This document shows, piece by piece, positions 1 to 64,000 of a stretch of 64,000 nucleotides of DNA. The first letter of the stretch is position 1. Every line of letters begins with the position of its first letter. The stretch comes from Elusimicrobiota bacterium (lineage in GTDB: Bacteria; Elusimicrobiota; Elusimicrobia; UBA1565; UBA9628). Both the position numbers and the translations under genes were made by a program. The notes beneath the pieces are model-generated. The model saw only the letters and a list, made by a program, of their open reading frames with translations. It ran no database searches and had not been told where the DNA came from. The DNA lies in assembly GCA_027451985.1 (NCBI GenBank), contig DAIDHS010000008.1, positions 10,840-74,839 of the forward strand, given 5' to 3'.

Positions 1-36
1 GCCCTTGCCCGCCAAGACCCCGGCCCCGGCCGGAAG

Positions 37-354
37 CTAGGAGTCGACCTGGTCGAAGGCCGCGCCTTCGTGGTTGAGGACCAGGAAAGTCGCCTTGCGG
101 CCCGCGTCCTTGGCGACGCGCATCGCGCGGTAGGCCTTCTCCACGGCGTCGTCGTGGGTCGGGCAGTCTTCCAAAATTTCCGTGCGCCCGCCTTCTTTTT
201 TCACCAGCCTGAACTGTCCGCGCGGCAGGGGGGTTTTGGCGTAGAGGCCCTTGATGTCCGCGGGGACGTCGTTCTTCGAGTAGGCGCGCAGGAACTTGAT
301 GACCGCCCAGGCGATGATGAACGGCAGGATGAGGTAGCTGAAGACTACCTGCAC
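37..354 (-). CDS. Hypothetical small protein with an N-terminal transmembrane helix. It is the last gene of the fprA operon and overlaps the fprA stop by about 10 nt.
   Basis: 105-aa ORF. Hydrophobic N-terminus VVFSYLILPFIIAWAVIKFL followed by a charged soluble tail. Same strand as fprA and contiguous with it. No family recognised. Confidence 0.4.
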   Translation of the reverse strand: MQVVFSYLILPFIIAWAVIKFLRAYSKNDVPADIKGLYAKTPLPRGQFRLVKKEGGRTEILEDCPTHDDAVEKAYRAMRVAKDAGRKATFLVLNHEGAAFDQVDS

Positions 355-1742
355 GCCTTGGCCTCCAGCGCCGAGAGCATCTCCTGGGCGCTCGAGAACT
401 TCTCGCGGATTTTGCCGAGCGCCTTGCCGCGCTCCTTTTCGATGGCGTCGAGCGCTTTCCAGTCAGCGAAGCTGACCGGCCGCGCGCCTTTTTGGCGCAA
501 AAAGTCGCCGACGGCCTCCGCGTCCTGCTCGGGCTTCAAGGCCTGCCCGGCCTTGGCATCGGCCAGCATGAGATTGACGGTCGCGGCCGAGTCGGCTCGG
601 TTGGTGCCGATGAGGCCCGAGGGCCCGCGCTTGGTCCAGCCCACGGCGTAGTGCCCGACGATGGTTTTGCCTTGCGCGTCCAAGACCCGGCCCTCGGCGT
701 TGGGCGTCTTGCCGGCTTTCTCGTCGAAAGGCACGCCCGGGATGGGCACGCCGCGGTAGCCGATGGCGCGCAGAACGAGGCCCGCGGGCAAAGTTTCAAA
801 TTGGCCCGTATTTTCGAGCTTGGCGCCGCCGCGGCCGTCAGGCACGAGGCGGTTTTTCTCCACTTTGACGGCCTTCACGCGGCCGCCCTCGCCGACGACT
901 TCAACCGGCGAGACGCAAAAGCGCAGGCGGATCTTCTTGGGCTTGGCCCCGTCTCCCGCACGCGACTTTTCCAGCGCGTAGTCCGCGTTCTTGCGCGCCT
1001 CGGGGTCCGCCAAAAGGGGCCTGGAGGCCTCGGCCACGGCGGCCTCCTCGGGCTTGACCACCAAGTCGGCCGAAGCGAGCTCGCCCAGGTCGCGGATTTC
1101 CTGGGGCGAGTAGGCGGCTTCGGCCGGGCCGCGGCGGCCCAAAAGGTAAATCGTCTTGATGCGGCTCTTCATGAGCGCGTCCAAGGCGCAGCCGGCGATG
1201 TCGGTCGAGCGCAGGTTCTGCGGGTCCTGGGCCAGGATGCGCGCCACGTCCATGGCGACGTTGCCCAGGCCCACGATGACCGCGCTCTCGCAGGACAAAT
1301 CGAAATGCCGGTCCCGGAAATCGGGGTGCGCGTTGTACCAGCCCACGAACTCGGTGGCCGAGTGGCTGCCGGCCAGGTTCTCGCCGGGGATGCCCATCTT
1401 GCGGTCCGACTCGTTGCCGACCGCGTAGACCACCTGGTGGTAGCGCGCGGCCAGGTCCTGGGCCGAGAGGTCTTGGCCCAGCTTCACGTTGCCGAAGAAG
1501 CGAAAGCCCGGCAGGCCCGCGATTTTCTCGTAGACCAAAGCGACGTTTTTGATCTTCTGATGGTCGGGCGCCACGCCGCCGCGCACGAGACCGTAGGGCG
1601 TGGGCAGGCGCTCGAAGAGGTCGACGCGGACGGCCAGGTCTTTCTGCTTTAAAAGGGCCTCGGCGGCGTAAAATCCGGAAGGTCCGGCTCCGACGACGGC
1701 AACGCGCAGGGGATTCGATGGATCGCCAAGAGCAGGCATCAT
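345..1742 (-). CDS. fprA: NADPH:ferredoxin (adrenodoxin-type) reductase, FprA-like FAD/NAD(P)-binding oxidoreductase
   Basis: 465 aa. N-terminal Rossmann motif RVAVVGAGPSGFYAAEAL. A second dinucleotide-binding site at VIVGLGNVAMDVARIL. Size and layout match FprA/adrenodoxin-reductase-type enzymes. Confidence 0.75.
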   Translation of the reverse strand: MMPALGDPSNPLRVAVVGAGPSGFYAAEALLKQKDLAVRVDLFERLPTPYGLVRGGVAPDHQKIKNVALVYEKIAGLPGFRFFGNVKLGQDLSAQDLAARYHQVVYAVGNESDRKMGIPGENLAGSHSATEFVGWYNAHPDFRDRHFDLSCESAVIVGLGNVAMDVARILAQDPQNLRSTDIAGCALDALMKSRIKTIYLLGRRGPAEAAYSPQEIRDLGELASADLVVKPEEAAVAEASRPLLADPEARKNADYALEKSRAGDGAKPKKIRLRFCVSPVEVVGEGGRVKAVKVEKNRLVPDGRGGAKLENTGQFETLPAGLVLRAIGYRGVPIPGVPFDEKAGKTPNAEGRVLDAQGKTIVGHYAVGWTKRGPSGLIGTNRADSAATVNLMLADAKAGQALKPEQDAEAVGDFLRQKGARPVSFADWKALDAIEKERGKALGKIREKFSSAQEMLSALEAKACR

Positions 1743-1757
1743 CTTGAGCCTATTGTA

Positions 1758-2459
1758 TCAAACAATGCCCGCGTGGGCTAAAATCCGCCCCATGAGCCGT
1801 GCGTGCCGGGCCAGCTCGCGGCCGGCGCTCAATTTGGAGCGGCCGCAAGTCCTGACGGCGAGCGCCGCGGGCGCCTCGGCGACTAAAAGCCCCGCGCGCA
1901 CGAAGGCCGCGGCGATTTCCGCGTTGATTTCGAAGCCGCGGCTTTGCAGCTTCAATGTTTTGACCGCTTGGGCGCGGTAGAGCCTAAAGACGGGCGTGTA
2001 GGAGGTAAGGCGGGAGTCGAGCAGCGCGCCGTAAATCGCGTTGATGACGCGGCTGGGGACGCGCCGGCGCCAGGACCCGGGCGCCGCTGGGCACAAAAAG
2101 GGCGAGCCCGAGACCATGTCCGCGCCGGTCTCTTTCTGCCGGGCCAGGAGTTTGGCGATGTCTTTTGGCGCGAAGGTCAAATCGGCGTCCAAGACCGCGA
2201 TCCACTCGCCGCGGCAGGCCGCAAAGCCGGTGGAGAGCGCCGCGCCCAGACCGAGGTTTTTGGGATGGCGCTCGGCGCGCACGTCTGAGCGCGCGGCGGC
2301 CAGGCGCTCCATCTCCGGCCAAGTCCCGTCCGCGGAGCCGTCGTCGACGAGCACCACCTCAAAGCCGGCGCCCAGGCTTTTGAGCGCGGGAAAAAGCGCC
2401 TCCGGAAACCGGCGGATGTTTTCTTCCTCGTTGAGGCAGGGGATGAGGATGGAGAGCAC
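1758..2459 (-). CDS. Family-2 glycosyltransferase (DPM1/GtrB-like polyprenyl-phosphate sugar transferase type). Soluble catalytic domain only. GTG start.
   Basis: LSILIPCLNEEENI is the classic GT2 N-terminus. VLVDDGSADGT and AVLDADL are the DxD region. 233 aa. Start codon is GTG with GGCGGAG upstream. Confidence 0.75.
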   Translation of the reverse strand: MLSILIPCLNEEENIRRFPEALFPALKSLGAGFEVVLVDDGSADGTWPEMERLAAARSDVRAERHPKNLGLGAALSTGFAACRGEWIAVLDADLTFAPKDIAKLLARQKETGADMVSGSPFLCPAAPGSWRRRVPSRVINAIYGALLDSRLTSYTPVFRLYRAQAVKTLKLQSRGFEINAEIAAAFVRAGLLVAEAPAALAVRTCGRSKLSAGRELARHARLMGRILAHAGIV

Positions 2460-2471
2460 GCGCGCTCCGCC

Positions 2472-3391
<920 letters not shown>

Positions 3392-3395
<4 letters not shown>

Positions 3396-4711
3396 GGCCG
3401 CCCCACGCTGCAGTAGGTGAAGCCCGCGCGGCGGAACTTCCCGGGGTCAAGGGCGTTGCGGCCGTCCAAGACCAGCGGCACGCGCATGATTTTCTCCAGG
3501 CGCTTGGGATCCAAATCTTTGAACAGGGGCCACTCGGTGACCAGGGCCAAAGCGTCGGCGCCCTTGGCGCACTCGTAAGGGTCCTTGCAGAGCGTCACGC
3601 CCTTTAACTCCGGAAGAGCGCGCGCCCTCTCCTCGGCGACCGGGTCGCAGGCGCGCACTTTCATGCCCCGGGCCTTCAAGCCCGCGATGATGTCCACGCT
3701 CGGCGCAAAGCGCATGTCGTCGGTGTTGGGCTTGAAGGACAGGCCCAGCACCGCCACGGTCTTGCCCTCCAGGTTCCAGAGGTTTTCGGAAATCTTCCGC
3801 ACAATCCAGCCCTTCTGGTACTCGTTGATGTCCTTGACGGATTTCAAGAGCGTGAAGTCGTAGCCCTTCTGCTTGCTGATCCAGTAGAAGGCCTCCAGGT
3901 CCTTGGGAAAGCAAAAGCCGCCGAAGCCCACGCCCGGGCGCAGGAACATGGGGCCGATGCGGCGGTCCAGGCCCATGCCGCGCGCGACCTCGGTGACGTC
4001 GGCGCCCACCTTCTCGCAGAGAATGGAGACCGCGTTGATGTAGGAGATTTTGGTGGCCAAAAAGGAGTTGGAGGCGTGCTTGATGATTTCCGCGCTCTTG
4101 ACGTCGGTGGCCAGCACCGTGGCCTTCAAAGGGGCGTAGAGGTCGCGCATGAGCGTCTCGGCCCGCGGGGAGGAGGTTCCGATGACGACGCGGTCGGGCT
4201 TCAAGAAATCCTCCACGGCCGAGCCTTCGCTCAAAAACTCGGGGTTCGAGACCACGTCGTAGGGCGCGCCCTTCTTGTGGATGCGTGCGATGGTCTTGGA
4301 CACCCAGTCGCCGGTCTCGACCGGCACGGTCGACTTGTCGACCACGACCACGTAGTCCTTGATGTTGCGCGCGATTTCCGCGGCCACGGCTTCCACGGCC
4401 GAGAGGTCGGCCGAGCCGTCCGGCCGGGGGGGCGTGCCGACCGCGATGAAGGCGATTTGCGCGCGGCGTCCCTTGAAATCCATGCCTTCCTTAATAGAAG
4501 CGCAAAAACCGAGGCGTCCGGCCTTGATGTTTTTCTTGAAAAGCTCTTCCAAGCCCGGCTCGTAAATGGGCACGCGGCCTTTCTTAAGGGCGGCGAGTTT
4601 TTTAGGGTCCGAGTCCACGCAGACGACGTTGTGGCCGATTTCCGCCAGGCAGCAGCCGGTCACTAGTCCGACGTATCCCGACCCGACGACGCAGACGTTG
4701 ATTTTTTTCAT
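3392..4711 (-). CDS. ugd: UDP-glucose 6-dehydrogenase
   Basis: [28 protein letters not shown]-terminus, with GGFCFPKD-type catalytic Cys region. ATG at 4711 preceded by GGGAGA. The track ORF extends 17 codons further upstream but lacks a signal or RBS there. Confidence 0.85.
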
Positions 4712-4782
4712 GCCGGGACATTCTCCCAAAAAATCCCCGTGCTTGCAAGAACGCGGTTTCATTAAGATAAAATACCCACGCC

Positions 4783-6075
4783 ATGGAATTAGATCGGCGG
4801 CTAAAGAACAAATCCGCGCGCATCGGGGTGGTGGGCCTGGGCTACGTGGGCCTGCCGCTGGCCATGGAATTTTGCCGCAAGGGCTTCCGCGTCGACGGCT
4901 ACGAGATCAGCCGGCCGCGCCTGGCCGCCTTGAAGGCCGGGCGCTCCTACGTAGACGACGTGTCCTCCGCCGACGTCGCGCGCTTCTCCAAAAACGGGCT
5001 CTTTAGGGCCCACGGCGGGTTTGACACCCTGGCCGGCTGCGACGCGGTCTTCGTCTGCGTGCAGACGCCGCTGCGCAAGACCGGCGAGCCCAACTTGGCC
5101 CCCATCACCGAGGCGGCCAAGCTCCTGCGCCGCCACGCGCGCAAGGGGCGGCTGGTGGTCATCGAGAGCACGGTGTTCCCGGGTGTGACCCAGGACTGGA
5201 TTTTGCCCATTCTGGCCGAGGGCGGCCGCAAGCTGGGCCGCGATTTTTTCCTGGCCTTCTCGCCCGAGCGCGTCGATCCGGGCAATAGGAGCTACGGCAT
5301 CGCCAACACTCCCAAGGTGGTCGGCGGCGCGGACGCCGAGTCGACCCGCCTGGCCTCTTTGGCCTACGCGCAGATTTTAGGCGAGAAGGTCGTGCCGGTG
5401 TCGAGCTCGCGCGCGGCCGAGGTCGTGAAGCTCCTGGAGAACTCCTTTCGCTCGGTCAACATCGCCTTGGTCAACGAGATGGCGCTCATCTGCCACCGCC
5501 TGGGCCTGGACGTCTGGGAGGTCTTGTCCGCCGCGGCCACCAAGCCCTTCGGCTTCATGCCCTTTTACCCCGGCCCCGGCATCGGCGGCCACTGCATCCC
5601 CAAGGACCCCAAGCTTCTGGCCTGGAAGATGCGCACGCTCAACTTCGAGCCGCGCTTCATCGAGCTGGCCTCGGCCATCAACGGATCCATGCCCGCCCAC
5701 GTGGTCGAGCGCGTGGCCGCTCTCCTTAATAAGGACAAGAAGCCCCTCAACGGCAGCCTGATTCTGGTTTTGGGCGTGGCCTACAAGGCGGGCACCGCCG
5801 ACTACCGGGAATCGCCTTCTTTAGACGTCATGCACCTGCTTTTGGAGGCCAAGGCGCGGGTGATCTACCACGATCCGCACGTGCCGTCCCTGCGTTTAGA
5901 CGGCCGCCTGCTCAAATCCAAGCCGCTGACGGCGTCTTTGCTCCGCGGCGCGGACTGCGCCGCGGTCTTGACCGCCCATCGGGGCGTCGACTACGGCTTG
6001 GTCGCCCGCCTCTCCCGCCGCGTCTTCGACGCCCGCAACGCCGTGCCGTCCGGCCCGCGGGTGGAAAAACTTTAA
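4783..6075 (+). CDS. Nucleotide-sugar dehydrogenase of the UDP-N-acetyl-D-mannosamine / UDP-N-acetylglucosamine 6-dehydrogenase (WecC/WbpA/Cap5O) family
   Basis: RIGVVGLGYVGLPLAMEF N-terminus and GIGGHCIPKDP catalytic Cys motif. 430 aa. Divergent from ugd across a 71-bp promoter region. Confidence 0.8.
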   Translation: MELDRRLKNKSARIGVVGLGYVGLPLAMEFCRKGFRVDGYEISRPRLAALKAGRSYVDDVSSADVARFSKNGLFRAHGGFDTLAGCDAVFVCVQTPLRKTGEPNLAPITEAAKLLRRHARKGRLVVIESTVFPGVTQDWILPILAEGGRKLGRDFFLAFSPERVDPGNRSYGIANTPKVVGGADAESTRLASLAYAQILGEKVVPVSSSRAAEVVKLLENSFRSVNIALVNEMALICHRLGLDVWEVLSAAATKPFGFMPFYPGPGIGGHCIPKDPKLLAWKMRTLNFEPRFIELASAINGSMPAHVVERVAALLNKDKKPLNGSLILVLGVAYKAGTADYRESPSLDVMHLLLEAKARVIYHDPHVPSLRLDGRLLKSKPLTASLLRGADCAAVLTAHRGVDYGLVARLSRRVFDARNAVPSGPRVEKL

Positions 6076-7976
6076 TGGCCGAGGAGGCCCGCTGGCAGGA
6101 GCAGTGCCTGGAGGCCTTGAAGGCCATCGGCAAGGCCCTGGGCCAGATGAGCCTCTACCGCATCGGCCACCCCGCGGTCGGGGAAACCTTGAAAATCGCC
6201 TTTGGCGCCTTGGAGGCCGCGGAGCGCGAGAGCGGCGGCGCGGACATCTCCTTCTCCATCACCCAGGGCAAAATCATCGCCAACGGCCGCATGATCGGCC
6301 TCTCCGCCAAGGTTCCCAGCGCCGTGCCCGGATTTTTTGAGCGCCTGAGGGTGGGGACGCTCACTTTCAAGCCGGGCCTGCGCATGAACGAGTTGGAGGC
6401 TTTCTGCGAGCTCTCCGCCCTGCGCCGCGAAGCCCTGGGCGGGGTCTCGCCCAAGGACTATTTGTCCAAGAAGGGCGTCGAGCACATCGTCGTGGACGAG
6501 GCGGTCTACGCCAGGGTCAACGCGGGCTCGGGCCAAGGCGGCCGGCCGGGATTGGGAGGCGCCGGCGCGGGGGCTGGTCCGGGACTAGGCGCGGGCCCGG
6601 GGCCGGGCGGGGCCCAAGAGGGCGCGCAGGCCTTTGAGGCGGGCGCCGCCGAGGGCACGGACGCGGAGTTCGCGCCGCGCTTGGCCGGCGAAAAAACTTT
6701 GGACGGCGCGATGCGTTCCTTGATCGCGCGCGCGGTCGCGGACCCGGGCCAGCGGGAAAAAATCCGCGAGACCGTGGCCGGGCTTCTGGAGCAGGACATC
6801 CGCCGCCGAGTCGACGAGGCCACCAAGCCCCTGCGGGAAGCCAAGACCCGCGTCGAGAACGAGCAGGCGCGCACCGAGGGGGTTCTCCACCAGGCCGTTG
6901 ACGGCGTCATCGTGGTCGACGAGCAGGGGAAAATCCTCATGATGAACCCCGTGGCCGAGCAGGTTTGGGGCCAGCCGCTATCCCAGGCGGCGGGCCTGCC
7001 CATCATCGAGAAGGCGGGGGAAAACCAAGTCGTCACGTTGGCCGCGGAGCTTTTAATCCCCTCAGATCGGGCCGTCGACGTCCGGACGCGCACGGCCGCG
7101 CCCCCGGATTTGCGCCGCAGCGTGCAGGCCTCCGGCGCCGTGGTTCAGACCGAGGCCGGAAAAATCGTCGGAGTGGTCGCGGGCCCCACGGACGCGGCCA
7201 AGTTCCGGGAGATGGAGCGCATGCAGCGGGAGTTCGTCGCCCACGTCACCCACGAGCTGCGCTCGCCCTTATCCTCCATCCGGGCGGCGCTGGAAATCTT
7301 GGAGGGCGAGGCCGCGCCCAAGCTCCAAGCCGAGCACGGCCGCATGCTCTCAACTGCGGTCAAGAACACCGACCGCCTGGCCGACCTCATCACCAGCATC
7401 CTGGATTTTTCCAAAATCGAGGCCGGGCAGATGGAGGTTCGCTCCGGCAAGGCGGACGCCGCCGCGCTGGCCAAGGAGGCTGCGGAGAGCCTTGCCGCCT
7501 GGGCTCAAAAAAAGAGCCTGCGGCTTTCCTGCGAGATTGCGCCCGACCTGCCGCCCGTGCGCGCCGACGGCCCCCGGACCGTCCAGGTGCTCATCAACCT
7601 TCTCTCCAACGCCATCAAGTTCACGCCCAACGGCGGCTCCATCGTTTTGCGCTTGGGCTTGGACCCCGAGGACGGCCGCCGCGTGCGCTTCTCGGTTTCG
7701 GACACGGGCCCGGGCATCCCGAAAAACCAGCAGGACAAGGTCTTCGACAAGTTCGTGCAAATCGCCGCGGGGGAGCTCCACCCGGGCGGCACGGGCCTGG
7801 GCCTTTCCATCGCCAAGGCCCTGGTGCATCTCCAGCAGGGCAAACTGTGGCTTGAGAGCGACGCGGGCAAGGGCGCGACGTTTTTGTTCACGCTGCCGGT
7901 CTTTATCCAAGCCGCCGAAGGCGGCGAAGGCGTTTCCGCACCCAAACCATGGTGGAAAAAACTTTTAGGCCTCTAG
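6075..7976 (+). CDS. Cytoplasmic sensor histidine kinase: N-terminal sensor domain of unknown type, Gly/Ala/Pro-rich linker, PAS domain, HisKA and HATPase_c
   Basis: H-box HVTHELRSPLSSI. N/G1/G2 boxes at LINLLSNAIKFT, SDTGPGIP and GGTGLGLSIAK. No predicted transmembrane segment. Low-complexity GAGAGAGPGLGAGPGPGG stretch. Start ATG overlaps the upstream stop as TAATG. Confidence 0.8.
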   Translation: MAEEARWQEQCLEALKAIGKALGQMSLYRIGHPAVGETLKIAFGALEAAERESGGADISFSITQGKIIANGRMIGLSAKVPSAVPGFFERLRVGTLTFKPGLRMNELEAFCELSALRREALGGVSPKDYLSKKGVEHIVVDEAVYARVNAGSGQGGRPGLGGAGAGAGPGLGAGPGPGGAQEGAQAFEAGAAEGTDAEFAPRLAGEKTLDGAMRSLIARAVADPGQREKIRETVAGLLEQDIRRRVDEATKPLREAKTRVENEQARTEGVLHQAVDGVIVVDEQGKILMMNPVAEQVWGQPLSQAAGLPIIEKAGENQVVTLAAELLIPSDRAVDVRTRTAAPPDLRRSVQASGAVVQTEAGKIVGVVAGPTDAAKFREMERMQREFVAHVTHELRSPLSSIRAALEILEGEAAPKLQAEHGRMLSTAVKNTDRLADLITSILDFSKIEAGQMEVRSGKADAAALAKEAAESLAAWAQKKSLRLSCEIAPDLPPVRADGPRTVQVLINLLSNAIKFTPNGGSIVLRLGLDPEDGRRVRFSVSDTGPGIPKNQQDKVFDKFVQIAAGELHPGGTGLGLSIAKALVHLQQGKLWLESDAGKGATFLFTLPVFIQAAEGGEGVSAPKPWWKKLLGL

Positions 7977-10408
7977 CCCCGGCGGCGGCCCGCATGCCAT
8001 ACTCACCTACCTCCGACTACCTGAAGGCCTCCATCGAGGAGACGTTTCGTCTTGTGGAGTCCAGCTCCCTCGGCTTGAGCGGAGCGCAGGCTTCGGAGCG
8101 GCTCGGGCGCTACGGCCGCAACGCCATCGAAGAAAGAAAGGCGAATCCTTTCCTTGAGTTCATCTCTCGCTATTGGGGCCCGATGCCGTGGCTTTTGGAA
8201 CTGGCCATGACGCTCTCGATGTTTCTGGGGCACGAGCTAGAAGCCGCCATCATTTTTTTTCTGCTGACCATCAACGCCGTCATCGGATTCGTCCATTCGC
8301 GCGGCTCCCAAAAAGCCGTTGAATTGCTCAAAAAGCGCCTTGCGATCAAGGCTAGGACTCTCCGCGACGGCGCGTGGTCGCTGATCGAGGCCGGAGATCT
8401 TGTCCCGGGCGACGTGCTGATCCTGCGGTTGGGCGACATCGTGCCGGCCGACGCCAAGATTCTCTCCGGCGACGTGTCGCTCGATGAGTCCGCGCTGACA
8501 GGAGAGTCTTTGCCCGTGGAGCGGCAAGCTTCTGGAATCGCGTACTCCGGATCGGTCGTGCGGCGGGGGGAGGCGCGCTGCGTCGTGGTCAACACGGGCG
8601 CGCTCACCTACTTCGGCCGGACCGCGGAGTTGGTCAAGATCGCCAAGCCGAAGTCGCACCAGGAGGAAGTCATGCTGGCGGTAGTCCGCGACATGATGTT
8701 CGTGGGCGTGGCCGCCTCGATCGCGGTGGCCGCTTACGCCTGGACCATCCACGTCGGCCCAGTCGTCATCATGACCTTCGTGGTCATCTTCCTGATGGGG
8801 GCCGTACCCGTGGCTCTGCCCGCCGTCCTTACCATCGTGCAATCGGCCGCCGCGATGCGCCTGGGCGACGAGGGCATTCTGGTCGCCCGGCTCGACTCCA
8901 TCGAAGACGCCGCGTCCATCAGCGTGCTCTGCCTCGACAAGACCGGAACCATCACGCAAAACAGCCTTTCCGTGGCCGAATGCGCGCCGGCGCGCGGCCG
9001 CTCGGATGCCGAGGTTATTCGCGCCGCGGCGCTGGCGTCGCGCGCGGAAGGGATGGATCCGATTGATTTGGCGGTTCTTGATTGCGCGAAAAAGCGCGGC
9101 CTCGCTTCGGCTCCGGCGCTGCAGATCGGCTATACGCCGTTTAGTCCGGCGACGCGCCGTACGGAGGCTCTGATCGATGACGGCGGCGTCCGCCGCAGGG
9201 TCGTGAAAGGGGCGGCCGCGACAGTGCTGGAGCTTTGCGTCGACGCGCCTGCGGAAGAAATCGCGGAGGCCTACCGGCGCATCGATGAGCTCGCCGCCAA
9301 GGGATACCGCACTCTCGCCGTCGCCCAGAGCGCGGGAGAAAGCTCGGAGCGGCTGGATTTCCTGGGGCTTTTGTCCCTATCCGATCCGGCCCGCCCCGAT
9401 TCGAGGATGATGATCGAAGAGATGCGCGGCCTGGGGATCAAACCGATGATGCTCACGGGCGACAGCCTGCCCATCGCGCGCGAGATCGCGCGCCAAGTCG
9501 GGCTGGGAGAGAACATCATCCGCCTCGCGGACCTTGAGGGCTTGAGCGCCGTCGAGCAAGCGCGGAAGGCGGCGGCCAGCGACGGATTCGCCGGGATATA
9601 TCCCGAGGATAAGTTTAAAATCGTCAAGCTGCTCCAGTCTCAAGGCCTCATGGTCGGAATGACGGGCGACGGCGTCAACGACGCGCCGGCCTTGAAGCAG
9701 GCGGAGATGGGCATCGCGGTCAGCAACGCCGCGGACGTGGCGAAGGCGTCCGCGGCCGTCGTTTTGACCGAGCCGGGCGTAAGCGTCATCGTTGAAGCCA
9801 TCAAGCGCAGCCGCGAGACGCACCAGCGGATGCTGACTTGGGTGATCAACAAGGTGACGAAGGTCATTCAGGTGGTCGGCGTTTTGACCGTGGGCTTTTT
9901 CATGCTGCGCTCGATGGTCCTCTCGCTGCTCGACATGGCGCTTTTGGTTTTCGCCAACGACTTCGTCACGATGTCCTTGGCTACGGATAACGTCAAGAGC
10001 ACGGCCGCGCCCAACCATTGGAGAGTCAAGAACATCACCCTCGCCTCGCTGATTATCGGCGGCTTTCTGGTCATCGAGGGCGTCGCCGCCTTGCTGGCCG
10101 GACGCCGGTATTTTCGCCTCGATCCGCCTCATCTTCAGACTTTGATGATGCTGACGCTGGTCATCACCAGCCAATTCAGGGTGCTGAGCGTCCGGGAAAG
10201 GAGATTCTTCTGGTCGTCCGTTCCCGGGAAGGCCTTGCTGGCATCGAGCGCCGCCGCGATCGCGGCTTTTAGCCTGCTGGGCGCGTGCGGCATTTTCGTT
10301 CCCGCCTTGCCGTGGCGCCAAGTGGCCGCCTGCGCGGCGTTCTCCATGGTTTTCATTTTGGCCCTGGACCCGCTCAAAGTCGCCGCGTTCCGGTTGTTTG
10401 GGATTTGA
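7949..10408 (+). CDS. P-type cation-transporting ATPase (type III, H+/Mg2+-ATPase-like). An alternative start at ATG 7994 would remove the 28-nt overlap with the kinase gene.
   Basis: Phosphorylation motif CLDKTGTITQN, TGES loop ALTGESLPV and hinge MTGDGVNDAPALKQAEMGIAV. About 10 predicted transmembrane segments. Confidence 0.8.
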   Translation: MVEKTFRPLAPAAARMPYSPTSDYLKASIEETFRLVESSSLGLSGAQASERLGRYGRNAIEERKANPFLEFISRYWGPMPWLLELAMTLSMFLGHELEAAIIFFLLTINAVIGFVHSRGSQKAVELLKKRLAIKARTLRDGAWSLIEAGDLVPGDVLILRLGDIVPADAKILSGDVSLDESALTGESLPVERQASGIAYSGSVVRRGEARCVVVNTGALTYFGRTAELVKIAKPKSHQEEVMLAVVRDMMFVGVAASIAVAAYAWTIHVGPVVIMTFVVIFLMGAVPVALPAVLTIVQSAAAMRLGDEGILVARLDSIEDAASISVLCLDKTGTITQNSLSVAECAPARGRSDAEVIRAAALASRAEGMDPIDLAVLDCAKKRGLASAPALQIGYTPFSPATRRTEALIDDGGVRRRVVKGAAATVLELCVDAPAEEIAEAYRRIDELAAKGYRTLAVAQSAGESSERLDFLGLLSLSDPARPDSRMMIEEMRGLGIKPMMLTGDSLPIAREIARQVGLGENIIRLADLEGLSAVEQARKAAASDGFAGIYPEDKFKIVKLLQSQGLMVGMTGDGVNDAPALKQAEMGIAVSNAADVAKASAAVVLTEPGVSVIVEAIKRSRETHQRMLTWVINKVTKVIQVVGVLTVGFFMLRSMVLSLLDMALLVFANDFVTMSLATDNVKSTAAPNHWRVKNITLASLIIGGFLVIEGVAALLAGRRYFRLDPPHLQTLMMLTLVITSQFRVLSVRERRFFWSSVPGKALLASSAAAIAAFSLLGACGIFVPALPWRQVAACAAFSMVFILALDPLKVAAFRLFGI

Positions 10409-10424
10409 TCCCGGCTTCTCGATC

Positions 10425-11144
10425 TTAAAGTTCCCGCGCGAAGGCGTAGGCCGAGACGTCTCGCGCGCCCGCGCGGCGCAGGGACCGGGCGCACTCCTCC
10501 AACGAGGCCCCGGTCGTGCAGACGTCGTCTATAAGGAGCACGCGCAGGCCCCTAAAGAGCGCGGCGTCGGCCGCGAAGGCTCCCGCTAAGTTTTCCAGGC
10601 GCTTTTTGCGGCCCAGCGCCCACTGCGGCTTGGTGTTCTTGAGGCGCGCAAGCCCGCGCTCCATCACCGGAAGGCCCGCGCTTTGCCCCAGAGCCTGGGC
10701 GAGGAGTTCGGCCTGGTTGTAGCCCCGCTCGGCCAGCCTGCGGCGGTGCAGAGGCACGGGAATCAGGACGTCCGGCCGGCCCAGCTCGGGACAGCGCGCC
10801 CAGGCGCGGGCCATGTAGCCGCCAGCCCAGAGCGCGGCAGACTTTCGCCCGCGGTACTTGAAGGCGTGGATGAGGGAGACCGACGCCTCGCGGTAAAGGC
10901 TCGCGGCGCGGATCATCCGGCAGGCGGACGCGTCCGCGCGGCAGGAGGCGCAGAGCCGGCCGCCGGAATCGGGAACGCCGCAGCGCGCGCACCAGGGCCG
11001 GTCCACGGGCCGCAGGCGGAGCAGGCACGCGGCGCAGAGCGGATCGTCCCAGCCGCGCGGCAGATCGCGGCGGCAATGCGCGCAAGTCTGCGGCCAAAGG
11101 AGATCGAGCAGCAGGCCTTTCAAGCGCGCGGCATCCATGCCCAT
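10425..11144 (-). CDS. comF: ComF/GntX-family protein (zinc-finger plus phosphoribosyltransferase domain). Competence/DNA-uptake-associated family.
   Basis: N-terminal Cys4 cluster CAHC...CAAC...CARC...CASC. C-terminal PRTase motif VLLIDDVCTTGASL. The internal ATG at 11144 was chosen as start. The track ORF extends to 11264. Confidence 0.7.
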   Translation of the reverse strand: MGMDAARLKGLLLDLLWPQTCAHCRRDLPRGWDDPLCAACLLRLRPVDRPWCARCGVPDSGGRLCASCRADASACRMIRAASLYREASVSLIHAFKYRGRKSAALWAGGYMARAWARCPELGRPDVLIPVPLHRRRLAERGYNQAELLAQALGQSAGLPVMERGLARLKNTKPQWALGRKKRLENLAGAFAADAALFRGLRVLLIDDVCTTGASLEECARSLRRAGARDVSAYAFAREL

Positions 11145-11282
11145 GATACGAGCCGGGGCGCCCAAAGGTTCCCGCGATTTTGGATAAAGCGGGAGCGTCG
11201 GCGGCGGGGGCTCATCCCCCGCGCTCGGGCCTTCCGAAGCGCCGACCATGAATTTATTGGGCAAGCCGCCTCCCGCAACCGC

Positions 11283-14200
11283 CTAGAACTGGAAGGTCAG
11301 GTTCGTGCCGAACTGGATGGAGATGTAGTCGTTGGTCTTGATGTAGCGGTCGAGCTGCGCGGCCATGGCGCCGTTCAGGGTCAGGCGCAGGTTCTGCGCG
11401 ATCTGGTAGTCCGCGCTGGTGTTGTAGCTGAAGAGCTCGAAGTCGTTGGCCGCGGTCACGGGGGAGTACTTGTAGTCCATGGAGAGCGTGTTGGTCCAGA
11501 TGACGCGGTTGATGAACAAAAGCGGCGACTTCATCAGGAGCGGGATGTAGAGCCCCTTGGGCATGCTGATGTCCGCGCGGCTGATGAGGCTTGGCGTGAC
11601 GTCCGTGTCGTTCTGGGAGTAGACCCCCAGCCCGTTCTCGTTGGTGTCGTGGTTATAGACGACCTTGGGCGTGAGCGAGAACTTGCCCGCGTTGAAGGTG
11701 GTCTGTACCGTGGCGTCCTGGTGGCCGGTGATCTGCGTGTTGACGTCCGCGACGAGGCTCGAGCTGTTGGAGTTGCGGATGTTGGCGCTGATAAGGCTGT
11801 CGTACTTCCTGAAGAGCATGCTGCGCAGGTCCATGCTGTAGGACTGATCCGTGGCCAGGCTCTGCCCCTCGGTCAAGGTGCGGTGCGCCGTGAAGCGAAA
11901 GTCCATCTGGGTGTTCTGCATCCAGGACTTGGTGTTCAGCATCTGTTCCAATTGGCTCATGTTCATGAGCAGGTCCGGCAGGGTCGTCGAGATGACGCGG
12001 GACGGCGTGTTGGTGGTCTGCCCCCGCTGCATGCTGTAGACGTAGTTGTTGGCGATGGAGAGGGTTTTTAGGGGCGCCCAGCGGCCTTTCAAGCCGTAGT
12101 TCTGCAGAGGCAGCCAGCGCTGGGTGGAGTTGACGGTGTCCTGCAGGGTCTGGGTCTGCAGGATGGCCGCGGGGTTGTTGGGGCGCAGGCCCGAGCGGAT
12201 CCAGAGATCTCCCATGGGGTTCAAGCCGCGCTCGACGTTGTTCCACACGTCGCCGTCTTGGAGCTGGTAGCCGTTGACGATGTCCAGGGTCTTCAAGAGC
12301 TTCGAGTTGGGCGCGATCTGGCTGAAGTCGATGGGAAGCGTGACGGCGCCGTTGGAGTTGCGCGTGATGGTCTGCAGGTCGCCGTAGCTGAAGGTGTAGG
12401 TCGAGAGGCCGACGACGATGCTGGTGGTGCTGACGTTCGCCTGCGAGATGGTATTGATGTTGTAGTTGACCTGCGGGTTAAGCCAGCGGTTGATGCGGAA
12501 ATTGGAGGTGAATCCCGCGGTCTGGTTCAAGGAGAGCGGGTAGCTGAAGTCCTGGCCTTGGCCGGAGCTGAAGTTCTGGCGCTTCTCGGTGACGGTGGTC
12601 AGCGCGTAGTTCGGATCGAAGGAGGATCCTGTCCAGGGCACGAAATCGAGCTTCGCGCCGTAGGTGTTGGTGATGTCCGTGGTGTTGTCGTTGCCGGGCT
12701 GTTCCAGGACTGCGAGCGAGTTGTAGTTGACGCTGTATTTGGAATAGGAGTAGGTCAGGTTCACGGTGCGCGGCAAAAAGTGGCTCTGCGTGGGCACGCC
12801 GTACTGCAGGGCCGAGGTGTAGGTCTGCCGGTCGTCGGTCCGCCCCAGGAGATCGTAGTTGATGACGTTGCGCGTGTAGCCCAAGGTCACCTGCGGCAGG
12901 GCGCCCAGGTTGAAGGTGCCCTGCGCGCTGCCGTTCCAGGTGGTGACCTTGCCTTCCTGCAGGAGGTTCACGAAATTGGACAGGCTGCCGGTCTGCGCGA
13001 CGTCGGGGGTGTTGACGACCGCGCGGGAGACGTTGAAGCTCATGGGAAAGTAGCGCAGGCGCGTGACGTTCATGTAGGCGTTGTCGAGCTCGTTGTCCTG
13101 GTTTGAGACCACCGAGGTCGGAGTCTGGAAGTTGCGGTCCACGTAGCGCGACTTGGCGCCGAAGGTGCCCCAATTGGGCACGGAGAAGTCGCCTTGGAAG
13201 TCGTAGGCGTTGCCCACGCGCGTGACGGGCTTGGCCAGGAAGATTTCGTCAAGGTAGAGGGATTCCGAGCCCTCGGCTCCTACGGCGCCGCCGGGCGGGG
13301 CGGTCAAGTGCCAGTACTGCGACGGCCCGGTGGGCTGGGCGTTGGCGTCGAAGGTGTAGCTGGAAAGCTTGACGCCGGCCACCAACTCCGAGACCTGCTG
13401 GAGGTTGGGCACGCCGCTGCTGACGATGACGGTTCCCGGCGGATCCGATCCGTCCGCGCTCCAGCTCTGCGCGACGCGGAAGGCGTTCAAGAGCTGATCG
13501 ACTTTGATGAGCTTCCAGCCCGTGAAGGTGATGGGCACGTCGACTTCGTAGAAGTTTTGGTCCGTGCCGGCGCGCAGGAAGAAGATGTTGTTGTGGCAGT
13601 CCGCGTTGCCGCTGGCGCAGGTGGCGCTGTTGCCGGCCTGCGCGTTTCCGTAGACGAGGAAATCCAACTCCTGGTGCTGGCTCATGTCGATGGCGGGCGT
13701 GAAGACCCGCTTGGTGACCACCACGGCGCTGACCGTGCTGCCGGTCGTGTTGTATTGGGGCTCCTCCACTGAAAGTCCGTTGTACTGCAATTCAAGCGCC
13801 TGCTCCTGGACGTTCTGGGTGTTGGACTGCTGCTGGAGGTTGGCCAAACTGCCGTAGAGTTCGTTGAAGACCGCCTCCGCGTCGCCGCCGGCGTTGTAGA
13901 TGGGGATGTAGTTGGGGTTGGTGGCGTTGTTGATTGGCTCGATAAGCATGTTTTCGCCCGCGATGGGAGGATTGTTGGTTGCGGGGTCGATGGGCGATCC
14001 GTTGAGCCAGGTCTGGCCCAACACCGCGATTTTGGCAAACTTCAAGATGCCGCTGGAGGCGTCGTTGTCGTTGTGCAGGACCGAGATGGTGATGTTCTTG
14101 ATGTTGGTCCAGGCGCTGGCGTTGGCGGTCGAGATGTTCAAGGGAATGTCCAGCACCATCCAGCCCGGGCCCGTGGTCGCGCCGTTGAAGTCGATGTTGT

Positions 14201-17183
14201 CGTGGATGGTGCCGCTGGAGTCCTCAAGGCAGTTGGCGCCGCTGATTGAGCAGTTGGCGTTCTGGGAGAACGACGGATTGAGCGACCTCACGTAGCCGAA
14301 GTTGTCGCCCAGGCCGTCGTCGGGCTTCAAAACGCCCGTGCCGTAGAGGTCCTCCGAGTCGATGCGGCCGTTGTTGGCGCCGATGCGCAGGGAAAGGCTG
14401 CCCGGCGGATAGGTCGTGCCGCCGAAGGTGATGGCCGTTTGCGGGTAGTAGTAGAGCCAGCCGATGTCCTCGCCGGGATCCAAAACCCCGTTGCAGTTCA
14501 AGTCCTCGGTCTTGGCCGCGCCGGTGATGATGGTGCCGTTGGCGCAATAGAGTGTGGTGCCGCCCGTGCCGTCCATGTCGTCGCTGATGCCGCCCAGGCG
14601 GATGTTGAGGTAGTTGTTCGAGTTGTCTCCCAGCATGACGATTTGCAGGATGGTCTTCTGTGAGAAGTCTAGGCCCGTGGTGGAGAAGGGGAAGGTGATG
14701 GACTGCTCCTGGGAATAGGGATCGGAAAAGTCATACTTCAAGTCGAGCACGTTTTGGGTCTGCCCGGAGTTGGCCTGGGCGTTGGGGGTGATGTTTAGGA
14801 TGGGGACGCTTTCGTTATACCAGCTGAGTCTGTTCGGGTCGGTCGGCCCCGTGTCTGACGGATTGCCGGTGCATGCTGTGGTCAAATTGCCGCTCGCCGT
14901 GGGCGAGAGGCTGTTGCAGGTGGGGTTCGTGGCGATGTCCCACGAGCCGTAGAAGAGATCGGCGTCGTTCTCCTGCGAGATGCCCTCCATGTTGTCGATG
15001 ATGGCGTAGCTGTTCAAATTGAACTGCTGGCGGCTCTGCGCCACCTCGGCGCTCAAATTAGTGGCATGCAGGGCGCCGGGAATGACGTCTATGTCCTTGA
15101 GCGCCGTGTTGAAGTCGTAGACCATGAGGCTTTGCGACAAGTCGGTGATGTCGGGCGTGGTCGGGGACTTGGATCCGGCCTGGTAGAGGAGAGTCGTTCC
15201 GATGCTGAAGTGCCGGTTGAAGTCGTAGGACAGGCGTCCGCCCAGGAGCGAGGTGTTGGAGATGCCGCCGAAAGCGGCGACTTCGTAGCTGATGTCGATG
15301 GTCGAGTTGGGCTGGATGCGGTCGGGGTTGAAGAAGGTGATGAAGCCGCCGTTGTAGTCGATGTAGTAGTCCACGTTGCGGTTGAGCTTCTGGTTGTCCA
15401 GGAGCACGATTTCCGACTGCGGCACGATGTTGGGCTCCAAAGTGAAGGTCTTGAAGCGGTAGCTGAACTCCGCGTGGATGATGCGCTCGGAGATGGGCGT
15501 CTGGGCGTAAATCTGCGGGTCCACGGTGGCCGAGTCCCCGACCGCGGCGAAGGGCTGCTGCAGCTGGACGATGCCGTCGGCGAAATCCATGTTGATGGTC
15601 TGGGGGTAGATCTGCTGGGGGTTGAGGCTTGAGCCCACTTCGTTGCGCGTCGTCGGATCGAGCACTTTCAGGATGAAGTTGCCGTGGCCGTTGTCGTTGA
15701 CGATGTCGGTCTGGCCCAGGTTGTAGAAGGTCTTCATCTCCCGGTCCCAGCCGGATTCCGTAGGCGTGGAGATGTAGATGTCCCCGGAGGTCTTGATGAG
15801 CACGGGGCAGGGCAGGGTGTATCCGGCCGGAGCCGCGCCGATGACGCTGGTGGTCTGTCCCGTGCTGGGGTTGTCGTAGCACTGCGGCTGGCCTAGGGAG
15901 GCGTTGGTGGCCACGCTGCTGCTGGACGCCTCGACCGAGACGGTGTTCCCCGAGGCGTCCGTGAAGTCGACGGCCACCACGTCGCCCGGCTGGCGCGGCA
16001 CCCGGAACTGGATGGTGCCGTGGACGTAGTCCATGATGTAGTCCGAGCCCGGGGAGAGCTGGATGAAGCTGCCGGTGTAGGTGGAGCTGTGCACGGCCAG
16101 GTCCTCGGCCGTCAGGGTGACGTTGTTGGCGTTGACCTGGGTGATGTTCTGGTTGGAAAGGTAGACCCGCTCGCTGCCCTGCTTGATGGGCAGGCGCACC
16201 GAGTTTCCGAAGGTCAGGTCGTAGTAGGTGTAGCGGATGTAGGAGGTGTCCGGGAGGTCCTCGGTGACGAACTGGGTGTTGCCGACGAACTGCTTGGTGT
16301 GCGTGACGCCCTGCGTGCGGCTGGCAATCGCCGTAAAGCGCGCGCCCTTGTACTGGAAGTCGCCCCGGATGCCGAAGAGCTGCTTGTCGTAGGAGACGAA
16401 TTCTGTCGAGGGCAGGGACAAATCGATGTCGCCGAAGGAGACGTTCTGAACGACCTCGTTGGGGTCTCCGGTGTAGACCACCGAGATGTCCTGGTGGTTC
16501 TGCTGGGTGTCGTCGTAATCCACGTTGACGGTGATCTTGGGGCCGATTTTGCCCTGCATGCGCAGCTGCAGCTGCTGGTTGATCTGCAGCGCGTTGGTGA
16601 CCGCGGGCTGCCCGGTCGCGTTCTGGGAATGCAGGAAGCGCTTCTCGGTGTAGGATACCCCGACCACTTTGCGGCCCGTGACCGAGAGGCTGGTGCCGTA
16701 GGTGGGGAGTTCCAGCTCCGGCGGCGGAGGGTTGGGCACGCCGGTCGAGATGGCCAAGCCCTGCTGGGCGAAGAACTCGGCCTCCTGCTCGCGCAGCTCC
16801 TGCTGGTGCTCGCGCTGCTCCTCGTTCTGCCGCGCCGCGTTGTACTCCCTCTGCGTGTAGGCGATGGGCGGCAGGGTCTCGATGAACTTGGAGAAGCTCA
16901 CCGGCGCCGGGGCGCTGGCGCTTGAGGCGGGCTGCTCGAACAGGCTCGCGATGACCTCGGTTGACATCAGCACCATCGGCCCCGCATTCTTGATGGCCGC
17001 GGGCGAAACCTGGAGCACGGTCGGCGCGGACTGGGAGGAGCTCTGAACCGAGGAGCTTTGGGTCTGGCTTTGCTGTGGAGAGGAGAAGTCCGGGTCGTAG
17101 GGCGTCGAGAACTGCGCCCAAAGGACTGTTTGCGCGGGAAGATAAGATAAAGCCAGCAGCGCGGCGAAGGCCAGCCGGTGGCG
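11283..17183 (-). CDS. Giant (~1967 aa) outer-membrane protein with a signal peptide and a C-terminal beta-barrel signature (terminal aromatic F). Candidate SprA-like translocon or assembly protein, family unconfirmed.
   Basis: Likely GTG start at 17183 gives the signal peptide VLTRHRLAFAALLALSYLPAQTVLWA|QF. Composition is N/T/S/Q/Y/G-rich with alternating hydrophobic beta-strand patterning over ~1900 aa. The protein ends ...IQFGTNLTFQF, the BAM-type C-terminal motif. The track ORF extends to 17459 with no RBS or signal sequence there. Confidence 0.6.
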   Translation of the reverse strand, partial: RHRLAFAALLALSYLPAQTVLWAQFSTPYDPDFSSPQQSQTQSSSVQSSSQSAPTVLQVSPAAIKNAGPMVLMSTEVIASLFEQPASSASAPAPVSFSKFIETLPPIAYTQREYNAARQNEEQREHQQELREQEAEFFAQQGLAISTGVPNPPPPELELPTYGTSLSVTGRKVVGVSYTEKRFLHSQNATGQPAVTNALQINQQLQLRMQGKIGPKITVNVDYDDTQQNHQDISVVYTGDPNEVVQNVSFGDIDLSLPSTEFVSYDKQLFGIRGDFQYKGARFTAIASRTQGVTHTKQFVGNTQFVTEDLPDTSYIRYTYYDLTFGNSVRLPIKQGSERVYLSNQNITQVNANNVTLTAEDLAVHSSTYTGSFIQLSPGSDYIMDYVHGTIQFRVPRQPGDVVAVDFTDASGNTVSVEASSSSVATNASLGQPQCYDNPSTGQTTSVIGAAPAGYTLPCPVLIKTSGDIYISTPTESGWDREMKTFYNLGQTDIVNDNGHGNFILKVLDPTTRNEVGSSLNPQQIYPQTINMDFADGIVQLQQPFAAVGDSATVDPQIYAQTPISERIIHAEFSYRFKTFTLEPNIVPQSEIVLLDNQKLNRNVDYYIDYNGGFITFFNPDRIQPNSTIDISYEVAAFGGISNTSLLGGRLSYDFNRHFSIGTTLLYQAGSKSPTTPDITDLSQSLMVYDFNTALKDIDVIPGALHATNLSAEVAQSRQQFNLNSYAIIDNMEGISQENDADLFYGSWDIATNPTCNSLSPTASGNLTTACTGNPSDTGPTDPNRLSWYNESVPILNITPNAQANSGQTQNVLDLKYDFSDPYSQEQSITFPFSTTGLDFSQKTILQIVMLGDNSNNYLNIRLGGISDDMDGTGGTTLYCANGTIITGAAKTEDLNCNGVLDPGEDIGWLYYYPQTAITFGGTTYPPGSLSLRIGANNGRIDSEDLYGTGVLKPDDGLGDNFGYVRSLNPSFSQNANCSISGANCLEDSSGTIHDNIDFNGATTGPGWMVLDIPLNISTANASAWTNIKNITISVLHNDNDASSGILKFAKIAVLGQTWLNGSPIDPATNNPPIAGENMLIEPINNATNPNYIPIYNAGGDAEAVFNELYGSLANLQQQSNTQNVQEQALELQYNGLSVEEPQYNTTGSTVSAVVVTKRVFTPAIDMSQHQELDFLVYGNAQAGNSATCASGNADCHNNIFFLRAGTDQNFYEVDVPITFTGWKLIKVDQLLNAFRVAQSWSADGSDPPGTVIVSSGVPNLQQVSELVAGVKLSSYTFDANAQPTGPSQYWHLTAPPGGAVGAEGSESLYLDEIFLAKPVTRVGNAYDFQGDFSVPNWGTFGAKSRYVDRNFQTPTSVVSNQDNELDNAYMNVTRLRYFPMSFNVSRAVVNTPDVAQTGSLSNFVNLLQEGKVTTWNGSAQGTFNLGALPQVTLGYTRNVINYDLLGRTDDRQTYTSALQYGVPTQSHFLPRTVNLTYSYSKYSVNYNSLAVLEQPGNDNTTDITNTYGAKLDFVPWTGSSFDPNYALTTVTEKRQNFSSGQGQDFSYPLSLNQTAGFTSNFRINRWLNPQVNYNINTISQANVSTTSIVVGLSTYTFSYGDLQTITRNSNGAVTLPIDFSQIAPNSKLLKTLDIVNGYQLQDGDVWNNVERGLNPMGDLWIRSGLRPNNPAAILQTQTLQDTVNSTQRWLPLQNYGLKGRWAPLKTLSIANNYVYSMQRGQTTNTPSRVISTTLPDLLMNMSQLEQMLNTKSWMQNTQMDFRFTAHRTLTEGQSLATDQSYSMDLRSMLFRKYDSLISANIRNSNSSSLVADVNTQITGHQDATVQTTFNAGKFSLTPKVVYNHDTNENGLGVYSQNDTDVTPSLISRADISMPKGLYIPLLMKSPLLFINRVIWTNTLSMDYKYSPVTAANDFELFSYNTSADYQIAQNLRLTLNGAMAAQLDRYIKTNDYISIQFGTNLTFQF

Positions 17184-17415
17184 GGTCAGCACCGGATGGG
17201 GCCTTTTCGCTCTCGCCGCGCTGCGTCGCAAAGGCGCCGGCGCGCGGGGGCGGAAAAATCTTCCGCCCGCGAGGGGGAGGGTGGCGCGGCGTCGTTCAAT
17301 ATTTAGCTCACTCTGCTGCGCCGCGGAAAAGTCGCGAATCTTCGTCCGAACGGGAAAGAACCGGTTCCTCTCGCGCGCAAAAATATAAAATAAGTATAGC
17401 TGGGGTCCCGATCTT

Positions 17416-17430
17416 GTCAAGATCGAGGTT
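17416..17430. promoter_or_regulatory. 15-bp palindrome GATCTTGtCAAGATC about 28 nt upstream of the tal ATG, in the divergent tal / giant-OMP promoter region
   Basis: Read directly from the sequence. Adjacent AT-rich stretch AAAATATAAAATAAGTATAG lies between it and the giant-gene start. Confidence 0.3.
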
Positions 17431-17457
17431 GTTAAGACCGCCCCGCAGGAGGAATTC

Positions 17458-18603
17458 ATGGCTCAAACGAAATCCGCTCCGGCCGCCAAGGCCGCTAACC
17501 CGCTCAAGGCCCTTTCGGCCCTGGGCCAGTCGGTCTGGCTCGACTACATTCGGCGCGATCTGATGGCGACCGGCAAGCTCGAGCGTCTGGTGGACGAGGA
17601 CGGCCTGGCCGGGCTCACCTCCAACCCTTCGATTTTCGAAAAGGCCATCGCGGACAGCCCGGACTACGCGCCTACGCTGCGGGAGTTGAAAGCCAAGCCG
17701 GGCCTCTCCGCCATGGACATCTACGAGGCCGTGGCCATCCAAGACATCCGCGCCGCCGCCGACGCCCTGCGCCCGGTCTACGACAAGACCAAGCGCCGGG
17801 ACGGCTACGTCAGCATGGAGGTTTCCCCCTATCTCGCCCGCGACACCAAAGGCACGCTGGCCGAGGCGCGCCGGCTCTGGAAGGCCGTCGGCAAGGAAAA
17901 CCTCATGATCAAGGTGCCCGGGACGCCCGAAGGCATCCCCGCCATCGAGACCTTAATCTCCGAGGGCATCAACGTCAACGTGACGCTCCTGTTTTCCCGC
18001 GATCTCTACGCCAAGGCGGCCTGGGCCTACGTCTCGGGCCTGGAGAAGCGCGCGGCCAAGGGCCAGGAGGTCTCGGGCATCGCCGGCGTGGCCAGCTTCT
18101 TCGTCAGCCGCATCGACACCGCGGCCGACGCCAAGCTCTCCGAACTCGCCAAGGCGGGCGGCAAACGCGCGAAGACCGCCGAGGGCCTAATGGGCAAGGC
18201 TGCCATCGCCAACGCGAAGCTCGCCTACGCGCTTTACAAGGACATCATCGCGGACAAGCGCTGGACCGCGCTGGCCGCCAAGGGCGCCATGACCCAGCGC
18301 CTGCTCTGGGCCAGCACCAGCACCAAGAACCCCAAGTACCGGGACGTCATCTACGTCGAGGAGCTCATCGGCCGAGACACCGTCAACACGGTTCCGCCCG
18401 CGACCTTGGACGCCTTCCGCGACCACGGCCGCGCCTTCGCGACCTTGGACGCGGGCTTGGACGAGGCCAAAGCTCAGCTCTCGGCTTTGGAGGGACTGGG
18501 GATTTCCCTCAAGGCCATCACCGACGATGTCCTGTCCCAGGGCGTCAAGCTCTTCGCCGACGCCTTCGACAAGCTGCTCGCCGCCGTCGGCCGGCCGTCC
18601 TGA
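17458..18603 (+). CDS. tal: Transaldolase (long-type Tal)
   Basis: GQSVWLDYIRRDL, LTSNPSIFEKAI and MIKVPGTPEGIPAIETLISEGINVNVTLLFS contain the Schiff-base Lys region. AGGAGG RBS 7 nt upstream of the ATG. Confidence 0.85.
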   Translation: MAQTKSAPAAKAANPLKALSALGQSVWLDYIRRDLMATGKLERLVDEDGLAGLTSNPSIFEKAIADSPDYAPTLRELKAKPGLSAMDIYEAVAIQDIRAAADALRPVYDKTKRRDGYVSMEVSPYLARDTKGTLAEARRLWKAVGKENLMIKVPGTPEGIPAIETLISEGINVNVTLLFSRDLYAKAAWAYVSGLEKRAAKGQEVSGIAGVASFFVSRIDTAADAKLSELAKAGGKRAKTAEGLMGKAAIANAKLAYALYKDIIADKRWTALAAKGAMTQRLLWASTSTKNPKYRDVIYVEELIGRDTVNTVPPATLDAFRDHGRAFATLDAGLDEAKAQLSALEGLGISLKAITDDVLSQGVKLFADAFDKLLAAVGRPS

Positions 18604-18604
18604 C

Positions 18605-20326
18605 GTGGCGGCCGCGCTGGACGTCAACGCCGTGGAAGCCCGCCTGCCAGAGCCTCTGGCCGGAGAGTCAGCCCGGGCCTTAAGGGAGTGGCAGGACGAC
18701 AAAAAGATGGCGCGCTTGTGGGCCCGCGACGCGAGCCTTTGGACCGGGACGGACGAGGCGAAATGGACGGGCTGGCTCGACGTCATCGAGCGCCAACGGG
18801 CCCGCGTTCCGGAGTTCTCCGCGTTCCAGGGCGAGATCAAAAAGGCCGGATTCTCCCACGCCCTTCTTTTGGGCATGGGAGGCTCGAGCCTGTGCCCCGA
18901 GGTGCTGCGCCTGAGCTTCGCGAAGGCTCCGGGCTTTCCCCAGCTTCTGGTGCTTGACTCCACCGATCCGGAACAGATTCTTTCCTTCGAGCGCCGCATC
19001 GACGCGGGGAAAACCTTGTTCATCGTTTCCAGCAAGTCCGGCGGCACGCTCGAGCCCAACATCCTCATGGACTACTTCTGGGCCGCGGCGCAAAAGGCCC
19101 TGGGCGAGGGCAAAGCCGGAGCGCATTTTATCGCTGTGACCGATCCGGGCTCCGCGCTCGATAGAATCGCGAAGGAGCGCGGATTCAGGCGCGTGTTCCA
19201 CGGCGAGCCTGCCATCGGCGGCCGCTACTCCGCGCTCTCCGATTTTGGGATGGTTCCGGCTGCGGTCATGGGCCTAGACGTCGCCAAATTCCTTGAGACG
19301 GCGCGCGCCATGCAGGAGGCATGCAAGGCGCTCCATCTGGCTGAAAATCCAGGGGCGGTTCTCGGGACGATTCTAGGGACGGCGGCGCGGCGCGGACGCG
19401 ACAAGGCGACGTTCATCGCCTCGCCTGGCATCCGCGGCTTAGGCGCCTGGCTCGAGCAGCTTTTGGCCGAGTCGACGGGCAAGGAGGGCAAGGGCGTCAT
19501 TCCCGTCGATGGGGAGCCCCCGGTCTCGCCTAAAGTTTACGGGTCCGACCGGCTCTTCGTCTACCTGCGCCTGGATGGCGCGCCCGACGCCGCGCAGGAC
19601 GCCGAGGCCGAGGCCTTGGGGAAAGCGGGCCATCCGGTGGTGCGCGTGCGCGTGGCCGACGCCTATCATCTCGGGCAGGAGTTTTTCCGTTGGGAAATCG
19701 CCACGGCCGCGGCCGGCAGCCTCATCGGCATCGATCCGTTCAACCAACCGGACGTGGAGGCGAGCAAGATCGAAACCAAGGCGCTCATGGATCAGTACGA
19801 GAAGACGGGCGCCTTTCCGAACGAGAATCCGATTTTTGAGGAAGGCGGCGTCAAGCTTTTCACGGACGCGGCCGGGGCCAAGGCCCTGGCCGGCGCCGAG
19901 CGCACGCTCTCCGGATATTTGCGCGCGCACGTCGCGCGCTGGACCAGGGGCGACTATTTCGCGCTTCTGGCCTATCTGGAAATGAATCCCGAGCACGAGA
20001 AAATTCTCAACGCGGCGCGGCGGGCCTTGCTGGAGAAGACCGGCGCGGCCGTCTGTTTGGGCTTCGGTCCGCGCTTCCAGCATTCGACCGGCCAGGCCTA
20101 CAAGGGCGGGCCGGCCACGGGCGTGTTCGTGCAGATCACCGCCGACCCGGCCCGGGACGTTTCCGTTCCCGGCAGAAAGTACGCCTTCGGCGCGGTCAAG
20201 GCCGCGCAGGCGCGGGGGGATTTCGCGGTTCTCTCTCAGCGCGGGCGCCGCATTTTGCGCGTGCATCTTCCCGGCGCCAAAAGCCTAGGCGTCTTCGCCG
20301 AGGCCCTGCGCCGCGCGCTGGGCTGA
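18605..20326 (+). CDS. pgi: Glucose-6-phosphate isomerase, of the kind found fused to transaldolase in bifunctional Tal-PGI enzymes. Candidate GTG start 2 nt after the tal stop. A first ATG lies at 18707.
   Basis: ARLWARDASLW N-terminal PGI motif. HALLLGMGGSSLCPEV and FIVSSKSGGTLEPN are the SIS domain. The reading frame is +1 relative to tal. See the finding on possible fusion. Confidence 0.75.
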   Translation: MAAALDVNAVEARLPEPLAGESARALREWQDDKKMARLWARDASLWTGTDEAKWTGWLDVIERQRARVPEFSAFQGEIKKAGFSHALLLGMGGSSLCPEVLRLSFAKAPGFPQLLVLDSTDPEQILSFERRIDAGKTLFIVSSKSGGTLEPNILMDYFWAAAQKALGEGKAGAHFIAVTDPGSALDRIAKERGFRRVFHGEPAIGGRYSALSDFGMVPAAVMGLDVAKFLETARAMQEACKALHLAENPGAVLGTILGTAARRGRDKATFIASPGIRGLGAWLEQLLAESTGKEGKGVIPVDGEPPVSPKVYGSDRLFVYLRLDGAPDAAQDAEAEALGKAGHPVVRVRVADAYHLGQEFFRWEIATAAAGSLIGIDPFNQPDVEASKIETKALMDQYEKTGAFPNENPIFEEGGVKLFTDAAGAKALAGAERTLSGYLRAHVARWTRGDYFALLAYLEMNPEHEKILNAARRALLEKTGAAVCLGFGPRFQHSTGQAYKGGPATGVFVQITADPARDVSVPGRKYAFGAVKAAQARGDFAVLSQRGRRILRVHLPGAKSLGVFAEALRRALG

Positions 20327-20340
20327 GGCGGGAGCCGGAC

Positions 20341-21336
20341 ATGTCCGCGGCCATGATTCTCGCCGGAGACGTCGGAGGGACCAACACGCGCTTGGCGCTC
20401 TTTGCGGCCGGCGCGGCGCTTAAGCCCGCGGTGCTGGACATCTACCCCAGCCGCGACTATGACTCTTTGGGCGCGGCGCTCAAGGCTTTTGCCGCCAAGC
20501 ACGGCGCGGACGTCTCGTCCGCGTGCCTGGGCGTGGCGGGCCCGGTCAAGGACGGCCGCGTCGAGGCCACCAACCTGCCCTGGGACATCGACGCCCGCGC
20601 CCTCGCGCCCTTTCTGGGCGGCGCGCCGGTCCGGCTCTTGAACGATTTGGAGGCCAACGCCTGGGGCTTGGCCGAGCTTTCGGACAAGGACTTCGCGACG
20701 CTCAACCCCGGCGCGCCCGGCGCCGCAGGCCACCAGGCGCTCATCGCCGCGGGCACGGGCCTGGGCCAGGCCCTGCTCATCGACGCGGGCGGCCGCAAGA
20801 CGCCGGTCGCCACCGAGGGCGGCCACGCGGACTTCGCGCCGCGCACGGACGAGGAGGCCGCGCTGCTCGCCTTTTTGCGCGGAAAATTCGGGCGGGTGAG
20901 CTACGAACGGGTGGTCTCGGGCCCGGGCCTCGTCAACATCTATGATTTTTTGCGTCAAGTCCGGAAGATGCACGAGCCCGCCTGGCTCACGGCGGAGATG
21001 AAATCGGAAGATCCCTCGGCCGCGATTTCCAAGGCCGCCTTAGGTGGCCGCGCGGAGATTTGCGCGCGCGCGCTGGAGCTCTTCGTCGCCGTCTACGGCG
21101 CGCAGGCCGGAAACCTGGCGCTCTCGGTGCTCGCGCGCGGCGGGGTGTTCCTGGGCGGCGGCATCGCGCCGAAAATCTTGGGCGAGCTAAGAAAGCCCGC
21201 CTTCATGAGGGCCTTTCTGGACAAGGGCCGGATGAGCCCCGTGCTTGAAACGATTCCGGTGCGCGTGGTGCTAAACGACCACGCCGCGCTCTTGGGCGCG
21301 GCCCGCTGCGCGCTCCAAATGTCCGCCGCCCGCTGA
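20341..21336 (+). CDS. glk: Glucokinase (Glk family, EC 2.7.1.2-type)
   Basis: ILAGDVGGTNTRLALF is the N-terminal ATP-binding motif of bacterial glucokinase. LLNDLEANAWG and GTGLGQALL motifs. 331 aa. Confidence 0.8.
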   Translation: MSAAMILAGDVGGTNTRLALFAAGAALKPAVLDIYPSRDYDSLGAALKAFAAKHGADVSSACLGVAGPVKDGRVEATNLPWDIDARALAPFLGGAPVRLLNDLEANAWGLAELSDKDFATLNPGAPGAAGHQALIAAGTGLGQALLIDAGGRKTPVATEGGHADFAPRTDEEAALLAFLRGKFGRVSYERVVSGPGLVNIYDFLRQVRKMHEPAWLTAEMKSEDPSAAISKAALGGRAEICARALELFVAVYGAQAGNLALSVLARGGVFLGGGIAPKILGELRKPAFMRAFLDKGRMSPVLETIPVRVVLNDHAALLGAARCALQMSAAR

Positions 21337-22563
21337 TTCGGCCGTTTTTTTAGCGCTGTCCTGGGCGGCCACGCGCGCGGCCAAGACGAACTGTCCGAGC
21401 GCCAAAACTCCCACGCCGGCGCCCACGATGCCGAACGAGAGGTAGACGCCGGCGCCCAAAGCGAAGGCGGCGCCCATCAGGGCCTTGAGCAGGACCGAGG
21501 CCGCGTTGGCGCCCAGGCGCGAGGCGGCCGTGACGCCTCCGGCCGCGTCTAAGGGCGTCGCCGCCTGAAGCCGGCGCGCGAGAGAGAGCCTGGCCCCCGT
21601 GTTGGCCAGGGAGAAGAAAAACGCCGCGGCCATCATCACGGCCAGGCCGCCCGGAATCCAGCCCGCGGCCAAGCTGACGGAGCCGACGGCGCCAAGAGCG
21701 ATCCATTTCGCGGCGGAACCCAGGTCGGGAAACCGGCCGTAGAGAAGCGCCCCGCCGACGCCACCCAACGCGAAGGCGGCGCCCAGCCATCCCGCGGCGG
21801 CCGGCGCGTGGAGCAGCCCCTTCGCGAAAAACGCCGAGAAGAGCTTGCGCAAGGGGTAGAGATTGAGCAGCGCCAAGCCGACGCAGGCGAGCAGAAGCGT
21901 CTTGTCCGCAAGCGCCAGCCGCAGGCCCGAAAGGCTTCCGCCGGCGCGGGCTTGGCCCGGGCGCTCGGCCGGACGCGGACGCTGGGGAATGGCGGCGAAG
22001 ATGAGGGCGGCCGCGGCGAAGCCGACCGGGACGGCGGCCTGCGCGGCGATTCCTTTGAGCCAGAGCAGGAAGGCGCCCAGCATCAGGGGGCCGGCCACGC
22101 CGCCTAGTTCGTAGGCCAGTTCGTAGCGGGAGTTGATGAGGTCGAGCGTCTCGGGGTCGTTTTCGCCCAGCTCCAAGGGCACGGTGTGCACCGCGGTGTC
22201 CGTAAATCCCCGCACCAAGGCGTCGAGCGTGTAGGCGGCCATGGCGCGGCCCAGCGTGAGGACCCCGGCCGCCCAGGCGAGCGGAATGAGCGCCAGGGCC
22301 GCGGCGCGCAGGATCGTCGAGAGAATCAGGAGCCGGCGCGCGCCGATGCGGTCGGCGGGCCAGCCGCCCGCGAAGGTCCCCGCCATGTGCACCGCGGTGT
22401 CGAAGGCGGCGAAGAGCGCCGCGTCGCCGAAGGAACGCGAGAGCTTTAAGATGAGCAGCGGCTGGGCCAGATGGAGCGCGCTGTTGGCGAGCTCGGAGAC
22501 GAAGACGCCGCCCAGCAGGCCGCCCAGAGAAACGCGTTTTTGCGCGGCGGCTTCAGGAGCCAT
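21271..22563 (-). CDS. MFS transporter, paralogous to the MFS domain of the upstream fusion protein. Its 3' end overlaps the convergent glk 3' end by 66 nt.
   Basis: About 12 predicted transmembrane segments. Shared motifs with the neighbouring fusion: LLILKLS, LALIPL, NSRYELAYELGG, YPLRKLFSAFFAK, LLYGRF. Confidence 0.7.
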   Translation of the reverse strand: MAPEAAAQKRVSLGGLLGGVFVSELANSALHLAQPLLILKLSRSFGDAALFAAFDTAVHMAGTFAGGWPADRIGARRLLILSTILRAAALALIPLAWAAGVLTLGRAMAAYTLDALVRGFTDTAVHTVPLELGENDPETLDLINSRYELAYELGGVAGPLMLGAFLLWLKGIAAQAAVPVGFAAAALIFAAIPQRPRPAERPGQARAGGSLSGLRLALADKTLLLACVGLALLNLYPLRKLFSAFFAKGLLHAPAAAGWLGAAFALGGVGGALLYGRFPDLGSAAKWIALGAVGSVSLAAGWIPGGLAVMMAAAFFFSLANTGARLSLARRLQAATPLDAAGGVTAASRLGANAASVLLKALMGAAFALGAGVYLSFGIVGAGVGVLALGQFVLAARVAAQDSAKKTAESAGGGHLERAAGRAQERGVVV

Positions 22564-25500
22564 GGCCGCCGGCTTTCTCCATGGCCGCGAGCTTTTTGAG
22601 GTAGCGCGCGTGCGCGGCGGCGATTTCGTCCCTAATGATGAGCGCGGCGTCGGTCAAGGCGTCCCAGGAGGACTCCAGGTGCGCCTCGATGCCCTCGGGC
22701 GATCCTTTGACCGAAAGCGCGTGGGCGCGGCCCAACTGCGTGCCCACGGCGTAGACGAAATCCTCCTGCTGCTCCTTGTCGAGCATCTTCTTCATCTTGG
22801 CGTTCTGCGGCTGAATCTGCCGCACGTAGTACTCGACGCCGTCCAAGGCCGCGAAGCCGGGGCGCTCCTCCCAGCCGGGAGCGAGGAGATTGCCCGCCTC
22901 GATCATGCGGCGGCCCTGCGAGGGGTACGGGTTCGTGAACCAGCGCGTGTCGGGATCGGCCCGGACTTGCTTGAAGTTGAGGAAAATCCGGTCCAGCCCC
23001 GACTTCGGATTCTTGGGCGCCAAGACGGCGAGGTAGATGCTCCGAAAGCCCATCGAGCCTTGCCCGCGGCCGGCCTCCTCGACGACGTAGTCGTCCAGCA
23101 AGGACTCTTCGCCGCGGTTTTCCAAGTAGCCGCGCAGGAGCGTTTGGATTTTGGGATCGGAGGGCGGCAGCGGATCGGCCCGCATCTCCTGGGTCCAGCC
23201 TTTCTCCGCGGCGAGGTAGGCGTCGGTCGAGGATTCGTCCTTCTTGGGCTCCTTGTCCTTCAAGGCGCGCGCCTCGGAGAACGGACGGTCGGGGTGGCGC
23301 AGGCCATGAAGATAGCCCTTCTTCATTTGGCGCAGAACGTGGCCGGACAAGAGCCCTTTGGCGGGCTTTTTCTGGCGCAGGGAGACCGAAACCATCAGCC
23401 GGGCCAGGTCCCAGGCGTAGGGCCCCAGGCGCGAGCGGTCGAAGTCGACCATGGCCGCGCCGCGCGCGGACTTGGCGTAGTTGTCAACGTGGGGCGAGCC
23501 GTGTAGGAAAGCCTGCGGCATGGCCGAGAGGTCCATGAGTTGGGCGAAGCGCTCCTGCATGGGCAGAAGCATGTTGCGGAAGTAGAAGTGGACGCCGCGC
23601 TTGGCGTGCTTGTAGTTCTCCTGAATGTTCGGCGCGTCGCCGGCGGGGTCTTTGTCGAAAAGATTGGCGCCTTGGGCGGGCGCGTCCTTGCGCTTGTAGG
23701 CCTCGAGCGGGCCCAGGACCTTGCCCGCGCGCTCGGAAACCTGGCGGCGCAGGCTCTCCCGGTCCTGCCGCGCGTCTAAGATCTCGAAGCCGAACTCCTC
23801 GGCCTGCCGGTCGTAGGAGTCCGCCACGCGGGACTGGAAAATCCGGAAATTCTCCGCGTCGTCCTGGGCGAAACTCATGTCGCGGCCGACCGCGTAGTAG
23901 TTCTGCCCCAGAACCGTCGCCCGCGGGCCGTCCTCGGCGAAGTCCTCGGAAAGTTTGAGCCGGTCCTCGGTCCGCGCCAGCACGCGCCCGATGGCCGTCT
24001 CGACCGGCAGGCGGAAATAGAAGGTCAGGTCCGGGCGGAGGACCGAGTCGTAGAGACGGCGCAGCCAGAGCGGGTCGTTGCCGCGCACCGAATCGCGGGC
24101 CAAGGCGGTGTAGAAGTAGCGGTCGGAGAGGACGATGGAGCCTTCCCGCAGCGCCGGAAGGATGACGTTCTCCAGCCGATCGGAAAGGTCCGCGGCGTTG
24201 AGCGCGGCGAAGGAGGCGGGGGTGAGCGTGCGCTCGCGCTTGGCCTTCTTGACGACCTCCGAGACGAGCTCCGAGGAGTTCCACCGCGTGGTGACGACCT
24301 TGGCGCCCTGAGCCTCGAGCGACTCCCGGAGCATCTCCAGCTGCGTGGACTTGCCCGAGCCGTCCAAGCCTTCGACCACGATGAGCCGGCCGGGGAGCCC
24401 GTGCGCGGAGAAATTTTTAGGCGCCGCAGCCGGGCGCGCCGCGGCCACGACGCCTGCCAAGGCGACGGCCGCCAGCCGGCGCGAGAGCCAAAGCTGGGAG
24501 GCGGCGACCAGGCCCAAGCCCAGACCGACGGCCATGAAGGCGTGGACCGGAGACGCGAAGGCGAAGGCCAGGCCCACGCCGAACTTGAGCGCCGCGGACA
24601 TCAGGTTGCCGGAAAATCGCGTCAGGCCCATCACCGAGCCTTCGGCGCCGTAAGGAATGTTCGACTGCAGCGTCGAGGCGACGGAAATCCGGGACATGAC
24701 GTTGGTCATGGCGAAGACCAGGCACCCTAAGGCCATGGGCAAAAACGCGTGCGGCGCCATGGCCGCGGCGAAGGCCAGCACGCCGCCGGCGCCCCACTTG
24801 AGCCAGGCGGGCGCCGGGATTTTTTTGTAGAGGCGGCCGTAGAGAAGGGAGCCCAGCACCCCGCCCAGTCCGAAGGCGCCCACGAGCCAGGCCGTGTCGT
24901 TGGGCGCACCCAGGATGTTTTTTGCGAAAAGTGCGGGCAGGACGCTCTTAAGCGGGTAGACCGTCACCAGCAGGGTCGCCAGCATGGCCAGCCGCAGTCC
25001 CGGGTTTTTGCCGATAAGGCGCAAGGAATTGAGGAAAGTTCCGTGCTCGATTTCCTGGCCGGGCTCCAGAATCCGATCCGCGCGGCCGCGCGGCATCAGG
25101 AAGAAAAGACCCGAAGCCGCGGCGAATGCGGCGGGGATCATCCAATTGGCCGCGGCAAGCCCCGTGAGAGAGAGAAGCGCGCCCATCAAGAACGGCCCCG
25201 AGAGCCCGCCCAACTCGAAGGCGGTCTGATAGCGGGCGTTGAGCTTGTCCAGGGCCGGTTTGTTTTTGCCCACCAGGGCCATGGGCGCCGTGTTGCGGGC
25301 GGTGTCGGCGACGCCGCGGATGAGGGAGTCGGCGAGATAGACGCCCAGAATGGGAGCCAGCCCCAGGCCGCCGGTCCAGAAAAGAGGAATGAGGGCCAAC
25401 GTCGCGGCGCGCCCGGCCGCGGCGGCGGCCAAAAGGGTCTTGGGATGGATGTGCCTGGCCAGCCGCCCTCCGACGAGAGTGCCGAGCGCGTCCATCCCCC

Positions 25501-26311
25501 CGGCCAAGGCGGTGGCGAAGCCCACCGCGCTCAAGGCGCTGGTGAGCTTGAGCAGGACCAGGGGCAGGGCGACCTGCAGGGCGTTGGCGGCCATTTGGCT
25601 CATGAAGATGCCGGTCAGGTAGTGCCAGGCTTTTGGCGCGGCGCCTTCGGGTGCGGAGGGGGACTCCGCGGGGACGGCCTTTGCCGCGCCGCCGCCGCTT
25701 GATGCATCTGCGGGCAAAAGACCGGACGCCGGGGCGCCGGAAAGCGCGTCTTGCGCGGCCGGCGCGCCGACGGCGATGGCTTGCGTCGGCTCCGGGGACA
25801 CCGTGAAATCCGCGCGGTTCCGATCCGACTCCGGCGACGCGGGCTTGGAAACGAGTCTTCGGGCGATTTTGCCCAGCGCGGCCAAGCGCTGGATGGCGCC
25901 GGCTTGGCGGCCGTTCTTAGAAGCCTTGGCCGATGAAGGGCGGCTTAAAAGGGCTCTTCGGACTGACTCTTTTGCCGCCGCGCGCGGCAAGGTCTCGGCG
26001 GCGGACGCCGAGCCTGCAGACGCGGCCTTTGAGGCGGCCTGCGCCTGAGCGCGCTTGGGCGCGGCGATTTGAGGAAGGACTTCGGATGTTTGGGCGGGAA
26101 GATTGGGAATTTGGCCGTATTCGAGTCCCGCCGGATCGAGTTCAACGGCGTCCAGCGGGGACGCCATGGTGTTGAGGGAGACGACGTTGACTTCGACGGG
26201 TTGCGCGGCGGATCCGCCGCCGTTTTCTTCGACTTGGGCGCACAGGGGCTGGGCGAATATCCCGAAAAAGTAGAGCGCGGCGGCGGCCAGGCGCAGCGGC
26301 TTTAGAGCCAT
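22553..26311 (-). CDS. Multidomain fusion: signal peptide, ~230-aa Ala/Pro/Ser-rich extracytoplasmic region, 12-TM MFS transporter, thymidylate-kinase-like P-loop domain, and a C-terminal protein-kinase-like (APH/DUF2252-type) phosphotransferase domain
   Basis: ATG at 26311 gives MALKPLRLAAAALYFFGIFAQPLCAQ. The MFS region is paralogous to the downstream MFS. LIVVEGLDGSGKSTQ and LSDRYFYTALARD are the TMK P-loop and DRY motifs. The C-terminus has LHGSPHVDNYA (Brenner-like HGxxHxxN) and VDFDRSRLGPYAWDLARL (DFD plus the APH-type motif). The start overlaps the upstream phosphoesterase stop. Confidence 0.7.
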   Translation of the reverse strand: MALKPLRLAAAALYFFGIFAQPLCAQVEENGGGSAAQPVEVNVVSLNTMASPLDAVELDPAGLEYGQIPNLPAQTSEVLPQIAAPKRAQAQAASKAASAGSASAAETLPRAAAKESVRRALLSRPSSAKASKNGRQAGAIQRLAALGKIARRLVSKPASPESDRNRADFTVSPEPTQAIAVGAPAAQDALSGAPASGLLPADASSGGGAAKAVPAESPSAPEGAAPKAWHYLTGIFMSQMAANALQVALPLVLLKLTSALSAVGFATALAGGMDALGTLVGGRLARHIHPKTLLAAAAAGRAATLALIPLFWTGGLGLAPILGVYLADSLIRGVADTARNTAPMALVGKNKPALDKLNARYQTAFELGGLSGPFLMGALLSLTGLAAANWMIPAAFAAASGLFFLMPRGRADRILEPGQEIEHGTFLNSLRLIGKNPGLRLAMLATLLVTVYPLKSVLPALFAKNILGAPNDTAWLVGAFGLGGVLGSLLYGRLYKKIPAPAWLKWGAGGVLAFAAAMAPHAFLPMALGCLVFAMTNVMSRISVASTLQSNIPYGAEGSVMGLTRFSGNLMSAALKFGVGLAFAFASPVHAFMAVGLGLGLVAASQLWLSRRLAAVALAGVVAAARPAAAPKNFSAHGLPGRLIVVEGLDGSGKSTQLEMLRESLEAQGAKVVTTRWNSSELVSEVVKKAKRERTLTPASFAALNAADLSDRLENVILPALREGSIVLSDRYFYTALARDSVRGNDPLWLRRLYDSVLRPDLTFYFRLPVETAIGRVLARTEDRLKLSEDFAEDGPRATVLGQNYYAVGRDMSFAQDDAENFRIFQSRVADSYDRQAEEFGFEILDARQDRESLRRQVSERAGKVLGPLEAYKRKDAPAQGANLFDKDPAGDAPNIQENYKHAKRGVHFYFRNMLLPMQERFAQLMDLSAMPQAFLHGSPHVDNYAKSARGAAMVDFDRSRLGPYAWDLARLMVSVSLRQKKPAKGLLSGHVLRQMKKGYLHGLRHPDRPFSEARALKDKEPKKDESSTDAYLAAEKGWTQEMRADPLPPSDPKIQTLLRGYLENRGEESLLDDYVVEEAGRGQGSMGFRSIYLAVLAPKNPKSGLDRIFLNFKQVRADPDTRWFTNPYPSQGRRMIEAGNLLAPGWEERPGFAALDGVEYYVRQIQPQNAKMKKMLDKEQQEDFVYAVGTQLGRAHALSVKGSPEGIEAHLESSWDALTDAALIIRDEIAAAHARYLKKLAAMEKAGGHGS

Positions 26312-26958
26312 GAATCTTTCCGCCGGTAGATTTTCCGTGCGGGGACGCTCACGAGGCGTCGCTCGGGAAGGACGAGCGCGGTCAAGCGCCCGCCGTAGAC
26401 GCAGCCGGTGTCCAAGCCCACGGCGTTCTGGCGCAGGACGGGTTCGCGCCGCGACCAATGTCCGAAAACCGCCAGGCGCCCGCCGCGGTAGCGGGCATAC
26501 CAGGGCTCACCGCTTGGGGCGAGGCGGCGCAGGGTGATCAAATCCCAATCGGACTGCCGAACCAAAGGCCTGCCGGGATCGAAGCCAGCGTGCAGTACGA
26601 GGTAGTCATTTTCCCGAATCCAAAGCGGCCAGGAGGCGATGAAATTCCGGTAGCGAGCGCGCCGGCCGCTGAGTTGAATCCATGTCGCCGCGTCGAGAGT
26701 TTTGCCGTCGGGCAGTTCGGCGCCCCGCTTGCGGGATAAAAACCTCCGCTCGTGGTTTCCCAGCACGCAGCGGAGGTTCGGGGTTCCCATGGCCCAGTCC
26801 AGCACGCCCCGGCTGTCGGGGCCCTTGCCGATAAGGTCGCCTACGCTGATGAGCTTGTCCTGGGACGTGGCGCGGACCGCGCGTAGGAGGTCCTGCAATT
26901 CGTCCAAGCAACCGTGCACGTCCCCGAAAATTATGGTGCGGGCGTCCGCGCTGGCCAT
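26302..26958 (-). CDS. Metallophosphoesterase (calcineurin-like; ApaH/PrpE-type Ser/Thr phosphatase or diadenosine-polyphosphatase-like)
   Basis: IIFGDVHGCLDEL, SVGDLIGKGPDS and VLGNHE motifs. ATG 26958 sits 13 nt downstream of a TATAAT, giving a short or leaderless transcript. The track ORF begins at 27000. Confidence 0.7.
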   Translation of the reverse strand: MASADARTIIFGDVHGCLDELQDLLRAVRATSQDKLISVGDLIGKGPDSRGVLDWAMGTPNLRCVLGNHERRFLSRKRGAELPDGKTLDAATWIQLSGRRARYRNFIASWPLWIRENDYLVLHAGFDPGRPLVRQSDWDLITLRRLAPSGEPWYARYRGGRLAVFGHWSRREPVLRQNAVGLDTGCVYGGRLTALVLPERRLVSVPARKIYRRKDSWL

Positions 26959-27086
26959 GGCTCTGGAGTTATTATAAGCCGTCAGCGGGATTAACGCCAT
27001 AACGGGCGTATAAAATTCGGGTAAAGCCCGCGTGACCGCGTGTAACGGCCATGTGACGTCCGGCCGCTTTATGGCATACTTGAGCC

Positions 27087-27842
27087 ATGGGCGGCGGTTT
27101 TCAGGACGAGTTTTCCAAGCAGGCTGCGGAGTACGCCAAGCACCGGCCGCATTACCCCGAGGCGCTCATCGACTGCGTTTCCTCCTTAGCGCCGGGACGG
27201 GCCCTGGCCTGGGACTGCGCCACGGGCAGCGGGCAGGTGGCCGTGGCGCTGGCGGAGCGCTTCGAGTCGGTCTACGCCTCCGATCCAAGCTCGGCCCAGT
27301 TGGAGCACGCCGCTAGGCACCCGCGCGTGCGCTACGCGCTTGAGGCGGGGGAAACCTGCGGTCTGCCCTCGGCCGCCGCGGACTTAATCACCTGCGCGCA
27401 GGCCCTGCATTGGATGAAGCCGAAGGAATTTTTTTCCGAGGTGCGCCGGGTCTTGAGGCCCGGCGGCGTCTTCGCGGCCTGGACCTATTGGGAGTGCCGC
27501 ACGCCGTCGGAGGAGATTAACCGCGTTCTCGAGCGCTTTACGCTCGACGATCTCGGCTCCTATTGGGCGCCGCAGGTGGCCTTGCGCTTCAAGGGCAACC
27601 GCGGCATCGAAATTCCGCTCGAGCCCGTTTCCTGCCCCGAGTTCGTCATGGAGGCGCAGTGGGACTTGGCGGCCCTGATGGGCTACCTGCGCAGCTGGTC
27701 CGCGGTCCAACATTACATCGACCGCCACGGTACAAGCCCCTTGGGCGGCCTGCAAAAGACCTTGGAGCCGCTCTGGGGCGATGCGGCGTCGCGCAAGACG
27801 GTGTCCTGGAACTTGAACCTGCGCGCCGGACGCGCGGTCTGA
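27087..27842 (+). CDS. Class I SAM-dependent methyltransferase (Methyltransf_11-like)
   Basis: ALAWDCATGSGQVAVALAE is motif I (GxGxG-like). DLITCAQALHWM and LRPGGVFAAWTY are the post-I and motif II/III regions. 251 aa. Confidence 0.75.
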   Translation: MGGGFQDEFSKQAAEYAKHRPHYPEALIDCVSSLAPGRALAWDCATGSGQVAVALAERFESVYASDPSSAQLEHAARHPRVRYALEAGETCGLPSAAADLITCAQALHWMKPKEFFSEVRRVLRPGGVFAAWTYWECRTPSEEINRVLERFTLDDLGSYWAPQVALRFKGNRGIEIPLEPVSCPEFVMEAQWDLAALMGYLRSWSAVQHYIDRHGTSPLGGLQKTLEPLWGDAASRKTVSWNLNLRAGRAV

Positions 27843-27884
27843 CGCGCCCGGCGCGCAACGCCTGAAGCTCCGACTTGGCGCCGC

Positions 27885-28817
27885 TTAAGCCAGGCAAATC
27901 TCCGTCAGCTGATCGAGCGTCATGGTCCAGCCCTGCCGCGCGCCCTGGGTTGCCTGCTCGTTGATGAGCGTCAGCACGGCGAAGGTCTGAACCACATTGA
28001 TTTTGGTGCGTCCGCCGACGTCCTCGAAGGATATCTCGGTCCGGATGTTGTCTTTCGGGTCGCCCGGAAATTCGCCCGTCCAGACGATGCGCGATTGCGG
28101 CGCGACTTCCCGGTAAATTCCGGAGAAGTCATGCCTCTTCCCGTCGGGAAAAACCATCGCCATGGCGAAGCCGCCGCCCGAGCGAAAGTCCATTTTGTCC
28201 ACGCTGAGCGTCAGCGGCCGCGGCGCGAACCATTTCTTCAACTGTTCCGGATCGGCCCAAGCCCGCCACACGCGCTTAAGCGGCGCGTCAATGACGCGCT
28301 CAAGCCGCAGCTCGAAGCCGGGCGTGCTCGGCTTTCCCCCGGAGATTTTCGATTCGGCGACGTGCGCGTCGAGCCGCGCGAGCGTCTGCTCGCCGCCTTT
28401 GATGGCCCCATGAACCTTGACGACGAAATCGCGGTCTTCGGGTTTTTCGAATACGTGATGGATGCTCACCTCCGTCTTGCCGCCGAGGTTCTTCAAAGTC
28501 CAGGTCATCTGGAAACTGATGCCCCGTTCTCCTTTTTTCCCGCCGGCGACGGCGTATACGATGCGGTTCGGCGGCGCGATGTCCAGGAATTGAGTCGTGT
28601 TCGGATATTCGGCGCCGTCTGGCCCGATCATGACGTGCTTCCAGAGGCCGCCCGGCTTAAAAGAGAACTCGCTCGTTTTGTTCCTGAAGCCATCCGGGCC
28701 CCACCAGGCGTCTAGCTGCTTGGGATCCGAAAGCGCCTTCCAGACCCGCTCCTGCGGCGCGTCCACGACGCGCGAAATGAAGATTTCCCGATTGGATGCT
28801 TCCTTTGTCTTGGTCAT
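27885..28817 (-). CDS. Tandem SRPBCC (Aha1/AHSA1-like, polyketide-cyclase-fold) domain protein. Start ATG overlaps the arsR stop as ATGA.
   Basis: Two repeats, each with a VWKALSDPKQLDAWWGP / VWRAWADPEQLKKWF type motif characteristic of the Aha1-like SRPBCC family. ATG at 28817 gives MTKTKEAS. Confidence 0.65.
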   Translation of the reverse strand: MTKTKEASNREIFISRVVDAPQERVWKALSDPKQLDAWWGPDGFRNKTSEFSFKPGGLWKHVMIGPDGAEYPNTTQFLDIAPPNRIVYAVAGGKKGERGISFQMTWTLKNLGGKTEVSIHHVFEKPEDRDFVVKVHGAIKGGEQTLARLDAHVAESKISGGKPSTPGFELRLERVIDAPLKRVWRAWADPEQLKKWFAPRPLTLSVDKMDFRSGGGFAMAMVFPDGKRHDFSGIYREVAPQSRIVWTGEFPGDPKDNIRTEISFEDVGGRTKINVVQTFAVLTLINEQATQGARQGWTMTLDQLTEICLA

Positions 28818-29143
28818 GGATTCTCCTTGAGATATTTTTCCAGGGCGTCTAGGCGCCGGTTCCACAGGGCGCGCTGGCCCTCGATCCAGCCCTGGGCTTC
28901 TTTCATCCGCTCGGCCTCGATCCGGCAGACGCGTTCGCGGCCCCGCTTGCGGCGGGACATGAGCCCGGCTTGCTCCAAAATGCGCAGGTGCTTGCTGATG
29001 GCCGGCGCCGAGACCTTGTGCGGCCGGGCCAGCTCCGCGACCGTGGTTTCGCCCGAGGCCAGGCGCGCCAGGATGCCGCGGCGGATGGGGTGCGCCAGCG
29101 CGCCGAAGGCAAGGTCTAGCCGGTAGCGACTATATTTAACCAT
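28814..29143 (-). CDS. ArsR/SmtB-family winged-helix transcriptional repressor
   Basis: HPIRRGILARLASGETTVAELARPHKVSAPAISKHLRILEQAGL is the canonical ArsR HTH. 109 aa. The start codon lies inside a perfect 30-bp palindrome. Confidence 0.75.
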   Translation of the reverse strand: MVKYSRYRLDLAFGALAHPIRRGILARLASGETTVAELARPHKVSAPAISKHLRILEQAGLMSRRKRGRERVCRIEAERMKEAQGWIEGQRALWNRRLDALEKYLKENP

Positions 29144-29158
29144 ATGGTTAAATATAGT
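29129..29158. promoter_or_regulatory. Perfect 30-bp palindrome ACTATATTTAACCAT|ATGGTTAAATATAGT centred on the start codon of the minus-strand arsR. Candidate ArsR operator.
   Basis: Read directly from the sequence. The minus-strand half encodes MVKYS of ArsR. Located in the 86-bp divergent region between the two arsR genes. Confidence 0.5.
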
Positions 29159-29199
29159 AGGTGCGTTTTATTTTGTCAAGCGGGTGAGCGGGCCGGGCC

Positions 29200-29229
29200 T
29201 TGACAGGCAACTAAATAGTTGCCTATACT
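29200..29229 (+). promoter_or_regulatory. Near-consensus sigma70-type promoter TTGACA-N18-TATACT. The spacer is an 8-2-8 inverted repeat GGCAACTAaaTAGTTGCC (candidate operator). The -10 ends 0-6 nt before the start codon, so the transcript is likely leaderless.
   Basis: Read directly from the sequence, immediately upstream of the plus-strand arsR start (GTG 29230 / ATG 29236). Confidence 0.5.
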
Positions 29230-29580
29230 GTGGCCATGGGACGCCGCTCCACTGCGGCCTCGGGGTCCGCGACCGCCGACGCCGTGTTCAAGGCCTTGGC
29301 CGACGCGGGGCGCCGCCGGCTCTTGGACCGCCTGCGCGTCAAGAGCGGCCGCACGCTTAACGAGCTCTGCGAGGGCATGAGGATGAGCCGCCAAGCGGTC
29401 ACCAAGCATCTCGTTCAGCTTGAAGAAGCCGATTTGGTCGTCAGCCGGCGGATGGGGCGGAAAAAACTGCACTATCTTAATCCCGTGCCCATTCACGACA
29501 TCGCCCGGCGCTGGATCCGCCCGTTCGAGAGCGGACGGCTTGCGGCGCTGCGGGAACTTAAGGATCAACTGGAGGGATAG
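29230..29580 (+). CDS. ArsR/SmtB-family transcriptional regulator. GTG at 29230 or ATG at 29236. Probably leaderless.
   Basis: ADAGRRRLLDRLRVKSGRTLNELCEGMRMSRQAVTKHLVQLEEADL HTH. A TTGACA-N18-TATACT promoter ends 1 nt before the GTG. Confidence 0.7.
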   Translation: MAMGRRSTAASGSATADAVFKALADAGRRRLLDRLRVKSGRTLNELCEGMRMSRQAVTKHLVQLEEADLVVSRRMGRKKLHYLNPVPIHDIARRWIRPFESGRLAALRELKDQLEG

Positions 29581-29582
29581 CC

Positions 29583-30071
29583 ATGGCCGAAACCTTCGTC
29601 TACGCGACGTACATCCGCACAACGCCGGAGAAGCTTTGGGAAGCCTTGACCAATGGCGACTTTAGCGAGAAGTATTGGATGGGCTTTCGCATCGAGGTCG
29701 AGCAGAAAGCTGGAGGACGCCTGCGTATCCTGCCGCCCAAGGGCATGGAGTGGCAAGGCGACCACGCGGGCGAAGTCTTGGCCTGCGAGCCCTGCCGCAA
29801 GCTGGTCTACACGTGGAATACGAAGCCTAAGGATGCCCCTGAAATCACCAAAAAGCGCAAGAGCCTTTCGCGCGTGACCTATGAGCTTACGCCCAACGGG
29901 GCCTTTGTGCGGCTGCGCCTCATTCATGAGAACCTGCTGCCGGAGGACATCGAGAAAAATCCCGATACCTTCCGCGGCGTCAACAACGGCTGGCCCGCGG
30001 TTTTGAGCAGCTTGAAGAGCCTCTTGGAGACCGGCGAAGCGCTGGTTCTGCGCTCCGACTGCGGCAAATAA
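29583..30071 (+). CDS. SRPBCC (Aha1-like) single-domain protein, co-operonic with the ArsR above (3-nt gap)
   Basis: YIRTTPEKLWEALTNGDFSEKYW matches the SRPBCC motif of the divergent tandem-SRPBCC gene. 162 aa. Confidence 0.65.
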   Translation: MAETFVYATYIRTTPEKLWEALTNGDFSEKYWMGFRIEVEQKAGGRLRILPPKGMEWQGDHAGEVLACEPCRKLVYTWNTKPKDAPEITKKRKSLSRVTYELTPNGAFVRLRLIHENLLPEDIEKNPDTFRGVNNGWPAVLSSLKSLLETGEALVLRSDCGK

Positions 30072-30175
30072 AAGGCGTCATCCCCCCGGCTTCATAATAT
30101 AAAGGAAGCGGATCGGGGGGGCTTGACGGCTTATGTTGTTTCTTATATACTTCAATTATCAAACTATTTGTAAAT

Positions 30176-30634
30176 ATGAATAAATCAGACGCCAACGATA
30201 AAGCGCGCCGCCTGGCCGAGGAGTTGCAAATCCTCCTGGACAACGCCGAAAACGCGGAGCGCGAAGCGCCGGATCTGGCGGAAAACCTCAGCCGGCAGGA
30301 ACTGCGCACGCTGCGGGCCGTGGGCCGGTGCGAATGTCCCATCATGAGCGGCATCGCCGCGGCGGTCCGCTTGTCGCTGAGCAGCGTTACCGGACTCATC
30401 GATAGGCTCTCTCAAAAAAATCTGGTTCGCCGCGACCGCTCGAACGACGACCGGCGCGTGGTCCAAGTGGTGCTGACCGAGGAGGGCCGCGCCGTTCACG
30501 AAGCGACCAGCGCCGCGCGCGCTGCCTTCGCGCAAAACGCCCTCAAGGCGCTTTCGCCCGCCGAGCAGGAGACGCTCACGGCCTTGCTCGGCAAAGTGTC
30601 CCGACGTCTTCAGGAGGAGGCGGGCCAAGGCTGA
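30176..30634 (+). CDS. MarR-family transcriptional regulator
   Basis: LSRQELRTLRAV...SVTGLIDRLSQKNLVRRDRSNDDRRVVQVVLTEEGRA is the MarR wHTH with the DDRR wing motif. 152 aa. Confidence 0.75.
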   Translation: MNKSDANDKARRLAEELQILLDNAENAEREAPDLAENLSRQELRTLRAVGRCECPIMSGIAAAVRLSLSSVTGLIDRLSQKNLVRRDRSNDDRRVVQVVLTEEGRAVHEATSAARAAFAQNALKALSPAEQETLTALLGKVSRRLQEEAGQG

Positions 30635-30658
30635 TTTTTTTTGCGGTTAATATTTTGA

Positions 30659-30675
30659 TTTCCGAAGTATTCGGA
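30659..30675. promoter_or_regulatory. 17-bp palindrome TTCCGAAgtaTTCGGAA between marR and the small Cys-rich gene. Candidate MarR operator.
   Basis: 7-bp perfect arms with a 3-nt spacer, about 25 nt upstream of the AGGAGA RBS of the 60-aa gene. Confidence 0.35.
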
Positions 30676-30700
30676 ATCAGAATTATCAAGGAGACATCAC

Positions 30701-30883
30701 ATGGAAGAAGAGGCAAAGAAGGACGGAAAGTGCTGTTCGAAGGGCGCGTGCTGCGGGTGCAAGGCGCTGGTCGCTTTGGCGCTCTTGGCCATCGGCGCGG
30801 TGGGCGGATATTTCTGCGGCCGCCACTGCGCGGCGTCGGCTCCGGCGCCAGCCGTCAGCGCACCCGCCAATCCCGCGAAATAG
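30701..30883 (+). CDS. Small (60 aa) Cys-rich membrane protein: N-terminal CCxxxxCCxC cluster, one transmembrane helix, and a short CxxxC-containing tail. Possible metal-binding peptide.
   Basis: MEEEAKKDGKCCSKGACCGCK followed by ALVALALLAIGAVGGYF and CGRHC. AGGAGA RBS 7 nt upstream. A strong rho-independent terminator follows immediately. Confidence 0.45.
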   Translation: MEEEAKKDGKCCSKGACCGCKALVALALLAIGAVGGYFCGRHCAASAPAPAVSAPANPAK

Positions 30884-30901
30884 CCGGTCCGCGGACATCG
30901 G

Positions 30902-30946
30902 GCGTCCCCGCGTCCTTCGGGCGCGGGGACGCTCCTTTTTGGGGGA
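30902..30946 (+). terminator. Rho-independent terminator after the small Cys-rich gene
   Basis: 11-bp GC stem GCGTCCCCGCG / CGCGGGGACGC with loop tccttcggg, followed by CTCCTTTTT. Confidence 0.6.
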
Positions 30947-31207
30947 ATATGATATGCGGCCGGCGTGAAAATTTGGGATATCGCTCCGGAGCGGCTTTTG
31001 CCTGCGGGAAGAAAGGTTATTCCCGCCATTCCAAGACGCGCGCTGGGAGGAGGTGGCGCGCGCTCTATTCTCGCCACGAGCGCCTCATCGTCGAGACGTA
31101 TCGGCGCGGTCGTCCAGCCGGCTTGCGTCGACTCCGTCGCCCGGCAGAAGCAAATTCTCCGGAAAAAATGCTGCTCCTGCGGGGCGGACTGAGGGTCCGG
31201 GCTTAAG

Positions 31208-31426
31208 CTATCGGAACTGGCAGCGCATTCCCGCCGGGTTCTCGGGCAGGAAGACGTGCGGCCGCGGCCTGGTCAGGCAGACGCGGCAATCTTCGCGTTT
31301 GGCCGGATCGAAGAGCCGATGGTTGCAGCCGTAAACGCGGTAAATGGATCGGCCAGGGCCTGCGCACCCGGCGGCCAAGGCGGTCAGGGCGATAAAAAGT
31401 CCAGCCGCGGCGATTCTAAGCTTCAT
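31208..31426 (-). CDS. Small Cys-containing lipoprotein (72 aa)
   Basis: MKLRIAAAGLFIALTALAAGC is a lipobox signal peptide (LAAGC). 4 Cys in the mature part. AGGAGA RBS 6 nt upstream of the ATG at 31426. Confidence 0.45.
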   Translation of the reverse strand: MKLRIAAAGLFIALTALAAGCAGPGRSIYRVYGCNHRLFDPAKREDCRVCLTRPRPHVFLPENPAGMRCQFR

Positions 31427-31526
31427 GGTTTCTCCTGGCTGGGTCAAATGTCGAACTCCTGTTGCTAAGATTTGTTAATTTTGCCATAAATGGGAGTGTC
31501 GTTTATCGTTATTTTTGGAGGGCTTC

Positions 31527-31793
31527 ATGAACTCGAGAAAAATGACTCAAATCGCCGCGGCGGCGGCCGTCGGCATTCTGGTCGGAGCTACGGCCGTCTG
31601 CGCGGCCCGCTGGCCCCGCCATCCGAAGCTGACCCGAGCCTTCAACCAGCTGCAGCAGGCGCGGGCCGCTCTTGATCACGCGACGCACGACTGCGGCGGC
31701 CACCGCGTGGCTGCGATTAAGCTCATCGACCAGGCTTTGGGAGAAGTTCGTTCGTCCGTCGCGTACGCCAACGCCCATCCCGGCCGAAGATAG
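31527..31793 (+). CDS. Small secreted protein (88 aa) with a signal peptide and an HDCGGH motif. Unknown function.
   Basis: MNSRKMTQIAAAAAVGILVGATAVCAA signal peptide. GGAGGG RBS 6 nt before ATG 31527. Followed by a terminator hairpin. Confidence 0.4.
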   Translation: MNSRKMTQIAAAAAVGILVGATAVCAARWPRHPKLTRAFNQLQQARAALDHATHDCGGHRVAAIKLIDQALGEVRSSVAYANAHPGRR

Positions 31794-31825
31794 GCTAGAG
31801 AAGCGTCATCCGTTCCGGTCTGAAA

Positions 31826-31862
31826 GCGGGGGAACGCGAAAGCGTTCTCCCGCTCTTTATTA
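31826..31862 (+). terminator. Rho-independent terminator
   Basis: GCGGGGGAACGC-gaaa-GCGTTCTCCCGC stem with one G-U pair, followed by TCTTTATTAT. Confidence 0.5.
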
Positions 31863-31927
31863 TGCGTAGGAGCGGCCAAGCAGAAGCGTTGCGTTAACTA
31901 ATGGCAAAGACCTAAGGGGGGATTGCC

Positions 31928-32833
31928 ATGGCAAAGAACCACGTCCCACGCGTGCCGCCAAAAAAAATTTTAGTGCCGCTGGACGTCAGCGATGCGTCCG
32001 TGGCGGCGTGGAAGCAGGCCGTGATGTTGGGCCAGCGCTTCGCGGCCACGGTCGAGGGCCTCTACGTCCAGGAATGGCTCAACGCCGCCGTGGGCGTCGG
32101 CATGGGCCTGGGCCCCGAGCCGTTCCTGCCGCAAAAAGCCAAGAAGGAGGCCTTAAGTTTTCTCAAGGGGCGCCTGGGCCAAAACGCCGACATCCGCCTG
32201 GTCGAAGGTTCCGTCGAGGGGACCATCGTGTCCTGGGGGCGGCGCCAAGGTTTCGATCTCATCGTCATGGGCACGCACGGCTACACGGGCATCGAGCGGG
32301 CCATCAAAGGTTCGGTGGCCGAGGCGGTGACGCGCCGTTCGGACGTTCCCGTGCTGGTGGTCAAGAAGCCCGCCGCGAGCTTTAAGACCGTGCTCGCGCC
32401 GGTGAACCTGGCGCCCTACTCGCTCAAAGGATTGCGCTACGCGGCGGACATGGCGGCCGCCTTCGGCGCGCAGCTTAAAATCCTCCATGTCTTTGGCACG
32501 CCATTTCCGCCCAAGGCCGCCGCGGTCAAGGAGGCCAAGCACTTCCTGGAGAAGGCGGTTGAGAAATTGCCCGAGCCGCTGCGCCGCGCGACCGGCGCAA
32601 AGGCCCAGTTGGCCTTCGGCAGCGCGGCGGGGGAAATCGCCGCCGCGGGTCAGAAAGCGGACCTGGTCGTCCTGGCGGCGCACCGCAAGGGCTTTTTGAG
32701 CGAGGCCATTCTGGGGACGACGGTCGAGCGCGTTCTGCGCCACTGCGCCGCTCCCGTCTTGGCGGTTCCGACCGGCGGGGCGGAGGCTTCAGGAGCCGCG
32801 AAGCCCCGTCAGGGTCACTCGGCGAGGGCGTAG
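31928..32833 (+). CDS. Universal stress protein with tandem UspA domains
   Basis: Two repeats each ending in a GxxG...G(S/T) ATP-binding-like motif (IVMGTHGYTGIERAIKGSVAEAV and VVLAAHRKGFLSEAILGTTVERV). 301 aa. AAGGGGGG RBS. Confidence 0.8.
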   Translation: MAKNHVPRVPPKKILVPLDVSDASVAAWKQAVMLGQRFAATVEGLYVQEWLNAAVGVGMGLGPEPFLPQKAKKEALSFLKGRLGQNADIRLVEGSVEGTIVSWGRRQGFDLIVMGTHGYTGIERAIKGSVAEAVTRRSDVPVLVVKKPAASFKTVLAPVNLAPYSLKGLRYAADMAAAFGAQLKILHVFGTPFPPKAAAVKEAKHFLEKAVEKLPEPLRRATGAKAQLAFGSAAGEIAAAGQKADLVVLAAHRKGFLSEAILGTTVERVLRHCAAPVLAVPTGGAEASGAAKPRQGHSARA

Positions 32834-33354
32834 AGGCGGTTGTCCTCGACCTTGTACATCAGCGGCGCGACCGCGATTTTGGGGTAGCGCGCGCGCAGGC
32901 GCTTGGCCTCGGAGAGGACGAAGTCCGCCTCGTCGCCGATTTCGAACATCGGCGCGAAGTGCATGAAGTGGTGCTCCGCCGCCTCGCGGTCCCAGCCGGC
33001 GTCGCCGACCAAGCCCTCGATGAAGGCTTGGCGCTTGGACATGAGGTTGACCATGCCGCAGCGGGTGTGCCCCATGAGCGCGATGGCGCGCACGCCGCCC
33101 ACGGCCACGGCGTAGGACACCTTGAACTCGCTGTAGCGCAGGTTGGCCCCTCCGGCGCGGATGATGTAGGCGAAATTGTCTGGAATGCGCAGATGCTTGC
33201 GGTTGTCCATGCACATGCCGATGAGGAGTTCGGCCGTCTTGCATTCGCGCAGCGGGAAGCCCAGGTTGTGGAAGCGCAGCAGATCGCCGATGGGCCCCGC
33301 GGCGTAGGCGGCGGGGATGTCCGACTCGGCGTTGACGGGCTGCAGGGTCCGCAT
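32815..33354 (-). CDS. Beta-class carbonic-anhydrase-like protein
   Basis: CMDNR (CxDxR) and HTRCG (HxxCG) zinc-ligand motifs at the correct spacing. 179 aa. Overlaps the convergent usp 3' end by 19 nt. Confidence 0.55.
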   Translation of the reverse strand: MRTLQPVNAESDIPAAYAAGPIGDLLRFHNLGFPLRECKTAELLIGMCMDNRKHLRIPDNFAYIIRAGGANLRYSEFKVSYAVAVGGVRAIALMGHTRCGMVNLMSKRQAFIEGLVGDAGWDREAAEHHFMHFAPMFEIGDEADFVLSEAKRLRARYPKIAVAPLMYKVEDNRLYALAE

Positions 33355-33510
33355 GGGAAGAGTCTAGGATTTTTTTGGGCCGCGCGGCCCGCTCGCGGCT
33401 CCAAGAACCGGCCGCCCGCCAAGGCAGGCCCTTTTTTGCCTGCTGGATTCGCGGCCTTAAATAAAAGGCAGGACGCAGGCGCGCGCCTGCGATATAATAA
33501 TTGCAGGAAC

Positions 33511-34638
33511 ATGAAAAACCGTTTGCTGATCATCCTTTGCGTCGCGGCCCTGCTAGGCCTCTACGCCGGAATGAACGCCGCCGAGGCGGTTCCCGCGCAC
33601 CCGTGGGCGGCGCTGGCCTGCTCCGTGCTCATCCTGGCGCTCTTCATCGGCTGGCAGATTGCCTACCGCTATGAAATTCTTGGCGAGAACTCTTCGGGCG
33701 CGCGCGCTTTGGCTTGGGCCACGAGCGTCGGCATGGGCGCCTGGGCGACGTTTCTCATCCTCTCGGCCCTGGCCGGGGCCGCTGGATTTTTTCTCTCGGA
33801 GTTTGTCCGGGGCTCTCTGCTCGCGCGCGGCCTGCCCGAGGCCGCGCTGGCGGCGGCGCTGGTGTTGGCGCTCCTGGGCTTGGGGCAAGCCGTGGCCGGC
33901 CCGCGCATCGTTGAAGTCCAGATTCCGGTTCAAGGCTTGGCCGCCGGGCTTTCCGGCCTGCGCGTCGCGCAGATCAGCGATTTGCACGCTGGGCACACCA
34001 TAGAGCGGAGCTACGTGGAGGGCATCGTCCGGCGCGTCATGGGCTTAAAGCCAGATTTGATCGCCGTGACCGGGGACATCGCCGACGGCACCGTGGCGCA
34101 GCTCTCCCGCCGCGTCGGGCCCTTGGCGGATTTGCGCGCGCCTTTGGGCGTCTATTACGTGACCGGCAACCATGAGTATTACTGGAACGCTCTGGAGTGG
34201 GTTCAGAAAGCCCGGGAGCTGGGCTTTGCGCCGCTCTTAAACCAAGGGCGCGTACTGGAGCGAGGCGGAGCCAAGCTTTTCGTCGCCGGCGTGACCGACG
34301 ATTTCGGCGGCGCCTTCGTGCCCGGCCACGCGCCCGACATGGCCAAGGCATCCCGGGGCGGCGAGGCGTGCGACTTCAGGATTTTGCTGGCCCACCGCCC
34401 CGGAGCGGCCGCGCCCGCCGAGCGCGCGGGCTTCGATCTGCAACTCTCCGGCCACACGCACGGCGGGCAGTTCTTTCCCGCCAGCCTCTTCATCCGGTTA
34501 TTCCACCGCTACGCGCGCGGCCTCTCACGCCGCGGCCGGCTCTGGATCTATGTCAATCCCGGCACGGGCTACTGGGGCCCGGCGCACCGCTTCGCGGTGC
34601 CCGCCGAGATTACGCTTCTAACCTTGACGCAAGCCTGA
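33511..34638 (+). CDS. Membrane-anchored metallophosphoesterase (YkuE/YaeI-like). N-terminal transmembrane region plus calcineurin-like phosphoesterase domain.
   Basis: About 4 N-terminal transmembrane helices, then IAVTGDIADG, VTGNHEY and GHTHGGQ metallophosphoesterase motifs. ATG 33511 lies about 14 nt after a TATAAT. Confidence 0.7.
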   Translation: MKNRLLIILCVAALLGLYAGMNAAEAVPAHPWAALACSVLILALFIGWQIAYRYEILGENSSGARALAWATSVGMGAWATFLILSALAGAAGFFLSEFVRGSLLARGLPEAALAAALVLALLGLGQAVAGPRIVEVQIPVQGLAAGLSGLRVAQISDLHAGHTIERSYVEGIVRRVMGLKPDLIAVTGDIADGTVAQLSRRVGPLADLRAPLGVYYVTGNHEYYWNALEWVQKARELGFAPLLNQGRVLERGGAKLFVAGVTDDFGGAFVPGHAPDMAKASRGGEACDFRILLAHRPGAAAPAERAGFDLQLSGHTHGGQFFPASLFIRLFHRYARGLSRRGRLWIYVNPGTGYWGPAHRFAVPAEITLLTLTQA

Positions 34639-34658
34639 AAGGCCGGCGTTCCCGCCGG

Positions 34659-37301
34659 CTACCAGACCCGGCAGGCCTTGGCGCCGGCCACCATGGGCGA
34701 ATTGGCCGGGCAGCTGAAGGCTTGCTGGAACTGGGGCATGTTGCGCAGCACGCCGTTGACGCGCGCGGCGTTGGGCGAATGCGGGTCGGTGTTGGCCAGC
34801 ATCTTGGCCAGCTGCGGCGTATCGCTGCCGCACCAGAGCCTGGCGAAGCTCAGGAAGAAAACCTGGTCGTCGGTCCAATGCCCGGCTTGGCAAGGCGCGG
34901 CCTGGTGCTGATTTAAGGCATTCTGCAGGGTCATGTAGGCGATGCGCACGCCGCCGTTGTCGGCGGTGTTTTCTCCCAAGGTGAGCCGGCCGTTGACCAT
35001 GACGGGCTTCTTGGGGTTGCCGGGGTCCTGGGTGGCGACGAATTGGGAGTACTCGTTGACCAGGCACTGGGTGCGCTGATCGAAGGCGGCCTTGTCCTTG
35101 GGCGTCCACCAGTTGCGGCGGTTGCCGTGGCCGTCATATTGGCTGCCCTGGTCATCGAAGCCGTGGGTCATCTCATGGCCGATGACTGCACCGATGCCGC
35201 CTAAATTCTCGGCCAGGCAGGACTTGGCGTTGAAGAAGGGAGGCTGCAGGATGCCGGCCGGGAAATTGATGTTGTTCTGGGAGGGGTTGTAATAGGCGTT
35301 GACCGTGGGCGGCGTCATGCCCCACTTGCTGGTGTCGGTTTTCTGGCCGATTTCATCCACGCTTTGCGCCATGGCGAAAGCCGAGGCGTTTTCGACGTCG
35401 CCGACCAGGTCGCCGCGGCTGATGGAGAGCTTGGCGTAGCTCTGCCACTTGGAAGGATAGCCGATTTTGTTCTGCATCTCGGAGAGCTTCTTCAAGGCCG
35501 CGGCCTTGGTCTTGGCGCTCATCCAGGTGACGCCGCGGATGTTGCGGGCCATGGAAGCTTCCTCGGCGTGGACCATGCCCCCGGCGACCGCCATGCTTGA
35601 AGGCGGAAAGAACTTGTCCACGTAGGCGCGGCCCAGGGCGTCGCCCATCATGGAGTCGGCCATGGAGACGCAGCGCTTCCAGCGCGGGCCCATCTTCTGG
35701 GCGCCCGCGAGCACGCGGCCGTTGAAGTTGAAATTCTCGTTTACGAAATCCTTGGACAGGAGTCCCGCGAAGGAATTGACCACCTGCCAGCGCAGGTAGG
35801 ACTTCCAGGCGGAGAGCGGTTCGTAGCCGATGAGCGTGTTCAACCCCTGGAAAAATCCGGTGTCGGCGACGTTGACCTTGGAGAACGACGGTGCTTTGAC
35901 GCCGGAGAGGTAAGCCTTCCAGTCGAAGGCCGAAGCGCCCTTTTCGAAGGCGGAGAGCTTTTCCATGTGGTAGACGTTGGCCGGGTTGCGGCGGCTGACG
36001 TCGTCCATGGAGGCCTGGGCCAGCGCGGTCTCGATGGCCATCACCGAGGCCTCCTCGGCCGCGGCCTGCTTGGGCGTGTCGCCCAAAAGGACGAACATCT
36101 TGCGCACGTGAGCCTCGTAGGCCTTGCGCGTCTGGGCGAAGTCTCCGCTCAAATAGTAGCCGCGCTCGGGCAGCGTGTAGCCGCCCTGGTCAAGCACCGC
36201 GATCTGCCGGGAGGAATTCTTGTCGTCGGGGTTGGCGCCGAAGGAGAAAAGGGCCCCCACGCCGATGCCCTGCAGATGCGCGGCCTCCTCGGCCAGCTGG
36301 GACTTGCCGGTCAAAGCCGCGATGCGGTCGATCTCGGGCTTAAGCGGCGCGGCGCCCGCGGCGTTGGCGGCTTTTTGGTCCATGCAGGCGGCGTAGAAAT
36401 TGCCCAGTTTGGCCTGGTCCGGATCCTTGGGGTTCGGGTGGCTGGCGGCGGCCTCCAAAACTTGGCGCATGTCCGACTCGTTGCGCAGCATGAGGGCGTT
36501 GAAGGTGCCCCAACTGGACTGGTCCGCCGGAATGGGGTGCGCGGCATTCCAATTGCTGCAGGCGTACTGGTAGAAATTCACGCAGGGGTTGATGGCGGGG
36601 TTCACGATGGCGTCCCAATTGGGGTTGGCGGACGTGATGGGCGAAGGTTTGGGCTGCGGCGCGGGCGGCGTCTTGGCCGCTCCGGACTGGGACTGGGCGC
36701 CGTTTTGGGCCGGGGTCAAAGACGCCGCGGACGCGCCGAGCCGGGCGCTTGCGGCGACCGCAACGCTAACGGCTCCCGAGCGCGCGGCGGAGCCGTCGAA
36801 GGCCGCGGCGGCGGCGGACGGATCGGCCAGGGCTCCCGAGAGAAGGGCCAACTGCGCCTGGAAGCGCTTCAAAAGAGTTTTCTTGTCCAGATGAGAGGCG
36901 GCCAGTTGGGCCGCGACGCCGTTGAGATAGGCGGAAACGTTTTTAGAGTCGCGGGCGGCGTCGGTCGATCCGAGCCAAGCCCCGAAAGTACGGGGATTGA
37001 GCGGGGGATTGAGCTTGACCGCCGGATCGGAGAGCACGGCGTTGACCCCGGAAAAACCGCGGACGGAGGACAGGCGCTTGGCCAGGGCCAAAACGCCTTG
37101 CTTGCGCTCCGGAGCCTGCGCGCGGGCTTGCGCGGCCACGGCGGGATTCTTGAGCGCTTGGGCGCAGTCGGCTTTTGATACGGCCCGCACGTCCAAAAGG
37201 TAGCTGCAGAGGTCCTTCTTGCTAAGAGCGTTGGGCGCGCTTTGAGCCTGCGCCGCCAGGGGGATGAACGCCGCGAGAGCCGCCGCCAAGCTGAGTTTCA
37301 T
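34659..37301 (-). CDS. M13-family zinc metallopeptidase (neprilysin/PepO-like) with a ~300-aa Ala-rich N-terminal extension after the signal peptide
   Basis: VIGHEMTHGFD is the HExxH motif. GENTADNGG matches the ENIADNGG motif. NAYYNPSQNNINFPAGILQ region. Signal peptide MKLSLAAALAAFIPLAAQA. GAGGAAG RBS. Confidence 0.8.
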   Translation of the reverse strand: MKLSLAAALAAFIPLAAQAQSAPNALSKKDLCSYLLDVRAVSKADCAQALKNPAVAAQARAQAPERKQGVLALAKRLSSVRGFSGVNAVLSDPAVKLNPPLNPRTFGAWLGSTDAARDSKNVSAYLNGVAAQLAASHLDKKTLLKRFQAQLALLSGALADPSAAAAAFDGSAARSGAVSVAVAASARLGASAASLTPAQNGAQSQSGAAKTPPAPQPKPSPITSANPNWDAIVNPAINPCVNFYQYACSNWNAAHPIPADQSSWGTFNALMLRNESDMRQVLEAAASHPNPKDPDQAKLGNFYAACMDQKAANAAGAAPLKPEIDRIAALTGKSQLAEEAAHLQGIGVGALFSFGANPDDKNSSRQIAVLDQGGYTLPERGYYLSGDFAQTRKAYEAHVRKMFVLLGDTPKQAAAEEASVMAIETALAQASMDDVSRRNPANVYHMEKLSAFEKGASAFDWKAYLSGVKAPSFSKVNVADTGFFQGLNTLIGYEPLSAWKSYLRWQVVNSFAGLLSKDFVNENFNFNGRVLAGAQKMGPRWKRCVSMADSMMGDALGRAYVDKFFPPSSMAVAGGMVHAEEASMARNIRGVTWMSAKTKAAALKKLSEMQNKIGYPSKWQSYAKLSISRGDLVGDVENASAFAMAQSVDEIGQKTDTSKWGMTPPTVNAYYNPSQNNINFPAGILQPPFFNAKSCLAENLGGIGAVIGHEMTHGFDDQGSQYDGHGNRRNWWTPKDKAAFDQRTQCLVNEYSQFVATQDPGNPKKPVMVNGRLTLGENTADNGGVRIAYMTLQNALNQHQAAPCQAGHWTDDQVFFLSFARLWCGSDTPQLAKMLANTDPHSPNAARVNGVLRNMPQFQQAFSCPANSPMVAGAKACRVW

Positions 37302-37404
37302 TCGCTTCCTCGTTCCGACGAATTGGGATTTTGAGCTCCTATTATAAAGGAAGCGCCGGATTGAGTCTTGAGGCGAAAGTCCCAAAAAGCCCCGGTCTTT
37401 GGGC

Positions 37405-38220
37405 CTAAAATAGGCCTAGGGCGTTGCGCGCGGCGTCGATGAGCGCGTGGCTGAAGGAGGTGACCGCGAGGTTTCCGCTTTTGCGCCAGTAGAACGACAA
37501 AGGGACGCCGATGGCGCAGTGGACCAGGACGAGCAGCAGCGCGGTCTTGAGCGGATCGGCGTGGGGGACGATGGGCAGATGCCAAAGCCCCCACAGGGAG
37601 GAGACCAGAAGAGCCGAGAGCCACGGGTGGGGCTCGCCCGGATGATGAAGATGCGCGTCCAAGGCGCCGCGGAAGGCGACTTCCTCAAGAATGAAGAGGG
37701 CCGGAAAGTATTGGGCCAGGGAAAGGTCGAAGGTGCGCGGCAAAAAATGCAGGGGAGCACCCGTCACCGCATGCTTTAAAGCGGCCGATCCGGCCATGAG
37801 GGCGACGCCGATGGTTCCGGCGGTCGCGGCGCAGGCGGCGACCGCTTTAACGGTTTCCCGGCGCGCGTTTTGCAGGGCGTAGGCCGCGGCCGCCGCGCCC
37901 AAGACGGCGGCCAGGCACCAAAGGGCGATGGCCGTCTCGCCTCTCCGGGCGGCGGAAACGAGGGACCAAAGGGGAACGGTGCCCAAGGCCAGCGCCCAAA
38001 GCAGGCCGCGAACCTCGACGCGAAGCCGTGGGGCCTCGCGCACCCAGAGCGCGCGCACGGGCTCCTGCCGCACGAATTTTTGGAAGGCCCAGGTCAGGGG
38101 AACGCCGAGCAGGAGGTAGGCGTTGGCTTGGAGCCGCAGCGCCGCGCCCAAGGCCGCCCAGGCGCCGACGAAGAGAGCGCCCTCGGCGCAGCGCCGCGCG
38201 CGGGGCCGGAGCGAGTCCAC
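37405..38220 (-). CDS. CPBP-family intramembrane metalloprotease (CAAX protease / Abi family)
   Basis: Motif 1 EEVAFRG (EExxxR), motif 2 FSHALID, plus LWGLWHLP. Multi-pass membrane protein. 271 aa. Confidence 0.7.
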   Translation of the reverse strand: MDSLRPRARRCAEGALFVGAWAALGAALRLQANAYLLLGVPLTWAFQKFVRQEPVRALWVREAPRLRVEVRGLLWALALGTVPLWSLVSAARRGETAIALWCLAAVLGAAAAAYALQNARRETVKAVAACAATAGTIGVALMAGSAALKHAVTGAPLHFLPRTFDLSLAQYFPALFILEEVAFRGALDAHLHHPGEPHPWLSALLVSSLWGLWHLPIVPHADPLKTALLLVLVHCAIGVPLSFYWRKSGNLAVTSFSHALIDAARNALGLF

Positions 38221-38232
38221 GGATTTTCCGTC

Positions 38233-39225
<993 letters not shown>

Positions 39226-39273
39226 GACGTTAGGATAGCACGCCGCGGGCGGCCCCATCCAGTGCGCTCGCGG

Positions 39274-39711
39274 CTAGGCTTTGCGGAGAAGGCCGCGCCG
39301 CGCGGCGTCTTTGCGGCGCAAGAGGCGCTCCCGGCTTTTGACCGCGTCCCAGCGGCGCAGGACCTCCCGGGCCGTCTTGAGCTTGGGCGCTCCGCCGAAG
39401 ACGTGGGGATGGCGCCGGCGCAGCTTGAGGCTCAGGCTCGCCGCGACGTCGTCGATGTCGAAAAGCCCCGCCTCCTCGGCGATGCGGGCGTGCAGCAGGA
39501 CCTGGAACAAGACGTCGCCCAGTTCGTCCTCTATTTCGTGCGGAGCCCCGGCCTTGAGCGCCTCAGCGAGCTCCCGCGATTCCTCGCGCAGGTAGGGGAT
39601 GAGCGAGCGGTGCGTCTGGCGCCGGTCCCACGGGCAGCCCTTGGGCGAGCGCAGGCGCGCCACGGTGCGCACGACGGCGGCAAGTCCGCCGCGCTTTTTG
39701 CGCTTGATCAC
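39274..39711 (-). CDS. mazG: MazG-type nucleoside triphosphate pyrophosphohydrolase (small single-domain form). GTG start overlaps the upstream stop as GTGA.
   Basis: RLRSPKGCPWDRRQTHRSL and ELGDVLFQVLLHARIAEE are the MazG EExxE/D-type motifs. 146 aa from the GTG. Confidence 0.6.
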   Translation of the reverse strand: MIKRKKRGGLAAVVRTVARLRSPKGCPWDRRQTHRSLIPYLREESRELAEALKAGAPHEIEDELGDVLFQVLLHARIAEEAGLFDIDDVAASLSLKLRRRHPHVFGGAPKLKTAREVLRRWDAVKSRERLLRRKDAARRGLLRKA

Positions 39712-40475
39712 GGGGCCGGCTCGTAGCGGGTCGGCACGCGGGAGGGCATAATCGCGGGCAGTCGGAAATAGTCCGTGCGGCCGTTCCCGTCGCGGTCGTG
39801 GAAGCGCAGCGCGTCGCCGTTTAAGGGGAAGACCACGCCCGGGAACCACCCGCTGTCGATGACGTAGGAGAACACCTGCCCGGTGTTGGCGGTGATGAGG
39901 ATTTCGTTGGCCACGTGCCCCTCGTCCGGAGCGCTGCCGCTGGCGTCGATGTGCATGGCCCAGGTGTTGGGCAGGTTCAGATCGTCAAAGGCGGAGTCGA
40001 AGGTCTCGGCGATGGTGCGGCAGGGGCTGCGGGTGCCGGTGAAGGCCGCGCCCAGGAAGTGCCGGTTGATTTCGTTGGAGACGCAGGCGATGCGGTCCCA
40101 GGGCCGGGAAAATTCGGCCTTGCAGTCGTCCGCGATTTTGCGGGTCAAGGAATGGTCGACCGGGTCCAGTATGGCGTTGATCAGCGGGACCAGGGGGATG
40201 GGCAGGTCATAGAGATCGCTGGGAGGAGGCGGCAGGCTTTTGAAGCCGTACTCCTTCATCCGGTTTTTGAGCGTCCACGGATCGCCCACGCGCATGCGCA
40301 CGGAGGCGGGCGCCAATTTCACGTCCGCGAAACCGAGGCGCTTGGACGCCTGGGCGCGGACGCCGGCTTGGATGGAGTCGAGGCTCCGCGCAAACGAATC
40401 CGCGCGCGCGGGCTGCCCCGGCCAGAACAGCGCGGCGGCGGCCAGAACCTGAAGAATCGGCGCGGGCCTTTTCAT
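39708..40475 (-). CDS. Secreted hypothetical protein (255 aa) with a candidate Cys/His/Asp arrangement. Possibly a transglutaminase-like cysteine proteinase (BTLCP-like). Unconfirmed.
   Basis: Signal peptide MKRPAPILQVLAAAALFWPGQPARA. Candidate triad SPCRT...GHVANEILIT...VIDSGW. Start ATG overlaps the ICMT stop as ATGA. Confidence 0.5.
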   Translation of the reverse strand: MKRPAPILQVLAAAALFWPGQPARADSFARSLDSIQAGVRAQASKRLGFADVKLAPASVRMRVGDPWTLKNRMKEYGFKSLPPPPSDLYDLPIPLVPLINAILDPVDHSLTRKIADDCKAEFSRPWDRIACVSNEINRHFLGAAFTGTRSPCRTIAETFDSAFDDLNLPNTWAMHIDASGSAPDEGHVANEILITANTGQVFSYVIDSGWFPGVVFPLNGDALRFHDRDGNGRTDYFRLPAIMPSRVPTRYEPAP

Positions 40476-41140
40476 GCGGTTTTCTTTTTCGCCAGGCCCC
40501 ACGCTCCTCGGATGATCAGGCCCGCAGCGATGGGAATCCACAGGTCGTGGGGGCGCTCCGTGACGCAGAACGCGAGCATTCCGGCGAAGAAGCTCCAGGA
40601 AAAAATCTCGCCGGCGAAAGCCTGGCCCCAGCGCGGCTTGAGTCCTCCGGGGGGAACCTTCGGGCGAAGCGAGGGGACGATGCGCGGCACCCTGCGGCAG
40701 AACTCCCGGTAGCCTTGGCCCTGTGCCGCGGCGATGTGCGCCTCCTCGCGGCCCATGAGCCGGACGGTGATGACGATCATGCCGGCCGTGAGGATCCAGA
40801 AGCCGGAGCGGGACGCCGCCATCCCGAGCCCGGCGGCGATGAAGATGGTGCCCAGATAGAGCGGGTTGCGCAGGTGCCGGTAGGGTCCGTCCGCCACCAA
40901 AGCGTCTGAGTGCAGGGCCCGGTCGTGCACCACCTCCGAGTCGAGGTACGCGGCGGCCCAGGTGCGAAGAACTGCGGCCGCAAAAGTCAGAGCCGCGCCC
41001 AAAGGCAGGACCCAGCCTCCCACGGCTTCGGCCATGGGCACGGGATCGATGGCGTAAAGCGAAAAGGCCAGCCAGAACAGCGCGCCGATAATCCAGAAGC
41101 GGTTCTTGAACTCGAATTCGGTCGCGGCGGAGGCGCTCAC
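40472..41140 (-). CDS. Isoprenylcysteine carboxyl methyltransferase (ICMT/Ste14) / phospholipid methyltransferase-family membrane methyltransferase
   Basis: GPYRHLRNPLYLG and GREEAHIAAAQGQGYREF are the ICMT C-terminal catalytic motifs. About 5 transmembrane segments. 222 aa. Confidence 0.7.
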   Translation of the reverse strand: MSASAATEFEFKNRFWIIGALFWLAFSLYAIDPVPMAEAVGGWVLPLGAALTFAAAVLRTWAAAYLDSEVVHDRALHSDALVADGPYRHLRNPLYLGTIFIAAGLGMAASRSGFWILTAGMIVITVRLMGREEAHIAAAQGQGYREFCRRVPRIVPSLRPKVPPGGLKPRWGQAFAGEIFSWSFFAGMLAFCVTERPHDLWIPIAAGLIIRGAWGLAKKKTA

Positions 41141-41223
41141 GCAAGATAGAATAACAAGGCTGTTTTCGACGGGGAAGGGCCTTTGGGGGGCGGATTTAAG
41201 GGCTAAGGGGCCCAGCCGCGAGG

Positions 41224-42324
41224 TTAGAATGCGGCCAGTTCCAGATACTGCCCCGCGGCCATGCTGAGGCCCCTCTCGCAGGACAAGAACGGGCTCTTGT
41301 ATGGTGCGCCCTCGTCATTGACCGCTTCGACGATTTGGCCGAGGCGCCGGAACAAATTTTCAACGGCCGCGCGCCGGGCCGAAACGTCGCGCCCATGCCG
41401 TTTGAGGCCGTTGAGGGCCATGAGCCCCAGGTGCGGCCAGCGGCTCAAGTGGTAGCCGCCCGTCAGGCGCGTCAAAAAGGGAATGTGCGCCGCTTCTCGC
41501 GCGACGGCGCAGCGCATGGGGATGGGGTCGAGCAGCCCCGAGCCTTCAAGCCAGTCGGCCAGGCGCTTGCGCGCGTCTGCAGGGCCAAGGCCCAGGTAGA
41601 GCGCCAAGACCGCGCCATCGGCGCTCGCCGCCTCGCTTTGATGCGCGTCAGCGAGGTGGCTGCCCCGCCATCGGCGCTCGAACAAGGCGGCCTCCATCCG
41701 ATGGGCGTCGTGGCGAGGGCGCAGGCCTAAATCGGGAGCCAGGCGCAGCATCATGAGCGCGCAGAGATTGTTGTAGGTGGAGGACGGCCGGCGCACGGTG
41801 TCGACCCAGTCGCCTTTCACGCGGGGGGCGATGAGACCGTCCTCGAAGTGGCTTTCTTCGTACGAGTCCAGCAGCGACTGCAGGGCGCGCCGTCGCGGGG
41901 CATCCGGCTCTCGGCCGGTTTTCTCCCGCCGTAAGGCGTGCGCGAAGACGAGCCACGGCAGGCCGTCGGCGCGCGGCCAGGGCATGTCGAAGCCGCGGCC
42001 GCCGCGAAAGCAGGAGGGGACATGGCCCAGACGGGCCGATTCGTCCGTCATGAAGCCGATGAGGCCTGAGAGATAATCCTCAGGCAGGGCGGTCCATGCG
42101 CCGCGCAGGGACTTGCCGAAGTCCGCCGTCCACATGAAATGGAAATGCCCGCTGCCGGCCCAAAGCTCTTCGCGCGCGTTTGCGCGCAGGGCCGCGCGGG
42201 CCAAGTCCGCGGGCTCGCCCTCCTGTTTGGGCCAGCCTAAAAGCGCCAGGCGCCACGAATCGACGGCGTTTAAGGCCAGCGACTCGAACATGCGCGCCGT
42301 GATCGCGTATGGGCCGATGTTCAT
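41224..42324 (-). CDS. Hypothetical protein, possibly a six-hairpin (alpha/alpha)6 glycosidase-like enzyme (GH63/GDE_C-like)
   Basis: 366 aa, soluble. GDWVDT and YLSGLIGFMTDE are reminiscent of (alpha/alpha)6-barrel glycosidases. Recognition is weak. Confidence 0.4.
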   Translation of the reverse strand: MNIGPYAITARMFESLALNAVDSWRLALLGWPKQEGEPADLARAALRANAREELWAGSGHFHFMWTADFGKSLRGAWTALPEDYLSGLIGFMTDESARLGHVPSCFRGGRGFDMPWPRADGLPWLVFAHALRREKTGREPDAPRRRALQSLLDSYEESHFEDGLIAPRVKGDWVDTVRRPSSTYNNLCALMMLRLAPDLGLRPRHDAHRMEAALFERRWRGSHLADAHQSEAASADGAVLALYLGLGPADARKRLADWLEGSGLLDPIPMRCAVAREAAHIPFLTRLTGGYHLSRWPHLGLMALNGLKRHGRDVSARRAAVENLFRRLGQIVEAVNDEGAPYKSPFLSCERGLSMAAGQYLELAAF

Positions 42325-42339
42325 GCGGGAGGCGGCGGA

Positions 42340-43440
42340 TCAGCTCAAGGCTTTGTAAAGGAAAGGCAGGCTCTTGTCCATTCGGTAGTCGACGTCGGAG
42401 TGGTTGTCGTCGAACTCCTCGTAGACGTGGCGGGCGCCGGCCTCGGAGAGCCTCTGCGAGAGGATGCGCATGCCGTAATGGATGTGGTACTGGTCTCTCC
42501 AGCCGCAGTCGAGGTAGATCCCGCGCATGGACTTGAGGCTCTGGCGGTAGCGGGAAACAAGGCGAATCGGATCGTGCGCCTGCCAATGCCGCCAGCGCTC
42601 GGGCAGCGCCTCTCCCGACTCCATGTTGAAGGGCACGCGAAATCCAAGCGGCGCCTTGGGATCCGGGTCGTAGGTGGCCGCCATGCAGAGGTTCATGATG
42701 GCGTGGCCCTCGGCGCCCGAGACTTTCTCCCGGCTCCAGACGCTGCGCAAAAAACGCTTGATGCGCCCGTCATCGAGTCCTTGCGCGAGGCCGCCGCGCC
42801 AGGCTTCTTTGCGCGCGTCGTAGGCGCCCGGCCGGCGTTTGGGGGCGCGGTGCTTGGCCAGTTCGTTCAAGGTGTTGGCCCAGTCGTTCCAGTAGACGAA
42901 GTCGAAGTAGGCGTCGCCCGAGTGATCCGCGATTGCGCCCCAGTATTTGGCGTACTGCATGGCGTGGATGATGGCGCCGTAGCCACCCGAGGACTTGCCG
43001 AAGCAGCCGCGGTGGCGGCGGTCCGCCAGCGTGCGGAACTTGCCGTCTATGAAGGGGATGATTTCGCGCGTCAAATAGTCCGCGTAGCGGCCCACGGCCG
43101 AGGAATTGACGTACTGGTTGCCGCCTAGGGCCGTGAAGCAGTCCGGAAAAACCAGGATGACCGGCCCCATCTTTTTTTCATGGATGAGCCTGGCCGCGCG
43201 CTCGGGCACGTTGTCGCCGAATGCCTTCCAGCCCACGTGGAAAAGCCCGGAGCCGGTGAATCCCACCAAATCGTAGAGAACGGGATAGCGCCGGCCGGGG
43301 TTTTTCTCGTAATCCGGCGGCAGCCACACCGCGAGCTTGCGCTCGTGCGGATCGCCCCAAGGGTTGCCCTTTAAGACCTGAGAGCGGTGATCGAGGACGA
43401 CGAGTATTCCGGCGGGGCCTTTGGGACGCTTCAAAGCCAT
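42340..43440 (-). CDS. Putative esterase (esterase D / enterochelin-esterase-like alpha/beta hydrolase)
   Basis: GKSSGGYGA contains GxSxG. Size and layout match the PF00756-type esterase. ATG at 43440 gives MALKRPKG. 16 nt downstream of the previous gene. Confidence 0.6.
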   Translation of the reverse strand: MALKRPKGPAGILVVLDHRSQVLKGNPWGDPHERKLAVWLPPDYEKNPGRRYPVLYDLVGFTGSGLFHVGWKAFGDNVPERAARLIHEKKMGPVILVFPDCFTALGGNQYVNSSAVGRYADYLTREIIPFIDGKFRTLADRRHRGCFGKSSGGYGAIIHAMQYAKYWGAIADHSGDAYFDFVYWNDWANTLNELAKHRAPKRRPGAYDARKEAWRGGLAQGLDDGRIKRFLRSVWSREKVSGAEGHAIMNLCMAATYDPDPKAPLGFRVPFNMESGEALPERWRHWQAHDPIRLVSRYRQSLKSMRGIYLDCGWRDQYHIHYGMRILSQRLSEAGARHVYEEFDDNHSDVDYRMDKSLPFLYKALS

Positions 43441-43576
43441 GACGCCTAATTTAACATTAAACAGGCCTAAAGTCCCAAAAAGCTGCGGGCCAAAAGGCGG
43501 CCAAAGACGGCCTGCTATGCCCATTCGAAGCTGGACTTAAATATCGATACTTCCTAATTAAGGATTTAATGGCGTC

Positions 43577-44704
43577 ATGAATATCCGTGCGAAAGGGAGG
43601 CGCGCGATTGTCGCGGCGTCGCTCTGTTTGGTTCTAGCCCCCGCCGCGCGGGCGGCCCCATCCATTTTCGGCTTCAATTTTCCCTGCTGGGGCAAGGATT
43701 GTTACGAGGCCCCGGCGGCGAGCCAAAGCCTCCAGGCTCTGGCAAAAACCGGAGCGCGCTGGATCGCCGTGACGCCGACGTGGTACATGGACGGCTCCCG
43801 CGCGTCCTCCCTCGCGCCGTCCGCGTCTACGCCGTCCGATGAGTCCGTGCGCTTCGCGATACGCCAAGCCAAAGCCCTCGGACTTTCGGTGGCGCTCAAG
43901 CCGCACGTGGATTTGGACAACGGGGATCCGCGTTCGGACATCGATCCGAGGAACGCGGCGGCGTGGTTCAAGGAATATCGCGCGATGATTCTGCATTACG
44001 CGGCCATCGCCACCCAGGAGCACGCGGATCTTTTCATCGTGGGAACCGAACTGCTGCACGTCGACGGCCCGGCGCATCTCCGCGATTGGCGCGGCCTCAT
44101 CGCCGCGGTGCGCGCCGTTTATCATGGGCCGCTGACCTACGCGGCCAATTGCTACAACTTTATCCGGATTCCTTTCTGGGGCGATCTCGACTACATCGGC
44201 ATCGACGGGTACTTCCCCGTGCTTGGCGGCGATAATGAAAAAGTGATGGAGGCCTCGTGGCAGCCCTACAAGCTTCTCATCGAAGCCGAAAGCGGCGTCT
44301 TCGGCAAGCCCGTTTTGTTCACGGAAATCGGAATCGCCAGCCAGAAAGGAGCCAATCTCAAGCCTTGGGCTTACAATAATTTCGGGAAGGCCGACGACAA
44401 GGTCCAAGCGGCGTATTTGGACTCTTTCCTGCGCGCGCTCAGCGGGGAGAAATGGTTCGCCGGATTTTTAGAGTGGGATTGGGAGGCGGATTCCAGCGGA
44501 CAAGCCCAGGGAGACAAGAGCATGAGCGTCCGCGGTAAGCCGGCGCTCCAGGTGCTGACGCGCTATTTCGATTTGTGGCGGGGAATCGTTCCGTCGGCCT
44601 CGATCTCCAGCCTAAGCTCCTCCTTCAAGACGCATGCCGCCGCGGGGCTCAAGCTTGTCCGCCCGAACGCTTTCGACGGCGGCGCGGCCGCAATCCGTCC
44701 TTAA
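43577..44704 (+). CDS. Secreted glycoside hydrolase, clan GH-A TIM-barrel type (GH113/GH26-like, subfamily uncertain)
   Basis: Signal peptide MNIRAKGRRAIVAASLCLVLAPAARA. LFIVGTEL and VLFTEIGIAS are candidate acid/base and nucleophile glutamates of a clan-A hydrolase. 375 aa. Confidence 0.5.
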   Translation: MNIRAKGRRAIVAASLCLVLAPAARAAPSIFGFNFPCWGKDCYEAPAASQSLQALAKTGARWIAVTPTWYMDGSRASSLAPSASTPSDESVRFAIRQAKALGLSVALKPHVDLDNGDPRSDIDPRNAAAWFKEYRAMILHYAAIATQEHADLFIVGTELLHVDGPAHLRDWRGLIAAVRAVYHGPLTYAANCYNFIRIPFWGDLDYIGIDGYFPVLGGDNEKVMEASWQPYKLLIEAESGVFGKPVLFTEIGIASQKGANLKPWAYNNFGKADDKVQAAYLDSFLRALSGEKWFAGFLEWDWEADSSGQAQGDKSMSVRGKPALQVLTRYFDLWRGIVPSASISSLSSSFKTHAAAGLKLVRPNAFDGGAAAIRP

Positions 44705-44732
44705 GAAAGGGCGCCGGCAAAGGCCGCCCGGC

Positions 44733-46925
44733 CTATTTCAGGGAAGAAAAGACGCGGATGAGCGGTCCGCTGAGAAGATAAAGTCCGACCACGGCGGGCA
44801 GAACAAGCGGCGGATAGCCCAGGAAAGTCACGGCCGCGCTGACGATGCAGGCCGCGAGAAGAGGGACGAAGAGCGCTTTGGCGCCGCCTTTCTTGAAGGC
44901 CGGATAAGGAAGCCTGGATACCATGGCCGAGGCAGCGACTAAGGTCATGGCCGCCAGCGCGAGCGGGGCGTGGGCCAGGAAAAGAGCCGCGACCGAGACG
45001 ACGCCGGCGCCCGCGGGGATGGGCATGCCGGTGAAATAGTCGCCTTTCTTCGCGCCGGCAGCTTCGTCGTGGGCCGCGTCTTTCCCGGCTTTGGCCGAGA
45101 CGTTGAAACGAGCCAGGCGCCAAGCGCCTGCCGCGGCGAACGCCGCCGCGACGGGAAAGCCCGCCCAGCCGAGAGCCGGGAGGAGCGCCGCCTTGAAGGC
45201 CAAAAAGGCCGGGGCCGCGCCGAAGGAGACCATGTCCGCCAACGAGTCCAAATCAACGCCCAGGGGATTGCGGGCCTTGAGCATGCGGGCGACGCGGCCG
45301 TCGAACATGTCGAAGACCGCCGCCGCGCCGATGGCCAGGGCGGCGGGAGCGAAGAGTCCCTGCGAGGCCAGGACGAACGCGAGCAGGCCGGAGCTAAGAT
45401 TCATGAGCGTCAAGGCATTGGGCGCGGCCGCGCGCCAATTCAAGGAGCGCTTGGCCGCGGCCGGAGCGGCCGGGGTTTGCGCCGGCGCCTCTTGCGGCGC
45501 CGCAGGCGCGGCGGTTTGCCCGCGCCCAGGCACGTTGTAGAGGCCGGGTCGGTGGCTCTGCACGAAATCATAGGCGGCGTAGGGCATCAGGGCGTGGTTG
45601 CCGGTGCGCACCAGAGTTGAGGAGGCTTCGAAGGGAATCGGCGGCAGGAAGTGAACCTGCATCCTGGTCGGCACGTGCTCCTCGCCGCCGTCGCGCGCGA
45701 TGAAGATGGCCTCGACCGAGTGATGGGAGGCGTCGAAGCCCAGGGCCGGGTCGCCGGCGTTCTTTTCCAGCTTGGGCAGTGTGTCGGGGTTGCCCTTCTT
45801 GTCCGTCAGGCGGTAGTGGTCGCCGCCGACCAGGTAGAAGGCCTTGACGCGGCGCCCGGCGTTCAGCGCGAGGATGCGGAACAAGTTGGTCTCGCCGTCA
45901 TAGTTGGTGCCCACGGCGATGGGAGAATACTCGAAGAACGGGGCGAAGGCGTCCAGGACCGCGCGGCCCATGGGGTGGCGGAAATCGGAGGGAGTCATGC
46001 TGGGCTTGCGCGGATCGTCGCCGGCCAGGACGTAAACGACCTTGTCGAGGCCGAAAGCGGCGATGGCGCGCAGACCGATGAGGAGATGCCCCCACTGGAA
46101 CGGGTCGGCGGCGACGGGATAGATGCCGACGCGCATTTCGCGGTCTTGCGGAGCGGCTTGAGGGGCCTTCGCCGAAGCGCGCAGCGTCCCGCGCGGATCG
46201 ATTTTACCCGCGGCCATGTCGCGGGCAATGTGGCCCAGCAAATCGTCGCCCTCGGCGCGGACCTGGCTTAAAATGGGGCGGTCGGCGGGCTCCAGGTGAC
46301 GCATGGCGTCCAATTGGGCGTGGAGCGCGCGGCGCACGCGGCCGATAATCTGCGCGCGCTCGGCCGACGGAATGGCCGAGGGCGCCTGCGCGCTTTCGCT
46401 TTCGAAGGCCTGCTCGAGTTCCGCAAAATTCCGCTTGAGGACTTTTTCCTCGCGCGGGCCGGGGTTGAGCGCGGTAGTGCCTTCGGCGGAGGGGTCGGCG
46501 GGAAAGTTCTTGGCCGCCTCTTTTGCGGCCGGAAGCGGCGTTTTGTTCTGAGAAATTTCGACGGACCCGCTTGGCACGGCGGCTTGCCGCGGCAGGCTCT
46601 GCGCGGCCGCAGGCGCTGCGGCCCTTTCTGCCGGTGCGGCCGCCGCGTTCTCCGGAAGCCGGGGCGCCTCGGCCGCCGCCTGCAAATCGGAAAAGGGAAG
46701 GGAAAGCTGGGAGAAATCTCCGGACAGCGTCTGAATGCTTCCGATTTGAGGCAGCGCGCCCGGCAGAGCGGAAGCGCCGCCGAACTCCGCCGCGGGAACG
46801 CCGCCGTCTTCGGCTGCGGCCCCGGCCCAAGACGGGGGAGGAACAAGGGAGAAGACGATGGCCAGCGCGATCGCGCAAGCCAGGGTTTTCTTAAGTTTCT
46901 CGATCCGCGATTCCAGATGCTTCAT
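44733..46925 (-). CDS. Fusion protein: N-terminal membrane anchor, ~250-aa Ala/Pro-rich region, NadD-like (NaMN adenylyltransferase family) nucleotidyltransferase domain, and a C-terminal CDP-alcohol phosphatidyltransferase domain
   Basis: GIYPVAADPFQWGHL is the (H/T)xGH nucleotidyltransferase motif. EASSTLVR matches the ISSTxxR motif. The C-terminal DMFDGRVARMLKARNPLGVDLDSLADMVS is the CDP-OH phosphotransferase signature D-G-x2-A-R-x8-G-x3-D-x3-D, within multiple transmembrane segments. Confidence 0.65.
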   Translation of the reverse strand: MKHLESRIEKLKKTLACAIALAIVFSLVPPPSWAGAAAEDGGVPAAEFGGASALPGALPQIGSIQTLSGDFSQLSLPFSDLQAAAEAPRLPENAAAAPAERAAAPAAAQSLPRQAAVPSGSVEISQNKTPLPAAKEAAKNFPADPSAEGTTALNPGPREEKVLKRNFAELEQAFESESAQAPSAIPSAERAQIIGRVRRALHAQLDAMRHLEPADRPILSQVRAEGDDLLGHIARDMAAGKIDPRGTLRASAKAPQAAPQDREMRVGIYPVAADPFQWGHLLIGLRAIAAFGLDKVVYVLAGDDPRKPSMTPSDFRHPMGRAVLDAFAPFFEYSPIAVGTNYDGETNLFRILALNAGRRVKAFYLVGGDHYRLTDKKGNPDTLPKLEKNAGDPALGFDASHHSVEAIFIARDGGEEHVPTRMQVHFLPPIPFEASSTLVRTGNHALMPYAAYDFVQSHRPGLYNVPGRGQTAAPAAPQEAPAQTPAAPAAAKRSLNWRAAAPNALTLMNLSSGLLAFVLASQGLFAPAALAIGAAAVFDMFDGRVARMLKARNPLGVDLDSLADMVSFGAAPAFLAFKAALLPALGWAGFPVAAAFAAAGAWRLARFNVSAKAGKDAAHDEAAGAKKGDYFTGMPIPAGAGVVSVAALFLAHAPLALAAMTLVAASAMVSRLPYPAFKKGGAKALFVPLLAACIVSAAVTFLGYPPLVLPAVVGLYLLSGPLIRVFSSLK

Positions 46926-47073
46926 CCTAAATACACTATGCCACAGAACGGGCGTTCAAACCAGGGCCCTTGGGGCCTTCGGAGACTGGGTCTCCCGGGG
47001 CAGCGGCCGTTCTCCTTTCAAATGCCAAGTTAAAGCACTTGGCAGTTCTTAACTGTATAATAACGGCGTCAAT

Positions 47074-47478
47074 ATGGATGAAGCGAAGGCCCTGACGGTG
47101 CTCATCGCGGACGACGATCCGGTCATCTGCAGAATGCTGGAACACGCCCTCCAAAAGCGGCGGATCAACGCGCTGAGCGCCGATTCTATTTCCGCGGTTG
47201 AGGCGGCGCTCAAGACAGGAAAGCCCGACGCGGCGCTCATCGATCTGGTGCTGGGACAAGACAGCGGCTGGGAGGCCTTGAGCGTTCTTCGTCGGCATAG
47301 CCGGATTCCTGTGATATTGATGACGGGCGGCGCCGTCAATGAGGAAACCGAGAAGGATGCCAAGCTGCTGGGCGCCCAGGCCGTGGTCTCGAAGCCGTTT
47401 GAAGTTGCCGAGATCGTCCGCCTCCTGTCTGATTTGTTTGGGAAATTCCCTCCGCCGCTCCTCCCGCCGCAGGCTTAA
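47074..47478 (+). CDS. Single-domain response regulator (CheY-like receiver)
   Basis: LIADDD, the phospho-acceptor region ALIDLVLGQDSGW and VVSKPF. 134 aa. Confidence 0.8.
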   Translation: MDEAKALTVLIADDDPVICRMLEHALQKRRINALSADSISAVEAALKTGKPDAALIDLVLGQDSGWEALSVLRRHSRIPVILMTGGAVNEETEKDAKLLGAQAVVSKPFEVAEIVRLLSDLFGKFPPPLLPPQA

Positions 47479-47581
47479 GCCGGATTTAAGCGGCCGGTAA
47501 CTTCGCCAACAGCTGCCGGGGCCACACTTCCAGATGAAGGCGCAAAGCAGGGGCGCCTCGAAGAATCCTGGAGGTGGAAAA

Positions 47582-48028
47582 ATGAAAGCGAAACTGGCGA
47601 TGCTGGCGGGGTTGGGGCTCATGGCGGGGTTGGCGGCGTGCAGCGGGGTCAACAGCCGGGTCAAGAACGGGGAAGTGGAGAGCGTCATCAACCAGAAACC
47701 CGATCATGGCGGTTATTTCGAGGCCATCGGCATCGGCGCCTCCGATCCGTCCTTGCCGACCCAGACCCAAAGAATGGCCTTGGCGCGCGACGCGGCCATT
47801 GTGAAGGCCCAGTACGAACTGCTGTCCATGATCAAGGGTGTGGAGTTGGAGGGCGGCGTGACGGTCAAGCAGGCGATGGAATCGGACTCCACCCTGCAGG
47901 CCAAACTCGACGAGGTCATCCGCGGCGCGGAAATCGTCAAAAGCGAGTTTACGTCTGATAATGGCTGCGTGGTGACCATGCGTCTGCCCAAGAGCAGCTT
48001 GAAGAAGATCATGGGGGCGAACTTCTAA
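47582..48028 (+). CDS. LPP20/FlgP-like outer-membrane lipoprotein
   Basis: Lipobox MKAKLAMLAGLGLMAGLAACSG. The mature domain is Ala/Val-rich with the LPP20 patterning (ARDAAIVKAQYELLSMIKGVELEGGVTV). GGAGGTGG RBS. Confidence 0.55.
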   Translation: MKAKLAMLAGLGLMAGLAACSGVNSRVKNGEVESVINQKPDHGGYFEAIGIGASDPSLPTQTQRMALARDAAIVKAQYELLSMIKGVELEGGVTVKQAMESDSTLQAKLDEVIRGAEIVKSEFTSDNGCVVTMRLPKSSLKKIMGANF

Positions 48029-48915
48029 TGAGCTTTCGGGCACGCTCTCTTGTCTTGCCGATCCTGGGATTTTTCGCGGGCTGCGCCTCCCTGCCTCGGG
48101 AAGGCGCGGCGCCGGGGCCCAAGATGGCGGAAGTCGAAGCCTCGGGCTGGGCGCCAGCCGGTCGCGGCGCGGCGCCGGGAGCGTGCCGTCGCGCCGTGGC
48201 CGATGCTCAATCTCGGGCGATCGGAAAAGCCGCGGGCGTCCTTGTCTTGGCCCGGACCAGGGTCGAGGACGGCGTGGCCCTGGGGCAGGAAATCACGGCA
48301 GACGCCCGGGGTGTCATCCGCCGCTACGGCGTGCTTGATGAGAACTTTGTGGGCGGAGCCTGCCGCGTCCGCATCCGCGCCCTGGTGGAGATTCCCGGCC
48401 CGGGCCAAGAACCCGGGCGGGACGCGTCTTGGCCTGTTCCGCCGCACACGCGCGTCGTGGTGGAGATGCGGGCGCAGGAGCCGCAGGCCGAAGCCTGGAT
48501 TCGAGAGGCCGATGCGGCCGCGGCGGCACAGCTCGCGGCGCACGGCTTCGAAGTCGTGGCGGATTCCTCGCCGGACGCCGGGTTTTTTGCTTGGACCGTT
48601 CAAGGCCGGGTGGCGGCCTACCACATCAAAGACGCTCAACTCGGCGCGTTCGTCTCTTATCGCGGCGTGGTCAGCGCGGAAATCCTGTCGCCGGCGGGAG
48701 TATCTCCCATTTGGAAAAAATCGTTGGAAGCGCCCGCGCTGGGGCTCGACGCCGCTCAAACCGCGGCGCAGGCCGCGCAAAACGCCGCGGCGCAGGCCGG
48801 CAAGGCCGCGGCGCAGGCGTTGGTCGCTCATTTGGCAAATTCGTTGCTAAACTCATCGTTCATAACCTACAATCTGGGACGGAATGCCTTCCAAAATCCT
48901 GGTCATCGACGATGA
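48028..48915 (+). CDS. Lipoprotein with an LPP20-like N-domain plus a second TolB-N/CsgG-clan-like domain
   Basis: Lipobox LVLPILGFFAGCAS. AVADAQSRAIGKAAGVLVLARTRVEDG region. Start overlaps the upstream stop as TAATG. Confidence 0.5.
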   Translation: MSFRARSLVLPILGFFAGCASLPREGAAPGPKMAEVEASGWAPAGRGAAPGACRRAVADAQSRAIGKAAGVLVLARTRVEDGVALGQEITADARGVIRRYGVLDENFVGGACRVRIRALVEIPGPGQEPGRDASWPVPPHTRVVVEMRAQEPQAEAWIREADAAAAAQLAAHGFEVVADSSPDAGFFAWTVQGRVAAYHIKDAQLGAFVSYRGVVSAEILSPAGVSPIWKKSLEAPALGLDAAQTAAQAAQNAAAQAGKAAAQALVAHLANSLLNSSFITYNLGRNAFQNPGHRR

Positions 48916-49576
48916 GCGCAAGATCCTCGACATCGTCAAGAAATACCTGACCGAGCACGGCTATTCGGTCGTGGTGACCGATAATGGTTCCGAGGGCCTT
49001 ATGCTGACCCGGGAATCCGAGCTAGATCTCATTCTGAGCGATGTGGAGATGCCTGACCTCGACGGCCGCGCCGTCTGCCGCGTCATTAAAAAAGAAGCCT
49101 CCAGCCGGCAGATTCCCGTCATCCTGATGTCCGGCGCGCGCACCGACGACAAGGATATCCTCTCGGGGTTCGAGGGCGGCGCCGACGACTACGTCACCAA
49201 GCCCTTTTCCTTGCCGGTGCTCTTGGCGCGCATCCAGGCGGTTCTGCGGCGCTACAGCGCGTCCGCGGCCATGGAGAAAAAGCTCAAGAAGCGCGGCATC
49301 GAGCTCGATCCGGCCGGCAGGACCGTTTCGGTCGACGGGAAATCGGTGTCCCTGACTCGCAAGGAATTCGATTTGCTTTCTCTCCTTATTGAAAAGGCCG
49401 GCCGTGTCCTCAGCGTCACCTACCTGCTCGAGACCGTCTGGGGCTACGATCCGGCCGACTACAACGACCCGGGGACCGTCGAGGTCCACGTCTCCCACCT
49501 GCGCAAGAAGCTGGGCTCCAAGGCCGCCAAGCACATCGTCAACGTGCTGGGCCACGGCTACAAGTTCGAAGAATAG
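48884..49576 (+). CDS. OmpR-family response regulator (receiver plus winged-helix DNA-binding domain)
   Basis: ILVIDDE, DLILSDVEMPDLDG and ADDYVTKPF in the receiver domain. C-terminal LTRKEFDLLSLL...VWGYD is the trans_reg_C domain. Confidence 0.85.
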   Translation: MPSKILVIDDERKILDIVKKYLTEHGYSVVVTDNGSEGLMLTRESELDLILSDVEMPDLDGRAVCRVIKKEASSRQIPVILMSGARTDDKDILSGFEGGADDYVTKPFSLPVLLARIQAVLRRYSASAAMEKKLKKRGIELDPAGRTVSVDGKSVSLTRKEFDLLSLLIEKAGRVLSVTYLLETVWGYDPADYNDPGTVEVHVSHLRKKLGSKAAKHIVNVLGHGYKFEE

Positions 49577-49669
49577 CCCTCTGAATTAAGCCGGAGTTAA
49601 GACGCCCTTATCCCGCGCGACAGCGCCGCCCGCTATCCTGAGGGCATGAACGTAGACGGCGGAGGGCTT

Positions 49670-50674
49670 ATGAAAAGAGCGAAAGAGAGCAGCGTCATCG
49701 CGGCCGCAGTCTTGGCATGCGCGCCGCTTTCCCGCGCGGGCGGCTTCGAGGCCATGGCCAAGACTCTGTCCTACGCGGCGCGGGGCGCGGGAATTTCCCA
49801 AGTGGCGGTCGTCCCCTTCTCCTCCGTGGATGGGCAGCCCGGCGACGACGGCCGGGTCATCTCCGAGAACCTTATCACCCGAATGGTGCACCTGGGCAAG
49901 GTTTCCGTGGTGGAGCGCTCCATGATTAAGAAGCTCATGGCCGAAGACCTTCTGGATCAAACCGGAGCCGTGGCGCCTTCCTCCGTGCAGGAGCCGGGCA
50001 AAATGCTCGCGGCTAAAGGCATCGTGACCGGCACCTTCCACGACACCGGCGACGGCGTGATAGTCAACGCGCGGCTCATCGATGTGGAGACCGGCGTCAT
50101 CTTAGCGGCCGCGGAGCGCGAGGTCGACGAAAATCAGTTTGGGGATTCCTCCAGCGCGGGTTTCGGCGGGGAGGGAGGGACCATCTGGGTGGCCGCGCCT
50201 CGATTAACCGTGCCCGCGCCGGCTTTTCCACCGGATCGGCAGGACGACATCAGGGGCGCCTTGGCCGAGGCGTCCGCTCCGCAGACCGCACCCCCGCCTG
50301 CCGATCCGGCGTCGCTTCCCGGAATGGCCGACGCTTCGGCGGCCGGCCAGGAGGACGCCGCCCTGCAGGACGGCTGCGCGGACGCCGCCGCACGGGTGGA
50401 CAAGATGGAGGCGCGCATCCTGGAAATCAAGGCCCGCTATTGGGCTGGGCGGCTGCGCGACGGATTGTCGCCTGAGAGCCTCAGAATCAATCCCGGCTCG
50501 ATGATTTCGGATCCGGCGCTCAAGAAGGAGTTCTTCTCCCGCCTGGAGTACTGGTACCACCAAGATCGCATTCCCAGGCTGAGCTCCGGCGAGGCGCGGC
50601 GCCTGGTCGCCATGGATGGGGAGGCTTACTCTATCTACAACGACTGCGGGAGCCGGCTGGCCTTGGCGCAATAA
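49670..50674 (+). CDS. Exported, possibly lipidated, protein with a FlgO/CsgG/TolB-N-clan periplasmic domain and a C-terminal domain of unknown function
   Basis: Signal peptide MKRAKESSVIAAAVLAC. VAVVPFSSVDG...RSMIKKLMAEDLL...GIVTGTFHDTGDGVIVNARLIDVETGVI has the characteristic patterning of this clan. GGAGGG RBS before ATG 49670. Confidence 0.45.
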   Translation: MKRAKESSVIAAAVLACAPLSRAGGFEAMAKTLSYAARGAGISQVAVVPFSSVDGQPGDDGRVISENLITRMVHLGKVSVVERSMIKKLMAEDLLDQTGAVAPSSVQEPGKMLAAKGIVTGTFHDTGDGVIVNARLIDVETGVILAAAEREVDENQFGDSSSAGFGGEGGTIWVAAPRLTVPAPAFPPDRQDDIRGALAEASAPQTAPPPADPASLPGMADASAAGQEDAALQDGCADAAARVDKMEARILEIKARYWAGRLRDGLSPESLRINPGSMISDPALKKEFFSRLEYWYHQDRIPRLSSGEARRLVAMDGEAYSIYNDCGSRLALAQ

Positions 50675-50697
50675 AACGATTCAATCGGGGGGAAAAC

Positions 50698-51638
50698 ATG
50701 AAAAACAGGATTCTGGTGGCGGATGACGAGCCTCTGGTGCAGAATATCGTGGCCAAGACATTCGCGGGTGAGTCGTATGAAATTATCCGGGCCGATAACG
50801 GTGTGGACGCGCTGGCTTTGGCGGTGCGGGAGAATCCCGACTTGATGATCACGGACGTGTGCATGCCGGGGAAAACCGGTTGGGAAGTCCTCGAGGAGAT
50901 GCACCGTAATCCGCGCACGCGCCTCATTCCCATCATCATGCTGACCGGCATGGGGGTCACCTCGGAGGATGAGGTGCGCGGCCTTGAGGCCGGAGCCGAC
51001 GAGTATATCGCCAAGCCGTTTACGCCTTCGGAACTTCGGGCCAGGGCCCAGTGCCTTCTTCGCCGCTGCCGGCTCGATCTTTCCGTCAATCCGCTGACAC
51101 GACTGCCCGGCAGCCCCAGTATTGAGGATGAGGTCGAGCGGCGCATTCGCGAGGGCCGCTCCTTTTCCTTCCTATACGCCGACATCGACAACTTCAAGCC
51201 CTACAACGACGTCTACGGATTCGCGGCCGGCGACGCCGTCATTCGAGAGACGGCTTCCATCTTTATGGCGAGCACCGCGGCCGAGGTTCCGAGAGGAAGC
51301 TTCGTGGGCCATATCGGCGGTGATGATTTCGTGGTTGTGGCAGACGCGGAACACGCCTCCCAAGCGGCGCGCACGGCCGCCGCTCGTTTCGATGGAGCCG
51401 TTCCGGTTTTTACAGGAGCGAGGATGTGCGCCGCGGCTTCATCGAGACCGCAGATCGGCAAGGCCGCCTGCGACGTTTTCCGCTTCTGTCCCTTTCCATT
51501 GGGGGAGTCAACTGCCCGCAGCGCCGGTTTAAGCGCTACGCGCAGGTCGTGGAAGTCGCCGCGGAGATGAAGGCCTACTGCAAGACGCTCAATTTCCGGG
51601 GTTTGAGCCGCTTCGCCTTCGACCGGCGGGCCGCCTAA
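50698..51638 (+). CDS. Response regulator with a C-terminal GGDEF-type domain (GGDDF variant), interrupted by a frameshift near a T5 run around 51407-51411. Either a pseudogene or a homopolymer sequencing error.
   Basis: REC motifs ILVADDE, DLMITDVCMPGKTGW and ADEYIAKPF. Then LYADIDNFKPYNDVYGFAAGD and GHIGGDDFVVVAD in frame A up to about 51410. The conserved downstream motifs FPLLSLSIGGV and VAAEMKAYCK continue only in another frame (ORF 51426..51638). Confidence 0.6.
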
Positions 51639-51669
51639 GCCCCGGCCAGCCGCGTTCGGAACAAATCGT

Positions 51670-53856
51670 CTAGGCGTTCTTGCCGTCGAGGGTTTCCCGG
51701 ATTTTGCTCAACACGGCGTCCGCGGTCAGTGGTTTTTGCAGGAAGGGAACGTTCTTGGGCAGCGTCGGGTCTACGGCCAGCTGCTCCGTGTAGCCCGACA
51801 TGAAGACGACCTTCATTCCGGGCCGTAGCGGCGCCATGCGCTCGGCGAGCGCGTAGCCGTGCATCTGAGGCATGATGACATCGGTGAGCATCAGGTCGAT
51901 GGGATCCTTGATCCGCGCGCAGATTTCGAGCGCCTCGGCCGGCCCGCGCGCCGCCAGGATCGTGTAGCCGCTTTCGCGCAGAACGCGCGCGGCGAATTTG
52001 TGCACTAGCTCGTCGTCCTCGACCAGCAGAATCGTCTCTTTCCCCTTCGCGGCACGGCATTTCGGATTTTGGAATTCGCCGGTGACCGGATCTTCGACGC
52101 GCGGCAGGTAAATCTTGAACGAAGTGCCTTTCCCAGGTTCGCTGTAGACATAAATGCTCCCCTGGCTCTGCTTGACGATGCCGTAGACCGTGGCCAGACC
52201 CAAGCCCGTGCCCTTGCCCTGTTCCTTGGTCGTGAAGAACGGCTCGAAGATGCGAGCTTTGACCTCCTCGCTCATGCCGCAGCCCGTGTCGCTGACCGCC
52301 AGCATGACGTAGGAGCCGGGGGCGCATCCCGGGTGGGCGGCGGCGTAGCTTCCATCAAGCTCGATGTTGGCCGTCTCGATGATCAGCCGTCCGCCCTGGG
52401 GCATGGCATCCTTGGCGTTGACGGCCAGGTTGACTACGGCCTGCTCAATTTGGCTCGGATCCGCCTTAACCCTCCCCAGCTTTGCGCCGGGCGCGAAGGA
52501 GAAATCAATGTCCTCGCCGATGATGCGCCGGAGCATTTTCTCCAGGTCCGCGAGCACGGCGTTGAGGTCCAGCACGCGGGGCTGCAGCACTTGACGGCGG
52601 CTGAATGTCAAAAGCTGGCGCGTCAAGGCGCCGGCCCGCTCGCTGGCCTTCATAATTTCCAGCACGTCGTCGCGCCGCGCGTCGTTCTCGGGCAGGCTGT
52701 CGAGCAGGAACCGGCTGTAGCCGCCGATGGCGGTCAGGAGATTGTTGAAGTCGTGGGCGACGCCGCCGGCCAGGCGCCCGATGCCTTCCATCTTTTGGGC
52801 TTGACGCAGCTGCTCCTCGGTTCGGACCAAGCGTTCCCGCGCCGTCTTTTCCTCGGTAATGTCCCGGATCACGCCCACGGTCCGAACCGGCTGTTCCTGC
52901 TCGTCCTTGTAGGCCTTGCCTCTGAAGGAGAGCCAATGGATGCTGCCGTCCGGCCAGACGATGCGGTGCGTGTTCGCGAATTGGCGTTTTTCCTCGAGGC
53001 CGCGCCGGACATCGCGCTCGACGGTGTCGCGGTCCTCGGGATGTACGGCGGCAAGATAGGTCTCGTAGCTCGCTTCGACTTCCGGACCGACACCCAAGAT
53101 CGCCCGGAACAGGGGCGACCATCCCGTCTTTCCCGTTTTCTTATCCGAAGACCACAGGCCGAGATGTCCCGCTTCCACGGCGAGGCGCTGGCGTTCCTCG
53201 GTCTGGCGAAGATTTTGCTCCATGTTCACGCGCTCGGTGATGTCGTGGCGGATGACGATGTACTGGCGGGGCTTGCCGTCTTCGCCCAGAATCGGCGTGA
53301 CGACCGTGGACTCCCAAAAAAGCGCGCCGTTCTTGGCGCGGTTGCACACTTCTCCGCGCCAGACTTGGCCCGCGGAGATGGTCGACCAGAGGGCTTGAAA
53401 AAATTCCTTGGGATGGACGCCGGAGTTGATGAGGCGGTGGTTTTTGCCCAGCAGTTCCTCGCGCGAGTAGCCGGAGAGCTCGCAGAACCGGTCGTTGACG
53501 TAGATGATGCGTCCTTCGGTGTCTGTGGCGGCCACGTCGGCGGAGTTGTCCAAGGCGGTCCAAATGTCCCCGATGACCTTTTGGCATTGGCGTTCGCCAA
53601 GCGCTCTCGATTCGGCGGTGCGCTGCTGGCTGGAAGCCACGGCGCGGGCGGTCAAGTAGATCAGCGCCATGGTTCCGATAACGCCGAGCCACACTCCGAG
53701 CTTGGCGTCGGTTGAGTGCGCACTCGCGCCCAGGGTCAGCAGCAACGCCCTGTCGATCGTGAGCCACCCTGCTTTCCAGAGGAGGTAGGCGGCAGCGGTC
53801 AGGGCGGCGATGCGGTCCGGCGAGGCGAGGGCGAGGCGTTGGATACGGAGGCGCAT
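51670..53856 (-). CDS. Hybrid sensor histidine kinase: 2 transmembrane segments, two PAS domains, HisKA, HATPase_c and a C-terminal receiver
   Basis: PAS motifs [28 protein letters not shown]-box [22 protein letters not shown] and DTGCGM...[11 protein letters not shown] ATPase boxes. C-terminal REC with ILLVEDDE and LMLTDVIMP. Confidence 0.85.
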
Positions 53857-53897
53857 ACCAAAATCTTTAGCAACATTTAGGCCAAAACAGGGAGATT

Positions 53898-56699
53898 ATG
53901 CGGGCCGGAGGGCCCAGGTCGGCGGGGGCCCGAAGCCCCTGCCCAGGCGGCGGCGCGCGCCTTACAATGTTTAATATGGCGCTTCTGGTTTTTCTGCTGA
54001 GCCTTTGCTTGGCGCTTCCCGTGACGAGGGCCCGCGCCGCTTCTGAAGACGCCGCCGCCGCGCCCGAGATTTCGCAGCCGGCTTCCCTCGATGTCCCCGC
54101 CGCGCCCGCCTTCCTCGACTCCGCGCTGCTTTCCCCGGGCGTCGGCGCCTCCTTGGTTGAGTTCGCTCCGCTCTCTCAATCCGACGCATTGCCCCATGCC
54201 GCTGTTGTTGCGCCGAAAGGAGCGGCCGCGCGTGCCGGCGCTCCGGCCTCCGCCTCCGCCGTTTTACCGGCATCCGCGGCGGCTCTTGAACGCGCGCCCG
54301 CGCATGAGGCTGCGGCCGCCGTCCCCGCTGAGAATCTTTCCGCTTCCGCGTCCCCCCGCGCGCCTCCCCGCGTCGCGGTGGCCCAGGCTTCCGACTTGGC
54401 TCCGAGCGCCGCGCCGGAGCGCAAGGGAGCCGCCGCCTCTGCCGGCGAAAAGGCTTCCGAGGTTTTCGACGGCGGTCGGCGCTTAAACGTCTTGACCGCC
54501 GGCGCCGAGGCGGTGCCCTTCATCAAGACCGGCGGCTTGGCCGACGTGGTGGACGCGGTCTCGCGGGGCTTGGCCGCGCGCGGCCACCGGGTCATGCTGG
54601 TCCTGCCCAAGTACCGCGGCCTGAAGCTGGGCGACGCCGAGTTCAAGCCGGCGGGCGAGATTTCGGTGCCCATGGGAGAGGGCGTCCAAATCGCGAGCCT
54701 CCTGGCCGCGAAGGTCAACGGCGTGGACGTCGTCCTCATCGACCACGCCGGGTATTACGACCGGCCCGGCGGCCCTTACCAGGGCCAGGCCTCGTCCTAC
54801 AGCGAGGACGACAACGACGAGCGCTTCGCCTTCTACGCGCGCGCGGCGCTCGAAGCCGCCAGAGCCCTCGATTTTAAGCCGGACGTGGTCCACGCGCACG
54901 ACTGGCACGCCGCGCTCATCCCCGTGTTCCTGAAGTCGGCCTACGCCGCCGACCCGTTCTTCGCCGGGACCAAGACCGCGATCACCATCCACAACCTCGC
55001 CTTCCAAGGCCTTTTCGCACCGGACATCGCGCGGAGGCTGGGTCTGCCGCCTCATTATTTGGAGCCCATGGCGCCGCTGGAGTACTGGGGCAAGGCGAGC
55101 TACCTGAAGGCCGGACTGGTCCTCGCGGACGCGGTCACCACCGTGAGCCCCACTTACGCCCGCGAGATTTTGGGCGAAGAGTTCGGCATGGGCATGCACG
55201 GGGTGCTCCAGGCCCGCCAAGACGGCGTCCGCGGCATCTTAAACGGCCTCGATTTGAAGATGTGGGATCCGGCGACGGACCCGGTCGCGCCGCGAAACTA
55301 CGCGGCCGAGGACGCCGCGGAGGGCAAGGCCGCCAACAAGGCCTGGCTGCAGAACCGGCTGGGCCTGGACGCCGAGCCGGAGGCGCCGCTTTTCGCCGTG
55401 GCCTCGCGCCTGGCGCACCAAAAGGGCATCGACGTCGCCGTCGCGGCCATCGACGAGATGGTCGCGCGCGGCGCGCAGGTGGTCATCACGGGCTCGGGCG
55501 ACAAGGAGCTGGAGAACGCGGTCGCGGCCGCGGTCCTGCGCCATCCGGGCCGCGTCGCCGCGCATCCCTTCGACGAGTCCTTCGTGCGCGTGGTCTACGC
55601 CGCCGCGGATTTTCTCCTGATGCCGTCGCGCTTCGAGCCCTGCGGGCTCTCCCAGCTCATCGCCCAGCGCTACGGCGCGCTGCCGCTGGTGACCCGCACC
55701 GGCGGTTTGGCCGACACCGTGACGGACCTGCGCGAAAACGCGCAGGGGGGCGACGGCTTGGTGATGCGCGAGCCCAGCGCCGCGGGTTTGATTGCGGCCG
55801 TGGACGCCGCCGTCGAACTTTACCGCGCCCCCGAATCCTTCGCTGCCGCGCGCGCCACGGCCATGGCCAAGGATTCGTCCTGGGGCCGGGCGCTCGACGC
55901 CTACGAGGCGCTTTATCGAGAACTGTTGGGAGAAACCGGAAGTCCGCGGCCGGATTCGGCGGACGAGATTCTCTCCGCGGGAGACACCGGCGTAGTGCGC
56001 ACCCCGGACGTCGCCGCGGGCCTGGAATTTCTGCGCGAGAGCTCCTATCCGCTCGACCCCCAGGTCGCGCGCTTCATCGAAGCCATCCGGAAGGAGCATC
56101 CGGAACTGCCCGTTTCACCCGAGCGCGTCTTTTTGATCCGCGATCCCGCCGTGCTCGCGCGTTTGGGCCTGCCCGAGGCCGCGGGCGGGGCGGCGCGCAT
56201 TCTCACCGACGGACGCGCCGAGATTCCGGTGGTGCTCATCGCGGCCGCGCACGGCGTTCCCGCCGACCAATTCGTCGAGTTTACGGTTCACGAGGCGGTG
56301 CACTTGATGGACGGGGGCATCCTGCGCGTGCCCAACGGCCGGGTTTTGTCCCATTTCTTCGCCGAGGGCTGGACGCAAAAGCGCGCCGTGGAAAAGGCCA
56401 ACGACGTCCTGCCCCGGCTGGGCTTGCCCAGGACGCCAAGCCGCGCCTACCGCAAGGAGGTCGCGCTGGCCGACGCTTTCCTGGCCCGGCACGGCGCTTC
56501 GGCTCTTGATGAGCTCGTGCGCGCGGGCTCGGACGAGGGCCTGCGCCGCGCGCTGGGCTCGCGCTGGGATTTCGCGGTTGCGATTTCGCGCTGCCCGGCG
56601 CCGCGGGAGAAAAAGCTCAACGCGCTCATCGCCCTTGTCAACGCGCCGTCCTTCGGTCCCGCTGAAGAAAACGCCTTGCGCGACTATTTGAACCTCTAG
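53898..56699 (+). CDS. glgA-like: Glycogen-synthase-like GT5 glycosyltransferase (GlgA-type core) with a predicted N-terminal Sec signal peptide, a ~165-aa Ala/Pro/Ser-rich linker and a ~330-aa C-terminal extension of unknown function
   Basis: VPFIKTGGLADVVDAVSRGLAARGHRVMLVLPKY is the GlgA KTGGL N-terminal motif. RFEPCGLSQLIAQRYGALPLV is the GT-B EPCGL motif. N-terminus MRAGGPRSAGARSPCPGGGARLTMFNMALLVFLLSLCLALPVTRARA|AS. The C-terminal extension contains an isolated HEAVH. Confidence 0.75.
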   Translation: MRAGGPRSAGARSPCPGGGARLTMFNMALLVFLLSLCLALPVTRARAASEDAAAAPEISQPASLDVPAAPAFLDSALLSPGVGASLVEFAPLSQSDALPHAAVVAPKGAAARAGAPASASAVLPASAAALERAPAHEAAAAVPAENLSASASPRAPPRVAVAQASDLAPSAAPERKGAAASAGEKASEVFDGGRRLNVLTAGAEAVPFIKTGGLADVVDAVSRGLAARGHRVMLVLPKYRGLKLGDAEFKPAGEISVPMGEGVQIASLLAAKVNGVDVVLIDHAGYYDRPGGPYQGQASSYSEDDNDERFAFYARAALEAARALDFKPDVVHAHDWHAALIPVFLKSAYAADPFFAGTKTAITIHNLAFQGLFAPDIARRLGLPPHYLEPMAPLEYWGKASYLKAGLVLADAVTTVSPTYAREILGEEFGMGMHGVLQARQDGVRGILNGLDLKMWDPATDPVAPRNYAAEDAAEGKAANKAWLQNRLGLDAEPEAPLFAVASRLAHQKGIDVAVAAIDEMVARGAQVVITGSGDKELENAVAAAVLRHPGRVAAHPFDESFVRVVYAAADFLLMPSRFEPCGLSQLIAQRYGALPLVTRTGGLADTVTDLRENAQGGDGLVMREPSAAGLIAAVDAAVELYRAPESFAAARATAMAKDSSWGRALDAYEALYRELLGETGSPRPDSADEILSAGDTGVVRTPDVAAGLEFLRESSYPLDPQVARFIEAIRKEHPELPVSPERVFLIRDPAVLARLGLPEAAGGAARILTDGRAEIPVVLIAAAHGVPADQFVEFTVHEAVHLMDGGILRVPNGRVLSHFFAEGWTQKRAVEKANDVLPRLGLPRTPSRAYRKEVALADAFLARHGASALDELVRAGSDEGLRRALGSRWDFAVAISRCPAPREKKLNALIALVNAPSFGPAEENALRDYLNL

Positions 56700-56725
56700 C
56701 GCGGCCGTTTTTGTAGAATGTCGCG

Positions 56726-59665
56726 GTGACCTTCCGGCAAAAGCTCGTCGCCGCGCTCGTCGCTTTGGCCGTGGCCTTGGCGGTCGTCCGGGTTGCGGGC
56801 CGCCCGCGCGTAAAATCAAGGGCGATTGTCCCGCCTCCTCCTCCGGTTTTTGCCAGGCAGGCGCTGCCCACGGGCATGACCATCACGCCCTTGGCCGCGC
56901 CGGGATCGTACTTTATTCCTTTGAACCCGCGCCTGCCCGGCCTGCCGGACTACATCGCGGGCCAGCCGGTCACGCTGGCGAAAAGCCCGGACGGCAAGAC
57001 GCTTCTGGTGCTGACCAGCGGCTACAACCGGGTCAACGCGCCCTCGGGCCGGACCATCCCGGGCTATTCCGAGGAATACGTCTTCGTCTTCGATCTCTCC
57101 GGCGGTGCCGCGCGCTTTAAGCAGGCGCTTAAGGTTCCCAACACCTTCGACGGCCTCGCCTGGAGCCCGGACGGGCGGGAATTCTACGCTTCGGGCGGCG
57201 ACGATGACGACGTCCACGTCTTCGCCGAAAAAGACGGCCGCTGGGCCGAGGACGGCGCGCCCATCGCTTTGGGCCACAAGAAGGGGCTGGGCATCGACGT
57301 CGAGCCGGAGGCCGCGGGCCTGGCCGTCACGCCCGACGGCCGGCGTTTGGTCGTGGCCAATTTCGAGAACGATTCCGTCAGCGTGGTCGATGTGCGGTCG
57401 CGCCGCAAGGTCGCGGAACTGGACTTGCGGCCTGGGAAAACCAATCCGCGCTTGAAGGGCGTTCCGGGCGGCGAGTTTCCTTTCTGGGTGGCGCTGCGCG
57501 GAAACGACGCGGCCTACGTATCTTGCCCGCGGGACCGGCAAATCGTGGCGGTCAATCTTGCCGGGGCGCCCAAGGTGATGCGGCGCATCGCCGTGCCCGG
57601 CGAGCCCAATAAGATGATCTTCAACCGCGCGCGAACGCTGCTCTTCGCGGCCCTGGGCACGGACGACGCCGTGGCGGTCATTGACGCCCGCACGAACCGT
57701 TTGGCGGGCGTGCTCGGCACCACCGCGCCGCCCGCGATTTTCTCCAACCGGCGGGATTTAAAGGGCAGCAACCCCAACGGTCTGGCGCTCTCCCAAGTCG
57801 AGAAGACGCTCTACGTCTCCAACGGCGGCGCGAACTCCGTGGCGGTCATCAAACTCGCGCGGAGCCGCGGCCGGGTGACGGGCCGAGTCTCGGGCCTCAT
57901 CCCCACGGCGTGGTACCCCAGCGCGGTGAGCCTGTCCCCGGACGGCCAAACCCTCTATGTCGCCAACACGCACAGCGTGCCGGGCCCCAACGTCGGCGGC
58001 TGCCGGGACACGCTCTCGACCCTGCGCGGCTCCTTGGACGCCTGCCGCGGGCAAAATCAGTTCATCCTCCAGCTCTCCAAGGGGGGCTTCGAGGCCGTGC
58101 CCGTGCCGTCCGCGGGCGAGTTGGCCGTCTTGACCCGGCAGGTCGCGGACAACGACCACTACGGGCCCGACCCCAAGCGCGCGGCGGACGCGGCGATGAT
58201 GGCGTTCCTGCACCGGCGCATCACGCACGTCATCTACATTATTAAGGAGAACCGCACCTACGATCAGATTCTGGGCGACTTGCCGGAAGGCAACGGCGAC
58301 CCGCGCTTGGCGGTGTTCCCGCAGCCGCTCACGCCCAACCAGCACCTGCTTGCCTCGAAGTTCGTGGACCTGGATAATTTTGACGACAGCGGCGAGGTGA
58401 GCGGCAACGGCTGGAACTGGTCGACCGCGGCGCGCGCCACGCAGATGGTGGAGGCCACCATCCCGGTCTACTACGCCGGGCGGGGCTTGAGCTACGATTA
58501 CGAGGGGGACAACCGCAACGTCAACGTGGGTTTCGCCACGCTCGCCCTGCGCCGCGCGGCCAATCCCGACACCCCCGACGACCCGGATTTGCTGCCCGGC
58601 ACCGCGGACGTGGACGCCCCCGACGGACCGGACGACGACGCGGGCATGGGCTACCTGTGGGACGCGGCCATGCGCGCGAAGCTGAGCGTGCGCAACTACG
58701 GATTTTTCCTGGATCTCTCGCGCTACTACGACAAGCCCGGCACGCCCGGCTACCTGCCGCCCTTGACCAATCCCTACGCCGCGCACGTGCGCGTGGCCTA
58801 CCCGACGCGGCCCGAGCTCATGGCCGTGACCGATCCGTATTTCCGGGGCTTCGATCTCAAGTTCCCGGACTACTGGCGCTTCAAGGAATGGGACCGGGAG
58901 TTCCGCCATTATGAAGCCGAAGGCCGGCTGCCGAATTTGGAGATGGTGCGCTTCATGCGCGATCACACGGGCGCTTTCGGCCAGGCCATCGACCACGCGG
59001 GGACGCTCGAGGACGAAGTCTCCGATAACGACTACGCCGTCGGACTTCTGGTGCAGGCGGTGGCGAACAGCCCCTTTCGGAACAATACGCTCATCTGCAT
59101 CGTTGAGGACGACGCGCAAAACGGCCCGGATCACGTCGACGCCCACCGCAGCACGGCCTTCTTCGCGGGCGCTTACGTCAGGCAGGGCGCCGTGGTCTCC
59201 ACGCACTACACCACGGTCAATCTGCTGCGCACCATCGAGGGCGTGCTGGGCTTAAAGCCCCTGGGCATCAACGACGACGTGGAAGCGCCGATGGCGGACG
59301 TCTTCTCCAAAACACTCAAGCCCTGGAGCTTTGCGGCGCTGGTGCCTCAAGTCCTGCGCACGACGGATTTGCCCCTGCCGCCCGCGACGCCGGCGGAAAA
59401 AGCCGCGGCCGCGACGCCCGAAGGCCGTCTTTACGCTAAGTCCCGGCGTTCCGCGGCGTACTGGGCGGCCAAGACCAAGGGCTTTGATTTCAACGTCGAG
59501 GACCACATCGATTCGGCGCTCTTTAACCGCATCGTCTGGCGCGGGATGATGGGCCGGAGCGATCCCTACCCTGCGGCGCGCGGCGGCCGCGACCTGCGCG
59601 CCAACCGGCGGGAACTCTTAAAGCGCTATTGGGCGCGGGTGCTGAGCGAGAGCCCCAAAAGCTGA
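56726..59665 (+). CDS. Exported bifunctional-architecture protein: YncE/YVTN-type beta-propeller N-domain plus a phosphoesterase-family domain (phospholipase C / acid phosphatase AcpA type, PF04185-like)
   Basis: N-terminal signal/anchor MTFRQKLVAALVALAVALAVV. Propeller repeats with LAVTPDGRRLVVAN and VSLSPDGQTLYVAN. ITHVIYIIKENRTYDQILGDL and CIVEDDAQNGPDHVDAHRSTAFFAGAYV are the phosphoesterase-family motifs. Confidence 0.7.
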   Translation: MTFRQKLVAALVALAVALAVVRVAGRPRVKSRAIVPPPPPVFARQALPTGMTITPLAAPGSYFIPLNPRLPGLPDYIAGQPVTLAKSPDGKTLLVLTSGYNRVNAPSGRTIPGYSEEYVFVFDLSGGAARFKQALKVPNTFDGLAWSPDGREFYASGGDDDDVHVFAEKDGRWAEDGAPIALGHKKGLGIDVEPEAAGLAVTPDGRRLVVANFENDSVSVVDVRSRRKVAELDLRPGKTNPRLKGVPGGEFPFWVALRGNDAAYVSCPRDRQIVAVNLAGAPKVMRRIAVPGEPNKMIFNRARTLLFAALGTDDAVAVIDARTNRLAGVLGTTAPPAIFSNRRDLKGSNPNGLALSQVEKTLYVSNGGANSVAVIKLARSRGRVTGRVSGLIPTAWYPSAVSLSPDGQTLYVANTHSVPGPNVGGCRDTLSTLRGSLDACRGQNQFILQLSKGGFEAVPVPSAGELAVLTRQVADNDHYGPDPKRAADAAMMAFLHRRITHVIYIIKENRTYDQILGDLPEGNGDPRLAVFPQPLTPNQHLLASKFVDLDNFDDSGEVSGNGWNWSTAARATQMVEATIPVYYAGRGLSYDYEGDNRNVNVGFATLALRRAANPDTPDDPDLLPGTADVDAPDGPDDDAGMGYLWDAAMRAKLSVRNYGFFLDLSRYYDKPGTPGYLPPLTNPYAAHVRVAYPTRPELMAVTDPYFRGFDLKFPDYWRFKEWDREFRHYEAEGRLPNLEMVRFMRDHTGAFGQAIDHAGTLEDEVSDNDYAVGLLVQAVANSPFRNNTLICIVEDDAQNGPDHVDAHRSTAFFAGAYVRQGAVVSTHYTTVNLLRTIEGVLGLKPLGINDDVEAPMADVFSKTLKPWSFAALVPQVLRTTDLPLPPATPAEKAAAATPEGRLYAKSRRSAAYWAAKTKGFDFNVEDHIDSALFNRIVWRGMMGRSDPYPAARGGRDLRANRRELLKRYWARVLSESPKS

Positions 59666-59674
59666 GGAGGCCGC

Positions 59675-60283
59675 ATGATTCGTCTAGCCGAAGGCGTTTA
59701 TTCCTGGGGCGCGTTCAACGATGAGAAGGGCATGAATTTCAACGGGCACCTGGTCGTCCGCGGCCAAGAGACGCTGGTCGTCGACCCGCCGCCTCACACG
59801 CAGAATGAGGAGAAGTTTTTGGAGCGCGCGCTCAAGGCGCGGCCGACGCTGGTCGTCGCCACCAACAAGCACCACCTGCGCGACGCGCGCTGGTGGATGG
59901 AGCGCTACGGCGCTCCGCTGGCGATGCATGAGTCCGAGGAGAACGATTTCGGCTTTTCTCCAGCGCGGCGCATCAAGGACGGCGACGAGATCGCGGCCGG
60001 CTGCCGCGTGGTGCACCTGCCGGGCAAGACGCCGGGCGAGTTCGGGCTTTATATAAAGGCAAGCGGGGGGACGCTGATTGTGGGCGACGCGCTCATCGGC
60101 CATCCAGCCGGCGCGCTCAAGATTCCGCCCGACGACAAGCTGCAAAGCCGCGCGGAACTCGTGGGCTCCCTGCAAAAGCTGCGCGAGCTTTCCTTTGAGC
60201 GTCTGCTCGTGGGCGACGGCGAGCCCCTTTTGTCCGGCGCGAAAGCGGCCGTGCTCGCCTTTTTAGACGGGCTCAAGGCCTAG
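59675..60283 (+). CDS. MBL-fold metallo-hydrolase
   Basis: 202 aa. His/Asp-rich metal-binding arrangement TNKHHLRDARWW...HLPGKTPGEF consistent with the metallo-beta-lactamase fold. Motif recognition is moderate. Confidence 0.6.
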   Translation: MIRLAEGVYSWGAFNDEKGMNFNGHLVVRGQETLVVDPPPHTQNEEKFLERALKARPTLVVATNKHHLRDARWWMERYGAPLAMHESEENDFGFSPARRIKDGDEIAAGCRVVHLPGKTPGEFGLYIKASGGTLIVGDALIGHPAGALKIPPDDKLQSRAELVGSLQKLRELSFERLLVGDGEPLLSGAKAAVLAFLDGLKA

Positions 60284-60296
60284 GCGTCCCCTCCGT

Positions 60297-61166
60297 TCAG
60301 GCGGCTTTGGCGCCCGCCACGGCCGCGACGGTCTCGGCGAGTTCTGTCTTGCCGCGCACCATCCGGTCGCCCTTGGGCTTGATGATTCCTTTTTGGAAGC
60401 CTGCGTACATCTCGTCGAAGACCTTGGCGAGGTGCTCGGGCAGCCCGCCCTGCATCATGGCCTGCACGCGGCCGGCCGCGGGGACCTCGACGATCTTGAG
60501 CTCCTTGCCGAGCGCTTTGCCCAGGAGCTCAGCGGCTTGGCGGTTTGAGTAGCTCGGGCCTTCCAAGTCCACAATCTCGCTCTTGGCGGGCTTACTCATG
60601 AGGGAGGCGGCGGCCAGAGCCCCGATGTCCTTGGTCGCGATCATGGGAAAGGCGTAGTCGGCCGAGCCCGTCATGTTGGGGAAGATGCCGGCTTGGCGCG
60701 CCGGGGCCAGGGAATTGGCCACGTTTTCCTGGAAGTAGCAGGCGCGGATGGCGGTCAGGGTCGCTCCGGTTTGGCGCAGGACGTTTTCAAGATAGTGCAG
60801 GCCCTTGATGGGACCGGTGCCCGCGGGCAAGTCCGCGCCCACGGAGGAGAGCATCACCACGTGCGGCACGCCCGAGGTTTTGACCGCTGTCGCGATTGAG
60901 TCCGCGGTCTTTCTCTGCGCGGCGTAGAGATCGAGCGCGGTGTAATGCGGAGGAATCATGGCGAAAAAGCCCGCGGCGCCTTTCAGGGCGCCGGTCAAAA
61001 ACGCGGCATCGTCCAAGCTGCCCACGGCCGTCTGCGCGCCGTGCTTGGCCCACGCCTCGGCCTTGGCCGCGTCCCGCACGATGACCTTGACCGCCTGCTT
61101 TTTGGCTAAAAGTTCCTTGGCCGCGGCCGACCCGACGTGTCCCGTCGCTCCCGAGATGACAAACAT
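60297..61166 (-). CDS. NmrA-family NAD(P)-binding protein (atypical SDR)
   Basis: MFVISGATGHVGSAAAKELL Rossmann GxxGxxG with an NmrA-like layout. AGGAGG RBS 7 nt upstream of ATG 61166. Confidence 0.7.
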   Translation of the reverse strand: MFVISGATGHVGSAAAKELLAKKQAVKVIVRDAAKAEAWAKHGAQTAVGSLDDAAFLTGALKGAAGFFAMIPPHYTALDLYAAQRKTADSIATAVKTSGVPHVVMLSSVGADLPAGTGPIKGLHYLENVLRQTGATLTAIRACYFQENVANSLAPARQAGIFPNMTGSADYAFPMIATKDIGALAAASLMSKPAKSEIVDLEGPSYSNRQAAELLGKALGKELKIVEVPAAGRVQAMMQGGLPEHLAKVFDEMYAGFQKGIIKPKGDRMVRGKTELAETVAAVAGAKAA

Positions 61167-61206
61167 GGCGTGATCCTCCTGGAAAATAAAATACCCTGCG
61201 GATTTA

Positions 61207-61680
61207 TTATGCAAAACCTTCGCCCGCGGGATGAAGCCCGGTCCGCCGCAAGCCTTCGTAGAGCGCCACGGCCGCGGCGGTGGAGAGGTTCAAGGAGCGC
61301 ACGCCTGGGCCGATGGGAATTCGGTAGAGCCTGTCCGCGAAGCGCCGCAAGACTTCCTTGGGCAGGCCCGTGGACTCGCGGCCGAAGACGAGGTAGCTCT
61401 CGGGTTCATAGGGCGCGTCCCAAAACGGCGCCGTGGCCCTGGCCGAGAAAAACAGCAGCGAGGCGTGGCGCGGCAGGGAGTCCAGAAACGCCTCGAAACT
61501 TTCGTGCCGAACCAGCTTCAGCTTCGGCCAATAGTCCAGGCCCGCGCGGCGCACTTCCGCGGCGTCCAAGCTAAAGCCCAGCTTCCCGACCAAGTGCAGC
61601 GTCGTCTCGGTCGCGACGCAGGTGCGCCCGATGTTGCCGGTGTTCCAGTGGATTTCGGGCTCGACCAGGACGATGTGCAC
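61207..61680 (-). CDS. trmL: tRNA (cytidine(34)/5-carboxymethylaminomethyluridine(34)-2'-O)-methyltransferase TrmL (SpoU-class SPOUT methyltransferase)
   Basis: MHIVLVEPEIHWNTGNIGRTCVATETTLHLV and LVFGRESTGLP...RIPIGPGVRSLNLSTAAAVALYE are TrmL/SpoU motifs. 157 aa. Confidence 0.8.
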   Translation of the reverse strand: MHIVLVEPEIHWNTGNIGRTCVATETTLHLVGKLGFSLDAAEVRRAGLDYWPKLKLVRHESFEAFLDSLPRHASLLFFSARATAPFWDAPYEPESYLVFGRESTGLPKEVLRRFADRLYRIPIGPGVRSLNLSTAAAVALYEGLRRTGLHPAGEGFA

Positions 61681-61738
61681 GGCTCATTCTACAAGAACGC
61701 GGACCCGTCGCGCGGCCGCACTTTGATACAATCGGGTC

Positions 61739-62119
61739 ATGTCCGAGGATTATTACCGCAGCGTGCTGGACAGCCTGAGCGGCGGGTTCATGGGCATCGA
61801 CGCCCAGGGCCGCGTCGCCTACGGCAACGCCACCGCCGGGCGCATCCTGCACATCCCCATCGGCGCCATCCTGGGCAAGCCCTACCTCCGGGCGCTCGAG
61901 CCCTATCCCGAGCTCTGCGACATCGTGAAGGAAGCCCTTGAAACCGGCCGCATCGTGCGGCGCGGCGAGGTCTCGGTCATGCACGGCGACGCGCGCATGA
62001 CCATCGGCTACAGCACCCTGCAGGTGCGCGGTCCCGGCGGCGAGAACCTGGGCGTGGGCATCATCTTCCAGGATTTGTCCATGGTTTTGGCGCGCAAGGC
62101 CGCTAAAGCCGCGGAATGA
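61739..62119 (+). CDS. Stand-alone PAS-domain protein
   Basis: SGGFMGIDAQGRVAYGNATAGRIL has PAS-fold patterning. 126 aa. Its stop overlaps the next gene's start as ATGA. Confidence 0.55.
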   Translation: MSEDYYRSVLDSLSGGFMGIDAQGRVAYGNATAGRILHIPIGAILGKPYLRALEPYPELCDIVKEALETGRIVRRGEVSVMHGDARMTIGYSTLQVRGPGGENLGVGIIFQDLSMVLARKAAKAAE

Positions 62120-62589
62120 CGGTCCTCTCCGTCTTCCCCGCGTTGAGCGGCCCCTTTCCCAACGGCTGGGCCCATTATCTGGCCGGCGGCGTTTTGATCG
62201 GCGCGGGCGTTTCCTTGATTTACGTCGCCACCGGGACGGCCGCGGGGACCAGCTCCTTTTTCAGCGCGCAGTGGTCCTGGTTTTCCCGGCTCTCCTTTTT
62301 CGGCCATGCGCGCTGGCGCCAGGAGCGCTTCTGGCGGCTGGCCTACGCGCTGGGACTTATCGCCGGGGCCTTTTTCTGGCGGATGGGGACGGGCGTGAGG
62401 TTGACGACCGCCGTCGCTCCCTGGCGGCTGTTGGTCGGGGGGCTTTTGGCGGGCTTTGGCACCAGGCTTTCGGGCGGCTGCACCGCCGGGCACGGCATCT
62501 GCGGCATCGCGTCTTTGAAGCGCGAGTCCTTCGTCGCGGTGCCGGTTTTCTTGCTGACCGCCATCGTCATCGCCCACCTGCTGCCATGA
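62116..62589 (+). CDS. YeeE/YedE-family membrane protein (half-transporter, sulfur-compound transport family)
   Basis: GTRLSGGCTAGHGICGIA is the conserved Cys motif of the YeeE/YedE (DUF395) family. About 4 transmembrane segments. Confidence 0.7.
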   Translation: MTVLSVFPALSGPFPNGWAHYLAGGVLIGAGVSLIYVATGTAAGTSSFFSAQWSWFSRLSFFGHARWRQERFWRLAYALGLIAGAFFWRMGTGVRLTTAVAPWRLLVGGLLAGFGTRLSGGCTAGHGICGIASLKRESFVAVPVFLLTAIVIAHLLP

Positions 62590-63047
62590 GCTTGACGCCA
62601 AAAAACCGAGACGTGGAGACCTCCTTTTGGCCGCGCGCTCTCTGCGCCTTGGCCGGAGGGATTCTCTTCGGCCTAGGCCTGGCCGTTTCGCGCATGGTGC
62701 GCCCAGAAATCGTGCTGGAGTTCCTGAGGCTGCGCGACATGGGCCTCTTGCTGGTTCTGGGCGGAGCGACCGGCACCTGCCTGCTGGTTTTTCAATTAGC
62801 GCCGCGCGCGCTCAAAAAGCCTCTTCTGGGCGGGATTTTCGAGCGCCATCCCGGCCATCTGGACAAGCGCACGATCGTGGGCGCCGCGATTTTCGGCGCG
62901 GGCTGGGGGCTTTGCGGCGTGTGCCCCGGGCCGGCCATCGCGGGTTTGGGCGCGGGGCTATGGCCCCTGGCGTGGGCCGTGTTGGGCCTTTTAGCGGGCG
63001 CATGGCTTCACGGCTTCTACGCTTCGCGTTCGGACCGGTTTTCTTAA
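62586..63047 (+). CDS. YeeE/YedE-family membrane protein (second half). Start overlaps the upstream stop as ATGA.
   Basis: GAGWGLCGVCPGPAIAGLG is the second conserved Cys motif. About 4 transmembrane segments. ATG 62586 inside the track ORF 62271..63047. Confidence 0.7.
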   Translation: MSLTPKNRDVETSFWPRALCALAGGILFGLGLAVSRMVRPEIVLEFLRLRDMGLLLVLGGATGTCLLVFQLAPRALKKPLLGGIFERHPGHLDKRTIVGAAIFGAGWGLCGVCPGPAIAGLGAGLWPLAWAVLGLLAGAWLHGFYASRSDRFS

Positions 63048-63054
63048 GCGCCGC

Positions 63055-63897
63055 CTAGTCCCAAAGCGCGCGGCGGGCGGCGGGGGCCAAGGCGAAGAGC
63101 GGACGGCGGCGCGCGGGAACTTTGGCCAGGTCCTTGCGCGCGATGACCAGGCCGGGATGGACGTCCGCGAGGTTGGGGTCGCGAAACCACGCGCGGGTGA
63201 AGACCAGCATCAGGATGGGCCGCGGCTCGCGCGAGAAATTGGGCAGGCCGCAGTGAAAGAGGCGGTAGTCGAACAAGAAGCAGTCGCCCAGCGGGCCGGT
63301 CACGGCCTGGGCCTTGAACTGCCGCTTCAAGCGCGCTTCGTTGGGGACCTTGGCGCGCAGGGCCGCGCGGTGCGAGCCGGGGTAGAGCGCCGTCGGACCG
63401 TTCTCTTCGCTAATGTCGCAGAGCGGCACGCACAGGGTGACGGCGTAAGGCGGCAGGCGGGATAAATCGCCCGCGAAGCCCCGCGCGCGGCGGCCGAGGA
63501 CGCGGTCAAAACGCAGCGGGCCGTCGGCGTGCAGGTGCTGCTCGTAGGCGCCCGGCAGCGCGATGACGGCCTCCAAGCTGCCGATGCGAAAATCCGCGCC
63601 CAAGAGCGCCCCCAGGACGGCCAGGAGCCTCGGCTGGGCGTAGAGCCGCTCGTCCAAAAAAGGCCCGGAAAAGGGCAGCACGGCGGTGTAGCGTCCGGCG
63701 ATGTCCCGCACCAGGCCGCGGCGGCGCAGCTCGCCCGAACGGTGGCGGCGCAGGACCTCGGCGCGCAAGGCGCTTAGCAGCGCGGGGGGGAACAGGCGCG
63801 CCAAGGCCACGGCGCCGTCTTTGTCCATGGCCGACTGGACGCGGCTTAGCAGGCGCGGCGACGGGCGGCGCGGCAAATCGACGGCGGCGATGCTCAT
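63055..63897 (-). CDS. Phytanoyl-CoA dioxygenase (PhyH)-family Fe(II)/2-oxoglutarate-dependent oxygenase
   Basis: HADGP (HxD) and a distal H in LFHCGLPN, with a PhyH-like layout. 280 aa. Recognition is moderate. Confidence 0.55.
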   Translation of the reverse strand: MSIAAVDLPRRPSPRLLSRVQSAMDKDGAVALARLFPPALLSALRAEVLRRHRSGELRRRGLVRDIAGRYTAVLPFSGPFLDERLYAQPRLLAVLGALLGADFRIGSLEAVIALPGAYEQHLHADGPLRFDRVLGRRARGFAGDLSRLPPYAVTLCVPLCDISEENGPTALYPGSHRAALRAKVPNEARLKRQFKAQAVTGPLGDCFLFDYRLFHCGLPNFSREPRPILMLVFTRAWFRDPNLADVHPGLVIARKDLAKVPARRRPLFALAPAARRALWD

Positions 63898-64000
63898 GCG
63901 GCCATCATATCAGATTCGCTCGGTTCGGCGTTTAATTTGGCATAATGTGCGCATGAATACCCCCAAAAGAACCAAGATCATGTCTCGCTACAAAAACGTG

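Follow-up and report, generated by a model that had tools for sequence, protein, structure and literature searches.

The window, the 64,000-nucleotide stretch of DNA analysed here, carries a gene for a SprA-like outer-membrane protein at 11283..17192 on the minus strand. It starts at GTG 17192-17190, stops at 11283-11285 and encodes 1,969 aa without interruption. The gene was recognized from the ORF, homologues, GC3, promoter, TIGR04189, a PDB profile search and Foldseek. The longest form of the ORF listed begins at an ATG (11283..17459, minus strand) and encodes 2058 aa. The GTG at 17192-17190 is taken as the true start, with a product beginning VLTRHRLAF, because of the N-termini of homologues, the absence of the extension from them, a drop in GC3, the location of the promoter and the overlap of the ATG with the transaldolase gene. 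The closest homologue (P0001) has the N-terminus VLTRR and the 91 residues upstream of the GTG occurred in no homologue when N-termini were compared. GC3 was 0.89-0.98 inside the gene compared to 0.66 in 17193-17459. The upstream ATG overlaps the start of the divergent transaldolase gene at 17458. A strong sigma-70-like promoter, TTGACA-16-TATACT, was found at 17393..17420 (minus strand) with 11/12 matches, about 200 nt ahead of the GTG and within the ATG extension. One such site was found against 0.1 expected in shuffled sequences, as a consensus match only. The sequence-only reading had called a single giant ORF, which stands, but its start at 17183 and length of 1967 aa are corrected to 17192 and 1,969 aa.

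Spurious long ORFs arise in high-GC DNA, and the listing has several ORFs of 100-690 aa antisense to the gene. Both would fit an artefactual long ORF, whether arisen by chance in GC-rich DNA, by frameshift fusion of genes or as a gene for a non-barrel adhesin. The probability of this is negligible. The high GC3 holds for every 200-codon block in a single frame. More than 100 full-length homologues of 1,750-1,990 aa cover 93-100% of the length at 45-85% identity, and invariant columns number in the hundreds in the 33-member family alignment. The AF2 models described below are confident, strand-rich and match SprA only. An artefact was ruled out on these four grounds, and a chimera of several frameshifted genes, which had been named as a possible refutation, gave way to a single gene on the homologues and the one high-GC3 frame.

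A signal peptide of about 26 aa, VLTRHRLAFAALLALSYLPAQTVLWA, was read from the sequence at 17115..17192 (minus strand). Its A-x-A/Q site (VLWA/QFSTPYDPDF, the slash marking the site) lines up with the signal peptides of 30 homologues. The mature N-terminal motif QFSTPYDPDF follows at 17085..17114 (minus strand), with near-invariant F, P, D, P, D and F columns in the 33-member alignment, and AQFSxPYDPDF at the mature N-terminus is near-invariant across the family. The most conserved N-terminal block (YGTSLSVTGRK...QLQLRMQGK.GPKI.VNVDYDD...) lies at 16197..16700 (minus strand) and has dense invariant columns. It forms long predicted beta-strands at model residues 68-223 of AF2 model m2086d2709b91, and was aligned to SprA residues 159-282 in the search of the profile against the PDB. 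The central region of about 980 aa (13266..16196, minus strand) consists of mixed beta domains in the AF2 models, has three further collinear SprA matches and presumably represents inserts or a cap. The C-terminal region of about 660 aa (11286..13265, minus strand) forms 28 consecutive long beta-strands, the predicted barrel wall, by DSSP of AF2 model mc84e1d9de485, with pLDDT mostly 80-95. The protein ends in the beta-signal NLTFQF (11286-11303, minus strand). Alignments of 33 and of 61 homologues both show the terminal F-Q-F as invariant. The signal peptide and the terminal NLTFQF, both judged from the sequence and alignment, are thus present as had been proposed. The protein is rich in T, S, N, L, G and Q.

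TIGR04189 (surface_SprA) matched the protein over three stretches with 142.1 bits (E=1.2e-41), below the 200-bit cut-off. Pfam PF14349 (SprA_N) had no match in the window protein, nor did any Pfam family at E<1, so that of the two SprA models put forward as a check one matched below its cut-off and the other did not match. PF14349 was precomputed for 9 of the 120 homologues listed. Relatives scored 143.8 (P0003), 179.7 (P0059), 157.7 (P0233) and 216.6 bits (P0266) on TIGR04189. The single window-protein sequence had no match in the PDB. A profile of the 33-member family searched against the whole PDB matched SprA only (F. johnsoniae, 6h3i_A, E=5.7e-21), in five collinear stretches across profile positions 199-1244. 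After the N-terminal block, positions 388-485, 573-650, 889-1137 and 1170-1244 corresponded to SprA residues 435-544, 701-778, 1158-1403 and 1475-1546.

Two overlapping 1,200-aa AF2 models covered residues 101-1300 and 768-1967, numbered from protein residue 3, with pLDDT of 71 and 79, respectively. In Foldseek searches four SprA chains were the only strong matches to both models, with E=1e-37 to 3e-25 for residues 101-1300 and E=6e-28 to 6e-22 for residues 768-1967 (8gl8_A, 5.8e-28). TMq values were 0.36-0.48, and the next-best matches, to other proteins, were at 1e-5 to 4e-5. The closed SprA barrel has 36 strands, an extracellular cap and a lateral opening. The 28 long strands in the last 660 or so residues together with about 8 in residues 168-300 are compatible with about 36, as counted over two half models. 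A beta-helix adhesin or other non-barrel fold had been the structural test of the proposal, and the predicted fold was a strand-rich barrel wall matching SprA. The two half-length models firmly predict a SprA-fold barrel with inserted domains. Homology to SprA, in both sequence and fold, extends over the full length of the protein. The protein is a genuine though distant relative of SprA/Sov, with family and fold both firm, and sequence-profile, profile-profile and fold comparisons all support the SprA-like giant translocon suggested from the sequence.

Relatives are encoded in at least 238 species genomes. The best 80 of these relatives were all Elusimicrobiota or unlabelled, and every database copy is annotated "hypothetical protein". 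On these sequences the gene family is judged to be conserved across the phylum Elusimicrobiota. A longer SprA-like clade of 2,070-2,490 aa (P0233, P0246, P0266 and P0256) comes from unclassified MAGs. Aligned by hhalign, the family and this clade matched with a probability of 100% (E=8e-150) over 1,510 columns reaching the C-terminus. Member P0266 clears the TIGR04189 cut-off. The T9SS is assigned in the literature to Bacteroidota or the FCB superphylum (PMC7463736, PMC11205867), whereas the window protein is from Elusimicrobiota, and no paper was found tying Elusimicrobia to SprA or the T9SS. The finding is of a SprA relative conserved in a phylum where a type IX system has not been described.

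A ComF/ComFC-like gene lies downstream on the same strand (10425..11144, minus strand). It likely encodes 239 aa from ATG 11144, and its ORF continues as far as a TTG at 11264. Its product matched the double zinc ribbon PF18912 (42.7 bits, above 27) and the phosphoribosyltransferase domain PF00156 (28.7 bits, above 26.3). Like ComFC/GntX it combines a double zinc ribbon and a type-I PRTase domain in about 240 aa. It differs in falling below both NCBIfam cut-offs, with 103 bits on TIGR00201 (E=1.8e-29, cut-off 233.55) and 108 bits on NF008616 (cut-off 304), and in having no adjacent competence genes. The position of comF directly after the large gene, reported earlier, was confirmed, and the pairing was found to be conserved: comF directly adjoins the SprA-like gene in 31 of 67 related loci and lies within 3 kb in 9 more. 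No terminator-like site was found between the two genes in the window and they are probably co-transcribed. This arrangement is what would favor a conduit for DNA or polymer uptake or export across the outer membrane, formed by the barrel with ComF, as the sequence-only reading had suggested. Such a machine is very improbable. About one third of the loci (22/67) have no comF within 10 kb. In the closest relatives, L004 (85% identity) and L001 (72%), 0.6-1.6 kb is inserted between the two genes, and in L025 they are separated by 7 kb that includes PorV-like and cargo genes. Pfam/NCBIfam scans of the window showed no further competence gene. ComF-family proteins act in the cytoplasm or at the inner membrane and outer-membrane DNA uptake normally proceeds via secretins, both of which count against a DNA conduit. 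The sole functionally suggestive neighbors, PorV-family proteins and sorting-tail cargo, point to protein export, and the SprA pore is, as far as is known, a protein channel only (PMC10994853). The ComF-like gene is regarded as a conserved neighbor and not as part of the machine.

Pfam/NCBIfam scans of most predicted proteins, including nearly all of at least 150 aa, found no other T9SS gene in the 64-kb window, as had been claimed, and no PorV-like or sorting-domain protein in it. Related loci were searched for T9SS parts through Pfam tables of five loci and through neighbor clusters and signal-peptide C-termini of about 80 loci. In L025 the next gene after the SprA-like orthologue, on the same strand and within 2 kb of it, encodes a PorV/PorQ-family protein (NF033709, 144 bits, cut-off 90), and the gene after that a 1,621-aa beta-propeller protein. 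The last 120 aa of the latter alone scored 27.3 bits on TIGR04183, compared to 22.3 for the whole protein (cut-off 23), making it a borderline type-A tail; it scored 22.2 on PF18962, below 27, and also resembles FlgD-Ig domains. In L052 a PorV/PorQ-family gene (NF033709, 115 bits, cut-off 90) lies 1.8 kb from the orthologue. A four-protein PorV-like profile matched only F. johnsoniae PorV in the PDB (6h3i_F, E=6e-14). The A5 profile included two metagenome sequences of unknown taxon. The PorV-like proteins were below the Pfam PorV threshold and one also matched UPF0164, a family of FadL-like proteins in the outer membrane of spirochaetes. Overall a PorV-like gene adjoins the SprA-like gene in only 2 of about 80 related loci, and only 1 locus has a sorting-tail protein next to it. 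Large proteins with tails that pass TIGR04183 (33.1 and 24.6 bits, cut-off 23) flank the SprA-like gene of the longer clade. GldK/L/M/N, PorKLMN, PorU, SprE/PorW and Plug were not seen in the window or, as far as these tables, clusters and C-termini cover them, in the flanks of related loci. The sole match to the GldK model (120 bits, below 350) was to a generic FGE-sulfatase domain in a fusion with a kinase.

The protein is best read as a divergent, shorter, Elusimicrobiota-wide member of SprA/Sov, and probably serves a T9SS-like export route as its outer-membrane translocon. The barrel would be exported by Sec and inserted into the outer membrane by BAM. Sec-exported proteins with a C-terminal sorting domain would then enter the barrel from the periplasm, and the cargo would leave it bound to a PorV-family carrier barrel. 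We infer the transport function, the substrates in the Elusimicrobiota organism and the energy source, the translocon role resting on analogy with F. johnsoniae SprA.

A less probable but serious alternative is that the SprA-fold barrel has another, core role in the envelope and needs neither sorting-domain cargo nor a T9SS motor. It might export or assemble surface glycoconjugates, lipoproteins or an S-layer, or serve general outer-membrane homeostasis. The gene is widely distributed and has conserved housekeeping neighborhoods. In 29 loci the upstream neighbor is a divergent lptF/lptG pair. Genes for Bac_transf-DegT-GT4 and UDP-sugar dehydrogenase are found on one side or the other, and a transketolase or transaldolase is nearby. 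Phylum-wide conservation beside lptFG, transketolase and comF is unlike the accessory distribution of the T9SS in Bacteroidota and could indicate a different, core envelope role. The score under the SprA equivalog cut-off, the lack of a SprA_N match, the window free of T9SS components, the few loci with adjoining partners, the borderline L025 tail, the PorV-like proteins below the Pfam threshold and the lack of GldKLMN, PorU or SprE in the loci covered also speak against the T9SS proposal. The lpt and sugar gene neighborhood may, however, be mere inherited gene order, and informative neighbors, where present, encode a PorV-family protein and sorting-tail proteins. To our knowledge, protein translocation is the sole characterized function of the SprA fold, which counts against a core envelope function of another kind. 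The missing T9SS neighbors say little because in Bacteroidota, too, sprA usually lies apart from other T9SS genes. A T9SS-like translocon remains the preferred reading. More speculatively, and with the odds against it, Elusimicrobiota may universally carry a stripped-down type-IX-like pathway of a shorter SprA-like barrel and a PorV-like carrier, running without the Bacteroidota GldKLMN motor/hub or on a different energizer. If type-IX-like export does occur in this phylum outside the FCB superphylum, the translocon module would predate the T9SS in its current definition and reach more widely than it, and may be a core envelope component in Elusimicrobiota.

Compared to the longer clade, the window protein shows full-length collinear homology, and members of that clade are likewise annotated as hypothetical proteins. 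The clade differs in an extra N-terminal region of its own of about 400 aa with faint fn3 matches and in its higher TIGR04189 scores (158-217 bits compared to 142). Its genes come after ribosomal-protein or Sec genes and precede a gene for a conserved fn3 protein, with a sorting tail in both loci checked (L088 and L089). SprA/Sov (6H3I/6H3J/8GL6/8GL8; TIGR04189; PF14349) is likewise a giant single-chain outer-membrane beta-barrel with a Sec signal. Sequence similarity to it is collinear over the N-terminal 1,250 or so profile positions, both halves are similar in fold, and in some relatives the gene adjoins genes for a PorV-family protein and for proteins ending in type-A-like sorting tails. 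The window protein is about 430 aa shorter than SprA (about 2,400 aa), has 11-15% identity to it in structural alignments and differs from it in its sub-threshold TIGR04189 score and lack of a Pfam SprA_N match. The invariant mature N-terminus QFSxPYDPDF is distinctive to its family, and the Elusimicrobiota protein is conserved phylum-wide in housekeeping contexts.

The minus-strand ORF at 11283-17459 of the window would encode 2,058 aa if read from its ATG and is followed by an ORF at 10425-11264. The ATG was rejected as the start of the SprA-like gene because the 91 upstream residues were absent from every homologue. The closest homologue starts VLTRR..., corresponding to a GTG at 17192-17190. 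GC3 in 200-codon blocks 3' of this GTG was 0.89-0.98 throughout, and in 17193-17459 it was 0.66. A sigma-70-type promoter with a near-consensus match (TTGACA-16-TATACT) lies at 17420-17393 (-), within the supposed N-terminal extension. The divergent transaldolase gene starts at 17458, and the rejected ATG overlaps this start as well. The GTG start therefore gives a protein of 1,969 aa (11283-17192, minus strand). A single ORF had been described in an earlier sequence-only reading, correctly apart from a start coordinate that was 9 nt off (17192, not 17183). Residue numbers of the window protein run from 11283-17186 (-), which begins at true residue 3, and true positions are obtained by adding 2. 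The leader from the promoter-like site to the GTG (17193-17420) is ~200 nt, has no Rfam match and contains a GC-rich hairpin (GGGCGGAAGATTTTTCCGCCC). Nothing meaningful was found in an Rfam scan of positions 10000-18000.

The window protein begins with a ~26-residue signal peptide ending VLWA, as read from the sequence and the homologue alignment. The mature N-terminus, QFSxPYDPDF, is near-invariant and is followed by a variable S/Q/P-rich linker, after which a highly conserved block begins around PPPPE.ELPTYGTSLSVTGRK. The terminal NLTFQF noted in the sequence-only reading is present, with F-Q-F invariant in 33 and in 61 aligned homologues. A homologue search with the window protein gave 295 matches. 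The best 120 of the 295 ranged from 1,330 to 1,993 aa and nearly all had 92-100% query coverage and 45-90% identity, with five shorter or partial entries at 67-89% coverage. All named entries among these 120 were annotated as hypothetical proteins of Elusimicrobia or Elusimicrobiota MAGs. An artefactual ORF, whether a chance reading frame or the frameshift chimera raised in the earlier reading, is excluded by the long homologues at 92-100% coverage and the uniform codon signal. The antisense ORFs over the gene are by-products of GC-rich coding sequence, as had been supposed.

The earlier reading had proposed a SprA-like giant translocon and had named two models. TIGR04189 (T9SS outer membrane translocon Sov/SprA) matched the window protein with E=1.2e-41 and 142 bits, below its 200-bit equivalog cut-off. 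The Pfam scan returned no family at E<1, PF14349 (SprA_N) included. As a single-sequence query against the PDB the window protein had no match; a family profile of 33 members was needed. This profile matched only Flavobacterium johnsoniae SprA (6h3i_A and seven further entries, E=5.7e-21) in five collinear stretches. Profile positions 199-321, 388-485, 573-650, 889-1137 and 1170-1244, which are not residue numbers, aligned with SprA 159-282, 435-544, 701-778, 1158-1403 and 1475-1546, respectively. Together with the structural matches to SprA chains described below, these results upheld the proposal.

With phmmer, 1,156 relatives of the window protein were obtained from 1.84 billion representative proteins, 189 of them at E<=1e-30, and these included a clade of 2,070-2,490-aa proteins. 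The longer clade aligned with the clade of the window protein by hhalign over 1,510 columns reaching the C-terminus (probability 100%, E=8e-150), and its member P0266 exceeds the TIGR04189 cut-off (216.6 bits). The whole window protein can therefore be placed in the SprA superfamily. Its C-terminal barrel wall has no direct sequence match to SprA and is linked through the longer clade. The window protein is a divergent, shorter branch of the SprA superfamily.

To our knowledge SprA is the only known T9SS translocon, and every solved structure is from Flavobacterium johnsoniae. The fold of the window protein was predicted as two overlapping AF2 models, covering residues 768-1967 and 101-1300 and each built from a 61-sequence alignment. 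The C-terminal model had a mean pLDDT of 79. Its last ~660 residues were mostly at pLDDT 80-95 and formed 28 consecutive long beta-strands. The N-terminal model (mean pLDDT 71) had ~8 long strands in residues 168-300 and mixed beta domains beyond them. Four SprA chains were the only strong Foldseek matches in the PDB for both models (TMq 0.36-0.48), with E-values of 5.8e-28 to 6e-22 for the C-terminal model and 1.0e-37 to 3e-25 for the N-terminal model. The next-best matches were TonB-dependent receptors (4e-5) and reelin (1e-5). The predicted strand count (28 + ~8) is compatible with the 36 strands of SprA.

When each GTDB species was represented by one genome, at least 238 genomes carried relatives. 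The best 80 loci were all labelled Elusimicrobia, Elusimicrobiota, Elusimicrobiales, Elusimicrobiaceae or Elusimicrobium, or were unlabelled "bacterium". The window has a GC content of ~65% and its protein is 85% identical to a protein of an Elusimicrobiota MAG. An exact query with the window protein gave no record in an assembly collection. These results uphold a divergent, shorter SprA-superfamily barrel conserved across Elusimicrobiota, with a putative translocon function by analogy. Databases leave the family unannotated, and it does not occur in the searchable literature; no paper connecting Elusimicrobia with SprA or the T9SS was found in full text. Reviews confine the T9SS to Bacteroidota or the FCB superphylum (PMC7463736, PMC11205867).

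Scans of most of the predicted window proteins, including nearly all of 150 aa or more, found no T9SS component or sorting-domain protein in the 64 kb, in agreement with the sequence-only reading. The neighbours of the SprA-like gene are divergent transaldolase and PGI genes, the ComF-like gene, a P-type ATPase, a histidine kinase, two UDP-sugar dehydrogenases, an epimerase and a GT2. The adjacency of a comF-type gene noted in the earlier reading is real. Among 67 related loci with enough downstream sequence for a tblastn census, 31 had a ComF-like gene as the immediate downstream neighbour in the same orientation, and nine more had it within 3 kb. It was elsewhere or on the opposite strand in five and absent within 10 kb in 22. 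This adjacency was the sole basis for the earlier idea of a DNA- or polymer-translocating conduit working with ComF. In a third of the loci the adjacency is lost, and it is interrupted in the closest relatives too. ComF acts in the cytoplasm or at the inner membrane, and such a conduit is very improbable.

Upstream, an lptF/lptG permease pair (PF03739) is immediately adjacent and divergent in 29 loci of Elusimicrobiales type (for example L065:7484-9689), and other loci have Bac_transf-DegT-GT4 glycan genes on the same strand as the SprA-like gene. The surroundings of the SprA-like gene are thus conserved and of housekeeping and envelope type. Its presence throughout the phylum and the adjoining lpt and glycan genes make it plausible, if less likely than protein export, that the protein has a core role in the envelope independent of sorting-domain cargo. 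Envelope glycan genes lie beside the SprA-like gene in many loci (L002:3558-7254, L003:197-9807, window 1758-6075) and comprise Bac_transf, DegT aminotransferase, GT4, UDP-sugar dehydrogenases, hexapeptide transferase, epimerase and GT2. This enzyme set resembles the Wbp-type pathway for the linking sugar of the Porphyromonas T9SS (PMC7468200), and is also that of a generic O-antigen-type cluster. Seemingly additional "family" ORFs upstream at certain loci proved to be spurious, either antisense or of low complexity.

The C-termini of 117 flank proteins with signal peptides were scanned for sorting tails, and one had a borderline T9SS type-A sorting domain. This protein is encoded at 18151-23013 of L025, a related locus of an Elusimicrobia MAG whose SprA-like protein (P0097) is 46% identical to the window protein. 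Its last 120 aa scored 27.3 bits with TIGR04183 (cut-off 23); the whole protein scored 22.3 bits, and 22.2 bits with PF18962 (cut-off 27). On one strand of L025 (15545-23781) the gene for the SprA-like protein precedes, in order, yjbQ, the genes for a secreted protein of 178 aa, a PorV/PorQ-family protein of 320 aa (NF033709, 144 bits against a cut-off of 90), a secreted protein of 202 aa whose tail is Ig-like (FlgD-Ig-like) and the 1,621-aa YVTN/PQQ beta-propeller protein with the type-A-like sorting tail, and lastly comF. These genes form a compact T9SS-like cluster that has apparently been inserted between the usual SprA-like/comF pair. In L052, a locus of a distant branch (42% identity, 54% GC), the SprA-like gene and a PorV/PorQ-family gene (115 bits) are 1.8 kb apart. 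A profile of four PorV-like proteins, two of them metagenome sequences of unknown origin, had F. johnsoniae PorV as its sole PDB match (E=6.1e-14). A metagenome scan with the PorV-like protein gave two short contigs of unknown taxon.

The L025 sorting tail had no match in a large protein database, and only two Elusimicrobia homologues of the last 332 aa of its protein were found, on short contigs. Jackhmmer searches with the tail, the PorV-like protein and two small L025 ORFs gave no further copies in ~1.7 Mb of related loci and the window. No shared C-terminal domain was found among the flank ORFs of related loci. A GldK-model match at L025:5532-9791 (-) was rejected (120 bits, cut-off 350), as it came from an FGE-sulfatase domain on a kinase fusion. 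The gene encodes a 1,420-aa Ser/Thr kinase-TPR protein whose C-terminal FGE-sulfatase domain is probably of the generic SUMF1 type and not a T9SS ring protein. The PorV-like and sorting-tail associations are sparse (two of ~80 loci) but all point to protein export, and they are the sole direct functional hint obtained.

In the longer clade, the SprA-like gene of L088 lies between two ~1,830-aa proteins whose tails pass TIGR04183 at 33.1 and 24.6 bits, and the protein encoded after that of L089 has a PorZ-like tail. Loci of this clade (L088:3511-22106, L089:10001-19165, L090:10001-19488) are from unclassified MAGs, and their SprA-like proteins have an N-terminal fn3-like extension. Ribosomal-protein, rpoA or Sec genes directly precede the SprA-like gene, and downstream of it is the gene for a conserved fn3 protein, whose C-terminus in L088 and L089 is a T9SS-like sorting tail. 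A GH8/CLIPPER protein with a T9SS-like sorting tail precedes the SprA-like gene in L088.

Further observations concern other genes of the window. The transaldolase (381 aa) and PGI-like protein (599 aa) at 17458-20326 (+) overlap by 77 nt in different frames and resemble the bifunctional transaldolase/PGI (NF007080). The split is probably natural because it is also present in the relatives L001 and L004. A 1,301-aa ORF at 22553-26458 (-) is an unusual fusion of MFS transporter, thymidylate kinase, APH-type phosphotransferase and DUF2252, directly upstream of a second MFS gene (21271-22563) with an overlap of ~10 nt. The 730-aa protein at 44733-46925 (-) has a nucleotidyltransferase-like middle and a C-terminal CDP-alcohol phosphatidyltransferase (PssA-like), and may be a fused phospholipid head-group pathway. 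A FlgO/CsgG-like lipoprotein gene at 49646-50674 (+) is flanked by two response-regulator genes (OmpR-type and GGDEF-type). The region 53898-59665 (+) encodes a glycogen synthase GlgA of 933 aa with N-terminal (~195 aa) and C-terminal (~250 aa) extensions, followed by a 979-aa YVTN beta-propeller/phosphoesterase protein without a recognisable sorting tail.

F. johnsoniae SprA is a 36-strand barrel with an external cap and a lateral opening, across which PorV docks with its loops inserted into the pore (PMC10994853). The substrate C-terminal domain binds the PorV loops and the SprA cavity wall, and energy from the GldLM motor, relayed via a hub, pulls PorV and substrate off SprA (PMC10994853). 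The Elusimicrobial SprA-like protein would operate in the same general manner. We infer this SprA-like mode of action because the fold and the conserved N-terminal block are common to both proteins, the predicted strands are compatible with 36, the phylum has PorV-family proteins and at least some proteins bear matching tails.

A shorter SprA-like barrel throughout Elusimicrobiota would extend the known range of the SprA transport fold, so that the T9SS translocon would be broader in both taxonomy and structure. One of the largest conserved genes of this poorly known phylum would also gain a function. Motor-independent operation becomes a testable question, with a translocon functioning in the absence of the motor and hub of Bacteroidota. 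As Elusimicrobium minutum can be cultivated, the prediction is open to experiment. Compared to F. johnsoniae SprA the Elusimicrobial protein lacks ~430 residues, making it a natural minimal variant in which to ask which parts of SprA are essential.

Follow-up and report, generated by a model that had tools for sequence, protein, structure and literature searches.

The window analysed here, a stretch of 64,000 nucleotides from an uncultured Elusimicrobiota bacterium, carries on its minus strand three overlapping genes, identified from its open reading frames, which we designate PE, BIG and MFS2. PE (26302..27000, minus strand) encodes an ApaH-like (ALPH) calcineurin-type metallophosphoesterase with a longest open reading frame of 232 aa; because orthologues suggest a start at Met15 (position 26958), the product probably has 218 aa. 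BIG (22553-26311, minus strand) encodes a protein of 1252 aa from an ATG at 26311. Its mechanically called frame reaches a TTG at 26458, 49 codons beyond that ATG, but the orthologues begin at the same Met and the ATG is therefore taken as the start. MFS2 (21271..22563, minus strand) encodes a 430-aa permease paralogous to the MFS part of BIG, with neither signal peptide, tail nor enzyme domains. Consecutive genes share a few bases, 10 nt between the end of PE and the beginning of BIG (ATGGCTCTAA) and 11 nt between the end of BIG and the beginning of MFS2, and the three-gene operon proposed in the initial annotation of this locus is confirmed.

Architecture of the fusion protein and its neighbours

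Pfam searches placed four families within the single BIG polypeptide and in one frame: MFS_1 (aa 233-573, 6e-21, 75 bits against a threshold of 33.4), Thymidylate_kin (aa 646-784, 5e-26), APH (aa 850-976, 8e-7, 29.5 bits against 23.2) and DUF2252 (aa 1053-1235, 6e-19, 68.9 bits against a gathering threshold of 22.3). The five-part architecture of the initial annotation is borne out, and the motifs it quoted are present, namely EGLDGSGKS at 647, DRY at 730-732, HGSPHVDN at 937-944 and DFD at 956-958. In the AF2 model each part folds, with a mean pLDDT of 90; the placement of the domains relative to one another is not predicted with confidence (pTM 0.53). The same architecture recurs in about 25 species-level Elusimicrobiota MAGs that were obtained in independent studies, as well as in numerous metagenome contigs, with identities of 33-90%.

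An artefact, whether a chimeric assembly or read-through from a missed frameshift or scarce stops in 68% GC DNA, could be suspected from the 49 additional codons of the mechanical frame and from one complete genome in which the signal-peptide and tail part lies in a different frame. The colinear recurrence of the fusion, the placement of all four families within one frame and the folding of every part make this explanation practically untenable, and the comparative data refute it. With the same architecture found in many independent MAGs, BIG is, on comparative grounds, a genuine fusion, neither an assembly artefact nor the product of the hidden frameshift that could have split it. Database names for this architecture are limited to 'dTMP kinase', 'MFS transporter, partial' and 'DUF2252 family protein', and the sources checked contain no curated description of it, in agreement with the original remark that it was not recognised as a known architecture.

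BIG opens with a Sec-type signal-peptide-like segment (aa 1-26, 26234..26311, minus strand; MALKPLRLAAAALYFFGIFAQPLCAQ), which is kept in orthologues and in all full-length fused proteins from bacteria; sites of the AxA type occur across the family, for example AWA before A and ALA before Q. It is followed by a low-complexity Ala/Ser/Pro-rich tail (aa 27-228, 25628..26233, minus strand; A 24%, S 11% and P 10% over aa 27-232) that shares the reading frame of the MFS in the different species and is poorly conserved except for one linear motif, ExDRxRxDF (ESDRNRADF at aa 161-169). The MFS domain (aa 229-623, 24443..25627, minus strand) is a DHA3/EntS-like permease of 12 TM helices with N-in/C-in topology. 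Its AF2 helices fit a 12-TM bundle in which TM12 runs on into the cytoplasm, and, in loops read from the translation, the even loops and C-terminus hold 26 Lys and Arg residues against 2 in the odd loops. Among NCBIfam models its closest resemblance is to the DHA3/EntS/Tap efflux families, at scores below the cut-offs (TIGR00900 for DHA3, 83 bits against 319.6; EntS, 37.6 bits against 324); residues invariant across the family include R301, R332, D336, R541 and R565. BIG thus carries two cytoplasmic domains behind a canonical 12-TM MFS of the efflux type (DHA3-like). Of the signal peptide and periplasmic tail claimed initially, segment and tail are real and conserved, but the periplasmic location is not established: since the MFS behind them is N-in with 12 TM helices, a cleaved signal peptide and periplasmic tail are inconsistent with the topology, and the conserved signal peptide ahead of this MFS remains a topological puzzle.

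The paralogy of the second permease holds, as MFS2, also an MFS_1 member in Pfam, is 40% identical to the BIG MFS over 402 aa (E 2e-54). PE matches Metallophos (2e-14), and its best matches agree with the ApaH-type assignment made for it: among solved structures it is closest to 2qjc, a putative diadenosine tetraphosphatase of T. brucei (1e-32), with the Pnkp phosphatase 4j6o and ApaH coming next. Its translation shows GDVHG, GDLIGKGP and GNHE and has no signal peptide. Because PE carries these metallophosphoesterase motifs and falls below the ApaH cut-offs of NCBIfam (PRK00166, 111 bits against 176; TIGR00668, 66.8 bits against 222.85), we classify it by sequence as ApaH-like only. Across the 25 Elusimicrobiota loci surveyed, fusion, ALPH and MFS2 form a core triad that is conserved in 24, with PE orthologues (54-56% identity) adjoining the fusion gene and MFS2 orthologues downstream of the fusion or ALPH gene in the same proportion.

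The P-loop domain and the genomic context of its relatives

The P-loop domain of BIG (aa 641-866, 23714..24391, minus strand) belongs to the thymidylate-kinase superfamily and carries GLDGSGKS at 648-655, D730-R731-Y732 with the DRY Arg731, and an 'LKLSED' insertion in its lid. The initial annotation described it as dTMP-kinase-like, and databases label BIG a 'dTMP kinase', while the domain belongs to the clade of PPK3 and is not plausible as a kinase of dTMP or of other nucleoside monophosphates. PPK3 is a recently described archaeal polyphosphate kinase (Hofmann et al., J Biol Chem 2026; PMC12995831), a heteromer of a catalytic subunit, cPPK3 (Saci_2019 of Sulfolobus acidocaldarius, SaPPK3; homologue STK_15430, PDB 2plr/4nzy/4rzx/5h70), and a regulatory paralogue, rPPK3, encoded alongside. 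According to the same report it strongly prefers the direction polyP + ADP -> ATP, has a conserved, positively charged cleft for polyP, and is encoded near PPX, SixA, CHAD, NUDIX and Pst genes (PMC12995831).

The top solved relative of the BIG domain is STK_15430 (2plr/5h70; 2.5e-40, 141 bits, 48.5% identity), whereas the best true TMK, that of T. thermophilus, reaches 75 bits and 40% identity. The signatures WNSS, xAxD[FL]xxR and DRYxYTAxARDxxRG are common to STK_15430 and all of the roughly 100 nearest domains, drawn from 1.84 billion proteins. Throughout this WNSS/PPK3 clade, BIG included, the dTMP-site positions differ from those of TMK (TREPGG to TRWNSS, F.ADR to NAADL, AYQ to ARD, or AYQG to ARDS), and the alignment shows none of the canonical dTMP-binding residues (REPGGT, F..ADR, S..AYQ) in BIG. 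Clade-specific basic residues are present (K688, K691, R692, R712, R739), and the DRX arginine is retained as in the catalytic PPK3 subunit and unlike the regulatory one. Given the bit scores and the clade signature, we assign the domain to the PPK3 (WNSS) clade with its catalytic motifs intact and not to true TMKs, a placement by bit scores, identity and shared signature that is made through STK_15430, the homologue of Saci_2019. The dTMP-kinase equivalog TIGR00041 of NCBIfam scores 92.8 bits on BIG, over its cut-off of 83.25, which counts against a polyP reading; evidently, this model also catches the PPK3 clade. PPK3 as described is heteromeric, yet a tblastn search of the 64-kb window with STK_15430 and the T. 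thermophilus TMK returned the BIG domain only, with no second TMK-like gene that could represent rPPK3, and the neighbourhood survey showed no such paralogue in related loci either; this also counts against the polyP reading.

The genomic context of the relatives points to polyphosphate/phosphate metabolism and away from the salvage of nucleotides or sugars. PPK1 is found in 16 of the 25 Elusimicrobiota loci (after MFS2 on the same strand in 14, and on the opposite strand in two, L025 and L028), CYTH in 13 of 25 and a SixA-like His_Phos_1 gene, by Pfam label, in many. One lineage combines CHAD, CYTH and PPK1, and another has OlsA/B and PhoU-PstBACS together with a phytase-like gene. In relatives that lack the PPK3 domain the MFS-PKL combination persists (PKL being the kinase-like domain described below), with PPK1 nearby. 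Elsewhere the same P-loop subfamily is fused to SPX, InPase, HD/Ppx-GppA_III and NUDIX domains. The SPX phosphate-sensor domain occurs in one protist relative, that of Ancoracysta twista, where it matches the XPR1 and Vtc4 SPX structures, and in metagenomic relatives. Among the relatives with SPX are P0017 and the 1234-aa protein P0029, which is colinear with BIG through MFS, PPK3 and PKL (E 4e-138) and has a divergent N-terminal SPX; Pfam finds no SPX in BIG. Near the locus itself, in the window as in its closest clade (L012-L014), there is no PPK1, CYTH, CHAD or Pst, so its polyP link is made by orthology, and this absence weighs against the polyP reading.

These results bear on the scheme first proposed for the operon, a vectorial salvage in which the MFS would import a compound of nucleoside, nucleotide or phospho-sugar type that a genuine dTMP/NMP kinase and an APH-like kinase would phosphorylate on arrival, with the phosphoesterase acting upstream. 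We consider it very improbable, as the dTMP-contact positions are replaced throughout the clade, the nearest relatives that have been characterised, PPK3 subunits, were shown to be without dTMPK activity (PMC12995831), and the neighbourhoods and fusions of the relatives hold polyP and phosphate genes rather than those of nucleotide salvage. The underlying idea of transport coupled to cytoplasmic phosphotransfer is possible, with a different chemistry.

The permuted kinase-like domain and its transporter partners

The C-terminal part of BIG (aa 885-1252, 22556..23659, minus strand) is a circularly permuted protein-kinase-like (PKL) domain of a DUF2252 subfamily characterised by HG[NS]PHxDN...DFD. 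The catalytic segment of the C-lobe, with HGSPHVDN at 937 and DFD at 956, precedes the N-lobe sheet, with GRGQGSMG at 1081-1088 and K1114, and the order of strands and helices in the AF2 model agrees. The ATP/Mg-binding residues are retained (Gly-rich loop, Lys1114, Asn944, Asp956), and the subfamily has many invariant Arg, His and Lys residues. Ser939 occupies the catalytic-base position, as originally noted; the suggestion that this substitution marks a regulatory remnant is not supported, because Asn (46) or Ser (37) stands there in all 83 aligned subfamily members and Asp in none (0/83), a family trait. The alignment likewise shows no conserved alphaC Glu. The absence of a general base, which hydroxyl-phosphorylating APH/ChoK-type kinases need, is a further argument against salvage.

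The partner of this domain is always a transporter, as a fused MFS, an adjacent MFS gene or, in other phyla, an adjacent TauE, which in 48 of the 55 loci outside Elusimicrobiota follows downstream at a median distance of 53 nt. In these neighbourhoods outside Elusimicrobiota the PKL-TauE pairs have no polyP genes around them and do not include the phosphatase. Since the pairs occur without polyP genes, PKL function may be more general than polyP, a further point against the polyP reading.

Two tandem kinase domains behind a single permease could also form a polyP-powered small-molecule kinase, in which PKL would phosphorylate the MFS or TauE cargo, a non-phosphate metabolite, and the PPK3-like domain would only regenerate ATP, polyP being the effective donor. 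The strong preference of PPK3 for ATP formation (PMC12995831), the retention of MFS-PKL near PPK1 in relatives without the PPK3 domain, the pairing of PKL with transporters across phyla and a partial structural similarity to small-molecule kinases are all compatible with this arrangement. We nevertheless regard it as unlikely, if the most plausible of the alternatives, considering the family-wide loss of the catalytic Asp, the non-conserved alphaC Glu, the lack of polyP enzymes beside PKL-TauE outside Elusimicrobiota and the absence of a candidate substrate pathway from all the neighbourhoods.

A regulated efflux pump was considered as well, in which BIG would export a drug, siderophore or metabolite through a DHA3-type MFS. 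Its kinase-like domains, together with the phosphoesterase of the PPP family, would act as a kinase/phosphatase switch or nucleotide sensor on BIG and MFS2, and polyP chemistry would play no part. The efflux-type affinities of the MFS, the matches of PE to lambda-type Ser/Thr phosphatase models (NF008516, 55.8 bits; 1g5b) and the low confidence of the modelled inter-domain arrangement would suit such a pump. We give it little credence, because a PKL that has lost the catalytic Asp is hardly expected to be an active protein kinase, the phosphatase is missing from the PKL-TauE pairs, and both the catalytically intact PPK3-clade domain and the PPK1/CYTH/CHAD/Pst neighbourhoods with SPX fusions would be left unexplained.

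A candidate phosphate/polyphosphate module and its counterparts

Based on the membership of the P-loop domain in the PPK3 clade, the neighbourhoods and fusions of its relatives, the constant pairing of PKL with transporters and the conserved triad, we favour, on balance, a role of the operon as a membrane-bound module for phosphate/polyphosphate homeostasis rather than nucleotide salvage. By homology, through the STK_15430 homologue of the characterised enzyme, the PPK3-like domain would work at the membrane's inner face and catalyse the reversible reaction polyP(n) + ADP <-> polyP(n-1) + ATP. Conservation and gene pairing suggest that PKL binds ATP and acts on, or in concert with, the anion that its partner transporter carries, either handing phosphate to a base-independent acceptor (an anionic, phosphate-type oxygen) or serving as a nucleotide-dependent gate. 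From the neighbourhoods, the ApaH-like phosphoesterase may trim a phosphoanhydride that arises as product or by-product (Np4N, p4A or short polyP), MFS2 may carry a related flux, and the set would work in related genomes with PPK1, CYTH triphosphatase, CHAD, SixA-like phosphatase and Pst-PhoU. Candidate cargoes are Pi, PPi, short polyP or an organophosphate. DHA3 MFS and TauE/SafE proteins are mostly exporters, and this shared tendency of both partner families makes export or relief of phosphate anions slightly more likely than their uptake. Also to be set against the polyP reading are the resemblance of the MFS to DHA3 and to no known phosphate-transporter family, the inability of a long polymer to thread an alternating-access MFS, and the conflict of the conserved signal peptide and tail with the predicted topology.

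Compared with PPK3, the BIG domain shares the thymidylate-kinase fold, the P-loop, the DRX arginine, the clade signature (WNSS, xAxDFxDR, DRYxYTAxARDxxRG), the clade-specific basic residues and the loss of dTMP-site residues, and its relatives lie in polyP neighbourhoods (PPK1, CYTH, CHAD, SixA-like, Pst). PPK3 differs in being a free subunit of about 210 aa, whereas the BIG domain is part of a 1252-aa membrane protein of a bacterial (Elusimicrobiota) host, has no rPPK3 nearby and carries an extra 'RxEGRLxLSED' insertion in its lid; fusions of PPK3 with MFS, SPX or PKL are not mentioned in PMC12995831. PKL scores above the gathering threshold of DUF2252 (PF10009, a family of unknown function) and likewise has its C-lobe motifs (catalytic loop, DFD) before the N-lobe sheet and Lys, but its subfamily has HG[NS]PHxDN instead of xGDxHxxN, lacks the catalytic Asp and a conserved alphaC Glu, is always linked to transporters and shows the many invariant basic residues. 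PE shares the PPP-family metal-binding motifs of the ApaH/ALPH proteins (T. brucei 2qjc, E. coli ApaH, the Pnkp phosphatase domain), and differs in its length (218-232 aa against 280), its scores below the equivalog cut-offs and its conservation beside the PPK3-PKL fusion.

LplT-Aas and other MFS-enzyme fusions similarly tie a permease covalently to a cytoplasmic cargo-handling enzyme, although there it is an acyltransferase/acyl-ACP synthetase and in BIG phosphotransferases (the NCBIfam Aas model scores only 15 bits). The yeast VTC complex (Vtc1/2/3/4), an SPX-controlled polyP polymerase-translocase, offers an analogy only, as a membrane-embedded polyP enzyme whose Vtc2/3/4 subunits, like some BIG-family relatives, have an N-terminal SPX; its catalytic domain is a triphosphate-tunnel metalloenzyme and its membrane part a dedicated channel, in contrast to the P-loop kinase and MFS of BIG, with no sequence relationship and no Pfam match in BIG to CYTH/TTM catalytic or VTC membrane domains. 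The plant SPX-MFS protein PHT5/VPT1, a phosphate transporter of the vacuole, and the SPX-EXS exporter XPR1 resemble the relatives P0029, P0031 and P0036, in which SPX precedes about 10-12 TM helices, those of P0029 aligning with the BIG MFS. PHT5 has no kinase domains and belongs to another MFS subfamily, while BIG is DHA3-like and has a signal peptide and tail in place of SPX; control by SPX, in this comparison, implies a role in phosphate homeostasis.

Operon, fusion protein and distribution

Three tightly packed minus-strand genes make up the operon, in a window of about 65% GC: an ApaH-like phosphoesterase gene (PE, 26302-27000), the gene for the fusion protein (22553-26311; 1252 aa counted from the ATG at 26311) and a separate MFS permease gene (MFS2, 21271-22563; 430 aa). 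The PE stop overlaps the start of the fusion gene by 10 nt, and the stop of the latter overlaps the MFS2 start by 11 nt. Since a divergent methyltransferase gene lies upstream and a convergent glucokinase gene, overlapping the MFS2 3' end, lies downstream, the unit consists of exactly these three genes. The longest PE reading frame begins 14 codons before the Met aligned with orthologue starts (M[KS]RTI[VI][FI]GDVHG); because relatives are annotated at 213-222 aa, the true start is probably at 26958. PE carries PPP-family metal motifs, matches Metallophos in Pfam and is closest to the T. brucei ApaH-like protein 2qjc (1e-32), the Pnkp phosphatase domain and ApaH, scoring under the ApaH equivalog thresholds; no signal peptide was found in it. 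Its family chemistry and position suggest that it may hydrolyse Np4N, p4A or short polyP.

Among the surrounding genes, glucokinase (20341-21336, plus strand) shares a 66-nt 3' overlap with MFS2 at 21271-21336 and belongs to a plus-strand block of transaldolase, phosphoglucose isomerase and glucokinase that is syntenic with three relatives' loci (L001-L003). A 2058-aa ORF (window 11283-17459, minus strand; no Pfam match at 1e-5) coincides with the only strong strand asymmetry of the window (GC skew +0.20, AT skew -0.18, 12-16 kb); L001 has a 1944-aa orthologue in the same place beside the transaldolase gene, also without Pfam hits. Just past the methyltransferase gene, two adjacent pairs of an ArsR/HTH_5-type regulator and an AHSA1/SRPBCC gene lie on opposite strands (27885-29143, minus; 29230-30071, plus), and L001 has them too.

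The initial annotation had read MFS, thymidylate-kinase-like and kinase-like domains in one polypeptide, and four Pfam families are indeed placed in the fusion protein: MFS_1 (aa 233-573), Thymidylate_kin (646-784), APH (850-976) and DUF2252 (1053-1235), the last two falling in a circularly permuted protein-kinase-like (PKL) domain. Every sequence motif that it listed is present, and the paralogy that it saw between the two permeases holds, with 40% identity (E 2e-54) between the MFS domain of the fusion and MFS2, itself an MFS_1 match. In the AF2 model of aa 221-1252 (mean pLDDT 90.2, pTM 0.53), the structure prediction proposed at that stage, each domain is predicted to fold confidently, and the arrangement between domains is not defined. 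The modelled helices over aa 229-623 fit a 12-TM bundle, in which TM12 reaches into the cytoplasm and is followed by a flexible linker of ~17 residues to the P-loop domain; the soluble half comprises 620 aa. Invariant arginines of the MFS family are R301 (TM3), R332, R541 and R565.

The N-terminus poses a topological puzzle. All complete bacterial fused members start with a textbook Sec signal peptide (K/R n-region, h-region of ~12 residues, Pro at -5/-6, AxA site), followed by a low-complexity tail of 150-230 aa whose sole conserved element is ExDRxRxDF. Read from the translation, the MFS domain of the fusion is canonically N-in, with 26 K+R in inside loops versus 2 outside, and MFS2 and the SPX-fused relatives have cytoplasmic N-termini. 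An exported tail before an N-in TM1 needs one more membrane crossing, so that signal peptide and topology contradict each other, and no additional crossing is visible between tail and TM1. Thus the signal peptide and Ala/Pro-rich tail described earlier are both present, but the 'periplasmic' location given to the tail clashes with the N-in permease and is unproven. A hydrophobic stretch at aa 607-631, considered as a 13th TM that would rescue the topology, is modelled as part of the cytoplasmic TM12 extension.

Homologues were sought with the C-terminal half; in a word-index query with the full-length 1252-aa protein, candidates drawn by the low-complexity tail crowded out the others, and just 3 clusters came back. 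Searched exhaustively with HMMER, 1.84 billion representatives contained 194 matches to aa 625-1252 below 1e-30. Full-length three-part proteins (1178-1318 aa) were recovered down to 33% identity. Smaller forms turned up as well: MFS-PKL proteins that lack the P-loop domain (~940-970 aa), P-loop-PKL proteins that are soluble (~560-600 aa) and PKL on its own (~360-380 aa). A scan of 185,579 species, with one genome per species, found the PKL subfamily in 109 genomes; 25 of the 80 loci kept are Elusimicrobiota-type, having PKL within a fused gene and MFS and/or PPK3 upstream of it wherever the contig extends that far. Close copies in Elusimicrobiota MAGs carry the NCBI name 'dTMP kinase', and the family as a whole bears automatic names only. 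This recurrence across the searches and the species scan makes the fusion real and recurrent, but rare, and we find it barely credible that the architecture is an artefact. Other MFS-TMK fusion families may occur, for example in Actinobacteria; our search for such families with an MFS plus PPK3 query returned only this Elusimicrobiota family.

On a complete Elusimicrobiota chromosome (CP096137.1; L004/L030), the signal peptide and tail lie in another frame than the MFS domain, and MFS2 and PPK1 are each broken into two pieces (affected parts at locus coordinates of about 9400-10000 and 12977-17177); either the operon is decaying, or the sequencing of GC-rich DNA introduced several frameshifts.

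The P-loop domain and its genomic context

The domain taken initially for a dTMP or nucleotide kinase has a different nearest relative. Its best PDB match is STK_15430 of Sulfurisphaera tokodaii (2plr/4nzy/4rzx/5h70; E 2.5e-40, 141 bits), labelled 'probable thymidylate kinase', compared with 75 bits for the best genuine thymidylate kinase (TMK) among all PDB sequences; the identities are 48.5% and 40%, respectively. STK_15430 is a structural homologue of the catalytic subunit of PPK3, the heteromeric polyphosphate kinase formed by Saci_2019 and Saci_2020 of S. acidocaldarius, both earlier annotated as thymidylate kinases (Hofmann et al., J Biol Chem 2026, PMC12995831). PPK3 is reversible, prefers the direction polyP + ADP -> ATP and is without dTMPK activity; its family does not conserve the residues that bind dTMP, polyP is proposed to bind in a basic cleft, and the regulatory subunit has lost the DRX arginine (PMC12995831).

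In an alignment of ~100 nearest domains, the dTMP-site motifs of TMK are replaced in both the fusion protein and STK_15430: TREPGG by T[RE]WNSS, F[SA]ADRAEH by [NH]A[AT]D[LF]SDR, and DRYxDSSLAYQG by DRY[FI]YTA[LY]ARDSVRG. Basic residues specific to the clade (K691, R692, R712 and R739) are likewise present in the fusion protein, as is Arg731 of DRY. Judged by sequence, then, this 'thymidylate kinase' domain is PPK3-type, and the earlier reading of it is not supported. The database name arises because the NCBIfam dTMP-kinase equivalog TIGR00041 scores the domain at 92.8 bits, above its trusted cut-off of 83.25, so that PGAP-style pipelines will keep naming PPK3-type proteins and fusions 'dTMP kinase', a systematic mis-annotation that passes even the equivalog threshold. 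Unlike described PPK3, the fusion protein carries an additional insertion in its lid (RxEGRLxLSED; of poor order in the model) and has no regulatory paralogue gene nearby.

Gene neighbourhoods lend independent support to the PPK3-type assignment. Across the 25 Elusimicrobiota loci, the fusion occurs with the phosphoesterase gene (ALPH) and MFS2 in 24, with PPK1 in 16 (14 on the same strand after MFS2; L025 and L028 on the opposite strand), with a CYTH triphosphatase-type gene in 13, and in many with a SixA-like His_Phos_1 gene; four PPK1-less loci stop at a contig edge. Locus L011 reads fusion-ALPH-MFS2-PPK1, followed by CYTH together with a paired response regulator and PAS kinase; L008 has MFS-PKL, ALPH, MFS2, CHAD, CYTH, MGDG synthase, PPK1 and His_Phos_1; and L005 has MFS-PKL, a phytase-like gene, OlsA/OlsB and PhoU-PstBACS. 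Such neighbours are the partners named as typical of polyP kinases (PMC12995831). This support has a caveat: the window and L012-L014, the three relatives nearest to it, have the gene order ALPH-fusion-MFS2, with no polyP gene within reach; searched by tblastn with PPK1, CHAD, CYTH, SixA-like, PhoU, PstSCAB, OlsA/B, MGDG synthase and phytase-like proteins, the window gave no hits beyond the ALPH and MFS2 orthologues, and a Pfam scan of eight other large window ORFs gave no polyP-related match. The 189-aa gene after MFS-PKL in L008, considered as a detached TMK-like domain, encodes a signal-peptide, proline-rich protein.

A second independent line of support comes from fusions of the same P-loop subfamily elsewhere to InPase (inorganic-pyrophosphatase-like), HD/Ppx-GppA domain III, NUDIX and SPX. 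In phosphate-homeostasis proteins such as VTC, XPR1, PHO1 and Pho90, SPX is the module that senses inositol pyrophosphates. The protist Ancoracysta twista is the source of a soluble SPX-PPK3-PKL protein of 794 aa, whose N-terminus matches the XPR1 and Vtc3/Vtc4 SPX structures at E 3e-15 to 1e-7. SPX forms with a membrane domain come from metagenomic contigs, possibly of eukaryotic origin; one of them (P0029, 1234 aa) is colinear with the fusion protein from TM1 to the C-terminus (30% identity, E 4e-138), and where the latter has its signal peptide and tail it carries a divergent SPX-like domain instead.

Multidomain proteins of this WNSS/LSED P-loop subfamily include one with InPase + KOW (968 aa), one with HD/Ppx-GppA domain III (696 aa) and one with NUDIX (1006 aa), and the domain also lies inside two giant proteins, 1610 and 2575 aa long (P0047, P0044, P0153, P0049 and P0051; none of these architectures is characterised).

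As for function, the initial annotation was borne out only in part, its observation being confirmed. It had proposed vectorial salvage of a nucleoside/nucleotide-like or phospho-sugar substrate; the PPK3-type domain and the polyP/phosphate genes beside its relatives speak against this reading, and we consider nucleotide salvage very unlikely.

The permuted kinase-like domain and its transporter partners

The PKL domain is modelled with high confidence (AF2 pLDDT 94.5, pTM 0.91). DUF2252 has been published as having swapped N- and C-lobes, and the motif order in the fusion protein fits this: catalytic loop 937-944, DFD 956-958, and later the Gly-rich loop 1081-1088, beta3 K1114 and alphaC. Across 83 members the (near-)invariant residues are R912, H937, G938, P940, H941, N944, D956, F957, D958, R959, G963, P964, Y965, D968, Y1000, K1114, R1135, M1136, A1139, R1164, K1172, Q1192, G1194 and H1197. 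The position of the Brenner Asp holds Asn in 46 members, Ser in 37 and Asp in none, and no alphaC Glu is conserved among the 83. By these conserved residues, the ATP/Mg-binding set is kept in a basic-rich site, with the general base missing family-wide. This combination fits, short of proof, a nucleotide-binding domain that acts on, or senses, an anionic phosphate-type ligand. For a polyP-powered small-molecule kinase, the tandem of two kinase domains behind one permease would speak in favour and the missing base against; we hold that alternative to be unlikely.

The PKL subfamily is always paired with a transporter, MFS or TauE. It is fused to MFS in Elusimicrobiota; a separate MFS gene lies directly upstream of PKL in an Oligoflexales genome and one metagenome contig; and in Bacteroidota, Bdellovibrionota and Myxococcota a TauE/SafE-family gene follows PKL in 48 of 55 loci, on the same strand at a median distance of 53 nt. 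When the neighbours of PKL genes outside Elusimicrobiota were clustered, TauE was the only partner shared across phyla. In both partner families, most transporters carry anions or act in efflux. A regulated efflux pump would suit the latter membership; we rate this pump as quite improbable.

The stand-alone PKL + TauE pair (L039-L091) clusters in lineages with a predatory or gliding habit (Bacteriovoracaceae, Peredibacter, Halobacteriovoraceae, Sandaracinaceae, Cytophagales, Saprospiraceae), and Ancoracysta twista, the sole named eukaryotic carrier, is a predatory protist; the bias could reflect chance or ecology.

Functional reading and relation to known systems

Given what is documented here on architecture, operon structure, clade assignment, conservation and gene neighbourhoods, we lean modestly towards a membrane module of phosphate/polyP homeostasis as a general statement, and give much less credence to any specific coupling scheme. 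By homology, the P-loop domain would interconvert polyP and ATP/ADP at the membrane; conservation and pairing suggest that PKL would bind ATP and work on or with the anionic cargo of the transporter; and the context would place the fusion protein, with ALPH and MFS2, inside a phosphate/polyP homeostasis network. The leftover probability we assign to mechanisms other than those considered here.

A bolder reading, unlikely when taken as a whole, is that MFS-PPK3-PKL represents an unrecognised class of membrane-integrated polyP enzymes, coupling cytoplasmic polyP/ATP phosphotransfer to the movement of a phosphate-type anion, and that the base-less permuted PKL is a new kind of phosphotransferase for phosphate-type acceptors. 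On this reading, the proteins would be a functional analogue of the VTC complex made from entirely different parts, and, if the SPX-bearing contigs are eukaryotic, the family would be a candidate for a second eukaryotic polyP system. The parts are already known kinds (MFS, PPK3 clade, DUF2252, ALPH). Literature searches on SPX domains with thymidylate kinase and on MFS-TMK fusions found nothing relevant, and the searchable literature holds no description of these domains in combination, of the pairing rule between PKL and transporters, of the PKL subfamily without the base or of the SPX-bearing relatives. The constant MFS or TauE pairing of this subfamily gives DUF2252 its first functional context, and the 620-aa soluble half and the PKL domain (pLDDT 94) offer compact constructs to test.

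PPK3 itself is a recent definition (2024-2026), given for a soluble archaeal enzyme of two subunits that is said to be present in "a few bacteria" (PMC12995831). Here its catalytic clade forms part of a transporter, alongside an uncharacterised permuted kinase-like domain, in a fusion that ~25 Elusimicrobiota species carry and whose relatives bear SPX. Should the proposed homeostasis role be true, bacterial phosphate/polyP handling would be physically wired to membrane transport, an arrangement so far found, to our knowledge, only in the unrelated eukaryotic VTC complex.

Follow-up and report, generated by a model that had tools for sequence, protein, structure and literature searches.

A predicted type-II phosphatidylserine synthase fused to a NadD-derived nucleotidyltransferase-like module in a small clade of Elusimicrobiota

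The window that we analysed is a 64,000-nt stretch of contig DAIDHS010000008.1, from the Elusimicrobiota bacterium assembly GCA_027451985.1, and all positions are given in window numbering. On its minus strand lies a gene (Table 1) whose reading frame starts at the first ATG downstream of an in-frame TGA, and which encodes a hydrophobic leader, a long Ala/Pro-rich linker, a NadD-like module, a second, short Ala/Pro-rich linker and a membrane domain of the CDP-alcohol phosphotransferase superfamily. An exact-sequence look-up of the 730-aa protein found no record. Three neighbouring genes are syntenic with it, but this synteny is confined to close relatives and is weak evidence of functional linkage. 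A motif scan of the 64-kb window for a second NadD-like signature or canonical nadD, and for psd and cdsA, found none.

Table 1. Features of the fusion gene and of its syntenic neighbours (residues are those of the fusion protein).
Feature	Position	Strand	Details
Whole fusion gene	44733..46925	minus	730 codons + stop
Leader, residues 1-35	46821..46925	minus	Basic N-tail MKHLESRIEKLKK, then 25-residue uncharged hydrophobic stretch with PPP and SWA|GA site
Ala/Pro-rich low-complexity linker, residues 36-164	46434..46820	minus	No second TM-like stretch (maximum KD19 0.75)
Helical hairpin before Rossmann core, residues ~165-240	46206..46433	minus	AF2 helices H23-47 and H49-74 (module numbering), pLDDT 96-98
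NadD-fold nucleotidyltransferase core, residues ~262-478	45492..46142	minus	Foldseek, PDB profile matches, EcNadD profile alignment
HxGH-equivalent motif QWGH, residues 277-280	46086..46097	minus	W278 and H280 invariant
ISSTxxR-equivalent motif ASSTLVR, residues 434-440	45606..45626	minus	S436 and R440 invariant; A434 and S435 >=90% conserved
Inter-domain Ala/Pro-rich linker, residues ~479-498	45432..45491	minus	pLDDT <50 at residues 477-493 in the two-domain model
PssA-type phosphatidylserine synthase domain (predicted), residues 499-730	44736..45431	minus	N-terminal horizontal helix and 8 TM helices
CDP-alcohol phosphotransferase signature DGRVARMLKARNPLGVDLDSLAD, residues 542-564	45234..45302	minus	Maps onto MjPSS D44, R49, D62, S63, D66
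Esterase (42340-43524), 366-aa protein (41224-42324) and PEMT-family methyltransferase (40472-41140)	40472..43524	minus	Syntenic with the fusion gene

The original prediction had placed both domains on one polypeptide, and this holds: single-ORF orthologues of the fusion are found in three further Elusimicrobiota species (at loci L009, L010 and L004, the last being the same as L011), the other fusion-bearing MAG contigs being JAGWJU010000084, DATLSD010000069 and DATLUA010000006. Within the fusion clade, dN/dS is 0.13-0.15 for the NadD-like module and 0.25-0.30 for the PssA half, with 0.42-0.45 for the leader-side Ala/Pro linker, and both halves of the fusion are under purifying selection. Because the identical layout recurs in three other species, and because of the dN/dS of both halves, we dismiss a frameshift artefact and take the fusion ORF to be genuine. 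The fusion is also rare and restricted to one small Elusimicrobiota clade; the CDP-alcohol motif is carried by only 4 of the 300 module-bearing proteins that we retrieved, all four from the fusion clade, and approximately 35 other Elusimicrobiota module loci have, with one exception, no PssA within the flanks examined (up to 10 kb per side). Searches of the literature for an Elusimicrobia PS synthase, or for a fusion of a cytidylyltransferase with a CDP-alcohol phosphotransferase, turned up no pertinent work other than the structure papers on PIPS and PSS. The domain arrangement is new, and the module family, which has no characterised members, is part of a known superfamily.

That the C-terminal domain would be a CDP-alcohol phosphotransferase, with its full motif embedded in transmembrane helices, was confirmed by Pfam CDP-OH_P_transf (PF01066), which matches residues 501-662 (E 1e-16; 62.1 bits vs a cutoff of 22) and covers the DGRVARx8Gx3Dx3D signature. 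Among all NCBIfam models the best is TIGR00473, which aligns over its full length (1-153 of 153) at 99.6 bits vs its cutoff of 107. The identity of the domain to stand-alone Elusimicrobiota PssAs is 55-60%, and to canonical ones approximately 40%; against annotated bacterial PssAs it spans 40-60%. MjPSS matches it in sequence (E 1.7e-11) and supplies its top structural matches (PDB 7POW and 7B1K, TM 0.73-0.76), while no DIPPS or PIPS entry is found among the best 50. In an alignment to 7POW, MjPSS residues D41, D44, R49, D62, S63, D66, R101, R104 and F105 are all identical in the C-domain, within the conserved segments FDMFDGRVAR, GVDLDSLAD and GAWRLARF; the CDP-DAG-, metal- and serine-binding residues of MjPSS have been described (PMC8633023). 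The domain thus has the full D-x2-D-G-x2-A-R...G-x3-D-x3-D signature, the Ser1-site residues and the Arg-Arg-Phe segment. The two-domain AF2 model reproduces both of the short cytoplasmic beta-strands of MjPSS (E466-468 and E509-511) together with its eight-TM fold and horizontal helix, the latter being an element whose deletion leaves PSS with 8% of its activity (PMC8633023). Judged by these similarities, the C-terminal domain is a type-II phosphatidylserine synthase, with the predicted activity CDP-DAG + L-serine -> PS + CMP; since it is of PssA type and has all of the CDP-DAG, metal and serine residues of MjPSS, its donor is predicted to be CDP-diacylglycerol. It differs from known PssAs in the approximately 500 extra residues upstream (leader, Ala/Pro linker and NadD-like module); canonical PssAs also lack the leader and Ala/Pro linker that unfused Elusimicrobiota orthologues carry.

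The N-terminal module has the NadD-like HIGH-motif fold that the original prediction had assigned to it, and the motifs quoted there (PFQWGHL, GGDHYRL and EASSTLVR) are all present. Its model is of high confidence (pLDDT 92.7, pTM 0.89) and the best 50 Foldseek matches in the PDB are all NadD (E 2e-8, TM 0.7-0.78; for example 1K4K, 1KAQ and 3E27), as are all of its PDB profile matches (E~1e-3), with a global profile alignment to EcNadD giving E 5e-5 over 192 columns. HxGH, RK, GxD and SST-R motifs are conserved across phyla in the module family, corresponding to the HxGH-type, PPH(K/R)-type, GxD and ISxT-R motifs of NadD, and the module shares the NadD-specific C-terminal LxP...Y...GLY tail. 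The first of these motifs lies in DPFQWGH (residues 274-280), where, in the fusion protein, Gln takes the place of the first His of HxGH; among the module relatives, 175 have HWGH or HWAH and 52 have QWGH or QWAH. In GGDHYRL, G367, D369, H370 and Y371 are invariant across the family, and ASSTLVR, within EASSTLVR (residues 433-440), aligns to ISATIIR of EcNadD.

Despite this likeness the module does not score as an ordinary NadD. It is only approximately 20% identical to NadD, far under the family cutoffs, with 27.5 bits vs 150 for the NadD equivalog NF000840 and 13.2 vs 112.45 for TIGR00482, and the Pfam CTP_transf_like model stays below threshold on the fusion protein. It adds an N-terminal helical hairpin which is specific to the family, missing from NadD and kept in signal-less short forms; other departures from NadD are a signal-like leader in Elusimicrobiota and its multi-copy occurrence in giant proteins. 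W117 and Y118 of EcNadD form the Trp-Tyr pair after GxD, which we take to be the pyridine-nucleotide pocket; in the module a conserved HYRLxDKxGNPDTLPKLE insertion stands in place of this W-Y segment, the TWY of EcNadD aligning to K-G-N within it, albeit with low confidence in this segment of the global profile alignment. The module therefore appears to be without the pyridine-stacking W-Y of NadD and, because the pyridine pocket is replaced, its substrate is probably other than NaMN.

What that substrate might be is suggested by the company that the module keeps. At 50% identity the family comprises at least 578 clusters; neither Pfam nor NCBIfam has a model dedicated to it, and it is patchily distributed. 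Its members are overwhelmingly stand-alone, and otherwise lie inside giant multi-enzyme proteins, in up to 7 copies. Signal-less forms of approximately 300 aa occur in Desulfobacterota, Syntrophorhabdales and Omnitrophota, and JGI auto-annotation labels short relatives as NaMN adenylyltransferase. Elsewhere the module is fused to PGM/PMM (4 times), GT20, GT4, GT5, UDPGP and GlpX, and also to CMP, GMP and uridine kinases, APH and PIG-L; one giant relative joins it to both a cytidylate kinase and an APH-type kinase, a relative designated P0016 joins it to a histidine phosphatase, and in the relative P0040 it follows a domain of approximately 12 TM helices, MFS-like and ending in a K/R cluster (counted by eye). 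Two further domains were read by eye and then rejected, with no support from Pfam or the PDB: an extra C-terminal membrane domain of the PssA-like protein at L001, as phytol/dolichol-kinase/CdsA-like, and the C-terminal domain of P0052, as ADP-ribosyltransferase-like from an R-S-E pattern. From the domains that co-occur in approximately 20 large fusion proteins, a sugar phosphate is our leading guess for the module substrate. RfaE/HldE domain II, TagD, CCT/ECT and PPAT, which share the PF01467 superfamily with the module, are examples of this fold being used to activate sugar-1-phosphates or head-group phosphates, and activation of sugar-1-phosphates matches the sugar-phosphate enzymes fused to the module elsewhere. 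These enzymes are, however, absent from the module's best 50 structural matches and its tail is NadD-like; any likeness in substrate is putative and drawn from domain co-occurrence.

Clustering of the ORFs within 7 kb of the stand-alone module at 50 loci gave no conserved neighbours, only generic response regulators and a secG-pgk-gap synteny specific to a subclade, and the contexts of the signal-less forms were heterogeneous (MGS-like, IMPase-family, a giant ORF and unassigned ORFs), with no operon logic.

The long Ala/Pro-rich linker of the original prediction is present. The membrane anchor placed ahead of it stands as a hydrophobic N-terminus, but this resembles a Sec signal peptide and is common to stand-alone PssA orthologues. 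With a net charge of +3 in its N-tail and -3 in its C-flank, the leader looks like a signal peptide or a signal anchor. A promoter-like site lies within the gene at 46228-46201, from which a leaderless isoform might be expressed. Signal peptides were called by eye and with simple statistics throughout: by these, approximately 50 of 55 module relatives have a classic n-h-c signal peptide with an AxA site, nearly all Elusimicrobiota members of the family, the stand-alone relatives among them, have a textbook Sec signal peptide, and the leaders of the relatives resemble that of the neighbouring GH113 gene, which is a bona fide signal peptide. Unfused Elusimicrobiota PssA orthologues share the leader and an Ala/Pro linker of approximately 100-130 aa, and in approximately 680 kb of Elusimicrobiota DNA only three other proteins proved to have a matching leader and linker, and no domain could be recognised in any of them, so that they gave no guide to localisation.

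These leaders sit uneasily with the topology of the synthase. In the PSS crystal structure the termini and the active site are cytoplasmic (PMC8633023), and in the fusion the K/R-rich loops of the PssA domain fall on the same side throughout, a positive-inside bias for the normal orientation. As the N-terminus of PssA is cytoplasmic by homology, the fused module should therefore be cytoplasmic too. The signal-peptide-like leader, as it reads from the sequence, contradicts this known membrane orientation of PssA; likewise, the textbook Sec leaders of the relatives predict export to an NTP-free compartment, which would be at odds with a cytoplasmic module. A second TM helix hidden in the linker was considered as a topology fix. 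Most PssA orthologues could plausibly have one (KD19 1.5-1.96) and the module family is a borderline case, but the fusion clade has none (KD19 0.75-1.3), which means that it is no general answer.

On balance, we lean towards a clade-restricted fusion of a PssA with a NadD-derived nucleotidyltransferase, flexibly joined and acting independently, with no supply of donor from one to the other. The C-terminal 232 residues would, by homology, be the type-II PssA of this lineage, making PS and CMP at the cytoplasmic face of the inner membrane, and the module, given its intact catalytic motifs, would most likely catalyse NTP + phospho-substrate -> NMP-substrate + PPi on the same, cytoplasmic, side. 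The two-domain model (pTM 0.58) has a disordered linker and predicts no docked assembly; the junction is thus predicted to be a flexible tether and not a docked pair, and the two enzymes are probably independent, the module perhaps being merely held at the membrane beside PssA. The probable origin of the fusion itself is a recombination between Ala/Pro-rich N-terminal linkers, which are similar in the two protein families in this phylum. As it has been kept under selection in four species, a real functional coupling may nevertheless exist.

The leaders raise an alternative that we consider unlikely, though worth weighing: that the module is exported, its leader being either a functional Sec signal or an N-in anchor, and that linker and module are periplasmic with an NTP-free role such as binding or cleaving an extracellular dinucleotide or nucleotide-sugar, the fused module then being tethered at the outer membrane face. 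The signal peptides of its relatives are consistent with this; Ala/Pro/Ser-rich linkers like those seen here are typical of exported proteins, Gln in place of the first His of HxGH occurs mainly in the signal-bearing subfamily, and the histidine phosphatase of P0016 could act on extracellular nucleotides. Export would, however, put the N-terminus of PssA outside, inverting an enzyme whose domain is conserved and whose charge bias fits the normal orientation. The K/R cluster ahead of the module in P0040 also argues against it, as does the remainder of the active site, which is identical to that of signal-less and presumably cytoplasmic relatives. Of similarly low probability, in our estimate, is a bolder reading, by which the module represents a nucleotidyltransferase class not recognised before and acting on a new substrate (for example a sugar phosphate or head-group phosphate), which in Elusimicrobiota has been re-targeted by its leader to the membrane or envelope and, in this clade, is either coupled to PssA to make or remodel an unusual envelope lipid or acts outside the membrane.

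More doubtful still is the proposal of the original prediction, that a phospho-compound is activated by the NadD-like domain as NDP-X (CDP-serine, -ethanolamine, -glycerol or -inositol would be examples) and that the C-domain then passes phospho-X on to an acceptor, either a lipid or a solute. The HIGH-motif superfamily (PF01467) includes the cytidylyltransferases of the Kennedy pathway, one giant relative unites the module with cytidylate and APH-type kinases, and the fusion is under purifying selection, all of which would suit such a pathway. The architecture also parallels that of IPCT-DIPPS (AF2299-type), a bifunctional CTP:inositol-1-phosphate cytidylyltransferase / di-myo-inositol-phosphate-phosphate synthase in which a soluble nucleotidyltransferase is likewise N-terminal to a CDP-alcohol phosphotransferase (PMC8633023). 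In IPCT-DIPPS, however, the IPCT part adopts the sugar-nucleotidyltransferase fold and makes the donor that a six-TM DIPPS uses, whereas the transferase of the fusion is an eight-TM PssA whose best structural match is PSS; the NCBIfam DIPPS model NF041135 reaches only 10 bits vs 580. The C-domain has kept every part of the MjPSS site for CDP-DAG and serine, and unfused PssAs are its orthologues; the nearest relatives of the module are adenylyltransferases (NadD) and not cytidylyltransferases, the fusion occurs only in one small clade, and docking is not predicted. Feeding of substrate from one domain to the other is unsupported because PssA uses CDP-DAG and serine, and CDP-DAG is not something that soluble NadD-like enzymes produce.

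We give little credence to a purely regulatory role, in which the module would be a non-enzymatic nucleotide-binding domain that senses NAD, ATP or CTP and tunes PssA. The Gln in HxGH could be read in this way, and the flexible tether does lie beside the N-terminal horizontal helix that is important for PSS activity (PMC8633023), but all other catalytic-motif residues are invariant and common to the HWGH-bearing relatives, the module is overwhelmingly found without a partner, and its dN/dS of 0.13 suits an enzyme at least equally. Finally, that the module is the housekeeping NadD of the cell, tying NAD synthesis to the membrane (as had been raised for the case that it is the only NadD) and to PS synthesis, is very improbable: its fold and tail, the JGI annotation and a histidine-phosphatase fusion that mirrors the E. 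coli nadD-cobC adjacency are set against the failed NadD models, the replaced W-Y pocket, the signal-like leader, and a multi-copy, patchy occurrence unlike that of an essential gene.

If the preferred reading of two independent, tethered enzymes holds, the fusion is a clade-specific joining of two recognisable enzyme folds and little is changed; if the module were instead to act at the outer face, it would be the first exported HIGH-motif nucleotidyltransferase. Some pipelines mis-annotate the module family as NaMN adenylyltransferase, and defining its substrate could bring to light a new pathway towards a nucleotide-activated metabolite. Within Elusimicrobiota, members of this family and the housekeeping PssA alike have a signal-like leader and Ala/Pro linker ahead of domains that are predicted by structural homology to face the cytoplasm. 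The resolution of this paradox, in a phylum that has received little study, would point either to an unusual membrane-tethering device or to chemistry at the envelope side that would not be expected.

The gene that joins a NadD-like nucleotidyltransferase module to a type-II phosphatidylserine (PS) synthase, PssA, represents a new fusion architecture. The original prediction placed it exactly (44733-46925), every motif quoted there was found in the frame, and its ATG is the first possible start downstream of an in-frame TGA. A frameshift or two-gene artefact is excluded by the identical single-ORF layout in three further species-level Elusimicrobiota MAGs (loci L009, L010 and L004, the last being the same as L011), where the module is 87-91% and the PssA domain 71-81% identical to the query. 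Measured against these three species, Nei-Gojobori dN/dS was lowest in the module (0.13-0.15), intermediate in the PssA domain (0.25-0.30) and highest in leader plus linker (0.42-0.45).

The sole domain detected by Pfam in the fusion protein was CDP-OH_P_transf (residues 501-662, E 1e-16), bearing out the CDP-alcohol phosphotransferase call for the C-terminal domain. PssA (TIGR00473) was the top-ranked NCBIfam model for the protein, and the domain is a member of that family, narrowly missing its curated cutoff (99.6 against 107 bits). Its nearest relatives are Elusimicrobiota proteins of 370-400 aa (55-60% identity), annotated as CDP-diacylglycerol-serine O-phosphatidyltransferase, followed by canonical PssAs of 220-300 aa from Sporomusa, Myxococcales and Bradyrhizobium (about 40% identity). 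The only PDB sequence matches were structures of the Methanocaldococcus jannaschii PS synthase, MjPSS (E 1.7e-11), which was also the top structural match of a two-domain AlphaFold model (TM 0.73-0.76); DIPPS, AF2299 and PIP-synthase entries were absent from the top 50 structural matches of that model, in which both short cytoplasmic beta-strands of MjPSS recur. The key residues of MjPSS are the catalytic and metal aspartates and R49, the Ser1 site (D62, S63, D66, F105) and the chloride network (R101, R104) (PMC8633023), and each has an identical counterpart in the domain, in FDMFDGRVAR ... GVDLDSLAD ... GAWRLARF. Because relatives, PDB matches, model and MjPSS residues all point to a PS synthase, we file the domain as a predicted serine-specific, CDP-diacylglycerol-dependent PS synthase.

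The N-terminal module, modelled by AlphaFold from the family alignment (pLDDT 92.7, pTM 0.89), has a Rossmann core with a long helical hairpin packed against it. All of its top 50 Foldseek matches in the PDB were NadD (E down to 2e-8, TM 0.7-0.78, about 20% identity), as were all significant sequence-profile matches there. A global profile alignment with E. coli NadD covered 192 columns, in which the module keeps the HxGH position, PPHR (as DPRK), GxD, ISAT-IR (as SSTLVR) and the NadD-specific C-terminal tail LxP...Y...GLY. Gln takes the place of the first HxGH histidine in the query and most of its Elusimicrobiota relatives; across the family HWGH or HWAH is found in 175 proteins, against QWGH or QWAH in 52. 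The E. coli T-W-Y segment (W117/Y118), which we take to be the nicotinate-ring contact, aligns, at low confidence in this stretch, to K-G-N, within a conserved family-specific insertion, HYRLxDKxGNPDTLPKLE. The module appears to work like NadD and to descend from it, and the earlier description as NadD-like stands for fold and descent; identity as NadD proper is ruled against by the replaced pocket segment and by the NCBIfam NadD models, none of which exceeds 27 bits where the cutoffs are 150 or higher.

The predicted membrane anchor does exist as an N-terminal hydrophobic leader, but about 50 of 55 module-family members carry a leader of this kind, and it looks like a classic Sec signal peptide: a short n-region with basic residues, an h-region of 10-14 residues and then an AxA site. 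Leaders of the fusion clade differ in having a more basic N-tail and a longer uncharged stretch (21-26 residues). Stand-alone Elusimicrobiota PssA orthologues (P0056-P0071; L001:13971-15860, minus strand) also have a leader, often with 'AVVE', and a linker of about 100-130 aa containing a 30-66-residue uncharged stretch of AP-S/A-L repeats, both ahead of an 8-TM PssA whose N-terminus is expected to be cytoplasmic. In the PSS crystal structure both termini and the active site face the cytoplasm (PMC8633023), and all K/R-rich segments of the query PssA domain lie on the cytoplasmic side. P0040, another Elusimicrobiota protein, points the same way: there the module follows an MFS-like domain of about 12 TM segments, counted partly by eye, which ends in a K/R cluster. 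Either the leader fails to export what lies downstream, or the PssA and MFS domains are inverted. Export could fail if the leader inserted in a re-entrant or monotopic manner, if it paired with the hydrophobic repeat stretch as a hairpin, or if translation from inside the gene, close to the promoter-like match at 46228-46201, produced an isoform without the leader. Since the KD19 of the linker is 1.5-1.96 in most PssA orthologues and 0.75-1.3 in the fusion clade, the hairpin would be plausible for the former but not for the latter. We consider the module in the fusion to be probably cytoplasmic rather than exported, because the PssA half has been conserved and its site is intact, and because the module shares its active site with leaderless relatives. 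It seems rather unlikely that the module has a new class of substrate, or performs envelope-side chemistry coupled to PS synthesis.

The proposal that the nucleotidyltransferase feeds the CDP-alcohol transferase is not supported, given the PS synthase identity of the latter, the rarity of the fusion and a flexible tether. The donor of PssA is CDP-diacylglycerol, the product of the integral-membrane CdsA, and the serine acceptor site is intact. The CDP-alcohol motif accompanies the module in only 4 of 300 retrieved module proteins, all of this clade. Among 45 loci surveyed in species-representative genomes (flanks of up to 10 kb each side, some contigs being shorter), none outside the fusion clade had PssA close to the module, except one where it lay about 3 kb off on the opposite strand; no conserved neighbour of the stand-alone module was found across the loci examined. 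The two-domain model predicts both domains confidently, but pLDDT drops under 50 at about residues 477-493 and pTM is down to 0.58, which indicates a flexible tether in the modelled protein and not a docked assembly; the likeness to the bifunctional inositol-phosphate enzyme IPCT-DIPPS lies in domain order only. A motif scan of the 64-kb window found no canonical nadD, second pssA, psd or cdsA. Other Elusimicrobiota proteins show one-off partners for the module: a histidine phosphatase in P0016, the MFS-like domain in P0040 and an unrecognised domain in P0052. The pairing with His_Phos_1 in P0016 matches E. coli K-12, where nadD lies directly beside cobC, a histidine-phosphatase-family gene (L054:3297-4573).

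Features of the window and of the Elusimicrobiota locus L001
Feature	Coordinates	Strand	Remarks
Fusion ORF	ATG 46925 to stop 44733-44735	-	730 aa, single ORF
Sigma-70-like promoter match TTGCCC-16-TAAAAT	46201-46228	-	9/12; intragenic, upstream of Rossmann core
8-bp inverted repeat TGCCAAGT-N6-ACTTGGCA	47023-47044		in 148-bp divergent intergenic region
Response-regulator genes	47074-47478, 48884-49576, 50698-51570		interleaved with the 47534-50674 cluster; last with GGDEF domain
Lipoprotein-like gene, 295-aa protein without assignment, FlgO/CsgG-like gene	47534-50674	+	cluster
Esterase, unassigned 366-aa and PEMT-family methyltransferase genes	40472-43524	-	syntenic with the fusion gene in L004, L009 and L010
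Open frame of ~2,059 codons	~12000-16000	-	unusual composition: GC skew ~+0.20, AT skew ~-0.18
Extra multi-TM domain after PssA	L001:13971-14570	-	C-terminal ~200 aa; motif GDAASPLVG...RSVDGTAAGF

The inverted repeat, between the fusion gene and the first response-regulator gene, could be an operator. Synteny with the PEMT-family gene may hint at phospholipid head-group metabolism; a weak PEMT match also lies 3 kb from P0016, at locus L005. The extra domain in L001, likened by eye to the phytol/dolichol-kinase/CdsA superfamily, had no match in Pfam or PDB searches.

An exhaustive profile search placed 578 clusters in the module family at E <= 1e-3, of which 160 still pass at E <= 1e-30. Three groups are conspicuous among its members: Elusimicrobiota proteins of 400-460 aa in which a leader and an A/P linker precede the module; leaderless forms of about 300 aa from Desulfobacterota, Syntrophorhabdales, Omnitrophota and one Pseudomonadota MAG, some auto-named NaMN adenylyltransferase by JGI; and giants of 1,000-7,700 aa in which the module is present in one to seven copies (among those of 1,700-7,700 aa are P0178, P0188, P0190, P0222, P0191, P0214, P0265 and P0285). 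Partner domains in the giants include phosphoglucomutase/phosphomannomutase (four proteins), GT20, GT4, GT5, UDPGP and GlpX-type FBPase, together with PIG-L, a sulfatase-type domain, cytidylate, guanylate and uridine kinases and an APH-type kinase, from which sugar-phosphate and nucleotide-sugar metabolism emerges as the apparent recurring theme. The genomic contexts examined around the short leaderless forms revealed no operon logic. RfaE domain II, an enzyme of the HIGH family, adenylylates heptose-1-phosphate, and from this analogy and the giant-protein partners our leading guess is that the substrate of the module may be a sugar phosphate. The family to which the module belongs is uncharacterised, no dedicated model covers it, and annotation pipelines sometimes mislabel it.
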